Below, one piece after another: positions 1-64,000 of a stretch of DNA of 64,000 nt; the stretch's first letter is position 1; every line of letters begins with the position of its first letter. The notes beneath the pieces were generated by a model. That model ran no database searches, was not told the DNA's origin, and saw nothing but the letters and a program-made list of their open reading frames with translations. Source of the DNA: Enoplolaimus lenunculus (taxonomy: Eukaryota); contig JASANG010003984.1 in the NCBI GenBank assembly GCA_030248215.1, positions 62,001-126,000 of the forward strand, given 5' to 3'. The position numbers and the translations under genes are program-made.

Positions 1-250
1 CGTTTCCAGTAATTTTTTTCAAATTCCGGTTCCAGTTCCGTTTCCAGCAATTTTTTTCAAATTCCGGTTCCAGTTCCGTTTCCAGTAATTTTTTTCAAAT
101 TCCGGTTCCAGTTCCGTTTCCAGTAATTTTTTTCAAATTCCGGTTCCAGTTCCGTTTCCAGTAATTTTTTTCAAATTCCGGTTCCAGTTCCGTTTCCAGT
201 AATTTTTTCAAATTGCCGTTCCAGTTCGTTTCCAGTAATTTTTTCAAACT
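1..250. repeat. ~39-bp tandem array (caaattccggttccagttccgtttccagtaatttttttt), truncated at window start
   Basis: About 6 near-identical units read directly. Confidence 0.9.
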
Positions 251-545
251 CCACTGGCATCGCGCCGTGAGTATAGCGCAACCCTTAGCCAATTTCGACG
301 AGAAACCCTGACAAAATTTTAATTAATCCAAGATCTTTGTTAAAAACGGCAACTCGAAAATGACAATTTGCCGAACACCACGTGGCAACCGGAATTAAAA
401 AGCACACAAACCGGAGCCGCAAAGCAAAAATAATCTCGAAATAACTAGGAAACACTTAATTTTTAGCATAATTTCATTTATAATGTTACGTACCACCCCA
501 CCCCCCGCTCCATAACACTTTTCACCAATGTCATCAAAACAATTA

Positions 546-1729
546 ACAAGAGTCAGTTAAAACTCGAAATTACAAGAGTCAGTTGAAACTCGAAATTGCA
601 AGAGTCGGTTGAAACTCGAAATTACACGAGTCAGTTGAAACTCGAAATTACAAGAGTCAGTTGAACCTAGAAATTACAAGGGTCAGTTGAAACTAGAAAT
701 TACACGAGTCAGTTGAAACTCGAAATTACAAGAGTCAGTTGAAACTCGAAATTACACGAGTCAGTTGAAACTCGAAATTACAAGAGTCAGTTGAAACTCG
801 AAATTACAAGAGTCAGTTGAAACTCGAAATTACAAGAGTCAGTTGAAACTCGAAATTACAAGAGTCAGTTAAAACTCGAAATTACAAGAGTCAGTTGAAA
901 CTCGAAATTGCAAGAGTCGGTTGAAACTCGAAATTACACGAGTCAGTTGAAACTCGAAATTACAAGAGTCAGTTGAACCTAGAAATTACAAGGGTCAGTT
1001 GAAACTAGAAATTACACGAGTCAGTTGAAACTCGAAATTACAAGAGTCAGTTGAAACTCGAAATTACACGAGTCAGTTGAAACTCGAAATTACAAGAGTC
1101 AGTTGAAACTCGAAATTACAAGAGTCAGTTGAAACTCGAAATTACAAGAGTCAGTTGAAACTCGAAATTACAAGAGTCAGTTGAAACTCGAAATTACAAG
1201 AGTCAGTTGAAACTCGAAATTACAAGAGTCAGTTGAAACTCGAAATTACAAGAGTCAGTTGAAACTCGAAATTACAAGAGTCAGTTGAAACTAGAAATTA
1301 CACGAGTCAGTTGAAACTCGAAATTACAAGGGTCAGTTGAAACTAGAAATTACACGAGTCAGTTGAAACTCGAAATTACAAGAGTCAGTTGAAACTCGAA
1401 ATTACAAGAGTCAGTTGAAACTCGAAATTACAAGAGTCAGTTGAAACTCGAAATTACAAGAGTCAGTTGAAACTCGAAATTACAAGAGTCAGTTGAACCT
1501 AGAAATTACAAGGGTCAGTTGAAACTAGAAATTACACGAGTCAGTTGAAACTCGAAATTACAAGAATCAGTTGAAACTCGAAATTACACGAGTCAGTTGA
1601 AACTAGAAATTACACGAGTCAGTTGAAACTCGAAATTACAAGAGTCAGTTGAAACTCGAAATTACAAGAGTCAGTTGAAACTCGAAATTACAAGAGTCAG
1701 TTGAAACTCGAAATTACAAGAGTCAGTTG
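546..1729. repeat. 26-bp satellite (tacaagagtcagttgaaactcgaaat)n, ~45 units
   Basis: Direct tandem repeat; variant units recur at a 312-bp offset. Confidence 0.95.
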
Positions 1730-3297
1730 CGTCTCAAACGAGCTCAATTTTACCTTCAGAAACACAAAATAAATAACACCAAGAATACTTACCGGAAACT
1801 CCAGTACAAAAATACCAGATTCAATAGCGAAACCGGATTGTGAAAAATATTGGATTCCGCCTACGTACCACCGGAACCAGAATTCCACTTTACATCCTGG
1901 CTAAAATCGTTTAGATACTTTTAGCAAAAGCAAATTTTTAAACGGCATAGCATCTGATTAAAAAATGAAATAGCGGTCCTTATTTTTTCAAGCCTTCTAT
2001 GATGAGGTGAGGGAGGAGACGAAGAGAGCAGGTGTACGACCGCCCGGATATCCGGTTCCGGCTTAATATCCGGCAAAACAGATATCCGTATCCGGTATCC
2101 GGTAAATTACTATGCGGTCGTACCATGGAAGACAGGGATGAAAATAGGAAGGGAGAGATGAAATTCAAAACGAGACCCCAACGATACAAATAAAAACCAT
2201 TTCCCTAAGGGTTGCGCTATACTTGACGTCCGGCGCCCGTCAGTCACCGTCAGTCTCAGTCGGCGCCGCACGTCAACAAACGTAGAGCGCAACCCTAACG
2301 CCATTCAATATACATATACTATTATTACTACTACGTATATTAACGAATGTTAAACAAATATATTACTTAATCTTTTAACAAAAACAACCACAAGTTCTCC
2401 GATATCGTAAATTTCCCAACTAACATCCTCGTATACTCGCATTAAAACACATCCTAAACTTTCACTTTAAATAGTTTAAATTTTTATAGTTTCAAATAAC
2501 TCGTTCCAAACTACTACTTCAATCACTGCTAGACAACCATCCAATCGCATATATACGTATACTTCCGACCAACTATAGTAAACTTAGCAAAATGCTTACA
2601 TTTCAACAACGTTACGCAACCAAAAATTCGTCATTTCCCATCCAAAGCTATCAAACAACAACCAAATTGGCCATCAAAATTTCAAAACAATTCAGTCTAA
2701 CACTGACTAATCTGTCGTCACCACCGTCGTAGTCAGCGGCCGCCCATTCCTTACCACCATCTGCCTATTAAATAGCTGTTTACTCTTCCGACCCAATGAT
2801 TCATATACGTCGAGCGAGTGATTAAACAATGAAATATTTAACAAAAATTTAAAAAATGCTTAAAAATACTCATAAACAACACAACTACCCGCCTACGCGA
2901 AATATCATCCAAACGTAGGTTATAGGGTTAACGATCTATTCAGCCAACATACAGTGTTTGGTTAAGCCTAGCTATCTCATCTGAACCATTACTATTTGGC
3001 TAAATTTATTCAGCATCGATTTAATGCGGTTACATTTATATTCATTTACCCTCCTACGCAATCACGCGACAATATTTACGTAAATATATAATATATCTGA
3101 CGTTAGCATCTCATGCCGCCCACATATATTTACCATTATACCAACACACTCGATGACACAATAAATACATTAATGAAAAAATTCCATTCAAGCAAGTATA
3201 TATATACACCATGTAATAGGAATCTGTTTCATTTTCCCACACACCAAAAGTTCCTAGTATTTTACATTGGGTACGAGTATATAGATATATTGTATAT

Positions 3298-3869
3298 AAA
3301 AGCAGTCGTCGTGGGACTACATGTATTGAGCGAAGCGCGAACACACTTAAGCAATTAAGCTAATATGCAAATTAGTTATTAGCTAACTATTTATTTGTCG
3401 GTTTTGGAGGTTTGTAAGCAATTTACTCAGATTCCTCGCACCCAAAAACCCTTCAGTCACCCTAATAATTATTGAAATAATTTAAAAAGTACTAATTTTG
3501 TCTTGTCAATCAATTAAGCTAATATGCAAATTAGCTATTGCCTAACTATTCGGTTACCGGTTTTGAGGGTTTGTAAACAATTTATTCAGATTCGTCGCAG
3601 CCAAACACATCGTTCCATACTGAAATTAGATTACTTGCAACCATAAAAAATTAGGGAAAAAATGTACAAAGTCCTAATTTAGGCTTAACCAATTACATAA
3701 ATTAGCCTGTAGCTAATAAGGTTAACACCCAGGATAATATGCTATCAAACTAAAAAGTTTACTACGGTTCGTGAGATCTTTTCGGACGAACAGACGGCCG
3801 GACATCCACCTTTCGACCTCCGAGCACCAAACCATAAAACGCTTCGCGACACTACAAGCTTCGCTCAAT
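3298..3869 (-). mobile_element. DINE-1/HINE-like non-autonomous element (putatively Helentron-associated)
   Basis: Sub-terminal inverted repeat attgagcgaagc/gcttcgctcaat, terminal stem-loop then T-run on the minus strand, cagacgg-type microsatellite, ~160-170-bp internal tandem repeats; related copies at 36281-41022, ~41245-41700 and ~14130-14300. Confidence 0.65.
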
Positions 3870-6800
3870 CAGGGCTTACAATGTTGGTTCTGTACTGTAA
3901 CCGATTGGCAAATCCTTCATTCACTTTCAACAATGGATAATCTCTCTTTACGAGGGTATGCAACTGGGTACATTCTGTGTAGAAAAGAATATATTCAGCG
4001 CGCGTTGTGTTTTTGCCCGACACTCCTCATTTATGGGGTGGGAAGGTACTATCCACCAATATTTACAATCTGAATCGAAGGTGCTGTGATCATACGTAAT
4101 TCAACGCCGCCGATACTTACAGTGACTGTTCGCCAAAGTGGTACGTAGGTACCCCCTGACAACGAGGTGGGAGATCGGGCAAAAACGCAACACACGTTGA
4201 ACTGTAAAACAATTTTGCGCGGGTAACGACTAACGGGCAACGACATTTTGCGCGGGAACACCCGCGAGTTAGAAAATCAACCTTTCCGCGGGTAAAGCGC
4301 ACCGCAGCTAAAAAACCTCTACCCACTTACCCCTCTGGTAGGGGCTACAACACGAATTTAAAAGATTTTCCTCAACAGCTCAATCTTAAAATACAGCACC
4401 AAATTCGCTAAAACTGCGCATTAAGTAAAGCTGTAAGATTTCAAAACAGGAAAAAAATACCGTATTCTCCCACCGGAAAATCTTGAATCCACCCACGCCT
4501 GCTGGCAAGGTTAGGTGTATCAAGCCAAACATTGTTCCTTTGCTTCACACCGTTGACATTATTCTAACTGAACTTGAGCTGATGGCTGCCTGGTGTATAC
4601 AAAATTCAACTCTTGTGACGTCACAGCATCGAGTATAACAACAACCGCAGGCGCCAGTATGTCTACAGGCACGCACGAAACGAACGAGTATACGTATATT
4701 TAATTACTCGCCTTGACAAATACAAAACAACATGTGTTAGCATTGAAAAATCAAATCTGGCCAAATTCACTCCATCCGGGCCCGCAGCCAAAAGGGTGGC
4801 AGGGAAGGGGGTCAGCCTCCGCCCACTGGAACAACTTTGCTCCAACCCCTAGAAAATTTTCAACCTTGTTTGTAAGTCATCGAAAACTCTTGTATGCCCC
4901 TCGTGAAAAATGTTCAACCCACCGATCAAGGTGATCTGGATACAGGCGTGCCTCCTACACAAATCGTTCTCGGGTTACATCAGGACACCTACGTAAAAAA
5001 ACCATCAGGTTCCACAAGTATCCAAATGGTACGTGTGTGCACTGGTATAAACTTTGTTTCCCTACCAACCTAGAATATGGGTGACGTTCCACAGCTGATG
5101 AGGTATAACTATATTAATCCTCCGGCAAATGTTACTTTAAGGTGCGTAACAGTAGATTAAGCGTATTCGTAAGCCTAAGCCTAAAAGCCTAAGCGTTGCA
5201 ACAATGTGTTCCTAAGCCGAAGCCTAAGCAAAAAATGTAACCTAGAATCTAAACCTACTCTTTCATAGACCCACCAGAAACCTGGACGCCTCTTAAAGTA
5301 ACATGGGCCAGCCCAGCTATACATTGTTGTACTTTAAAAGTACTATCAATTCTCAAACTCTCTAGTTCCGATTCCGCTATTACTTTCTTCTTCCGATTCT
5401 GGTAATAAATTTTAAAATTTCCTGTTCCGGTATAATTCAGTTCAATTTTCCACTCTGATCCCGACCAACCGGAATCTTCGTGTTGCTCTGAAACATTTTT
5501 GGCTAACAAAAAAGCAACAAAACTACCCGCAAATCAGTTGGCTACCGATTGTCAATAAACAAGCTTACAGTTATACCCTTGTTAGCACCTGCTCCAAGCC
5601 GGGTCTCAAAAAACCCCCAAACAGTTCCTGGAACTCACACCAGACACCGGGGTGAAACTAAATTTCAAAATATCATTTTCACAACAGCATAGGCCGACCA
5701 AAACTAACAAGTATACACGTATATTTTAAATTTTCCTATTTGCCGTTAACAATTAGTTATATTATTTACGCATTTATCACATAAATCTATGATACAACTT
5801 TGTATTTTAACCTTTAAATCCGTATAATATATATATATGTTTAATTTACGATTATAAATATTCCGGCCTTCCGGCAAAGGTACAGAATCTGGATCCACCC
5901 TGAGATTTTAACAAAAGTGGTCCATCCTATAGATCTCGACGAGCTGAATTAAACGGTACCATTTTTATGGCTGCATGACCAACGATTCAAAAGGTATGGC
6001 CCTCGAAATTATAAAAGAAAGTATTTATCGTCGATATTTTCGTAAAATATAAACTTTACTAGGTTTATTCCTTACACAAATTTGATTGGTTGTACGTTTT
6101 ATATATAGTAAAAATTTCAAGTTTAAAGGGCCATAACTATTGAATTGAGGGCCCTACAGTGCTAAAAATTGTACCGTTGAACTCAGCGCGTCGAAATCTA
6201 CAAAATGAACTGTATCTCCGCCAATATTCCACCCTCCCCATACTTTGGTACTTTCCAAACTTTATATTGTTTGCTACATCGTAACAGCAAGACACTAGAA
6301 ATATATAGTTTTAAAAAATTAACCAATTAAATTCATTAATCAAAATAACACCTTTAAAAATTAACCAATTAAACTTATGAATGAAAATAACAGCTTTACA
6401 AATTAACCAATTAATTTCATAAATGAAAATAATAGCTTAAGAATTAACCAATTAAATTTATAAATGAAAATAACTTATAAATTACATAACCTACGTATAC
6501 CTGGTTCAACCCAAACAATAATTAAATGTATATTATAGTTTTCAATGAAAACCTATTTTACATACAAAAAATCATATATATATACATATACGTATATATA
6601 CATATATATTAGCATATTACGTCTAATTGCGTTCAGCTTCACGAAAAAGCGGTTGCCATTCTAGGTCAAGTAGCGGGTTATATCGTTTCGCCTGATGATG
6701 TAATTCAACATAACAATATAACCAACTACCTCACACTGAATGCCGCGTTAATAAAGTATCATGCGTTGCATCGTCGTAGGTTTTACACGTTCACCGTTAT

Positions 6801-6964
6801 ATAATTATTTTGTTGGTTTGGTTTGGTCCGTTGTACAATGCGTGATTGAATGCGTTCATGGGCAACAATTAAACAATTACTATTTGCCCACAAGTTAATA
6901 CATGTCTTGGCATCATTATTCGACCAAGTGTAACGGTTGTAAATATATTATGCATTACAGGCAT

Positions 6965-6996
6965 TACTGTTAATTTATTATTAATATTATTGCTAC

Positions 6997-7028
<32 letters not shown>

Positions 7029-7110
7029 TTATTAATATTATTATTGTTATTATTATTATTGTTATTACTATTATTAATTATTATTGTTATTACTATTATT
7101 ATTGTTATTA
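6965..7110. repeat. (TAT)n microsatellite
   Basis: Direct reading. Confidence 0.9.
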
Positions 7111-7399
7111 AGTATATACGTTTTTAACAAGCAGTTTTCAAATGTCCTCAAATGTCAATTTTCAATACAAAAGTAACAGGATTGTTGTAACAAGAATGAC
7201 CTGACTGGAGGGTGCGGGCGGCCCCTGTTACATCCGCCAATGTCTGCCGGCCAGTCACACGTTTGGCTCGTTAAGCACAAAAGTTTACGCTTCGAATATT
7301 GATCCTATCCTTAGACGCAATCGAACAGACTGAGGTCTACCGTAAAGACTGGCTTCGACTAATTTTTCTATCTCGACCTTGAATCTACTTGTAGTCGAC

Positions 7400-7816
7400 A
7401 AGGGGGCAATCGGAATTCCGATTCCAATAAAAATTCCGATTCAAAACGAGTTCCGATTCCGATTCCGATTGCACAATCAATCGGAATCGGAATTTCCATA
7501 TTTTAGTTTTACGTCAACTTGTTGTGATATGTTGTATAAAAATTCAGCATCATTTATCTATTCATTTGTTTTTGATAAGTTAACTTATCAATAATTGATT
7601 GCAGTTTAGCTTTACAGAGCCAAAAATGACTGCCAAAATGTTTATTCGACGGTTTGAGTATTGTTGCCAGCCAACAGACACCCATAATCAATAATATACT
7701 TGTTAAGGCAAATTATCCGTATAGTCATAAATTCTGTAGTTCCGATTCCCATTCCGGTATAAATTTGCTGTTCCGACTCCGATTCCGGTATAATCCAGTT
7801 CCGCTTTGCACCCTGC
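7400..7816. mobile_element. hAT-like MITE (cagggtgcaa...ttgcaccctg family)
   Basis: Degenerate TIRs and degenerate 8-bp TSD (tagtcgac/caatcgac); body shared with ~9262-9701 and ~18809-19214. Confidence 0.6.
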
Positions 7817-7952
7817 AATCGACTAATTTAATTTTAACAATTAAAATCTTACCTGCACAGACAGCAACTGAATTTTTTAAGTTACGTACTTACTTACTGT
7901 CAACAGAAAACGTGAATTACATACATATACCACACTTGATTATTGGTAGGCA

Positions 7953-8260
7953 TCAACCGACATACATCCGTTTCATATCCAACCGACATACATCCGTTTC
8001 ATCTTTAACCGACATACATCCGTTTATCCAACCGACATACATCCGTTTCATATCCAACCGACATACATCCGTTTCATCTTTAACCGACATACATCCGCTT
8101 CATATGCAACCGACATACATCCGTTTCATCTTTAACCGACATACATCCGCTTCATATGCAACCGACATACATCCGTTTCATCTTTAACCGACACATCCGT
8201 TTCATATGCAACCGACATACATCCGTTTCATCTTTAACCGACATACATCCGTTTCATATC
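7953..8260. repeat. 26-bp tandem array (aaccgacatacatccgtttcatcttt / ...atatcc)
   Basis: About 12 units with two alternating variants. Confidence 0.9.
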
Positions 8261-8910
8261 AAAATCGATTGTCATTCAAAACCTAAAATATATACAGCGT
8301 ATATAAAAGTATATATTCGTTTACCGACTTTTTTGCCAGATATTGAACCTGAATAGATATCCAATCCGATCCCTTGGTAAAATATATACGTACTGCCATC
8401 AATCATATCATATCAATGCACAACTACCCGAACCAGATGTCAAATTTTAGTGCCGGTGTCACGGTATAAACTTTCCGCCCCTCCCCTGCGTAAAATTTAT
8501 CCCCGGACGAATTAGACCAGTTTATTTTTGCCCACTCACAATATAATTGCTCGCCGTTTTAGTTTTCCCCAGCATCGGTCATCATAAGATTGTTTCCTCC
8601 GATGAATTCGAATTCCCTTTTCGACCCGACATCTTCTCAAACAGTATATACCCTAAGTAGAATTGTCAAAATTTTAAAGCAAGTTCTACTGCAATATAAC
8701 ATTTTAAGCATTGTATAAATGTCAAAATTCCCAAACCAGTTTACAGCTAGGAAATATGTAGAGAACCTCAAACCAGTTTACAGCTAGGAAATATGTAGAG
8801 AACCTTATCCAGATTAAACGGTTTCAACGCGTATCCATACATATGTAACGTATAGTACCAAAGTGGCGGTGTGTATTTATATACAGATCCATTGTAGCCA
8901 AAAATTTGCA

Positions 8911-9050
8911 TGGCTGCGTAGCTCAGTGGTTAGAGTAGCGAACCGGGTAATCCGTAAGTCGTACGCGTAGCTTCCAGCAACACCGCATCTGCAGTAAAAT
9001 TTTCGTGAAGGGCTTTATATGATACTGCTTAACTTTGCACATTTATATAC
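8911..9050 (+). mobile_element. tRNA-derived SINE, degenerate
   Basis: A-box tagctcagtggttagag; body shared with 23048-23340, which keeps a B-box (ggttcgatccc) and is interrupted by a MITE. Confidence 0.55.
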
Positions 9051-10933
9051 AACATAACAATTTCCTTGTAATTTTCTCACGAATGATTCAAGTAATTTCA
9101 TTTTCGTTCAAAACCTTCGAGCTTCCTAATGTTCCAGATCAAAGTATTAGATAGTTTACCGTCACCTTCTTGGAATTCTTACACTAAAATTGTAGTGGAA
9201 ACAAATGCCGCCGTGAGAAAAATTTCGCTCTCAGTTGACCATGATGTACGTACCTGACAAGCAGGGTACAACTGGAATTCCGATTCCGATTAGAATTAAA
9301 ATTAAAAATCGAGTTCCGATTCCGAATCCGATTGCAACAGTCAATCGGAATCGGAATTTTAAAATTTCAATTTTAATTCTAATTGTTGTCATATGTTGCA
9401 TAAGAGTTCTGTATCATTTATCTATCAAATTGCTTTCGATGAATTAATTATAATTTATTAATAATACATGCATTGTAGTTTAGCTTTACAGAACCGAAAA
9501 AGATCGCCACTTTGTTCATGCGACGTTTTTGAAAATTGTTGCCAGCCAACTACAGACACCCTAAATCAATCAATATATAATATACTTGTTGATACAAATA
9601 ATCCGTATAGTCGCAAAATTTCTAGTTCCGATTACGATTATAATTTTGCTAAAAATTTGCAGTTCCGCTTCCGGTATAATCAAGTTACGCTTTGCTCCCT
9701 GCTAAAATGTATGGCCAAGAATTAATCTGATATACTTCAACAGGTAAAAATTACACAGGAGAACGAATTAAACTGCGACTTTTGTTATATTCTGCTGGGG
9801 GGACACATTAAACTGGTTTCATTCATACGGTGGCGGCGGGGGGGGGGGAAGAATTAAACCGTGACACCGGACACGAAAATTATGGGGTCTTAAGTGGAAG
9901 CTTCATGTACAGGTATCCATAGTATCCATACCAAAAATTCACAATGTATGGCCAGCCGGATAACACATATGCCATTCTTAAACAAACAGGTTATACGGGA
10001 TTTTTCTTCTAGACAATGTCTCAATGTAGGCTAGCACTGGTTTCCAAACGGAGTCCAAATATTTTAAGCGCATATTTCAATTTTATGCAAATAAAGATTA
10101 TAGTAACTCGATCCAAGGTGCAATCGAAATTCAATTCTTTCCGACAAATCAGTAATTTTTCACTTTCGTTCCGGTTTCGGTATTAAATCCGGTATTTTTT
10201 CACGGGATTGTTCCGGTGCTGTCCATGTTAATCATTTTTGCGCTTCAAAAGTTAAAGCTGATTTTATTTGTCGAATTTTGTTACTTTCGAGTAAATACAT
10301 GGATCTGAGAGTAGTACGTTCGCTACCGCAACATACGTACCAATTTCACCGTTTTTTTCGGTTCCAGTTATTTTTCACTATCCGGTTCAGGTAAAAGCAG
10401 AACATCCGAGAACCGAGACCCGACTTAACTTTCTGTTTCCGGTTCCTTCGGTATTTCGTTTGAATTCCGGTTGCACCTTGACCCGGACATACCAATAAAG
10501 TTTCATTCATCTGATTTGAATTTCCAAATGATACATTCAACATCTTGTTGGTTGTGGTTCTACCGAATACACCCATTCAATATTGTGTTGTCTGTAGTTT
10601 TGACCTAAAGGAACGATGGATATTTAATATATAACTTTATATATAAATAATAGTACTAAACTTTATATTTCATTCAATAAAAATAATTACGAAAAGCAAT
10701 CTGAAAGAAAATACCGACTCTGGTATTGTACATTTCCACCACACGTTTTGGGTTAGTCTAAGACTTAGGTTTACACAAAAGCTTACCTAAGCCTAAACCT
10801 TATGCCTTTGCCAAAGCCTAAAACTTATACCTGTACCAAAGCCTAAACCGTATACATTTACCTAAGTGTACACCTTACAGCTTTACCGAAGCCTATACCT
10901 ACCGTTTTCTAAGCCTAAACCTTATACCTTTAC

Positions 10934-11328
10934 CAGGGTGCAACCGGAATAACAATTTACCGGAAACGGAAGCGGAATTTGAAAAAATTACCGGAACCAG
11001 AACCGGAGAATAAAAAATACATGCCACCGAAAAATTCATTTTAATTTTCTTCGTTGCAATATTAGTGCTGAAATAACCCTTAGTTGGAGATAGGTATTCA
11101 CTTTATCTACTGTATTTTAGATTTTCATAATTCACGGAGGCGAAATCTACCTTCGGTGGTTTATTTTCGGCGATTGTCAAGGTTTGCATACTATACTATG
11201 TAATGAAATTTTTATTTTTATCGTCAGTTTTAGTAAAATATCTTAATTTCCACCGACCAAATTTTAACACCGGAATTAAGAACGTGAAAAAATGCCGGGA
11301 CCGGAACGGGAATTCCGGTTGCATCCTG
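10934..11328. mobile_element. hAT-like MITE
   Basis: TIR cagggtgcaaccgg/ccggttgcatcctg; perfect 8-bp TSD acctttac; close relative in reverse orientation at 48990-49371. Confidence 0.85.
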
Positions 11329-11489
11329 ACCTTTACCTAAACCTAAACCTTAAATCTTTACCTAACCTTTAACTTGTGCGTTGGAAACTGTACAAGAGCA
11401 GAATATGTCACGTACAACACAAAGCAACAGAACGTCACAATTATAGGAGCCGAGAATAGAACCGGATATTTCAATTTAAACGTATATAC

Positions 11490-11917
11490 CAGGGTTCCAT
11501 CGGAATCCCGATTCCGGCTAAAATTGCGGCAAAATTTGACATCCGATTCCGATTGCGGCTGACTGCTGTTCCGATGCCGGAATTCTGATTTTTCCGTGAT
11601 GAATTTTTTAAGGTGATTGAGCTTAGATTTTGCTTGTTTCGTTTTGTTTCGTTCATTTGCAATTATTCTGTTGGTTTTTTCTTAGTAAATATTCCGAGTT
11701 GTTCGTATATTCCGTCAGCTATATAAACAATTTTTGATGAAACAGTGAACAGTAACGAAAACAAGCATACTGCAACAAAAGTTAAAAGTCATACACTATT
11801 AACTTTTTAATAGAATTACTAAAACTTGATTCCGATTCCAATTCCGGTTCCGACAGAAAAATTTGATTCCGATTCCGACTTCGCTTCCGACAAAATCTAG
11901 TTCCGGTTGAAACCCTG
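11490..11917. mobile_element. hAT-like MITE
   Basis: cagggtt...aaccctg ends; perfect 8-bp TSD gtatatac; second copy at 15954-16318. Confidence 0.85.
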
Positions 11918-14900
11918 GTATATACCATTTAATTCCACTTAATTTGGTGCCAACGCAGAGTTTGTGCCACGATTGGCCTGCTATCAAAATTCACATACGA
12001 CACATTTTTCAGCAATTCGGTGTTGAAAAACGCCTGTACCAGCAGATGCTAGCTAGTTCGTGTTGATTAACTCTTGCATACATATTTGGTCAAAAATACG
12101 TATACACATATATGTATATATTTATATATGTATATATAATATATATTGCAGCTTTATCCATTCTTGATTTGAGTATACGACCAATATTGATCATAGCCTG
12201 ATGAAACTATACCCTACCTACGGTTAAAACACTACCGTCACCGACGGGAGTCTGTCTCGCCTATACTCCTTATTACCTGAGCATCTAAACCAAAGTACTC
12301 TGTTTAGTCACGGCCGGAATCAACCACTAGCCTTCCCCAATAACACTATAATCGGTCAAACGTTCACCATCAACAGAAACACACCAAGGAACCACACCAG
12401 CCCTCATCAACACGTCTGGACCAAAACGATCGTTCAAACTCCAATAAATTGCCTTAAACGACTGCGCTATACTCGCCGCCCAACGCCGCCTACCAGACCG
12501 CGTCGTCAAAAAATACTTTCTAAGCCAAACACGGTACCACGCGGCGTCGATCGGCAGCATCCGTCGACGCCCAGTGGCAAACGGCCGAGCGGCACAGCAA
12601 AAGCACACCGAACCCGTTGTTAACCAGCCCGGATCATTAATCCGGACACCAGTAGCGTAGGTAGCATTTCATTTCACGGGGGGTGAGCATTATTTAGATG
12701 AATACTGTTAACCCTGTTAGAAATATTTTGATTTCGCCTCTTAAAAAAGTTCCGCCGCGTTGTATACGCCCCTGCTCTGCATAGTGTTTTAGCTTCAAGG
12801 ACCACCCGCATCAATGCAAACTATTATACCTCAACCAATTGGCTCATGGTAAAATTTATACACATATGCACATATATACACAAATATACACAACCATACA
12901 TTAAATATACTAACATATTCTACACGTATGCATAATATATACATACAAACACAACATATACTACAACGAACCAATACGTACTCAGTCTATCAGGTATTAT
13001 TCTCCCCTCACAATAGATACAGCTAAATCCCAGACGCTGAAGCTCAAAAAAAAAGTAACACATCCAACTAAATATAATCACTAGCGGATACGGAGGGGGG
13101 CAGGGGGGTGCGTGCTGCCCAACCCCCCATTAGAAATTTTTTTATAAAAAACACAATATTTCCCACACAATTTTTTGGCGATACAATAATACGGTCCCTA
13201 CCTTACAATTTTTACGTTTCATAACATTTGCCAGCTCGCACCCTCCGTCAACATTTTTTTGCATCCGCTCCTTAATATAACCAAATCACTATACATTACA
13301 CATACAATACACATTCAATGCTGTACGTATATACAAGTCTGTTACTATGTGTACGTATATACTGAAGCTATAATATCGTCTTATTCGCTATCCCAGATCT
13401 GGTGATCATTGGTGCTACATAGCATACATTTGAAAATACGCGTCACAAGCTTTAGAATTAGCTTTCACGCCTCAAATATCGTTCACTATTGTACCCGTCG
13501 CTAAAAATTGATTGTACAAGAGAATTAATGGAACAGCCTTTGGTTCCTGTTCATAATATATACCAGAGCAGTAGGCTCGTAACCAGCTCACGTTGATAGA
13601 TGGGGGGCTAAAAATATTTCAGGAGGGACATACAATGATTTTCGATGACTTACAACCAAGGTCGAAAATTTTCCATGGGGGCTAAAACCTCTCTGGGGGG
13701 GCTGAACCCCCACCCCTGGCCCCTTTTGGCTACGCGCCGGCCGACAAGCCAGCCAAGAACTGCAGATTACATACGATAACATTAACAACGGGCATCACCT
13801 TCAATGCTGTAAAGACCTGTTTGGATTCACCACCACGTATACATTGTACACTGATATACTTATGAGACAGCATCTGTAGACACACAACATCGGGTAACAT
13901 TTTTTAGTCTTCACAACAACAGCCCAGACAAAACAACTTAAAACAAATTCTGCCAACAAGTAACTGCATTTGATACTTTCAGCTCATAGAAATTAAAATA
14001 AACGGTGTACCGTATATTTAGGGTGCGATCACCGGATATTAATGTACCGGATACCGGAGCCGGATGTGAAGTTTTACGTTTTTTACGCCATACGTCGTTT
14101 GTTAGCAACTTGTATTCGGTAAATTTGGGTATGCCAAAATTAGAACTTTTTGCATTATTTCGTTGGTTATTTATGGTTTCAAGCAATCTCATTTTACGAC
14201 TAAACGGTGGTTTTTGTGTGCGAGGAATCTGAATAAATTGTTTATAAACCTCCAAAACAGATCAATGAATAGTTAGCTAATAATAACTAATTTGCATATA
14301 TATTATTAATATATCATTAAAACAATGACTACAACACGAACGCCAATCCATACCATCAGTGTTCAACCGGAATTCCGATTCCGACAGTTTTCATCTTCCG
14401 GTCCCGTTTCCGTCAATGTTTTCAAATTCCGGTTCCGGTAAATTTTAATTCCGGTTGCACCCTGGCTACCATTTATTCTGTTGACTAGTGTTAACATTCG
14501 ATATTTGGCACAGATACAAACATAAAACCGTTCAAATACTCGTCAAAATTCCATACAAACCACTCCATCTATCCCCAATACGTACGTATAACTGCTATAG
14601 CATTCACACAAACATCACCATTGCATCCACATTCAAACTACATGTAAACTTTAGAGCGTTAGACTAATTTTTAACACATTGAATGTGTTAAAAAAATCAC
14701 ACCCACATAAAATCAAACCGCACACATATCACAACAATAATCAATACAAAACATATACAAATAATATATATAAAAAATTAACAAAAAAACACTTAGATAC
14801 CATTAAATTATAAATATACACACTGGCGACTCCGAATGGCCCCCGCACCCGCCCACGACACGACTGACCAACTGGGATCACAAATCAAACTATTCTTATT

Positions 14901-15953
14901 ACGCGTTTAGTATCAAAATTGCGTTTGGCTTCAGTCGCTTGCGTGCTGTTTTCCGCAATTGTATACAGCGGGGCGCAGGTGCGCCCATCCCCACCCAATC
15001 ACAGCTTTCTGCCGATCCGCAGCCTGGAATTATACGTACCGAAACAAGCAACATTCCCGATACGCAACGGGGGCATCGAAAATTTTCCAACCAGACAATT
15101 ATTCATTGTTCGAATACCAGTTGCAAAAAAAATTATTCATCAGCGGAGTTAAATTGTTCACCGAATGGCGGCACCCGTTTCATCTGCGACAATTGCCGGC
15201 TTGAATTTCCGGATCCACAACTGTAGTAAAGTACTACGTATATGTATATACTATTTGTATATATTTATAATAGTAAAGTACTATATGTGTATACTATTTG
15301 TATATATTTATAATAGTAAAGTACTATATGTGTATACTATTTGTATATATTTATAAATATACAGCAACGTCGAAACAAATACATTACATGTATATAGATT
15401 ATCGGCCAATCATTAATAGCTGGTGTGTGTTGCACGTCCGATACAGGCGCGTAACCAGCTCACCTTGCTAGGGGAGAGGGGGGGGGGGCAAAACATTATT
15501 CAGGAGGCGCATTCAAGGCTTTTCAATGAGTTACAAGCAAAGTTGAAAACATTCGAGGGGGGCTCAACCCCCCCCCGGCCCCTCCGTGGCTAAGGGCCCA
15601 GTCCGATATTGAACACACACTGTATACAAATATATATACATACGCCGTGTGTTTGAAAATCATTCCGTAGAACATTGTAACAGCCACCAAACAAACTATT
15701 ATGTGTATGTATGTTTATATATGTAACTGAAAAAAATACATTCGCTCATGCGCAGAAATAAGCGATCAAAAACGAGAACACTCAGAATGAAAAACAACAG
15801 AATGCTAAAATACTCAACGATATTGGCAATAATACTGTCTCAAACAACGAACCAATGTAGTTTTTTTTGGTTCAAATTGGTCAAAACGTTCAAACCTTCG
15901 GACCGCATTCTCAAATTTGTGTAGCACACGTATCATCACCAGATGGCGATAAG

Positions 15954-16318
15954 CAGGTGCTCATCGGAATTCCGATTCCGGCTAAAATTCCTGCAAAATT
16001 TGACTTCCGATTCCGGCTGACTGCTATTCCGTTGCCAGAATTCTGCTTTTTCGGTACGAGTTTTTAAGATGATTGAACTTAGATTTTGCTTGTTTCATTT
16101 TGTTGCTTTTTTTCTTAGTTGATATTCCAAGTTGTTACGTGTATTCCGTCAGCTATATAAACAATTTTTACTGAAACTGTGAACAGTAACAGAAACAGCC
16201 ATACTGCAACAAGTTAAAAGTCATACACCTTTAACGTTTTAATAGAATTACAAAAACTTGATTCCGATCCCGATTCCGCTTCCGCTTCCGACAAAATTTA
16301 GTTCCGGTTGGAACCCTG
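15954..16318. mobile_element. hAT-like MITE, same family as 11490-11917
   Basis: Shared internal sequence; imperfect TSD gcgataag/gtgataag. Confidence 0.7.
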
Positions 16319-17047
16319 GGGTGATAAGTCTTGGAAATTTTGAATGTCTGAACGGTCAGCTTAGAAATTCATCACAGTTTTCCCACGTTTCATGTATCCT
16401 ATTGCTGTGTAAAATTTGACATTTGGAACCGCAACAGTTTATGAGTTTGAAAACCTACTACCAGCTGATGATTGCTGCTATACACAATTGAGAATACGGA
16501 CCCTTGACACTTGACTCTTGACTCGGACTGCAGCTTATACAAGCCAACAGCGCATTAAATAATGCTTACAATGTGAGTTTGGAATATTCGTCCATAGGAT
16601 AATAATAAAATACAATCTGTATATATGTAGTATATAATATGTAGTAAAGTATTGTATAATGCACAACTAAAATGTTCACGAACTCTTGGTAGGCACGTAG
16701 CAGCAGTGCCGGAGCAGACAGGGTTAGGGGCACCCAAACTCGCCAGCAAAGCCCAGCGAGCAACCAAGCGCATTTTAAAACTTCGGCGGTTTTTATTTCA
16801 GCCGGTTAAAGTGGGACCCGTTTAGGGGTGCGCCTCCCAAATGGGGTATTGGGAGATGGCTGCTCCGAACCTGGATCCTAGGCCAGTCCCTTCTTAAAAC
16901 GAGGACAAAAAGCAAAAATATTATGACTTAGTACAAAAATTGCGTTTGGCTTCAAGCAAGTTTATCTGTTACATTTTTTCATTGTTACATATCATGTGCC
17001 AGGTGTCGCGCGAAATTTTTAAATCCGCCACTGACAATTGCATATAC

Positions 17048-17451
17048 AGTAGTGACCCGAATAAGTGGGCGGACTGCGATTTATTTGGCCTCTCCAAATG
17101 ATACCCTACCCCTTGTAATTCGTTACGGACTCTGTTACTTATTTTTAACCCACGATCCGCCACTCTTCGCTACTAGCTTGAGCAATCATGCAAGGTTACA
17201 CTTAGGAATGTACTTTCAAAATTTAAGTACGCTTTAAAGTTTCGAACTCAAATTATTTGGTCCTGGAGTTATTTATGCGCTACAATTACGGATAATTGAC
17301 ATTTTGGGATCTAATTAGGGTTTAGGGACTCTATCCGCTTACGGAATCTTATTAGGGATACTGAATCTTATTACGGATACGGACTCCTATTGATTGGGAC
17401 TCAAAATGGGGACCCCCTCATATTACCGCAATCTCTTATTCGAGTTACAAC
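17048..17451. mobile_element. MITE with gtagtgacccgaata TIR
   Basis: Inverted termini; related copy in opposite orientation at ~20065-20447. Confidence 0.6.
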
Positions 17452-17455
17452 AGTA

Positions 17456-17737
17456 TGTCAAAGACCAAATTGCAATCCAGGCCAATTACTAATTGGCCTA
17501 GGCCAATCTGCTATTCTGAGAAAACATCAGATTGGCCGAGTCCAAATCACGATTGTAAGATGTAGCAAAACTAAATAGTGATTGGTTAACGGTATAATGT
17601 CTGTCCAAATCATCAAATCTGATTGGTCTACAAGTTCGTATAGCAGTTTAGCCCACTGCCAAACTGCTATTACATAAACTAGCGAATTGGCCTGTGCCAA
17701 TTAGTAATTGGCCTGAAAAGCAGATTGGCCTCCGACA
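17456..17737. mobile_element. MITE with tgtcgtaggccaatctgct-type TIR
   Basis: Inverted termini flanked by TA-rich sequence; reverse copy at 46846-47130. Confidence 0.65.
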
Positions 17738-17939
17738 TATATACCACCACACTATACGGGCGTAAAGACACGCAAAAAATCGCAATAAAAAACATAAAAA
17801 CCACAAAAATAAAACACATATACACACACATTAAAAAACGTTAAAAATTTAAAAATTTACGCAAAAAAATCCGAACAAAAAACTCCCGCTACGCATTGTT
17901 TAAATGACATTTTGCAACAAGCAATATTTCGTATATTGG

Positions 17940-18700
17940 AACGAACACAATATATACACTTATACACACATTACAAATACACGAGACACACAGCATAAAA
18001 AATAAACACGCAGTAGATAATACCCAATCCAAACACACATGTTATAAAAATACACAAAAAATAACAATATACACATACACATGTCCACTGTACTACACAC
18101 GAGACACCCACAGCATAAAAAATAAACAAAGTAGATAATACCCAATAGATATACACACAAATGTTCTAAAAATACACACACAAAATAACAATATACAGAC
18201 GAGACACACAAACCATAAAAAATAAATACAAAGTGCACAACGTAGGTAATATTCCCAACAGATACAGATACACAAACATGTTATAAAAATGCATCGAAAA
18301 TAACAATATACACATACACATGTCAACTATGCTATACACGAGATACACAGCATAAAAATAAACACAAAGTAGATACACCCAATAGATGATACACACATGT
18401 TAAAAACACACCCAAAAAACACACGTTATAGAAAATACACACGTCAACTGTGCTATACATGGAGACACCCACAGCATAAAAAATATACACAAAGTAGATA
18501 ATAGCCAAAGATGATACACACATGTTATAAAAAACACATCCAAAATCAGTTAAAAATATTATACAACGATGGACTCCAATTTGTGTACATATTGCATGCA
18601 CACCAACACTAAGACAGTATCGGCGAGACACCCACACTCAAATAGACACCCATGGTATACACTTAGAAACCATAGTGTACAAAAATAAACACAAATAAAC
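17940..18700. repeat. Degenerate AC-rich tandem repeat (~115-130-bp units)
   Basis: Recurring cacagcataaaaaataaacac...agtagataataccc motif. Confidence 0.7.
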
Positions 18701-20537
18701 ATATTTTTAAATATTCACCACCCAAGGCTGATCAAAACGGCGTGTTAAACTGGATTTAGTACTCTTGTAGTAAAGTGTACTGATCTAAACAATGGCAATA
18801 CGAAGGTAGCAGAATGCAACCGGAATTTCGATTTCAATTCCGATTCCAAAACACGAATTTCGGATCCGATTGTACAATCAATCGGAAACGGAATTTCGAA
18901 ATTTCAATTTAAATTCTATTTGTTGTGATATGTTACACATCAAAATTCGGTATCATTCATCTATTGAATTGCTTTCGATGACTTAAGTTATCAATTAATT
19001 GATTGTAGTTTAGCTTTACAGAACTAAAAATCATCGCCAATTTGTTCATGTGACAGTTTTGAAAATTGTTGCCAGCCAACAGACACCACAAATCAATATT
19101 ATATTTGTCAGTACAAATTATTCGTACAGTAACAAATTTTCTAGTTCCGGTTCCGGTATAAATTTACTGTTCTGATTCTGATTCCGGTATAATCCAGTTC
19201 CACTTCGCACCAGGGAATATAACACATGATAAACCACGGAACAAAATCATATAACAGAGCACCGATAATTCCCCTGTGCCTCGGGCCCATTACGAAACGC
19301 AATTCTTTTTGCATTGAATACCACTAATCAATGTTTAATAAACCGAAATTTTCAATTACCTTCTGACGTCATACCCTAATAATAAAGGCGGAAGTCCAAG
19401 ATTTCATTTCGGACTTGTAGCGAGCAGCATCGTGTGAATGTGTATTGCCAGCGAGCATCCGCCGCCCCCCCCCCCGGAGCCAGCTCGTGATCCTATTTGA
19501 GGTTAAATATTTTTTAGCACGGACATATAACGATTTTCGATTGCTTGCAAAGCGAGATGTTGGAAGGTTTGTAAGCGGTCAAAATTCTCAGTCTTTTCCG
19601 TTATCTCCTCCACAGTCGGAGTTTGTCCAAAAATAATCGGATTTCAAACTAATTTTTTGCAGGTTTTTAGATATTCATGATGTTTTGCGGATCATTTCAC
19701 TCCCAAGTTTAAATTTTTGAAAAATTTAATTTTCAAGGTGCCAAGCCCGCCCCTCCCTGGCACTGAAAGTTTTTTGTCAAAAAGTTAGACATATTACGTA
19801 CCATTCGACGAAGCTTGCATAGCTTAGTCAAATGTGTTAAACTTTTGGTATAATCAACATGTGATGCTAACCAGAGCGACGGTGGGGCACGGCCGTGGCT
19901 ACGTGATCCAAGGCCGCTTGCCGGACCGGAAAAACGACTCAGCCTAAAAAAGAAAAAGTTTCGACGTTTGGCATAGAACCATCATGTTTGCATGACATCA
20001 TCAAAAGTTGTCCAAAAAGTTTCGAAAGTATACCACAGTACTTAATCTTGTTTTCCTAGTACTGTAGTGACCCGTCCGTATCCCTAATAAGAGTGTGTAA
20101 GCGGATAGAGCCCATAAACCCTAATTAGAGTTTCATAAATGTCAATTATTCCAAATTGTAGTGAATGACTCCAGGACCAAATAAAGTGGAATTCTAAACT
20201 TTAAAGCATACTTAAGTTTGGAAAGTACATTCTTGTATAATCTTGCATTATCGCTCAAGCTTTTGATACAAGACAAATAAACGTTTAATTCAACGGATAG
20301 TTGCAATACCGGATACAATATCAGTAACAAAGAGTGGCGGAGTGTGGGTTACAAATAAATAGCACTCCGTAACCGAATAACAAAGGGGAGGCTACCCTCT
20401 GGAGAGTCCAAATAAATATCAGTCCCCCCTCGTATTCGGGTCACTACAATACAGACACTGATGAACTCCTGCCAAGGTTATCTCGAGTAGAGTTGAACAA
20501 CACAGTCGTGCGATTGACGACGTTTAAACATCAAAAC

Positions 20538-22093
20538 CAGGGAGCAACCGGAGATGAAAAATGACACAAGCCGGCGGTCAACAAAACTTTCCGAAGCCGG
20601 AGGTCAACAAAACTTGCCGAAGCCGGAGATCAACAAAACCTGCCGAAGCCGGAGGTCAACAAAACTTGCCGAAGCCGGAGATCAACAAAACTTGCCGAAG
20701 CCGGATGTGAACAAAACTTGCCGAAGCCGGAGATCAACAAAACCTGCCGAAGCCGGAGGTCAACAAAACTTGCCGAAGCCGGAGATCAACAAAACTTGCC
20801 GAAGCCGGATGTGAACAAAACTTGCCGAAGCCGGAGATCAACAAAACTTGCCGAAGCCGGAGATCAACAAAACTTGCCGAAGCCGGATGTGAACAAAACT
20901 TGCCGAAGCCGGAGATCAACAAAACTTGCCCAAGCCGGAGGTCAACAAAACTTGCCGAAGCCGGAGATCAACAAAACTTGCCGAAGCCGGAGGTGAACAA
21001 AACTTGCCGAAGCCGGAGATCAACAAAACTTACCGAAGCAAGCCGGAGGTGAACAAAACTTGCCGAAGCCGGAGATCAACAAAACTTGCCGAAGCCGGAG
21101 ATCAACAAAACTTGCCCAAGCCGGAGGTCAACAAAACTTGCCGAAGCCGGAGATCAACAAAACTTGCCGAAGCCGGAGGTCAACAAAACTTGCCGAAGCC
21201 GGAGGTGAACAAAACTTGCCGAAGCCGGAGATCAACAAAACTTGCCCATGCCGGAGGTCAACAAAACTTGCCGAAGCCGGAGATCAACAAAACTTGCCGA
21301 AGCCGGAGGTGAACAAAACTTGCCGAAGCCGGAGATCAACAAAACTTGCCGAAGCCGGAGGTGAACAAAACTTGCCGAAGCCGGAGATCAACAAAACTTG
21401 CCGAAGCCGGAGATCAACAAAACTTGCCCAAGCCGGAGGTCAACAAAACTTGCCGAAGCCGGAGGTCAACAAAACTTGCCGAAGCCGGAGATCAACAAAA
21501 CCTGCCGAAGCCGGAGGTCAACAAAACTTGCCGAAGCCGGAGATCAACAAAACTTTCCGAAGCCGGAGGTCAACAAAACTTGCCGAAGCCGGAGATCAAC
21601 AAAACCTGCCGAAGCCGGAGATCAACAAAACCTGCTGAAGCCGGAGGTCAACAAAACTTGCCGAAGCCGGAGGTCAACAAAACTTGCCGAAGCCGGAGGT
21701 CAACAAAACTTGCCGAAGCCGGAGATCAACAAAACCTGCCGAAGCCGGAGGTCAACAAAACTTGCCGAAGCCGGAGGTCAACAAAACTTGCCGAAGCCGG
21801 AGGTGAACCCACCGATGGTGAGGCCAAATAAGATAGTTAAATCGATGTTTAATTTGTTAGTTTTAGCAAATTTGTGTCCGTTTGGTGTTACGTTTATTTG
21901 TTTTACTAAATCTCGGTAATTGTTATGTCTCAAAATTACGCCATAAAGTGAAACCAAAACGTGTCACAAAACCAATCCAATAAAACTACGCAAAATTTCA
22001 CTACCGAAATTGCCGGAAACCTCCGTCAGAATTTCTACCGAAGCAGAGGTCGCGTTTTTGCAGGCAGGCCGAAGAGACCTACGATTGTATCCT
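20538..22093 (+). mobile_element. hAT-like MITE carrying an expanded internal 26-bp satellite
   Basis: cagggagcaaccgg...ttgtatcctg ends; non-array body matches the reverse complement of 50808-51171. Confidence 0.7.
20575..21808. repeat. 26-bp satellite (caaaacttgccgaagccggagatcaa)n, ~47 units
   Basis: Direct tandem repeat; source of the repetitive spurious ORFs in the track. Confidence 0.95.
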
Positions 22094-22637
22094 GATCAAA
22101 ACTATAGTTATCGTACGTGAGTTACTTGCGTACGATACCACACGGTGACGGACGGCGCCGGACGTCAACAAAAGTATAGCGCAAGCATAATACGAAAATC
22201 AAACAGAAAGCATATATTCTTACTTCTTAGGCGAAGCGAAAATTTTTCCCACATCGGCATTGTATCAAGTTGAAAACAGCAAACAAGATCGTAATTTTTA
22301 TTTCCGTCAAAAATGGGGCCTTTGGGCATTTTGCCGCCCCCGCGACCGGAGGTTCGGTGTGAGGGGGCGCGCGCTTCCCACGTCACCACTGACGGTACAG
22401 CTTTTCTTCAATCGTAGGAGGCATACGATGGATTTTCTGAACTGACCTCCTGAGCCGTTTTAATGGTATCGGTAGTAAATGTCAATGCTATGCTACAACA
22501 TTCGCTAATATCACGACAATTCGTAGTCCGACAACTCGTCGACCGACTGTTTTCAGTCTGAAGTTTCACAGACTCAACGAGTCGTCTCGCCCATCATTAT
22601 GGTTAGGCTCCAGGCTTAGGATTATGCTCACACACAC

Positions 22638-22807
22638 AGTGGCGGATCCAGGATCTCAAAATAGGGGGGACAAAATTTCACAGGTTATAAACTGACTTTT
22701 GACCCATACACAAACCACGAACTATTGTCTCAAAATTGCTATATAATTTTTGTCGAGATGCTGTTGGGGGGCACGGCCGGGGTGGCCCCCCCATGGATCC
22801 GCCATTG
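22638..22807. mobile_element. Short MITE with cagtggcggatcca TIR
   Basis: cagtggcggatcca...tggatccgccattg; related fragments near 13080-13272 and 24793-24890. Confidence 0.6.
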
Positions 22808-23149
22808 CACACACATTGCATTCAAAGGCTATCGGTCAGGCGACGATTTGTCGTAGATTTATATATTTACGGCCCCGATAACCGATATACAAACGATACA
22901 TTGCAATAGTGTCAATTACATAAAACTTATACAAAAACATCTCACTATAAACACACCATATAGCAGACGGCAATCGTAAACATAACAACGTAGCGTAGAA
23001 AACTACTTATAAAGCCAAACAATGTATATATAAAACATTGTGTATATTGAGCAAACGGGTAATCCAATCCATATGTCGTCGGTTCGATCCCCACCGCATC
23101 CGCAGCAAAATTTTCGTCAAGGGCTCGATATGGTACTGCTTAAACTTAG

Positions 23150-23320
23150 TCAGGCCCGTAGCCAGCTCACCTTGCTAGAGGTGGGGGCTAAAATTTTTTT
23201 CAGGAGGGGCATTCAAGGGTTTCTAATGACTACTTACAAGCAAGGTTGAAAATTTTCCAGGGGGACCCATTTAGAGAGGCTAAGCCTCCCCCCATGGCCT
23301 TCGTTTGGCTACGGGTCCGA
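23150..23320. mobile_element. Short MITE with caggcccgtagcca TIR, inserted in a SINE
   Basis: caggcccgtagcca...tggctacgggtccg; related copies at ~4779-4950, ~13572-13740, ~15443-15600, ~50691-50790 and ~62540-62642. Confidence 0.65.
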
Positions 23321-24395
23321 AACTTGCAAGTATTTACTGTGCACTTGAAAACGCACATACATTACCGGTTGTACGAAGCCGGGCCGGAACCAATAGTATA
23401 ATCGCACCGGAAAACTAAAAAAGTGGCCGGATGTAGAAATTTCTAAACGGGGGCAGCGCGAGGTATAACAGCGAAAACGAACTCACGAAACAACCGAGCG
23501 AGTAGCCGAACGTCATTTTAATCCTAAATCTTAATACAAAATCTTCATTTTGACCCCTTGCTGGAAGGCTTAGGCCGGACAAGCCGGTACCATCCTTTGG
23601 ATCCGCCAGAGACCTTAGATGAGCACGGGTGCATATACAAGAGCATAGGGTTCCGGCTAAAAATCTACATCCAGCGCATGGATATGCATACTAGGAGGGC
23701 TAGCAGCATATATTCACTCGAAATTTCGGGTCAAAAAACGCAATTTTACAGGCTGTAGATTAACCTAAAGAGGCCAAAAATCATCCCGTTCACTACGCAC
23801 GACGGCGAAACCAAATTATCTCGCCCCGAAACGAATTCCTGGAAAATTTCATTAGTAGCCAACTTATTTTGCATCATCTTCATCGTTGACTCAGGCATCG
23901 GTAAGTTTGGTCGACTTCCGGCTCCGGTAAGTTTGGTCGACTTCCGGTTCCGGTTGTTCTGACGACCCGTTGCATCAAGCACGTGGGAACAGGGCCGAGC
24001 GTTCTCCGGTAGGGCTGTAATTTTTTGCTTGTTTTAGGTAAAGCTAATCCTCAGGATTGCGTTCCTACTTGACGTCCGGCGCCGTCCGTCACACACCCGT
24101 ATGGCAGCGTCAGTCTCCCGTACATCACCGTCCGAACCATACACTATCGTACGTGAGTTATTTGCGTACGATACCGCACGGTGACGGACGGCGCTGGACG
24201 GATGACGGACGGCACCGGACGTCAACAAAAATATAGCGCAACCCTTACGCTTAGGCTTCTGCAAAGGAATATGCTTACACTACTGTTACGGCCCTGTTCT
24301 ATAAACATTCTGGCCCACGGAAAGATCAGGGGCGGAACATTTTCATGTGGGACTGCTATAGAGCAAGCTTAAGCTTTAGACTAATTTTTTGCTGG

Positions 24396-24527
24396 GCTTA
24401 GGCTTAGATTTAGGCTTAGGAATATGCTCATTCTTACGCTTAGGCTTAGGAATATGCTCATTCTTACGCTTAGGCTTAGGCTTAGGCTTAGGAATATGCT
24501 CATTCTTACGCTTAGGTTTAGGCTTAG
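24396..24527. repeat. TTAGGC-containing repeat with ~30-bp periodicity
   Basis: gcttaggcttagg runs; related motifs near 5170, 25660, 55575, 56748 and 63120. Confidence 0.7.
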
Positions 24528-25067
24528 TAACGTGGTTATAATACTGTTCCGCCCATGTTCTTTACATTGGCCAACATTCCAAACATACACGTTGGACTAC
24601 TATATAAGTATACATAACGATGTATCCGTCTAAATATCCAAGGTCGACTGACTGGCTAGACACCGCGTACAGACAGACATAAATTTAAAAATCGCATAAT
24701 ATAAACTGCATTTTTATTGACACAACAGCGTAAAAATAAACAAAAAAAGTTTAAAATTACCCAACGTGACTCATACACTGTGTGTAGCAGAGATAGCGAT
24801 GCATCAACAGGACCAGTGGTGGTTCCAGGATGTCAAAATGGGGGAGGGCCAAAATTTCACAGGTAATAAACTTATTTTTGACCCATACCGTAGTGATTCA
24901 AATAAGAGGGGTCCCCATTTTGAGTCCCAATTAATAACGGATAGAGTCCTTAAACCCTTGTTTAGACTCCATAAATGTCTATGGCCGAAACAGTAGTATC
25001 AGCACATTCCAAAGCATTAAGCCTAAGACAAGGCGTATGATGAGCCGGTCCATGTTATTATAAAGCC

Positions 25068-25535
25068 CGTCCCAATTTCCCGGGACAGCCTGTCCCATCT
25101 GTCCCAATTTTCCCATTGTCCCATCTGTCCAAAATGTCCCAACTGTCACATTTGTCCTGGCTGTCCCATCTGTCCTAAATGTCCCATCTGTTCAAACTGT
25201 CCCATCTATCCAAACTGTCCCATGTGTCTAACTGTCCCATTTGTCCCGACTGTCCCATCAGTCCCGTTTGTCGAATCTGTCCCATATGTCCATCTATCCC
25301 AACTGTTCCATCTGTCACAACCGTTCCATCTGTCCCAACTGTCAACTCTGTCCAAACTGTCCCAACTGTCCCATTTGCGCCGACTGTCCCATCTATCCCG
25401 TTTGTCCCATCTGTCCCAACTGTCCCATTTGTCCTGGCTGTCCCATCTGTCCCAACTGTCCTATCTGTCCCGTTTGTTCTATCTGTCCCAACTGTAACAG
25501 CTGTCCCACTGTCTCATCTGTCCCGCTGCCCCAAT
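25068..25535. repeat. 9/18-bp minisatellite (actgtccca/tctgtccca)n
   Basis: Direct reading; gives CPICPNC/SHLSQL pseudo-ORFs in all three frames. Confidence 0.9.
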
Positions 25536-27763
25536 ATATTTTTGTATGTACTCCTGGTACATTGCTGTCCCGGGAAAATAGAACGGGTACTCCTGGTACA
25601 TTTCTGTCTCGGGGAAATGGGACGGCCTTTAGGGTAACATTCGCCGATGAGCCTATTCCTATGCCTAAGCCTAAGCAAAAAATAGTCTAAAGCTTAAACT
25701 GACTCTTTTATATAGCCCCTCCGGAAAACGATCCGGCCATTATACATGGGCCAAAATTGTTATGTTTCACTTGTTGGGAGGGTGCAACCGTAGGTTAAAC
25801 TGGAGGCTAACAACATTGCCAGAATTGAATATGAAAGGAAATTTAAGCAATAAAAATGATGTTCAGTTTGCTAAAATAAAGCAATAAAAATCAGATGTTA
25901 GTTTTCCGCTTCCTGAAATAACTGACTGATATCGTTGACGGTCTGTAAATAAATAGAACAAATGGAAATAAAATGCGAGGTTACACTGATAAAAATAATT
26001 GTTCACAGTAAAAGTTTCTAAAGCGGATCAACATCTCGGCCTGCGTTACTTTAAGGGGCGTCGAGGTTTCTGGCGGGTCCATAACACAATTAGTTTCATC
26101 TTTTTGCTTAAGCTTAGGAACATATTTTCGCAACGCCTTAGGCTTAGCAATTCGCTTTCAACTGTTACGCCCCTCAAAGTAATCATGGCCTGGGGTAGCG
26201 TCACTGAGGAGCAGAGTACAACCGAAGGTTAAAAACTCCAAAAGCAATGCCGGAAGTGAGGCGAAATTGGGTGGTTAAAATGGCGTTTAATTTGCTAATT
26301 GTAGATAATATCTGTAGGTTGTTTGCCGAGATTTTCAATTTTTTCCTCGAAATTGTACAAAACATAAAATGAAATACACCAAAGCAATAAATTTTGTAGA
26401 TCTATTCAAAATTTCACTACTCCAACTGCCGGAACCTTCGTAGAAATTTTACTAGAGCCGAACGTCGATTTTCTGCCGGAGCCGGACATCCAGTTGCACC
26501 CGATGCATTGGGATGCTACATAAGCAGGTCGTTGCAAAAAATCCTAAAATCACTCAAACAACAAAACCCATTAAAGTTTTAATTATTTTATCTAATAAAC
26601 AATCATAGTAGTCGATTTTGTACGCGTAACGGAAAGAGACAAATTACGCGAGATTTATACAATTAATAGGCAGGGTACAATTGGAGATCTGCCTCCGGAT
26701 CCGGCAGAAAATAGACATCCGGCTTCTGTAACATTTCTACCGGAGGTTTCGACAATTTCGCTAATGAAAGTTTGCACAGTTTTACTAATTGTTTTGTTTG
26801 GTGCGTTTCGTTCTAACTTTTGGCACAATGTTTACGAAACAAACTGCTAAGATTTCGTACCAATGGAACATCCACGTTATACTGCACGCGCTACTGCAAA
26901 AAAAATGTCGGGGTCTTAGTAAGACCCGAAGTCGCTTTAACACACTATTACGAGACCACTGTAATGTCCGGTAGCCCTAACGAGGACGTAAAGACATATT
27001 GCACTGTGTTCACATAGCATAGCAACCATACATAACAACACAAACACACATATACACTTATTGATTATGCTTAATTTTTTACCTTTTGTCCCGACTCCCA
27101 TCGGACAGTGTCGGGACAATTAATAGTGTCTACGTACCGCATAAAATTGAACCTACACGCTAGTTGCACCTTCAATTTGTACACAGATTCCTACCGGGTG
27201 GTTGGACAAATTTTTAACTTAGCGAGCGCATTATAACGTGGATGACCCACAAATAAGCGCAAAACCGAAAGATTTTACGAGACCCTACAGATAGGTTTTA
27301 AGTACTTAATTTCGCTTAATTTCCGGCTCCGTCAAATTTTGTTGACCTCCGCCGGTATTTCTGACCTCTGGTTGCACCCTGCAAATAAAGTGCAACCGTA
27401 GGTAAAAGCCAAGGATACAAGCTCACTGGAAGACACAAATTTTATGCAACATTCACAAAAGTACAAAAACTATACCTCTGGTTACACTCTACTACTAATG
27501 ACAAATCAAATAAAGGCGTGTTTCGAATTTAATTTTCTTCGCTTTCAAATATAATTAGCTTCACTTTAAAGCAGCACCACTAGGTTTGCGACCAACACAA
27601 CCGCAACCTATTTTCTTTTCACAAGCAATAATCGGACTTGAAATTCCTTCTTCACCTTGAACCACTGTCAAAAATTATTCACCATCAAACTCAGCGGCTC
27701 CATTTTTTCTTGGGACCATAGCAAACCATGTTTACGCAATCCAACAAGTTCCGTTCGATTTTG

Positions 27764-30700
27764 TTATGGCAACAGGCGCCCAAATTCAGAAATCAACAGC
27801 GATTTACGAACAGAATCCCACATGCGAGCGGCATAATGAAACCTGAAAGACTGATTTAAACATTTTGTAAACAAAACACATTACCATAGATCATTATCAA
27901 GTTTACATAACTAGAACAGGTTTTATCAAAATAGCTGTAATTTTTTACACACATCAATAGAACATCAGAGGTTTTAAAACTTGAAAATAAAGCGGAAATA
28001 TACTACAAAACTACTCAAAATTATCGTTTCTACGCAGACCACAATATGCGAAAAGCGACACTAAATGTTGACCGTCAAAATTTACCGCTAACCGATTTGC
28101 CTCGCTAGTGTGGAATATCAAATCACCAGCTTTCGCAGCTCGCCTGTTTCAGAACCTAAACCGCAAACTTGCCGGTGATACCTGCTACCGCTAACTGTAG
28201 CTTATCAGATACTTACCAAGCCTTTTCGTTAGTCACACTTGCTGATATTTGACGTCTTGGACAACTGTAAATTTGCATTCGCAATTCGTCAACAAGCTGA
28301 TCGTACTCTACATGACCTTTGTATCCTTCTTTTTCTAAATAAACCAAAAACATAAACTTAAAAAATAGATTGAAGCCGCTATAAAAGTTAAACTCGGCTC
28401 ACAATATTTGGACACGTGAACTACAAACAACTTGTCAAATTTTGAAGCTCCTTATTGGCACATTTCAGAAAATGAACATGGTACCACACTAATTGTCGAG
28501 CACGAAAGCCATGATGTCCTGTAGTTACCGTTGGCCATCTTGCAATGGTTTCAAAATCCATTCATTTTCCACCATTGACGCACCGATCTTAATACTGCGA
28601 GAAAGCCTTGCACACAACTAACTGTTGCTTACAACGCATCTATAAAACTCTAGCACAACAAAACAAATTTACCTGGAAATTTGTGCTTCAACCAAAAATT
28701 AACTTCCGGCAGCAAACACAGATTGACATCACTATGAATCACATCACCGTGGTAGCCACCGCGACCTTCGCGCCACGTACTGCACACTCCTAAAACATAC
28801 TAACGTTTGTTTTACAACAAAACGCACATTCTGGACCGGACAAAGACCTTCCCTACGTATGCGAAGACCTTCCTGCAACGAGATTGCATGTTTTATTTAA
28901 GCATAAAAAATTAGAACACTAATCCTATCAAATCATTTCAATCTATAAAGAACAACTAACAAAAGCGACACCATAAAATTTCATACAGCCTAACCATAAA
29001 CATTCAACTTTGACTTTGCAAACAAGTCGTCGATCAACGCACAATGAGAACGAATGCTCAGCGGCTCAAATTCTTCTGAAGTCGCTTTGTTGTGAACAAA
29101 AACTATAAAAATATTACCAAAACCTCAAATCTGCACCCTTCAAAACAACAGAACTTTCAAAAATCCGCTAAAACCTTACGTTTTAATTTTTTCTAAAAAC
29201 GTTAGGCGCTTACCATAGTAACTCATTGGCGGACCATGATAGCAACAGTTTAAAATTTTTCTAGTTAAACTGGAAATTTAAATTATTAATAACGATAATT
29301 TTTTCAAAACATCATGCGTCAACCGTAAATTTCTAGATCTGCCGTGGTCGCCGTACCTCTTCAGAAATTCTTGCTTACACCACTGCTGCGTCAAAAACCA
29401 TTCCATTGTTTTATTGATAAGCTCTAATAAAAACTCACCTAAGTGTGGATTGTAATCCATGTTTAATGGACTTTCCGCTAATGGCAACGACGGTTTTAGC
29501 ATTTCGGCAGTTTGAATAAATCTGAAACGAGGCAATCAAAGATATAACAGGATATTGCATGTAAATATTGCATGTAAATATAAGCACTATTGAAAGTAAT
29601 TGAGTCGCGTAGTATATGTTCGCTGCACGGCCGGATTAAGGTGGGTTGATGCCCGTTGCCCATATAATTATCAGGCACTTTTAAGCCATAATTATTTTAA
29701 TAACCACAGCTTAAAGCCCCACATTTTTCTGAAATAAATTGTACCAGAAGTACGAAACAAAATTTACGGCCCAAAGACTTTTCTAAATTTGCACTAAGAG
29801 AAGTTAGTTATGATTCCACTGAAGTTAAACCTTTTCTGAACTCTAAGAATAAACGATGTGGGTCTCGTTTTCTTTCTTTTTTAGTTTTACGACCAATATG
29901 TTTTTCAAAAAATTCTGTCAACACACTTTTCTTTTCGATTCAACCTGTTGTGTGAAGTAGGGTAACACCGACTCCACGATTTGACCGAATCCGAATCCGC
30001 ATTTCAAATATATGTAATACTTGTTTCAAAATAGCGCCCGACCTCAGATCTAAAATTTGTAACCTGAAATAAAAATATTGATTTATATGACAAGTTACTT
30101 GAAACTGTATTGTTTAGAAATGAAAAAAGATAATGAAAAACGTTGTTGCATTTGGCTTTTCATAACCGAAACCAGATCAGAATCTGAACCGCAATTTTTT
30201 GCCGAATTTGAACCTTTGTTGCCACCCTGATGTGAGCAGTCAGCATAACTCGGTGGTTAGAGGTTTTATCCAGGAGCAGGAATGTGCGAGGATACGAGTT
30301 TCCTAATCCTATCCCCGAAACTTGTGTGCGTGTAGTCCAGCCGTGGTCCGGCAGGCCGGATTGCAGCCGGTTAGATCTTGCATGTCTGCTTAACAAAAAG
30401 CAATCTAAAACAGTCCAGTGATGATGAATAAAGATGACTATGCAAGGGCACTCTAACACCGAAAGCGAAGTGGGGCACAGTGGAGGTTATTAGAACAGTA
30501 TGCGAAAATTTTCAAAATCCAACCATTTTTGAGCAAACGCCGTCTGATGGTGATAACAGAAAAGACTTGAAAAACTTAACAGGTTCGCTTGCCCCGAAAG
30601 GTAATCCCTACACAATCTTAAATATGTCCACTTGTAAAAAGTTTTATGGTATTCGGTGTCACAACCGTAAATATCCGGTATCCGATAGGGATATACCGGA

Positions 30701-33700
30701 TATCGAATTTTACCGGATATTACAACAGAACGGGATATACCGGTCGTACGCTGTCCTAAATTATACACAGCCTACAACGCTAATGACTTATCCGGTAAAC
30801 CCCACTAAGTGCTAGGTACATTTCTTTTCTAATGACTATGCAGTGTGACATACAAACAAACAAACCCAAACAAGACCTTATATTCAACAAATAAAAACAG
30901 TTTCACAGCTTTCCTATGTACCTATACAGATCTACATCCGGACACCAATCCATGATTACAACAACCACGTGACAAACTTGAAGCATGAACGCTGCAATTT
31001 CTAAGCTCTGCAAGCAATAAAACAATTTTTCAAGCGATGGAGCTCACTTAGAACTGGAGCCGATACCATAAGACCAATTGCCAGTTGTCATATCGCTATT
31101 TTTTCGACAATGGTAGGGTTTCCGAAACCCTGCTTACGCACGATTTGGTACTTAAGTGTGAGCTAAGTACTTGCTTAACTATTTTGTCGTTTTTAAAAGC
31201 GTACTAATGATAAGTAAATACTTAAGTCGCTGAATAATTTTGATGTACTACAAATTAACCGCTCACGCATACTCACCTTGGTGTAATTGAAATTGTAGTC
31301 ATGATGCCTCCTTAATATAAAGCGAAACTCTTAGCTTCATGTCATGACAATGGCCGTTATTTGGCGCTTCTTTGGTTGTGCTCGAAACTTTAAGTATTTA
31401 CTTAAGACGACTAGTTAAGTAATTACTTAAGTGTAACTTAAGTAAACACTTAAGACTCGGTATGTTATAAATTTGCGTTCAGAAAACTTCCAGGTCCGAT
31501 TTAGGTATAAATTTGCCGTTTCGCATGCAGTTCCAGTGTAATTCAGTTCCGTTTGCACCCCGAAACCTATTCCTATTCATCTCAATCCTCGAACTTCACG
31601 GTTTAAAAATTTGTGGTCTACCTAAATACTTATATTATACATCATTATCATTTAATTGTAAGCAATTTTCCTTAAAACTGCTTCTAATTTAACTAAACCC
31701 CAGATTGAACATAAAAATGTTAATTATAACGTACCTGGACTTCTACACAATTTTCAGCCATGGGATAATCGTAATTGTACTTCTTGTCATAATATATGAA
31801 ATTGCTCAGAACTGAAGCACTAAGCAAAGGCTTAAATATATAAAAAAAACAAGTTTAAAAATATGCTTTTCCGACGTCTCTCACTTCCTACTTTTGGGGC
31901 TTGCAAGAGTGGTGTGAGCAGTTCCCTAGGTTCAACCTGGGGCAATTTTGCCTATTCAGATGTGTAATAAACCATTTTCGTAAAATTAAAACCGTTTTAT
32001 AGTTATCAAATTTTAAGCCTTCGCGTTTATAATGATGTAATGTAGTAATCATATTAAAATAACAATCGGCATCGCCACAAATTTTGGTATCGATCGGAAC
32101 ATCACAATTCGAAACACTGCTGTTTGGTGGTCAAAACAATCTTAGGAGGGGCATACGGTTGAAATAACAAGCTTACAAGCGATTTGACAAGTTTTCTGTG
32201 GAAGAGAAATGTTTCTAGAAGAGCGGAGCCAACCTGACCCCCCTCTGGCTACGAGGAATGTTTCTCATGATTACAGATGTCATTAGCAAAATGTAGTGAA
32301 ATTTTATGTTTTCCACAGTCAAATTAAACTCTAAACAAACCTGTGTATCAAGAACAATGACTCGTTCATTAGTGATATGAAAATAAATTCCATTCGTCTG
32401 ATGTTGGCTAGTCTCGACCGCATCTTTGCTTTCCGGGCGAAAAATGTAATTTCTGAAACCAAAACATTGACAGTCACCCTACTAACTAAGTGAAGTGGAA
32501 CACTTAAAAACCAATCAACTGTTCTAAAATTAGAAAAAATAACCTATCCCTCTCAGTTCGGAAACAATTGTAATTCCGATCCGCTATTAAAATGCATAAT
32601 AAGCATTATTCATATGGCGGCTAAAACATGAGCCTGTATGTATACAATTAACCATTTCAACCAAACAAAACCTAAGCTTAACATTATGTCAAAGCAAAAC
32701 AACTTGTCTAACAGCACGAGTTACACCTGTCGTACAACAGATTTTCTGATACTGCGGATAAAATTATTGCAAACAGGGCATTGCCACATAGCCTTATCAC
32801 AACAAGCGCATTTATGCTTACCGATATGGATCAGCGGTTTGATTGCCGGCCAAAAAACTGGCAATAGTTGATTTTCCCGTGCCTTGCCCACCAATGACCC
32901 CCACAACGAGAAACCGGTTATTGTTTTCGATAAGAAACTGAAATTGCCATAAAAACTTGGTCCATAATGCTGTCATGATAAATGCGACTAAGCTTACTAA
33001 TATCCATTTTGTAACCATGGTTCAAATTTTTAAACATGTATTGAACCTTTTACCAGTCATTTATATGTCTTGTAGCTTTCCTCTTAAGTAATGAAGGGTG
33101 GTGATATTCAAAATGCAGCAAATACTTCGTCAGTTTGAAAACCAGCCGCTAATATGAACCATACGCATTTGAGAATATGGGTACACAAAATAGAGGATGA
33201 AACCAAAAAGCGCTTGAACCCATCTCATTAAATTATCTAAAGCCAAACATAAAACAAGATTGGGTTTTATCAAACCCTTTAAATAAACTTACCTCGGTTG
33301 GAGCTTCAGACCACTCCAAAGCTTCAGTGACCATTCGCAGGCTTGCTTTTGGAACAATATCACGAATCCGAAATCCAGAAATTCCAGGTTCAGCTGGGGT
33401 TCCCGGACCTGACTGTCGTGATTGATGCGATGCACCTTGATACACATTCTGCGTTTTCGATCCTGGAAAACAATCAAATTACCACTCATAGGTATTGTGA
33501 ATTCCCCAAAAGAATTTAATACTACTCTGAGATTGAACAACAAATTTGCAAGAAGCGATGCATGCACGAAGAAAGTTCAAACTGCACAACTTACCGAAGA
33601 AACTGCTTTAAACTTCTACATCTAATGTTTAATTAAATACTCAAAAATATGCAAATATAGGTTTTGAAATCTATTTGAGCTCAACAGATAGACATAACTA

Positions 33701-36700
33701 GTTTTCAATTCAAAAAACTGCAATATTTGGTTAAGCGCAAGACAATACCTATGATCACAAAGAACCTACCATCTCCAGAAACCGTCGCGCCTATTCTATT
33801 TGTCGAGTGATTAATCCTTCCACCACGCGGTTGAACCACCGAAACGCCAACTACTCCAGTTGTATCTACATTTTGACCAAATGCTTGGCTTCGATAACCT
33901 CCTCTTACCGGCGCAGGATCCCTAGCATCATTTCGATTCGTATAGGATCGAAATCCAGTCCCAGGGTGGACACCCTCAGCCCGTTCCATTGAGTCCGTTC
34001 TTCGACGATCTCTATCTTCAGTGCCAGCAAATAGCGATGACGTCTCGTGCCTTACTTCCCATGCGTCATCAGATTCGTCGCGCTTGCTCCGGTCATTCCT
34101 AGTTGCCTCATCCCGACGTTCATATTGCGAGCTATCTGCACCTTTATCCGTTCGATATCGCCGACTATTCAACTCGTGTCGAAACCATCTTGATGTTTGC
34201 GCCTCTTCATCATACCCACCTTCAGGCAGTGGTCTAGTCTCCTTCTTTCGACTTGCACCATCCTCCATCGCACGTACCATATACCCACCTTCTCTTTCAT
34301 CTTCAATATCAGCACCAGATACCAATCGTCCCATACCTGTTTGGTCCTCCGCTGTCGGGATACCCTGCTCATCACTAGAATACCGTTTTTGGTTGTAAAA
34401 ATCTCGTCTGCTCTCAGTCTCCCATCCTTGCCGGTCAGCCTGTAGCATCGGTGGTGGTGGTGGGCTACGACGCTCGCTGCCGGTGGCCGCCCGTGGCGAA
34501 TCCCATGGATTCTCTCGGCGATTGGTACGCCTACCAACAGACACAGAGCCAGTACTACCCACAGCTTCGCTTACTGCCTGCGGGCGGACATCACGAGGTA
34601 TCTCTTCATACTTTGGTGGGGACGGTGGTGGTCTACCACCTCTTGGCGGTGAAATATATCTCCGACGGTGGCGTGGTGACGCGGATTCATCATCAGGAAG
34701 TGCGGGAGGGGCGGGCCACGGCTGACGAGCGATTTCTTCGCCAGCAGACATCGCGGCCCTATAACTAGTCGAGCTGTGTTGGTTGCAAGCTGGACGAAGC
34801 GGTGGTGATGGTGACAACGTTCTTCGAGTAAACCTCGAATCAGTAGCATTATTCGCTGTTGAAAATGATGTTAGAGACGAACCTAAATACAAACTGCTAG
34901 CGCTACAGCCACATTTGCAACAAATGTTCCATTATTTTAACCTATAAGAATCCACTATGTTCCAGTCTACTACATATGAACTAGGATGCTTGTGAAAATT
35001 GTTAGTTAAAACAGTCGTGGTAGGACTACATGTGTATATTGAGCGAACTCGGACCTACTTACTGCCCAATGCAATAATTGGATTAGTTAATGTGCTACAT
35101 AGATAAATAGAAAAAGGATTTAACGCCGCAACAGGCGCTCTCGTCGACAAAGTTGAAAATTACCAATTGCGACATCCTAAAAACCTTACATACTCAATTT
35201 ATTATTCAACTTTATTCTTTCTGTGTCAATAATAAACTGATAATTTTTTTTGTGTGAAGAGAGCTAATGTCTCGTATAGCTAATATTTTCCTACCAAAAA
35301 ATTGCTCACGTTTTTTCCAACGCTTACATACGCACAAAAAGTGCTCAGCAGTCTCATTTACATTACATTCTGAACAGTTTTTATCTTGAACTATTTTCAT
35401 TCTAAAAAGATAATACCCTAACCGACAGCGTCCCGATAAAATTTGAACACATTGTCTACGTTTGTCTTTGCTAAACCTTAGTAAAAATCTACTTCTTCTA
35501 GTATTTGGTTCTTTGATTATCGATCTTGTAAATTTACAACTTTTCTGATTTATCCATCTATATAAATGTTCTGCACATCCATGATGTGATTCTTGAACGA
35601 ACCTCACACTTACATATTAGTAGTGCCGGTTCTGGCCCTATAAAGCTTCTGTATGATCCACAGCTTGCTAATTCATCCACTACATCATTACCGGTTACAT
35701 TAGAATGATCCGGAACCCACACCAATAAAACGTCATTGAATTCTCAAAGTCTTTAATTGCTAATCGACACTCATTTACGGTTTTCGTATTAATTTTAATA
35801 ATTATTGATTTCAATGCAGCCTAACTCTGGTGTAAATATTCTTTTTCCAGCAGTGTTCCTTTCTGTTAGCTCTTTAGCGCATATTTTGATCACTAAGATT
35901 TCTGTCTGAAAGACTGAGACGTACTCTCCTAATGATCGACTGAGAACAAAAAGCGTTGAAAAAATACCAGCACCCGCTAATTTTCCTGTTGCACCTTTAG
36001 CGACAGAGCCATCACCGATCAGTGTAACATACTATATCGTCATTTCTTCTAAAATCTCATAAAATTACTCCAGTGTACTCTAGGTGGAAACAAAACATTC
36101 CATGTTGGTTCACATATTATTTCACCTGACATATCATCTGCGGAAAACTGAGTACTTCAGGTTGGTTAATCTCAACCAAGTAATCTCGATGTCCTGATTT
36201 GCATATTACCTTAATTGCTTACGTGTGTTCGAGCTTCGCTCAATAAATGTAGTCCCACTACGACTGGTATATATTGTACATAAAAGCAGTCATAGTGGGA
36301 CTACATGTATTGAGCGAAGCTCGAACACACTTAAGCAATTAAGCTAATATGCAAATTAGTTATTAGCTAACTATTCAGTTATCTGTTTTGCAGGCTTGGG
36401 AACAATTTATTCAGATTCCTCGCACCCAAAAATCCTTCAGTAACACTAAAAATTAGTAAAATATTGCAAAAGCACTAATTTAGGCTTATCAAATACGCTA
36501 ATATGCAAATTAGCTATTAGCTAACAAATAAATTATGGATTTTTAAGGTTTGTAGACAATTTATTCAGATTGCTCGTACCCAAAAACCCTGGTACCCAAA
36601 AACCGTTTATTGCTGAAATTAGATTGCTTGTAACCCTAATGAATAGTGAAATACGTATTGTAAAAAGTCCTACTTTAAGATAATCAATTATTCTAATATG

Positions 36701-39700
36701 CAAATTAGCTGTTAGCTAACTATTCAATTATCGTTTCTGAAGGTTTTTAGACAATTTATTCAGATTCCTTGCATCAAATACCTTTATTACTGAAACTAGA
36801 ATGTTTGTAACCCTAATAATTAGTGGAATATCTTAAAAAAGTACTAATTTAGGCTTAACCAATTATGCAAATTAGCCAGTGTGCAAGAAGAGCTCGTTCA
36901 AAGGCTCGATTGGCTGCACAAATTGCAGGCGCTGGTATCACTACAAATGCGCTGGCGTGCTCAATTATGCGACGGCAAAGCAAACACCGATTTGGGCATG
37001 TGATGATTGTAAACGAACAACACGTACTGCTCCAGCAGGTGCTCAAGGTACAAAACCAGGTCAGACACCCAGCCAAAGCATCAATCAAAAAGCCTTCAAT
37101 GTGCTTCAATGGAATGCCCGAGGTGTCAGATCCAAGGTCGCGGAGCTTGAGCACCTGTTGGAAACGGTGGAACCGGAAGTAGTAATGATACAAGAAACCC
37201 TGCTGAAGAGTGGAACAGACTTCAAAGTGAAGGGATACCAAGAACCCATTCGAAAAGATAATGAAGTGGCCAGAAACAACAACTCAACAAAACCCGGTGG
37301 TGGCCTGATCACACTGATTAAAGATGGCCTAAATTTCAAAGAAATCCGAAATGGAGTATACAACAGCAGAAACGACAAAACAACGGAATGGCAAGCAATA
37401 TCAGTCAACCTGAAAGACAGACCGCCTATCAAACTGGTCAATGTCTATGTCCCACCTATTACAAACTGCACCGACGACAATAGGACACAATTATTCGATC
37501 CAAACGGACTAATGGCAGACGAGTCTACATTTCTGGGAGGCGACTTCAATGGTCATCATGCCATGTGGGACTCATTCCAACCGCAAAACAAAATTGGCAA
37601 ACAAATGGTTGACTGGATGGATAACAAAAACATGATATCAATCAACAACAATACCGAACCGACCTTCTGTGGGTTTAACAACGCCTGTAGCAGTTCACCG
37701 GATGTCACGGTCATGCATACAAAATGGTTAGAAAAAGCAAAATGGAAAACGACGGACAGCATGGGTTCAGATCACAAGTCTATCCTTTGGTCGATCAATC
37801 TTATAAAACCAAAACCAAGGCTTATCCGAAAAACAAGATGGTCATTCAAACCCGCAGCGCTGGAGAACTTTAGATCCGCGCTAGAAAGAAAACTGGAACG
37901 TTGGGAAATCAACGAAAACATCACGATCGCAAACAAGAACTTCAACGAAATCGTAATGACAGAAGCCAAGCGACACATACCGCGCGGAGCGGTGAAAGCT
38001 GCAAAACCATGGTGGAGTCAGGAAGCCCAAAATTTGGTCAATGCCCGATTCGATGCTTTGGTTAAAGCCAGAACCACCAAAAAGCCTGAAGACCTGGAAG
38101 ACTATCAAAGGAAAGCCAAGGATGCTAGATACAAAATCAGGCACATGAAAAGAGACGCTTGGCGAGAAAAAGCAAGTAACTTCAACTATACAACAGAGCC
38201 TAGGACAGTATGGAGAATAGTTAAAGCAATTGATGGTAATCTACCAGCCGCGCCGTCTGGAAAACCGATGATCTCAGAGAAAGGCAGAGAACTGAGGACA
38301 GATGCAGCGAAAGCAGATGAATTCTGCAGAGTGTACTCAAAAGTCAGCAAATTGGAAAAGTCGAAAGAAGATAAAGTACACGAATACAATATCAGATCCC
38401 GTGTAAAAAATGGAAAGGCAGCGATCGTTGAAGAAGACATGCCTTTCAGCCTTAGTGAATTGGAGACTACGATATCAGAACTGAAAAGTGGTAAAGCAGC
38501 CGGAATCGACGAAACCACCAACGAAATGATCAAATCTTTCGGCGAAAGAGCTAAACGCATGCTAATCGAGTTATACAATCGATCATGGGACAGTGGTGAT
38601 GTACCAAGCTGCTGGAAAAAAGCAGTCATAATTCCAATCAGGAAGAAAGGAAAGCCTGTAGAATCTGCTGGTTCTTACCGCCCAATAGCACTAACAAGCT
38701 GTGTGGCGAAATGCATGGAACGTATGATAAAGAACAGGGTAAACTATATTATGGAAACTAAGAACCTATTCGACGAAAACCAAGCGGGCTTCAGAAAATT
38801 GAGATCAACCGAAGATCAATTGCTGAGGATTACCCAGGATGTGCTAGATGGCTTTCACTGTAAGAAAATGGAAAGAACTTCGATGGTGCTGGTAGATTTC
38901 TCCCGCGCATTCGATAAAGTGTGGAAAAGCAAACTCCTGGAGAAAATGATGGAACTAAATCTGCCACCCAAAATGATCTTCTGGATAAAGAACTTCTTAC
39001 AAGACAGACGAGGAAAAGTACAGTTCGGAGCCGCAAAAAGTAGATACAGGAAGTTTGAGGAGGGTCTACCTCAGGGCAGCGTACTAAGCCCAACCTTATT
39101 TACGATTTTCATCAACGATATCACAGTCGGTCTCCCTGAAGGTGTGAATTGCTCGCTGTTTGCTGACGATCTAGCGATATGGTCACGACACCGGAACATT
39201 GCAGAGATCGAAGACAATATGCAAGATGCCATGGACGCAATCGTTGAATGGAGTGATACAAACAAAATGATAATAAGTGAAGAGAAGACTGAACAGACGC
39301 TATTCACGACATGGAACAAAGAAAAAAGCGTTGTCCCGGAGATCATGATGCGTGGAAAACGTCTGACGTTTTCGAAGAATCCCGTCTTCCTCGGAACCAC
39401 ATTCCTTCAACATCTGAGTTTCAAAAACCACGCTGACAAGATCAAGAAGAGAATGAGTTTAAGAAACAATGTGTTACGTTCACTAACCGGCAAAGACTGG
39501 GGATGCAAAAAAGAAGATATGAGGCTTCTATAACAGTCATTCATCCGTTCTGTTGCTGAGTACGGGATCCCAGCATGGGGTCTGAGCATGTCAGAAACAG
39601 TAAATGAAACGATAGAAACAGCACAAAGAGAAGCCGCTAGAATCATCACCGGGTGTGTCAGAGGAACAAGAAATGACAGTCTTATGGTTGAAGCCGGGCT

Positions 39701-42700
39701 ACCACCACTGAAGTACAGAGCACAAGAACTAGCCAGCCTAGCCTTTGAGAAATCACTCAGACTACCCTCTGGAAACCCCCGGCGCCAAATCGTTGACCCA
39801 GAAAACAGAGTACCCAAAAGAACATCCAAAGTACAATGGCGGGACGAAGCCAAACGCCTTGCAGAAAACACTGGGCTACAAGGATTTCGAAGAGAGGAAC
39901 TAAAACCATTCCAACACCCCCCGTGGCTGAAATGGAAGACAACCACCTTCAACGAGGAACTCGCGACAACAGTGACTAAAGACATGCCACCAGAAAAGTG
40001 TAAACAAGCAGCAGAAAGTACTTTATCAAGTCTGCCGAAGCCCGCTCTCCAGTACTGGACCGACGGTTCCGCTGAAGGCGGAATCAGCAATGGTGGTAGT
40101 GGAATTCTGGAAATCAGTGCAAATGGAAACACCAGAGAACGATCGGTAGCGGCTGGACGTATTGCGAGCAGTACCAAAGCAGAAATTGTTGCCATATATG
40201 AAGCACTCAAAATGGTACAGAACAAAGTAGACAACAACGATATAAAGTATGACGAGGTCTGCTGGATCTGCTGTGATTCAAGATCTGCCATACAAAAGCT
40301 CAAGAAAGGACCTCATCTGCAAACCGACATCATCTGCAACAGGATGTGGAAAGAAATTTCACGCCATACCGAACAAAACGGTATAAAGTTCATATTCCAA
40401 TGGGTTCCTGCCCATTGTGACCTCCAACGCAATGAAAACGCAGACACGCTCGCGAAAAATGGTAGCGCCAAACACCAACAAGACGTACCGATCGACATAA
40501 GCTCTGCAAAATCTGTGATCAAGAAAAGATTCGCCAAGAAATGGGAACATGAACGAAAGCCAACCTTTGATATTGCGAAATTCGTGCCGGCTAAGCTGGA
40601 AAGTGGTCTCACGCAACACGCAAAACGAACACTTGCCCAAATGAGAACTGGAGGCAAATCCTTCTACCTTGCCAGCTTCAAGCATGCCGTGAATCCCAAT
40701 GAACCACCGCACTGCAAAAGATGCTTTAACAGTGACGAAACCATCGAACACGTGATGAAAGAATGCCATATTCTTCACCAGCGCAGAGAAGATCTGCTCA
40801 ACAAAGATGACCCGATGAAAACATTGTACGATGACCCAAAGAAAGCGTATACATTCCTGTGCAGGGCCGGAGTTATCTCCGACCGCATGTGACCTCATGG
40901 TCTCCAACCTTGAAATGAAGAAGAGAAGAAGAAAACGGACATCCACCTTTCGACTCCCAAGCACAAAATATAAAACGGTTCGCGATATTCCAAGCTTTGC
41001 GCGGAGTTCCGCTTCGCTCAATAATTGGCAGAATGCCATCTACACCAGGCGCTTTAAAACGCCCAGGTTTCAATGCTCCACCTAACCAAGTTAGGTGTAA
41101 CTACTTCATTAATTATTATACAATTATCCGCAGCGTTCATTCTAGGTATATAAATACTTACAGATATTAGTCTTGTTTACATTCTCACACTTAAAAAGTG
41201 TAACGCACTCAAACGATTATTGGCACATGTAATATGCTGAGTAGCGCGTAGTTAACTGATTTTTAAGCGTTGCAACTTTTATGCTAACAAGTCAGTAGCT
41301 ATCTAATCATTTACCCGTTTTGGAACTTTATAAACAATTTATTCAGTACCCACGCACCAAGAACCCATCATTACTGAAATACATCCCTTGTAACCCTAAA
41401 AATACATCCCTTGTAACCCTAATAAATAATTAGTGAAATACCGTAAAAAGTCTAAATTAAGCTTATATAACAAAATAAGCTAATAATGTAAAGCTGTACC
41501 GAATAAACGGCTCCGAATTTTAAAATCCCAATGCGAGGTTAATACCCCAGGATCATACGCTTTGAAACAAAAATCTTCATCAAAATCTGTTAGGGCGGTT
41601 CCTTAGATTCTCGCCGGTCAGACAGACGAGCGGACGACATTTACTTTCTACCCCCAAGTACAAAACACGCATCGCGAGACTCCCTGAGCTTCACTTAGTC
41701 TCGCTTGGCGCAGCAAAAGCGCAGAACTAAACACTACTTCATTTTTAAAAATTATATGTACAAATGACGTGAAAATATATCGAGTATGTTTATAAGTAGA
41801 CATTGGGTAAAGTGTCTTCAAAATGCTGTACGCTATTTTATATCTAATAGCAATCGGTGTTTGCAACAGGTTTTTGGTGGTTTAAACATAAAACATGACG
41901 GTCTGCCGACATCAACCATGCGCACAGCAACTCTTCAAAAATTCAAATATTTACCACTTGTGGCAGCATATAAGTGTTTGAACTCCTTTAAACATGACTT
42001 TTTAAACATACGTCTAGATCCACCTGCACTGGACTCCAGAGCCACGCCACAAGCGTTTGTAGTTGCTGATTCAATCGAAGGCCATTCCTCTTCATCGTCG
42101 TTTACAATCTGCAGCGCAAAAATGCATACTTGCAGATATAACAGTTTTCTAGTGGAGTCAGGTGCAGTCCAAAGTAACGTCTGCCGAATTTTATTCATGA
42201 CCATGCTTCACATACAAGAACGCCAACTGCTGGCCCATACTGTTGCACTTTCGTTTGTTGTGCGTGGCAATGTTGCAATAATAATATAAAATATACGGTA
42301 GTGTCGACTTATCGGCATTGGAAATAATCAGCACTTTTCGCACATAACAGTAAGTTGGAATGCTCTCTCGTTAGTGTTTGAAAAAATACGTAGTTAATAT
42401 GAACTGTTCCCATAAGATTATAATATGCTATGGTTGGTTTGGGTTTAAGTTTTCGCATTTATAATGATCTAATATTGTATCCTAACTGTTCTTTAAGCAT
42501 ATGTATTAAAATTATAATCGGAATTGGCTTTGGCAGCGCTATCAACATCTGTATGGGCGTATTTTCCAAATAACAGGCCAAATTTTCGTATGGGTACATA
42601 CCTAATATAATACTGAGTAAAGAGCAAACAATCGTGCTCGTATTTTAGTTGAACACTGCGACCAACGATCTGTATATTTAAGACATAAGCATACTAGATA

Positions 42701-43101
42701 CCTTTCGAACCGGCGGTTTTGCTATCATCATACTACCGGGCCCTGGACCTTCGAATTGTCCAACGCGCGGGGAATGCATACCATGTGGCAATCTTTCTCG
42801 TGTCAAATCATCGTTGTTGCGGTGCTAAAATTAATAAGCAAACTCACATAACATAACACCAATGTCCAAAAAAGTCCCAAGTTAGTCTTAAAAAATTTGA
42901 TCGATAGAGTCTTGATCACCAAGGAAGTGTCTCACTAGACAATGTAATTCTGTACGCTAAATTGCATAAAATATAAATAAAAACATTTAATACATATCTG
43001 TACCAGCAAAAACTTACAATTTCCCTGCCACGATAACCACCTCGTCTAGACTTTACTGGAAAATTTCGCCTTGCAGGTCGTCGAAAATCATCTTTGTCCA
43101 T
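27764..43101 (-). CDS. SMG9: Nonsense-mediated decay factor SMG9 (~833 aa, 14 coding exons)
   Basis: Exons 43101-43018, 42824-42702, 42108-42012, 34882-33770, 33462-33293, 32937-32822, 32452-32341, 31830-31735, 31007-30922, 29521-29439, 29102-28995, 28789-28673, 28334-28217, 27842-27764; all GT-AG with matching phases. Motifs: P-loop VVGVIGGQGTGKS, ITNERVIVLDTQPLLS, CHVVVVIMDW, FIQTAEMLKPS, C-terminal WFHYAARMWDSVRKS. The first three exons are joined on phase consistency only. Confidence 0.9.
35212..36060 (-). pseudogene. Degenerate non-LTR retrotransposon 3' fragment (RNase H + CCHC)
   Basis: Remnants DGSVAKG..AGAGIF, VFQTEI, VWVPDHSNVTGNDVVDELA and CSECNVNETAEHFLCVC, broken by frameshifts/stops. 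Confidence 0.75.
36876..40935 (+). mobile_element. Non-LTR retrotransposon (I group, Ingi-like): PHD-APE-RT-RNase H-CCHC, slightly 5'-truncated, GAA-repeat tail
   Basis: PHD-like Cys/His finger (C..CTNCRRWYHYKC..WACDDC), APE (QWNARG, IQET, GDFNGH, SDH), RT (YRPIALTS, DFSRAFD, GLPQGSVLSP, FADD), RNase H (WTDGS, KAEIVAI, CDSRSA, QWVPAH..NE.AD.LAK), CKRC..H..C knuckle; very short 3' UTR ending gaagaagagaagaagaa. Confidence 0.93.
36879..40892 (+). pseudogene. LINE polyprotein frame (~1337 codons) with one in-frame TAA at 39531-39533
   Basis: ORFs 36879-39533 and 39588-40892 share one frame; the junction reads RLL*QSFIRSVAEYG. Confidence 0.85.
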
Positions 43102-44427
43102 ACTGTCAGAATACAAATCCTATTTATGTATGACCTAAAATTACGGGTTAGTACGTATTTGAACTATTAAAACAAAGAGTTGAAAAAAGAAGTTCCATGT
43201 TTTGGAAAACGTGAATAATTTAGTTTCATATCACACGAGAAACTCAAGCATAAGTAAAGTTATGGCTAACAGTTATCGCTTGACACAGCAAAATAACAAT
43301 AACTGTTGGTAATGAAAACTTGCATTTGTTTTAAGAACTTTTCTGAGATTTTTGCCAATGCTTTATACAACTTTGTTCACAATTCATCTGGCTATGTATT
43401 TTACACTATACCACTACTAATATACAAAATAATCATACAATAACAAAAACAACAACAATAATATAATATTAATATTACGGTGATTTATTGATATTAAGAT
43501 TTCCTTTTTGAGATAAGAAGAATGAGACAGATTAAAATCTCACTTAAGAGTTACATACTCAATATACTGCCTACTTTAAATGCCGGCAATACATATCCGC
43601 GTATGCTGATATTCTTTTTTCATTTGACGTCCTCAATGTGTGACAGTACGAAATCGCAAATCTCGATCCCATTCTTACAGTGATGCTTATATATAAATCA
43701 CCAGCTCATATATTTTGAGAGCTAAGGATGACCCTGTGGTATCTGTATTACCAAAAACAAAACGTTCTTGCATATTCCATTTAAACAAATAGTATTACAA
43801 CACATTAGCCTTGCTAAACAATCAATATTTCCAAAATTCAGTATACTATTCTTTGTTGACTTAAAATGCTGCTGTATCAGCTTAAGGTTCGTGGCTGTGA
43901 GTGTTCATCGACTTGGAAACTTATCACTAAAATGAGGATAATACAAAGGTTCGCGCATTTTTTGTTGTGTAATGGTATAGCTAGTCCGCAAACTTTTACT
44001 GCGAGATTACTTCATTGCAATGTAATGGTTAAAGTAAACGAAAGGTTATTGCTTTAGTTATCCATAGTTAACGGATGATCGGGGTGGGGCTGCAACCCAC
44101 TCGGTTGATTCGGTACATTCCGCCATATTTAACTTGGCCACTCGAAAAATCCCCCCGGTTTGAGATTATATATACGTATAAAAACGAAAAGCCAAATAAA
44201 CAAGCTAGCGTCACATCTAAGCTTAGACATAGCAAAAGCCCGGTCGGCTCGAGATTGATGTGCACATGCAATATAGTGCATTGCATTGTATGCATGCTTT
44301 CTGGTAGCATACGGTCCCACTCGTTAGACCCTCACTGATAATAACAAATTCCTGCTATTTTAATCTAGTTTTCAATTTCTGATAATCTTTTGTAGATAAT
44401 TCATGTTTTCATGTTTATGCACGCGCT

Positions 44428-44939
44428 TGTCGGAATATGTGCACGTAAGTGTGTGTAAAGCAAATGTTGCCATGCCTGTGCACATATACCGGTATAAGAA
44501 GTTGTTGCAATGGCCGCGTCGTGTAGTGGTAGCATACTTGGCTCGAGAGCAAGAGGGCCGAGGTGCGATTCCCGGCGTGGTCATTAACTTTGGCAAAACT
44601 TCAAACACGGGTCGTGCAGACCGTATAGTACCAACATGGAGGTCCCACCGAGATGGGCACTGCAAACAGCAAGCCCATGAATTCGGGTAGTTGGATTCGC
44701 GGTCCGGGACGACCGCCTGTAATAAGAGGGATGTCGGTATATGTGCACGTAAGTGTGTGTAAAGCAAATGTTGCCATGCCTGTGCCCATATACCGGTATA
44801 AGAAGTTGTTGGAATGACCGCGTAGTGTAGTGGTAGCACGCTTGGCTCGAGAGCAAGAGGGCCGAGGTTCGATTCCCGGTGTGGTCATTAACATTGGCAA
44901 AACTTCAAACAGGGGTCGTGCAGACCGTTAGTACCAACA
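44428..44939 (+). mobile_element. TRIM (miniature LTR retrotransposon) with tRNA-like sequence in both LTRs, copy 1
   Basis: LTRs 44428-44636 and 44732-44939 (TG...CA); PBS tggaggtcccaccgagat at 44637-44654; purine tract aataagaggga; TSD gcgct on both sides. Confidence 0.92.
44816..44887 (+). ncRNA. tRNA-like Pol III cassette in a TRIM LTR (also 44512-44583, 60774-60845, 61079-61150)
   Basis: 72 nt; acceptor stem gaccgcg/(c/t)gtggtc+a, A-box tagtgtagtggta, B-box ggttcgattcc; imperfect anticodon and T stems, so probably not a functional tRNA. Confidence 0.75.
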
Positions 44940-44959
44940 GCGCTGAGATAATTTGAATA

Positions 44960-47900
44960 ATGGCTAACAACAAACTCGATTTATCGAAATACAATCGCTT
45001 TCACATATATACATGCAACATAATTGCATGGAAGGAGTTACATCAACATCAAATTTCGAACCCGTCGACAGAACTTCGGCGATGCTTAAAGTTGCTTTTG
45101 AAAAGCGCTGCGCTTAGCGAATCAAAAGCGGAAACGTGTATCAAACCGTCAGATACCGTCGGCCTATGCTTGTGTAATCGTTCTTCACAACAACCGGGTA
45201 CGCTTAATGGAATGAATCGAAGTGATCTTAAGATTACTGTAAAGGTGCGTAGCGTGCTTTCTAATTGCGTTTTTCTATATATACAAGTAAACACATTGTT
45301 AGCAAATGGTATGCCTGCATCACGCGGATATAGTCTCTAATGTGATGCTCTAGTACATATGTACCTATACCTCTCAACAATTGCCGTAATTGTTCAGTTT
45401 TCAAATGAAATAACAAAGTTATTCCGAAATATTTAGAAGTCTGGGAGCTTACGCCAAATTAATGCATATGCTATTTTGTACGTGTATTTCGTTGTATCTT
45501 GTATGAGTAGTGTCAAATAAGTTGGGATTTATTGATAAGTTTTATAGGACGTGGCGCTGCCGGTTTCCCGATAAGCAATCTTTTGGAACTGGCCAGTTGA
45601 AGGCAAAAACTACAATGAAAGTAGACATGAAATTCGTTGCCAAAATTCACAGGCGAAATTAGTAAATTTGTACGGAAAGAAATCACTCGGAGGCAGGGCT
45701 CAGATATTACACCATCTGCTAAAATGCTAAGATTCATTGAGTTAAGTAACACACTAGCTTGGTGTTAACTCCCAAATCACGATCATCGTCGTTACCTAAA
45801 CAAGGCGGAATACAGAAACACCACCTAAACAAGGCGGGATACAGCAACGCCATAAAGACATGCAATGATTATAAAGTATGAAACAAGATAATAAAATTCA
45901 AATATACTAATTAATAAAACCGGCGACAAGAATACAAAGCGTACGCCAGGCACTAACATTAAACCCACGTAAGTAAGCGTACTATGCAATAAAAAAGTGA
46001 ATACAGGCTCTTGTGTTATTGCAGATTTAGTAAAACTCATCGTGCTACCGGATTCGGATAGCATACTATATTAAAATAATATATATTAAGTCCGTCAACA
46101 ATTCTATATTGGCTGTAATTTTTCTGAAAACTGAATTTTATGCTTGCAGTTTCAGAGTAAGCATGGTGGTACATGCCCCTTCAGATGAACATTAATGAAA
46201 TTCTTCAATCCATGAATAAAAATTAGCTAGTTTACGAGAAGATTGCTACTGAAATTTTCGTCTAGTTTCTCCCTCGCGAGCCTTTTCTCTTGATTTTATT
46301 TCAGTTACATTCTGGGTTATATATTGATATATATTGAAGCTCGGATGTGGGCGGTTCCTTTTCCTCTTCATTAGAAAAACTCAGTATTTAAAACAACAAC
46401 TTGTATGAACTTTATGTATCTACCACCGTATTCGTATATATTGTTTTGTAATAGAAAACATGGCCTGACGGGGGTGCGACGCGATTTAAAAATGACGTAA
46501 CTGTAGTTTTAGTGCTGAAAATCTGTTACCAAAGAATACCGTCGTTGGATTTTTATTTTCATTCGGAGCCGAATGTTTTTTAGTTGCACACCGATAAGCA
46601 TTTCGTCGACATTTTTATACTTTTTGATTTTTTTAGCTGACTTGCACTTGCAAGCTGTATACGTGCATATAACACTGCACAACATCCGATTGCTTTTATT
46701 TCTTTAAAATGTTTACGTGTCATCATACATATGCTTAAAATATATTAATATCAGTATATAATACAATACTTAAAATTTGCTGAGATAAGCAGTTACGTAC
46801 GTACGCACTTATTTCTATATAGTTAGATGAATTATATATATATATGTTGTAGGCCAATCTGCTATTTAGGCCAATTAGTAATTGGCCTAGGCCAATCTGC
46901 TATTTTATGTAATAGCAGTGTGGCCTGGGCTAAACTGCTATTGAACTTATGGACCAATCAGTTTTGTTTATTCGGATAAACGCAACCTTTAACCAATCAA
47001 CGATGGTATTACATCACTGATTTGCGACATCTCACAATCGATATTTGGCCTAGGCCAAACTGTTATTTGCTTCCAATAGCAGGTTGGCCTAGGTTGGTAA
47101 TTGGCCTGAATAGCAGAATGGTCTACGACATATAGGCGTGTGTGTAGTTGGCATGGTCAGTAATGCTTCAAATCAAATACTATCTAATTTTCTGAGCAAA
47201 GTTTTCGACAAGGTTTGGCAATGGTAAATTTAAACCGGTATTCTCTGAAACAACTTGAACTCCTCGAGCAAGTATACTAACTAAGTAGTTGCTGCATAAA
47301 ACTAGAAACTTAGACCGTTGTTTCGATATTGCCGGTTCAGCTCTATGTTTGCGAAGGATACGTATGTATAATTATGTATAATTTGATTGTAAAGCGCTCT
47401 TTTGACTATATAAAAGTGGGCAAGAACCGCATTGAAAATAGCAAAACTTTGTTGACGTAGTAATACGCATAAAATCGGATCGTATGTACCATTGTTTTAT
47501 TCTTTTGAAATTGCAGAGTTTCATTTTCAAATGTATATTTATACATATTTATTTCAAACAAATGTGATGTACGAAAGTGTCATTTTGTAGATGTGTTTTG
47601 TTTCAGTTGTTCCTGCAAGAATGGAATGCCGACTTGGTGCGTTGCGGTGTTGAATACATTCTTAAAGTGCTCGATACCGATCATATCGAGTCGTTAATTG
47701 TAGCATTCCCACCGTCTGAGTATGCATCTGACGTGCAATTGGACGATGATGTCACCGGTGATGACGTTGAAAATGACGCAATTTCCGCTGATGAAGCCGA
47801 ACACGATGATAATGAGGATGACTTTATTCAAAACGATGACAACGACGACAATCAAGATGAATATCCGAGTGCGGAACAAATTCAACAAATATGGCAGTCA

Positions 47901-48968
47901 ATTGAAGCTGTAATTGATGATGGGAAAGTAGTCACTGGAGGTAATGTTATTGGTCTTGTTTTGTATGTTATGGGGCGTTACGTAGGTTTGCGAAAGATTT
48001 TATGTCTACTTCCAGGGTGGCAAGGAATCCAGATGTGACGGGGTTTGAATTCGTTGCTAATTCGCCGAATCCAAGGCTTGCATTTTACAGCTTTCCGATA
48101 TATCAATGATTTTGCTTCAGAATGAATACCAACACAACGCTAGCCGCATAACTTTTAAAGTTCTGTAATTTGTGACCTGAGGCAAAAAATATTGATTTAT
48201 ATAACAAGTTATTTAAAAATTTTATTGCATAAAAAATTAAACGTACGTATTATGTTGCCGAACATTGGTGGATTCGGCTTATTCACATCCCAATCCGACC
48301 CGTTAATTTTAGCGGAATCAGAAGCTTTGTTGCCATCCTGAATGTGTTATACATAAGTTTTACACTGATTTTGGATTTCGGAGGTATATGCATAATTTTA
48401 TTATATTGGTGTATTAAAGGTTTCGGTCGAAACTTTTTCCAAATTTCTGACTTGTGTGCACGAAGTGTGAAGCTGAAAATTTTATGCAGCCCGATATTTA
48501 GGCTTTGACTAAAAATCTGATTCGCGGCTGGCTTTTTATTCTCTGGGATTTTTCACATTATTGTAATTATTTTTATGTAAGCGACAGTAGTATTTTGTTT
48601 TTGTTGTATATTTTGCAGGCGTTGCCGACTTAAATATTACTCAATTGAGAGCGTTGCATAGTTCGGCGCGAATTAAACCAAGCATAAATCATTACAATAT
48701 CGCAGCGTGTTGCACAGTACCACCAGAACTTCAAGAATTTGCGAAAACAAACAATATTCAGTTGTTGACGCACAACGATCCGGCACAATTTCTAGCACCG
48801 GAGACCGTTTTTCAGCTGCTTCATGATGAACTTGGCCTTGTGGAGTCGGAAGCTCGTCAATGGAAATCTAAAATGGTGTTACGGGTAGCGGTCATGGCAA
48901 AACAGCGCGCTGTGATTACAACGAAAGCTTATGCTGTGTGTTTGGCGAAGCATGGGGATGGAGATTGA
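44960..48968 (+). CDS. GCLM: Glutamate-cysteine ligase modifier subunit (~322 aa, 3 exons)
   Basis: Exons 44960-45244, 47607-47940, 48619-48968, GT-AG and in phase. Motifs: HIYTCNIIAW..STELRRCL, KITVKLFL, ESLIVAFPP, GVADL, KPSINHYNIAACCTVPPELQEFAK..IQLLTHNDP. Confidence 0.9.
46846..47130. mobile_element. MITE of the 17456-17737 family, in GCLM intron 1
   Basis: TIR tgttgtaggccaatctgct/agcagaatggtctacgaca flanked by tata. Confidence 0.7.
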
Positions 48969-48989
48969 GATTAATGAGAATGTAGCCAG

Positions 48990-49371
48990 ATGGGTGCAAC
49001 CGAAATTGCAGTTCCGGTTTTTTACCTTCCGGTTCCGTTTTCGGTAAAGTTTAACCTGAATTAAAAAAACCAGTATTAAATTTTGGTCGGTGAAATTAAG
49101 ATATTTTACTAAAAATGACGATAAAAGTTAAATAGATTTCATTAGTATAGTAAGTAAACCTTGACAATCGCCGAAAATAAACAAGGTAGATTCCGCTTCC
49201 GTGGATTATGACAATCTAAAATACAGTGGATAAAGTGAATACCTGTCTCCAACTAGGGTTATTTTACCAATAATATTGCAAAAAACAAAATTAAAATGAA
49301 TTTTTGATGACATGTATTTTTCATTTTTTCAAATTTCGGTTCCGTTAAATTGTAATTCCGGTTGCACTCTG
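48990..49371. mobile_element. hAT-like MITE just downstream of the GCLM stop codon
   Basis: 8-bp TSD gtagccag; reverse-complement match to 10934-11328. Confidence 0.85.
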
Positions 49372-50807
49372 GTAGCCAGATACAGAGTCAAAATAACGAA
49401 ACCGACAGTGAAGAAAATAGCATAAGCGCAAAATACCTGGAATTATCTTTTCACAAAGTTTCAGTGTGTTTCACTGTTTTGAGTTAGTTTTTATTTTTTG
49501 ACTTGCATCTTAGTAAGCAGGGAGTTGTATTCTCAGGTAGCATTGTATTAAATTTTTTGATGTTCTCGACGTTGTATATTTTTATGTTCAGTTTCAAACT
49601 CGTTTAGATTAATCTGCTATGGTTTGAAAACATATCAATTAGTATGATGTTAACATACATTGGTGCCTGACCGTGTGTAATTATTTATTTTTCGTGGTTT
49701 AATAAACATATTTACGTTAAATGTTTTCCTTTATGTACTTAATATTGTCTGTTTCAGTACAAAATCTTTTCTCGGAAAGTATATTTATCTAGAAAATAAT
49801 TTATCCAATTAGAGAAGTTTGTTTTGTAGTTCAATTTTAGTTCCGTTCCTCAACCTAGTGTCGGTTGCAGGGCTAATCTAGCGTATGACAACGAGAAAGA
49901 GATCAATGACATAAATATATACTAAATTGTCGGTAATCTGTTCAAACTCTAAAACGACATGCGAGTGTAAATACGTCGTCGTTTGCCGTACTTTGTACGA
50001 AAGGTTTTTTATAATGCAGTTGTGAAGATGACCTGGACTAACTAGCCAATATATTATTGAAGTTCATTAAAGCTGGTGTTGGTTTTGTAATTGTATAGTC
50101 TGAGCGTTTGGGTACCCTGAACGTGGTAATAGAAGTGGAAATCAAACTCAGCTCGCTGAATGACACAGCTTTCATAAAAGAAAAAAATCACTATCAAAAT
50201 TGGCGAAGCCTTCGACAGATATTCTGCAGGTGCAGGAGGGCGGGGTAGTGTGCCGTACGCGAACCTCCGAGGGCGTATTAAACGGATAGTTGGCATTTCT
50301 TGCAAAATCCACTTTACTACAAATTTATCATAGTATAAAACTGTGCGCAGAATCTATAAGCCGCACTATCATTTTTTACGATAGGTGTAAATGCATTAAT
50401 ACCAGGATGCAACCGGAGGTGAACGGAGCCGGAGGACAACGAAACACGCCGGAGCCGGAAGTGAGGCGAAATTAGGTAGTAAAATGAGGGTTTAGTTAAT
50501 TTTAGCAAATATCTGCAAACACTTAAAAAAATGGTGAGTCAAATTGATTCTCCGAAATAGAAACCAAAATGCCTCAAAGTTGAAAAACGGATTTTCTTAA
50601 AGCCTCTACGACCTAAGCCAGTTTCTAACCTCTGCCCATGGGAAATATCATCCCTGTTCGCGAAACAAACTGCCAAACGACTGCGCCAACCCAGGCCCGC
50701 AGCGTTAGCACCTTGTTACGGGGGCTAAAAAATTTTCAGGAGGCGCATTCAAGGATTTTCCGTGAGTTAATACAAGCAAGGTTGAAAATTTATTTCGTAA
50801 TTTTATA

Positions 50808-51171
50808 CCATGGTACAACTGGAGGTCTGCCTCCGGCTTCGGCAGAAAATCGGCCTCCGGCTCCGGTAAAATTTTTGCCGGAGGTTCCGGCAATTTCGGT
50901 AGTAAAATTTTGCATAATTTTGTAAAATTTATCTGTTTGAACGCGTTATGTTTTACTTTTGTCACAATTTTCAGGAAAGAATTTCCGAAAATTCGCAGAA
51001 AATTAGCGTAAAACCAAACAAATTAACAACATATTACAGATATTGGCTAAAATTAACTAGTTAACCAGCATCGTTACTACCAAATTTTGTCTCTACTCCG
51101 GTTCCGACTCTGGTTCCGGCAAGTTTCGTTGACCTCCGGCTCCGGTATTTTTCACCTCCGGTTGCACCATG
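50808..51171 (-). mobile_element. hAT-like MITE, short form of 20538-22093
   Basis: catggtacaac...gttgcaccatg termini; only one or two satellite-like monomers inside. Confidence 0.7.
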
Positions 51172-52245
51172 ATATATACGTGAGACATAAGTTTTAGCGT
51201 GAAAATAAACTGAATACCGGTATTTCTATGACTGAAACGAAAAAGGATATATGGTTACATCCAGCCTCCGGTTGTATTATACTGTGGAGAACAATTCTCT
51301 AGGGTTTTGGGGTCCGAAAAAAACGGTTTGTTCACTCTGAAATCAACGTTTGACATTTAATATGTATTTAAAAAGTTTAGTAAACCTGACCTAAACAATA
51401 AAATGTTTCACGTTTTTGAACGTTTCAGTGCTTATGGATATTGTGTGTGGCATATCGAACGTTATTGCGGCACCACGCATTCAAACATAAAAAAACAGCA
51501 GTACTATTTGTGCGCAAAGGAAGTGTCTGATAATATATTGCAGTTTTTACTAAACATAATTGCATAATTGTAATTGGTAATATACTGATATCTGCGAACG
51601 GAGTTCTTGAACTCTAAAGGTACTTTTGATATGCTTCTAGAGCACCGAGTACGGAGCTTGTTGGAGGTAATAAAATCTACAAGCGAACACCCTGCAATTG
51701 GACAGAAACATTTTTTCTGCTTAAGTTAATCCGTTAGCTAGTGGAACCTGTGTATGTACGGGTACGCGTTTTATACGGGTTAGTTACTGTAAAGAGATGA
51801 ATTGCCACAATTTTGACGGTGTGTCCAGCAAAAGTTGTTGTTAACGATTCATATGCATTAGAATCGGAAGGAATACTGTGCGAGAATATGCTACAGCGTC
51901 AGTGGTTTTATACAGAACGAATTTACGATCAAGTCAGTGAGACATCCATTCCAACGTTGTTCTTGTGGTTCTCAGTTTCTTTAGCATATAAAAGATTCAT
52001 CGATATAAATTTTTTTCACATGTGTGTACAAAACTATGAGATTGCTTTCAGATTTTGATAACCAAACCCATGATTAAGTAACTGTGCTTACGTATTTATT
52101 TTTGCAGACAATACGTCATATATTGTGCAATGCACCATCGAGCTTTGATGACATGATTACTTCATATGTTTAATATGGGCTTAATGCCCACCGCCGATTT
52201 TTTGCGCAATTCAGAAGCAAAGCTTATTTCACTTCACAATTCCTA

Positions 52246-53124
52246 ATGTCAGTAGTTCATTCAACATCCAGATTTAAGTCGTTGCTAGTCAAACTTAAAC
52301 CAACGAAAAGAATCGATTGGGTAAACTTTGTCAGTCGTTTGAGTAAGTATAGATCTGGTCCGTTTGTGTAGCCAAATTGTGCCGACGTGGTATCTATTTC
52401 CAGATTTTGAACATATATGGCTGTATTGTTTATACCGTAGTTTTAGCGCAACAAAAGTATGCAAATTATTGTTATTACAGGCATAAGTTAAATTTACGTT
52501 TCTAACTCATTGTGTTGGCTCTATCGTGTACATAGCAAATGATTATAAAGCCGTCCAAAATGTACGCATTCATTGCGTTTCATTTTTACTAAAATTAATT
52601 ACACTATATTCGTCTGTTCCTTGCGCCTTAAACTAAAACAATACAAAAGCATTTGCTATATTTCAGCTTTCGCAGTGCTTGGGTTGGTGCTGCCGCCGTT
52701 TATATTCCAAGACGATGATCCAGATGAAGTGCACGATTACGATTACGATAAACCAAAAGTTCGAAAAATGATCACGTCAATCGAACAGTCATTAGAAACG
52801 CGGTTGGATGATGTGTTACGTCGATTGGAACGAGAAAACGCTGAAAGACGCTTAATCAACGAGCGCCGGTTGGCGAAACATTTAAACGCTGAAGAATTTA
52901 GTCGTGTACGCGGAGAAATTCAAAAACGTTTCGAGTCACTTGATGATCGGCTGCATTCCAGTGCAGCGCGGACTGCTGATGCAATTGATGAAAACGCAGC
53001 TGCGATACAAAAATTGCAACAACATTTAGCACGCAATGAGCAAGTGATGATTGAACAGGATAAACAGATTAAGTTGCTTGAACGGATTTTGCTCAAGAGA
53101 TCTGGGGTTTTTGATGATAAATGA
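52246..53124 (+). CDS. Putative ~184-aa protein with one hydrophobic segment and a C-terminal coiled coil; family not recognised
   Basis: Exon 52246-52342 (ATG, gtaagt donor) joins in phase to 52667-53124 (tttcag acceptor); heptad-like E/R/L/Q-rich sequence. Confidence 0.55.
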
Positions 53125-55842
53125 ATAATGATGGTATATGCTCTCTGTTTTGAGTTCCAATTGGTGGAACAGTAGTGCTACAATGGTATGAGAAGGATCT
53201 ACATAACAGTTAACGATAGCTGTATAATGATGATTTTGGTTTCGTGTGAAACCGTGTTTGATTTAAACTTATGCGTCCCTCGGGATAAATTTTCCCAGGT
53301 TATCGAGTGGCAAATTTTAATATTCTCAAGCGTCAATCCTACCTTAACATAACATTGAAAACAGACATACTATGATGTGTCAAATAGAAACGCGAGTTAG
53401 CGTAACGTTATATCGGTTTTCATTATTTAGACAATGTTGACGAATGGAAATTTTGAAATTTTACTTTACTTACAGCAACCATAATATGTCGTTTCTAGTG
53501 CCTGGCTGGGAGAGGTTATTATGAATTCGCGTTATCATTATACTAGTCAATTCGACCTTTGTGTTAAGTCTGTGGCGATGTCTCGTGCAACTGGACGGCA
53601 AGCTCTGAAAAAGTGGCCTACACACAAAATAAATTGTCTTATATCCACGAACTATTGTCTGAACTTCATGACTATTATGTCTTAATACAGACTTCAGACA
53701 TATATGTGTTGAATTCCAGGACTTATATTTGTTAAATTTTTCAGAAATATGGGTCGGAAAATTTTCAAACTGAAATTTAAGACTTTGTTTCCTGAATGAC
53801 TAATGTCCCATTTACACGTGCAAGTTTTTGCAGCGAGAACTTGCAGCTGCACCTTGCACGAAATATTTGCAGCTGCAAGTATTTTCAAAGGAAGATTCCG
53901 ATCGACCAATCAAACTGCAGGCGCAAGAAATTCAAGCGACTTGCAACTGCAATCACAGGTGCAAATAACATTATGTAGCATGAACTACAGTGAATAATCT
54001 GTGGGGTTGCATGGGACATGCTGTCCCATGTTGATTCCACATCAACTACAGAATTGGTCAACCATATATAAGGTCAGCAGAACAACTGAATTTCATACCA
54101 CAATGATGTACAAATCCCTGTTGTCATGTCAACTACACATACATGTGTGCTAGTGTCATATGATATAAGAGGACGTTATAGTGAATATCATATGATATTC
54201 CCAATTTAGTACGAATATATGACATTCAACTGACAGCTGCATAACAACATATGACTCTGCGGACAATGATAACTGTCGCAAGTTCTTTGCTGGACTACTA
54301 GGCGAGATCTGAATACTCAAAACGACGCACTAAATTTTATGCAGAATATGTCAGGCGTTTGAACTAAAGCTCAAATACTAAAGGTTTTTTACACCCGCCT
54401 TTTGAGTCCGCCTGCGAATTTCATACGATGCTAGCATTCCTGTCTGTCAATATCATATGACATTCGGCATACACAATACCTAGATATGTAATACATACAC
54501 GGACACCTGTCAAATTGTAATACGGGGTCGACAGACAACAGGGAGAATGCCATGTGACATCGACATAGTACAACGTTGTGATTCGGTTATGGTACATATT
54601 AGCAGACAAGTGCGGTTTTTGGAATGTGATATAGGGTGACTAACCAGACAAAATGCTACTCAATGTTTTGATAGGGACAAATCGTGTCACTCGCTTCCCA
54701 AGTTTTAACGCGAACCCCGCATCAATTGTGGTTGCACTTTGTTTAAAATTTCGTGTACATTTAACTGTATTAAATAAACGACTGTAAATCTGTAAATAAT
54801 CCGAGTAACTAATCGATGTTTGCTCCTGAACACAAATTTGAAAAGACGCGAATTCGAATTTAAGCGTTACACGACTGGATCTCGAGGTTTCGACAATCAA
54901 TGCAATGTTCAGGATATCTGCAAACTATGATTTCTTGTATATTCTTCCGTTTTCAGTTGTTGCATACTACCAGGCTTTCGGACTACGTACTTTCGTAACA
55001 CAAATATTATGTTCAAGTCAATTTCTGTTGTGGAACACCATAAGTATCAGGGTGCAAACGATAATCTAATATCCGGCTGAGCCTGATAATTCAAATCTAA
55101 TGCTAGATTGCTTTCAAATATCAGAACGTGGCTAACATGTTTCCTTCAGTGGCCGGAGGCATCCGAAGTGTTTACGTGACAAAGTTTAACATTTCACACT
55201 GATTCATAGGCTTAGCCTTATGAATTGGAATATGCTGATTGCTGAGAGGTTACGCCCAATAAAACTGGTGAGCCTCATGATACTATAGATTGGGTCCTGA
55301 AGATTTGGACCAATATTACTTTTAGCAATATAAAACAGACAAAACATGTGGCTAAGTTTAAGTTTCCTCAGCATAAACACAAGTCTAAAACAAAGCTTAA
55401 GCCTAAAGCCGAAGCAAAACAATGAGTCTATAAACTATTAAACTATAATAAGCCTGCTCAATTGCGGTCTAGTGAGAAAGCGGGCGGTAGCGAATTCGAA
55501 CCATGTATAGAATGGCCGGATAGATTTCCGGAGGGGCTATAATAGAATCAGTTTAAGCTTTAGACTATTTTTTTGCTTAAGCTTAGGAATAGGCTCATCC
55601 ATACGCTTAGGGTTAGGAATTCGTTTACTACTATTCCGGTCGTTCTATACATGGGCCGCGAATCCAAGCGGGGGTGTATGGGCGTGCTACCCCCAGCAGT
55701 AATATTTTTGGGATAAAATGGTAAATGTCCCTACCTTACAATTTTGTCCCTCGTAATGTTTTTGTGATAAAATTATATGGTCCCGTCCTTGCAATTTCCC
55801 CCTCAGAAAGTTTTGTGGTAAAAAATGAATAGGTCCCTTCTA

Positions 55843-56036
55843 CACTGTAAAAAATGGTGAGTCAAATGGACTCTCCGAAATAGGCTTTTCCGGACTACAC
55901 AAACGAAGTCAAAATTCGACTCCGCAAGAATCAAATTCAACTCAATGAATCGCTCAGTGAGTCCAATATGACTCAGTTTGTGGACTCCGGAAAAGCCTAT
56001 TTCGGAGAGTGATTTGACTCACAATTTTTTGCCGTG
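55843..56036. mobile_element. Palindromic CACTG-terminal MITE
   Basis: Long TIRs flanked by TA; same family as 62064-62262 and 63635-63822. Confidence 0.75.
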
Positions 56037-57688
56037 TATCTTGCATACTTCCCAAGAAAATTTTTTGGTGAACAATTGCGTTTCAAAAGATTCACCTGCT
56101 CGCCCACCGTCAGAAATTTCTGGATTCGCCGCTGAAAGCGGGGCACGACTCAAAAGTAGCATGGGTTTATTAATCAGTAGCAATCTTGCAATCCGAATTG
56201 TATGTTTTACGCTCTTAACAATTAGCTTGTGGGACATGGTACTTCCTTTAGAGCAACAAGCTAAAACAAGTGCCCAAGAAACGAAAATTGAGGTTGGGAA
56301 ATAAAAAAACGCGAAATCGACTTTTGAAGATCCGAAATAGAAAAGTTAATTTCGGATATCCGGCAACAATTGCCGGATTGGAAAAAATCCGATTCCCATA
56401 ACTAAAGAACATACTGTTTTGTAGCTACATACGTCTTGTGCACCTCTGGTATTGGTTATATTGAATAATCTATACTAATATTGAAGCAGGTTATACAAGT
56501 TCCTCGAGGACTTTTCTGGTTCATATGTAAAAGATTTTGTGAACAGCCCAGCACATCACACACGCAGATGTTTTAATTATACATTTGCTTCATTCACATT
56601 AATATATTGGCATAAAAAATAATTGTCAAAATTACGAAGAACCGTAATTTTAGTTAAACGAAAATTCCTGGCCCATGCAATATAGATGTGTGGCGGACCG
56701 TTTTTGCGCGAGACGGATATGCAGTAAAAGCTTTAGACTATTTTTTACTTAGGCTTAGGTATAGGTCTAGTCTTATCCTTACCCTGGCCCATGTAGATCA
56801 CGGGCGGAACGTATTTCTTCTGGATTAGAAAAGAGTAAGCTTACACTTTAGACTAATTTTTTATTTCTAGCCAAACAAGTTTAAGTTTCGCAGAAAACCG
56901 CTCGTTTCTCAGCCCCACGCGCAAAATTTCATTTGCTACTAAAGATAATGCGTTATCAAATGGAATCACTGTCGCAGACAACAACTAAACTATCTAATTT
57001 CGCGTCCTCTCCAATATGTCTTGTTGATCTCTGGCTCAGGTTTCAGTTTTGGTACTTTTCACCTCCGGTTGCACCCTGCACTGTCATATCAACTAAATAA
57101 TGTCAATAACCGTGAGTTGTGAATAAATTCTGCCACCCAGTGCATCGTCATTATTATCGCAGCACTATTTCCTAACGACAATCGGAACAGCATCGTTAAG
57201 AGAAATTTCACGTATCCCAAGTTCCGCAACGTCTATTTCAATCGACTGACTGTAGCCACTAGAATGCTGACGAGTGGGGTGCAAGTCCAACCACAAACTG
57301 GACAGCGTTTTTGCGCTTTCTGCCTTTGCTATGTGCGTGTGTATGTAGTACATTTAAATGCAAAAATATGTGATTTAGATACCATACTTTGATAAACATT
57401 TTATGCACAACGTTGAAACTGGTGTAAATTATGTTTAATAATCAGAAATTGTACATTTTGTGTTTGTTTTGCAAGGGGTTTGGGAAAAGTAGGAAGAGGT
57501 CAATTAGGGGAAGGGGTCGGAGTGAGGGGAGCTAGAAGGTACGTGGCAGCTCCACCTTCTCGGTAAGAAAACCGCAGAAACCGTACCGTATCTGTTATCT
57601 ACAAAATGGAACAGAGTATTACAAAATACTGGAGCAGGATGATGTCCATTTTTTGTTAAAGTTGGTTTTTGATTGAACCAGATGTCTA

Positions 57689-59219
57689 CTACAATGTCTG
57701 TGGTAGCAATTGGTCTGCCCTCAATTGAGTTTGGGCAATATCGGCCAAGGCGTCTTGGACACGTGAAAGCAATCGCTCACCGTCACGCACTGATTCTTCC
57801 AGTTTTCGTGCCGCATCTTGGTTTCGGGTTTCAAGTAGCTCTAGACCACTTGTCTGTAAAAATTACAATGATGATAAATATCTGATATGTTTATGGCAAC
57901 ATAAGTGCTGTCTCTCAATTTTATTGCAATAAATGCAACTATGTAAGAAAAACTTCATTACAATCAATTTTGAAGATCCGTTAGTTATATCACTGTACTC
58001 GAACCTGAATGATTGGATAATGTATAATTTTAAATTCGTGTAACTCTAAAACTCGCGTATTAAACGTAATCAGCTTTGATACAAATTTACGTACAAAGAC
58101 AATGATTAGTGATCAGCTTTTCTCTACATTACTATATGGACTTGTAACAGATTATATTGCTTAAAAAGCATTTAATAAGAAACCTTCGAAACTACCTGAA
58201 GCTCTTTTGAAGATTCTTCACTAGGTAAAGAATCTATTAAAATATCAATATCTTTTGCAGTTCGTGCGATTAATTGCGCAAAGAGTTGTGCGTTTTCTGT
58301 AACGAATGACTGTAATTCTAAATATACCCTGAAAGGAGAGGTGTCCCGAGTTCTGGCCTCGGCTCCGCGGCCATACGGTACATGGAAAACCCGAGAAAGA
58401 AGCAAATCCTCCACAGCAGAAATAAATATACCTACTACGAGATGTTGTTTGTATAGATTCTAATTCGCCTGCAAGTGATTGTACCACTTCACTCAGTCGA
58501 GGATTTAGCTTGAAATGCCAGCACGAGTAACACAAATATAAGCTCCCTGTAAAATTTGCCTAGGTCCATACAAATACGTTATAAATACGTGTATATGTGT
58601 TTACATGCGATCGTATGTACCTGAGAGAAACTAACTCATTGTTGATAAACGATTATGCCAATTTCAACAAAGTAAAAAATGATAGAGTATTTAATTCTGA
58701 TGGTTTTACTTGAATGACTAATACAAATATACGGTTCCTTGGCAAGCGGGTGAAGTGTAATATGTAATGTAAACACGTACCTTCCTTTTGAATCGCCTCA
58801 ATTCCCGAATTTTTGTTGAAGCCAAACGGTGGTGCTGTTTGCTGCAAAACCCCAATGCTATTACACATATGATTTGCAAGCTAAAATAAAATAAAGAACA
58901 AACTGAACTCTATCAGCAAAATCAAACAGCAATAGACATTGTTATAATGTCGCCTATAGACTTCTAGCTGACCATTCCTTAAAAAACGATAAAATGTGCA
59001 GTGCTGTTTTGTAAGAAGCAAGCAGGCTAATTTACGCGGTGTCACACAAGGGGTCACAATCTCTGATCTCTGGCATTAAACTTTTCCGTTTTAAAAACTA
59101 GGTACCTAAAAATTGATTTTTCATCACGAGGTCATTATAATTTATTAATTCAAGCATTCGAAAATAAAGGGACTAACCTCATTTACACAGTCTTGAAGTT
59201 GTGACAAACGGTCACACAT
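57689..59219 (-). CDS. MED21: Mediator of RNA polymerase II transcription subunit 21 (Srb7), ~135 aa, 4 exons
   Basis: Exons 59219-59178 ([14 protein letters not shown]), 58880-58781 ([18 protein letters not shown]), 58296-58196 ([28 protein letters not shown]), 57853-57689 ([13 protein letters not shown]); GT-AG and in phase. Confidence 0.93.
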
Positions 59220-60344
59220 AACTTCAATAATGAGTTCACATTTTTTGAGTAAATAACATAGAAAGCTAAAATAAGATAAAGAAGCACCATCGTAACGAAT
59301 CACTAACGACGGGTAACTTTAAACTAACCCATGCTGGTAGCCTCTTTGCTACATATAGATAGCAATCATTTGTTGAAAGGAAGTGTTGCTTTAATATACT
59401 GCATCAAAATTTAGATTGTTCAAAACTGTTATGAAAAGTTTTGCGTTCTGCACGAAGATTTTCTTCCTATTTCCTGTCTATTAAACCGCGCTGAGTGCTG
59501 TAGTCCAAAGCTAGCCTTCTTCGCTCAACATCTATGACTTTTCGGCCTCTCCACTATCTCTAACTATACTCCTACATTAATCCAGCAAAATTACTTTTCT
59601 GTTTGTGTATCAAATTTATTTAGCTAAGTGATTAAAAAGCCCAGTTAATAAAACACGAAAAAGGTTCGCCACAGGGAATGAATGATGTAACCGGATAGCT
59701 ACTTGCCTGGTTTAAAGCTTTAGATTTCCTGGTTAATATTTGCACCTTTACTTTTACCGGCGACAATAATAAAACATCATTGAAACTTTTACTTCAACAT
59801 TCCTTTCCCGTTTCCATTATTCTGATCATTGCACATTTCTGTTCATGTGTATTATCCGTTTACACCCTGGTATGCGGGTTAACAAGGAAAATTTTTTGAT
59901 AGATTGGCAGCCGCTGGAGGTGTGAACTGTCTCGTTTTAATTTTACCCCTGTCCTCCAAAAGCTATAATTAGTGCATACTTCTAGTCGCCGCAGATTGTT
60001 TAGAAAAATTAAAGTGTCTGTTGAAAACCTCTGATTAAAAGTGAAAAGTGCAAAATTTATATAAATTCTTGACTTAAGTTGGAATTCGTCTTTAAATCAT
60101 GTTTCTCCAACCGGATCCTTAAACTTGCAAACCCAAAAACTTTCCCAATTGACTTGTTTTTAGAAAAGTCTGTACTTTCTTGTAGAATCTTAATAGCTGG
60201 TCGCGGACATAATAGAGTTTCGCGTAGACTCTATCAGGACAAGACTGTTTTGCAGTATCCCTGTCTGGACATTGAAATGTTTGACTACCAATGTAGTGCA
60301 CAATATTTTTATGTCACAGACACACCAGGGACACCGCTTAAACA

Positions 60345-61400
60345 AATTTTAGCGTGAAATTAAAACTTTGGCGGGAAAATCAAATTTTGGCAAGAAAATA
60401 AAAATTTTGGCCACAAATTTTATCTCTTCGCGGGAAATTCATTTTTGGCATAAAAATTTAAAGTTTTGACTTGAAGTTCAAATTTGGCCGGAACATTAAA
60501 ATTTTTGCTGCAAATTTAACTTCTGTTAGAAAAATATAAATTTTGGCGAGAAATTTATATTTTGGCGGGAATTTCTAATTTTTGCAGGGTAAATCCAAAT
60601 TTCGAAAGGAAAATTTAAATTATGACAGGAAATTGAAATTTCGACGGGAAAATTATTAGTTCTTGGCCAGAAATTCGGTTTTTTGAGGGTGACGGTATAT
60701 GTGCACGTAAGTGTGTGTAAAGAAAATGTTGCCATGCCTGTGCACATATACCGGTATAAGAAGTTGTTGCAACGACCGCGTAGTGTAGTGGTAGCATGCT
60801 TGGCTCGAGCGCAAGAGGGCCGAGGTTCGATTCCCGGCGTGGTCATTAACTTTGGGCAAAACTTCAAACAGGGGTCGTGCAGACCGTTAGTACCAACATG
60901 GAGGTCCCACCGAGACGGGCACTGCAAACAGCAAGCCCATGAATTCGGGTAGTTGGATTCGCGGTCCGGGACGATCGCCTGTAAAAACGAGGGATGTCGG
61001 TATATGTGCACGTAAGTGTGTGTAAAGCAAATGTTGCCATGCCTGTGCACATATACCGGTATAAGAAGTTGTTGCAACGACCGCGTAGTGTAGTGGTAGC
61101 ATGCTTGGCTCGAGCGCAAGAGGGCCGAGGTTCGATTTCCGGCGTGGTCATTAACTTTGGGCAAAACTTCAAACAGGGGTCGTGCAGACCGTTAGTACCA
61201 ACAGAGGGAAATTCAAATTTTGGCGGTAAAATTCACATGTTTGCAAAAAAATCAAATTTTGGGGACAAAATTCTAATTTTGATAGGGAAATTCAAATTTC
61301 GGCGGGAAAATTTAAATTTTGAGGGAAAATTCAGTTTTTGGCCGGAAATTTAAATTTCGGCGGCAAAATTTAAATTTTGGCGTGAAAATCAATTGTTTCG
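60345..61400. repeat. Degenerate ~21-bp AT-rich tandem repeat (aaaattcaaattttggcggg-like) interrupted by TRIM copy 2
   Basis: Units on both sides of 60690-61203. Confidence 0.75.
60690..61203 (+). mobile_element. TRIM with tRNA-like sequence in both LTRs, copy 2
   Basis: LTRs 60690-60898 and 60995-61203 (209 bp, TG...CA); PBS tggaggtcccaccgaga at 60899; purine tract aaaaacgaggga; TSD gaggg on both sides. Confidence 0.93.
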
Positions 61401-62063
61401 GTAAATTGTGATTTTAACACGAAAAAAAACATTTACTGTAAAAATACTATGCCATTTTTCGTATATGCCCTAAAAATTACATGCAAAAAACAAAATAAAT
61501 TTATGACATTTACCGCTTTGTAGGGAGACAATGGATGTGCTGAGTGCACGTATGATAAACGTGTGATTGACACAACAGGGAAAATTGCTGCAACGCATCA
61601 CTGGTTTTCTTGAAGGTTTTCCGGAACGAATCCCTATCTTCATTAATAACGCGCTAGAAAAATTCAAATTAACTTGACATATAGTTCTGCAATCTGTATT
61701 ATATATCCAAGTCGCAATTCGTTTATATATACAGCGTTCACACTGGCGTTAAGACATTTCAGCGGCAGCGTTATAGAGTGCGTACCTGATACTCTTCTTA
61801 TCACTTTCACAAAGGTTACAGCAGTTTTTTTTCGTATATATTTATTTATTTTAGCGGTTCACAGCACAATATAATAGCTACAGTTTTATAGGCACATTTC
61901 ATTTGGCTCCGTTTTACTATATTTAATCAGGTTTTCGTTTGAAAACATTGTCGCTTAAATTGATAACGGGAAAAACATTAAAGTTTCTGGAATTGTTCGA
62001 ATTGTGCGCCTGCACTACCTGACACCAAATGATAAACCAGTATTTTGTTTTGCTTTATATATA

Positions 62064-62262
62064 CACTGCAAAAAATGGTGAGTCAAGTTGACTCTCTCCG
62101 AAATAGGCTTTCACTGACTACACAAACTGAGTCAAAATTCGACTCCGCCAGAGTCAAACTGTGTCGAACTTTACTCAGGCGAAGTCGAATTTTGACTCAG
62201 TTTTTGTAGTCAGGTAAAGCCTATTTCGGAGAGAGTCAATTTGACTCACCATTTTTGCAGTG
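62064..62262. mobile_element. Palindromic CACTG-terminal MITE
   Basis: ~85-bp TIRs (cactgcaaaaaatggtgagtcaa...), TA on both sides. Confidence 0.85.
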
Positions 62263-62720
62263 TATATAGTAAAACCATGACTTTGACCCAAATAAAAATC
62301 ATGGGTAATACGATTTTTTGCGTGTTAAAGCATAAAGATTTAGACTATTTTTGTGCTTTGGATTCGACTTTAGGCTCATGCTTTAGTCTAAATATTTGCT
62401 AATATTTTAGATAGGTAGACAGTAAAACCGGTCGCAACTACAACTCAATATGTTCGACTGTGAATGATAGTCAGCGATCTACAAGGTCTTCATTAAATTT
62501 TTGCGCAGCTGGAGAATATCGAACTGATTGATTCTAACTAGAAAATTTTCAACCTTGCTTGTATTAAGTCAAAGAAAAACCTTGAATGCCCCTCGTAAAA
62601 ATTTGCCTCCCCTTGCAAAGGTGAGCTGGTTTTACAGGCCTGCCCCATTTCGGCAAGCTTACAATTCAACTTTCAGAATAGGTACTTAATCATGAATAAT
62701 AGCTTGACTCTTGATATTCA

Positions 62721-62984
62721 ATGAAGCCATTATGGATTGTAGCGGCGCTATTGCCTGCGCTATATACTGGCATGGTAGGCCTTCAAATTCCAATCTTGAA
62801 CAATTCACAAGGAGTCATTGAAGCTGCAGTGTTTGGCGAACCCTTTCAATCTGGAGAGATCTTACAACGTGGGTTGTGTACTGGCTTGAACTGTAACCCA
62901 TGGCTTTGGTCAAGTTTAGTAATGATGTACCACGTTGGAATGGTATTCGGCGGAGTGTTTTCGAGCCAATGGGCAGATAGATAT
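62721..62984 (+). CDS. Probable first coding exon of an SLC2A/GLUT-like MFS sugar transporter; gene continues downstream
   Basis: TM1, loop, WSSLVMMYHVGMVFGG TM2, then ADRY (start of the MFS D-R-x-G-R-K motif); exon end uncertain. Confidence 0.55.
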
Positions 62985-63634
62985 GTTAAGTTATTAAGGT
63001 TTATGAAATCTTTGACTTATATAATTTTGAAAATTTAGCTTGCTTTTATTTGATATATATCGTAAACATATCATGGCCTATGACTTTAATGGGCGTAACA
63101 GTAAATTAAGCGTATTTCTAAGCCTAAACCTAAGCCTAAGCCTAAAACCGAAGCAAAAAATGTAATTTAGAATCTAAACTTACTTTTTACGGACCCACCA
63201 AAAACCTGGACGCCCCTTGAAGTAACATGGGTCCATATCATAATGCAACTGGAATTACTGTTTGAGTGAATCCGGTATTTTTCATCAGAATGTGGTTATT
63301 CTTGGTGTTGGTGTTAATTCTGAGTTTCAAAAAATGTGGAACTTTTTGACTATTTTTTCTTGTTAGAACTAAAAATAGTTAGCTTGGTTACTTACCTATC
63401 ATTATGCAACCGGAATTGCAGTTTCCGTATGAAATCCGGTACATTTTTTCACCAAATTTTCCGGCATTCTTGGCATTTGTGTTCATAATTCTGAGTTTCG
63501 AAAAATGAAAGCTGAATTTTTTTGACTATAATTTTTTCTGTTATAGCAGTAAAATAGTATGACACTGTAGAAATCTAAAATATTTCACAAAATTTCTTCA
63601 AAGTATCGAATTAAATAAACGCTTTAAAAAAGTA

Positions 63635-63822
63635 CACTGCAAAAAATGGTGAGTCACATTAACTATCTCCGAAATAGGCTCTACGGAGCTACACAAACTG
63701 AGTCAAATTTGACTCACTTAGTCGCACGTTTAACTCTGGCGGAGTCGAATTTGACTCAGCTTGTGTAGTCCCGTAGAGCTTATTTCAGAGAGAGTCAATT
63801 TGACTCACCATTTTTTGCAGTG
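63635..63822. mobile_element. Palindromic CACTG-terminal MITE
   Basis: Long TIRs, TA on both sides. Confidence 0.85.
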
Positions 63823-64000
63823 TATGAACAGTAAAAAAGTTGCACCAACTTATAAAATGATAGCAGGAGTCCTGTATTTATGTAAATCTTAACTTATTTT
63901 AGGACGCAAATCCGCCCTTATGCTATCTTCGAACGCGTTTATCCTACTCGGATCTGTATTTTGTTTCACAGTATGGGTAGTCCCGTCAATAACGTGGATG

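Follow-up and report, generated by a model that had tools for sequence, protein, structure and literature searches.

Two short repeats in the window, the whole 64-kb stretch of DNA analysed here, raise the question of how an element without genes and with a tRNA-like sequence in each of its long terminal repeats (LTRs) is transcribed, and which other element moves it. On balance, we consider it probable that they are copies of a gene-less, Helenus-kind mini LTR retrotransposon, likely transcribed by Pol III and likely mobilized by a Gln-primed Ty3/Gypsy element resident in the same genome, which is probably that of a nematode. The Helenus class itself is already published (Kojima 2024, PMC10886601), and the novelty concerns the lineage, the host, the primer and the target-site duplication (TSD).

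Structure and distribution of the elements

Each of the two copies, E1 (44428-44939, 512 bp) and E2 (60690-61203, 514 bp), is built as an LTR, an internal region and a second LTR, with the following features (positions in the window):

44423..44427, + strand: E1 left TSD, 5 bp (flank comparison)
44428..44636, + strand: E1 5' LTR, 209 nt, TG...CA; 7 private changes, one of them in the B box
44512..44583, + strand: tRNA-like unit of the E1 5' LTR; anticodon CGA, without a long variable arm (Rfam, 42.6 bits)
44637..44654, + strand: E1 primer-binding site (PBS), complement of the tRNA-Gln 3' end; zero spacer from the LTR
44637..44731, + strand: E1 internal region, 95 nt; the short purine tract at its end adjoins the 3' LTR
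44732..44939, + strand: E1 3' LTR, 208 nt; 94.3% identity to the E1 5' LTR
44816..44887, + strand: tRNA-like unit of the E1 3' LTR (ARAGORN/Rfam, 51.1 bits)
44940..44944, + strand: E1 right TSD (flank comparison)
60685..60689, + strand: E2 left TSD, 5 bp; within a 19/20-bp satellite
60690..60898, + strand: E2 5' LTR, 209 nt; an 84-nt upstream part (long hairpin), the tRNA-like unit (85-156) and a 53-nt tail
60774..60845, + strand: tRNA-like unit of the E2 5' LTR; putative Pol III start, with no damage to the A- and B-box motifs (ARAGORN/Rfam, 50.2 bits)
60899..60916, + strand: E2 PBS, tRNA-Gln, 17/18
60899..60994, + strand: E2 internal region, 96 nt, purine tract at its end
60995..61203, + strand: E2 3' LTR, 209 nt; 98.6% identity to the E2 5' LTR
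60997..61060, + strand: predicted long hairpin in the U3-like upstream LTR part (z = -4.2 against 100 shuffles; 14-bp inverted repeat)
61079..61150, + strand: tRNA-like unit of the E2 3' LTR (ARAGORN/Rfam, 44.5 bits)
61204..61208, + strand: E2 right TSD (flank comparison)

When the sequence was re-measured, the coordinates, lengths, TG...CA ends and 5-bp TSDs agreed with the first-pass annotation, and its reading of the structure as a miniature LTR retrotransposon (TRIM) was confirmed by the LTRs, PBS, purine tract and TSDs. Both copies are shorter than 1000 bp and have two direct LTRs with TG...CA termini, as defines a TRIM. The TSDs of E1 and E2 differ from each other and each is exact at 5 bp. 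In these two copies, the only ones from which TSD length is read, the flanks match at 5 bp alone, while 3, 4, 6, 7 and 8 bp fail in both, and the probability of a chance match per TSD 5-mer is about 4e-4 given the window composition. The absence of coding capacity also held, with an interior of 95/96 nt and no Pfam family in the seven reading frames of at least 82 aa that overlap E1 or E2. No ribozyme family of Rfam was detected in either element, and the long hairpin of the upstream LTR part was predicted in all four LTRs.

The proposal of two independent insertions was borne out by unrelated flanks, different TSDs and LTRs that cluster by element. Grouped by element, the LTR pairs share three diagnostic sites, and each of the two alternative groupings shares none, as expected from separate reverse-transcription events. 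The family is multicopy, with many insertions. Public contigs were drawn from three runs of one study, among which the source sample may itself be included, and 873-2421 contigs per run map on the element. In each listed row, between 17 and 34 contigs leave the element precisely at an LTR end, with a flank agreement of only 0.38-0.42.

The tRNA-like unit in the LTRs

The tRNA-like sequence noted earlier in every LTR was recovered in all four by the Rfam tRNA model RF00005, matched over model positions 1-71 with scores of 42.6-51.1 bits (gathering score 29). The unit is 72 nt long and begins at LTR position 85. The claim of A and B boxes in every LTR needs a small correction. Box B (GGTTC) is intact in three of the four LTRs and in the family majority, but mutated in the E1 5' LTR, at a position where the intact T accounts for 89,472 of 89,722 in summed depth (X1). 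Box A (TRGCY...YGG) fits partly, with YGG in four of the four LTRs, TRG in three, and TG in place of CY. The cloverleaf stems are kept in all four LTRs, with the exception of one G-G pair. It is likely that the embedded tRNA serves as a promoter and neither decodes nor primes. At its 3' end it is similar to the end of a bee tRNA-Trp in Fig. S2 of PMC10886601, a weak hint at the parent tRNA.

Two readings would set this picture aside. One of them holds that the repeats are not an LTR element, but a SINE dimer or local duplication with chance flank matches, or that E1 and E2 are a single segmental duplication. Each repeat does carry a SINE-like tRNA-like head, E2 lies in a satellite, and the purine tract ends with letters similar to the left TSD of E2. 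However, E1 and E2 depart from SINE2 elements in that the tRNA unit begins 85 nt inside the repeat, an A-rich or simple-repeat tail is lacking, and the TSD is exactly 5 bp in both. Moreover, the PBS and purine tract lie exactly at the LTR borders, the LTRs group by element between unrelated flanks, and the contigs lose their match abruptly at either LTR end. We regard this reading as largely refuted and very improbable. The other would make the unit a working tRNA-Ser(CGA) gene that the element has amplified, given that ARAGORN called tRNA-Ser(cga) in three of the four LTRs and that the stems are mostly intact. Seryl-tRNA synthetase requires a long variable arm, which is missing here; the G-G mismatch closes the anticodon stem, the T stem is bulged, and no T4 terminator stands behind the unit. 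Kojima judges most Helenus tRNAs to be non-functional from disagreement of isotype (PMC10886601). A decoding gene is, of all the readings considered, the one to which we give the least credence. The two false tRNA-Ser(CGA) calls that each element adds would inflate the tRNA annotation of this genome.

Relationship to Helenus, Ajax and Cassandra

A TRIM counts as Helenus when its LTRs contain tRNA-derived sequence, and the E1/E2 family fits this definition. The likeness to Helenus (TRIMp3; Kojima 2024, PMC10886601) extends to a length below 1 kb, a tRNA-like unit with A and B boxes in each LTR, a PBS and a purine tract, the lack of an ORF, disagreement between anticodon and tRNA body, and the lack of self-priming. 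The comparison with Helenus made in the first-pass annotation, including the 4-bp TSD of animal members, was correct with respect to the families listed in PMC10886601, where the TSD is 4 bp in 113 of 115 animal families and undetermined in 2. The primers reported for animal Helenus in the same list are Lys, Leu, Trp, Arg, His, Ile, Pro, Glu and Ser. In contrast, E1 and E2 have 5-bp TSDs, a tRNA-Gln primer and a host that is probably a nematode, a group that does not appear in that list. The nematode assignment of the host is drawn from indirect markers; homology searches with its exons yielded no relatives with a score. A word search of the Helenus supplement of PMC10886601 found neither the PBS nor any of five diagnostic LTR words; such a search is not an alignment, and line-wrapped words could escape it. 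Judged by TSD, primer, host and this search, the family appears to match no described animal Helenus lineage. The suggestion of an undescribed lineage is upheld for the family as compared with the listed animal Helenus, but not for the class, which had been published. Helenus from nematodes did not turn up in the literature covered, which takes in neither Repbase and Dfam nor most subscription papers and bioRxiv supplements, where the family may be listed.

As in Ajax and Cassandra (PMC10886601), a Pol III-type promoter, here a predicted one, is located in the LTR of a TRIM, and Ajax is, like E1 and E2, an animal element with 5-bp TSDs. Unlike E1 and E2, which carry a tRNA, both have LTRs derived from 5S rRNA, for which Rfam gave no match in the LTRs of our elements. 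Ajax is primed by tRNA-Leu and found in nemerteans, whereas Cassandra is found in plants, where the 5S unit in its 5' LTR is reported to drive transcription (PMC10886601).

With these findings, the range of tRNA-bearing TRIMs likely comes to include another animal phylum, and the published 4-bp TSD rule for animal Helenus is broken. The departure to 5 bp suggests that the helper integrase is a different one and speaks for several independent origins.

Primer-binding site and candidate helper elements

The 18-mer at the start of the internal region had been read as the complement of the tRNA-Gln 3' end. This is exact in E1 (18/18), while E2 has C at position 18 (17/18). Two exact copies of the 16-nt PBS core are present in the window, with one more match at 33293 that has 3 mismatches, and shuffled sequences gave 0.11 PBS-core matches on average. 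The PBS 12-mer is typed as Gln in the tables of PMC13524379, and at one metagenome locus (L057) the same 18-mer extends into sequence complementary to a tRNA arm that has a TTG anticodon loop. Self-priming by the end of the LTR tRNA was rejected, as its pairing with the PBS reaches about -12 kcal/mol, compared with -38.9 for a perfect complement.

Scanning for the LTR-PBS junction gave 0 matches in viral contigs and 71 loci in metagenome contigs. ACA directly precedes the PBS in 54 of these 71 loci, most of them supplied by one assembly. The 71 loci showed no likeness to E1 or E2 beyond the PBS, no tRNA was found in the 54 scanned, and none of the 73 ORFs downstream of the PBS matches had an RT, integrase or gag match in Pfam.

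By analogy of the PBS, the best helper candidate would be a Gln-primed nematode Ty3/Gypsy, which gives the family a concrete candidate partner. A Gln primer had already been recognized, although the precedent invoked for it, murine endogenous retroviruses, is less relevant than the nematode Ty3/Gypsy elements tabulated in PMC13524379. In that table, which comprises envelope-carrying Gypsy only, without BEL and Copia, 8 of the 36 nematode elements are Gln-typed, all the Gln-typed Gypsy rows being from Caenorhabditis; 4 of the 8 carry an identical 12-nt primer end at most 1 nt from the LTR end. Elsewhere in the 1512-element sheet there are only 2 further Gln-typed rows, both mismatched. The Gln-typed GAG-ENV-POL Ty3/Gypsy elements resemble E1 and E2 by their tRNA-Gln PBS, placed at the LTR edge in those 4, and they differ in being autonomous, about 11-13 kb in length and mostly equipped with longer LTRs (tables of PMC13524379). 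A 5-bp TSD is recorded for Gypsy elements in 7 of 8 Mag-lineage rows considered from Table 1 of PMC3286476.

No autonomous partner was found in the 64-kb window by PBS search. One metagenome locus (L003) has a 3.1-kb element with a variant of the Gln PBS directly adjoining the LTR and a purine tract of similar kind, but no clean TSD was found there. The look-alikes of its ORF lean to Retrotrans_gag, with DUF1759 (BEL-type gag) lower, which constitutes a lead only; among 1.8 billion representatives, this gag-like ORF matched only itself and 2 weak, repeat-like sequences.

Proposed transcription and mobilization

We propose that Pol III would start at the tRNA-like unit of the 5' LTR (LTR position 85) and, because TTTT is absent from the sense strand of E1 and E2, would read through into the 3' LTR, yielding an RNA of about 430-445 nt. 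This RNA would be packaged by the Gag of the helper, reverse transcription would be primed by the host tRNA-Gln, strand transfer might proceed via the tRNA-plus-tail segment present in both LTRs, and the target would be cut by the helper integrase with a stagger of 5 bp. Selection against T4 terminators was considered and found to be unsupported, since 1280 of 2000 shuffled sequences were likewise free of TTTT and its absence is not significant. Among the sequencing runs listed with the element none is an RNA run, which says nothing either way on expression. Pol III transcription has been demonstrated for no Helenus (PMC10886601), and this abundant family, one copy of which is young and nearly intact, offers a good system for testing it.

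Alternatively, the element could be a conventional Pol II TRIM, in which a SINE or tRNA fragment in the LTR is passively inherited and plays no part in transcription. A TATAA motif at LTR position 66, about 19 nt ahead of the tRNA unit, is compatible with this, although it could serve either polymerase. On the other hand, a sequence scan found no AATAAA in either element, the B box and the cloverleaf stems are kept as described above, and the element size falls inside the Helenus range of 311-1263 bp (PMC10886601), so that we hold a Pol II origin of the transcript to be improbable. The same TRIM may instead be mobilized by BEL/Pao, or Copia, rather than Gypsy. BEL/Pao elements typically make 5-bp TSDs. 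The fungal Helenus that depend on Copia have TSDs of this length as well (PMC10886601); nematodes possess BEL elements such as Tas and Cer7-Cer12, as listed in PMC554778; and DUF1759 also occurs, further down, in the look-alike list of the L003 ORF. Nevertheless, the nematode elements found with the same PBS, in the tables of PMC13524379, are Ty3/Gypsy only, and the text of PMC10886601 describes PBS similarity between animal Helenus and Gypsy, though its Fig. S2 places one BEL element beside the Lys primer. A BEL/Pao or Copia helper is unlikely in our view, yet it is the alternative that deserves most attention, and Gln-primed Ty3/Gypsy is the helper that we favour.

A possible donor of the tRNA head

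In the public contigs, 9-16 per row match the tRNA unit only, with an A-rich sequence upstream and a 3' exit into a conserved body of their own; no second family sharing the tRNA head was found in the 64-kb window. It is conceivable, though unlikely, that E1 and E2 represent an independent, nematode-born Pol III lineage dependent on a Gln-primed, possibly envelope-carrying Gypsy, with a SINE-like donor of the tRNA head in the same genome. If true, such a donor-recipient pair would be a direct test of the proposal that Helenus arose when a SINE inserted into an LTR. In the head-only contigs, the acceptor stem apparently has two changes that together preserve one base pair, provided that both ends belong to the same molecules.

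Two insertions of a Helenus-type TRIM

The family to which E1 and E2 belong is a real, abundant and recently mobile TRIM of the Helenus type. Two miniature LTR retrotransposons had been proposed in the first-pass annotation, and their coordinates, segment lengths, TG...CA termini and target-site duplications (TSDs) of 5 bp were all reproduced.

44428-44939: E1, LTR 209 / internal 95 / LTR 208
60690-61203: E2, LTR 209 / internal 96 / LTR 209

The elements share 95% identity, and both have TG...CA termini. Each is bounded by an exact 5-bp TSD, with no match at other lengths within 3-8 bp, and the chance of each 5-mer match is about 4e-4. That this structure is a Helenus-type TRIM is hardly open to doubt. 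E2 interrupts a 19/20-bp satellite (60343-60651 and 61209-61389). A BLAST search of the window recovered neither a solo LTR nor a copy besides E1 and E2.

Since reverse transcription leaves both LTRs of a new insertion with the same sequence, grouping of LTRs by element is the expected pattern, whereas duplication of one element would produce the opposite grouping. Three positions separate the two LTRs of E1 from the two of E2, no position joins the 5' LTRs, or crossed pairs, across the two elements, and the remaining differences are private to single LTRs (7, 5, 2 and 1). Together with the unrelated flanks, this upholds the earlier claim of independent insertions. The LTRs of E1 are 94.3% identical to each other and those of E2 98.6%, and E2 is the younger copy.

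Two copies per 64 kb suggest an abundant family. The E1/E2 region is present in three public DNA runs, which come from one study and at most two samples, possibly including the source. Contigs on a 771-nt E1 stretch number 2421, 873 and 1435, and the summed depth of the element, which is not a copy number, exceeds that of the flanks by three to four orders of magnitude. At the borders of the LTRs, loose contig ends accumulate (run X1: 33, 31 and 17 contigs; run X3: 34 and 33), and their consensus agreement there is only 0.38-0.42; the ends are thus sharp and the flanks many and different.

The tRNA-like unit and putative Pol III transcription

The whole Rfam tRNA model is matched in all four LTRs, at LTR positions 85-156. 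The unit carries a CGA anticodon, and because it lacks a long variable arm, closes its anticodon stem with G-G and has a bulged T stem, it is, judged on its sequence, unlikely to be a decoding tRNA. Box B is intact in three of the four LTRs and in the majority sequence of the family. The sense strands of E1 and E2 contain neither TTTT nor AATAAA, and the absence of TTTT makes Pol III read-through from the 5' tRNA unit into the 3' LTR possible; since 1280 of 2000 shuffles likewise lack TTTT, its absence is no sign of selection and counts only as permissive. The predicted transcript would begin at the 5' tRNA unit and end with the 3' LTR, 430 nt in all, or 445 nt if continued to the first T4 past E2. 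The 84 nt upstream of the tRNA unit form a long predicted hairpin (z -4.2), which would occur once per RNA, directly 3' of the purine tract; a packaging role would be a guess. A further predicted pairing joins the LTR tail (60855-60898) to the last part of the internal region (60952-60990) and encloses the primer-binding site (PBS), with energies of -38.3 kcal/mol in E2 and -33.3 in E1, values without a shuffle control.

Some contigs (9-16 per row) match only the tRNA unit, at 44816-44888, with loose ends at 44832, 44879 and 44888. These short loose ends exit 3' into a different conserved body and have A-rich sequence upstream. They could represent a second repeat family sharing only the tRNA head, whether a SINE donor of the kind proposed by Kojima (PMC10886601), a sister TRIM or a family of tRNA genes; no such family was found within the window.

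Comparison with described TRIMs

Helenus is defined by tRNA-derived sequence in the LTRs of TRIMs (PMC10886601), as in E1 and E2. The hosts listed there span six animal phyla, nematodes not among them; the screen took its seeds from Repbase and was then extended to related genomes, so the missing nematodes are not a tested negative. The host of E1 and E2 is an animal, as marked by a let-7-family hairpin with an intact seed, probably a host microRNA gene, and a Med21 exon. It is probably a nematode, as TTAGGC-type arrays indicate, TTAGGC being described in published abstracts as the telomere motif of nematodes; protein searches did not place the host.

6660-6739, minus strand: let-7-family microRNA hairpin (Rfam 38.3 bits, E 3.5e-4, below the gathering score of 53.5)
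58175-58459, minus strand: Med21 exon (best PDB matches Mediator subunit 21 chains, E ~1e-10)
24395-24527 and 55563-55629: degenerate TTAGGC-type arrays within a dispersed repeat

Animal Helenus TSDs were given earlier as 4 bp, and Table S1 of PMC10886601 bears this out (113 of 115 families, 2 undetermined), in contrast to the 5 bp of E1 and E2. Gln, the type of the PBS in E1 and E2, is absent from the Helenus primers of that study, and a word search of its supplement did not find their PBS or five of their LTR words. Ajax, a known animal Pol III-type TRIM, shares the 5-bp TSDs but carries 5S sequence. Helenus is merely cited in the available part of PMC13570524, and the available passages of PMC13195028 on strongylid LTR elements describe no such element. 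The family therefore lies outside every described animal Helenus lineage, as had been suspected; what is new is the way in which host, primer and TSD are combined, the Helenus kind itself being already known.

Primer and candidate helper

The PBS adjoins the 5' LTR with zero spacer. Its assignment to tRNA-Gln holds on two grounds: its 18-mer recurs at metagenome locus L057, where it runs on into sequence complementary to a tRNA arm that has TTG in its anticodon loop, and an identical 12-mer lies at most 1 nt from the LTR end in four nematode elements typed Gln in the supplementary table of PMC13524379. Self-priming, an idea that appears in the text of PMC10886601, was also considered. The tRNA end of the LTR is not complementary to the PBS, and self-priming is therefore rejected.

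Pol III transcription combined with a Gypsy helper, an autonomous element supplying the enzymes, is on balance the reading we favour, if by a modest degree. A real rival is a helper from BEL/Pao, whose TSDs are also typically 5 bp. The available part of PMC554778 gives no BEL/Pao TSD or primer figures. A Gypsy helper is compatible with 5 bp too, since seven of eight Mag-lineage Gypsy rows accessible in PMC3286476 have TSDs of this length. Of the 36 envelope-carrying Ty3/Gypsy elements that the PMC13524379 table lists for nematodes, 8 are typed as Gln, every one of them from Caenorhabditis; for many of the other nematode rows no PBS is called, and outside nematodes just two rows have the Gln type. 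The summary sheet of the table counts 19 Gln elements and 10 rows were located, figures that disagree.

A scan of metagenome contigs for the LTR-PBS junction returned 71 loci, none akin to E1/E2 outside the PBS, and no pol domains occur in the 73 ORFs from these loci. One locus (L003, 4795-7883; also L011) is a 3.1-kb gag-only LTR element on an unrelated contig, with identical ~385-nt LTRs and, with no spacer, a variant of the Gln PBS; its ORF has no Pfam match, its atlas look-alikes lean to Retrotrans_gag, and the element has no clean TSD. In one metagenome assembly, dozens of short repeats (L001, L006, L023, L037, L046, L050 and others) terminate in ACA with the Gln PBS immediately after it; in some of them direct repeats of 50-90 nt flank interiors of 22-60 nt. 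These may be very small or tandem TRIMs that lack tRNA units.

Other features of the window

36876-40892, plus strand: near-intact LINE (885-aa frame encoding a PHD finger, an APE endonuclease and an RT)
47568-48968, plus strand: exons of a candidate gene for the modifier subunit of glutamate-cysteine ligase (a lead, with an atlas score of 0.88)
541-1729, 7953-8259 and 20568-21808: three unrelated tandem arrays, each of 26-bp period
5408-57079: family D12, a short TTCCGG-rich motif in eleven spaced copies

Beyond a single stop, the LINE reads on in a 452-aa frame that encodes RNase H. The first exon seen of the ligase gene, whose exons probably encode the modifier subunit, lies about 2.6 kb downstream of E1. 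Over the initial 24 kb the D12 motif recurs at ~2-kb spacing, accompanied by inverted pairs related to it, and it possibly marks the termini of a MITE or Helitron family.
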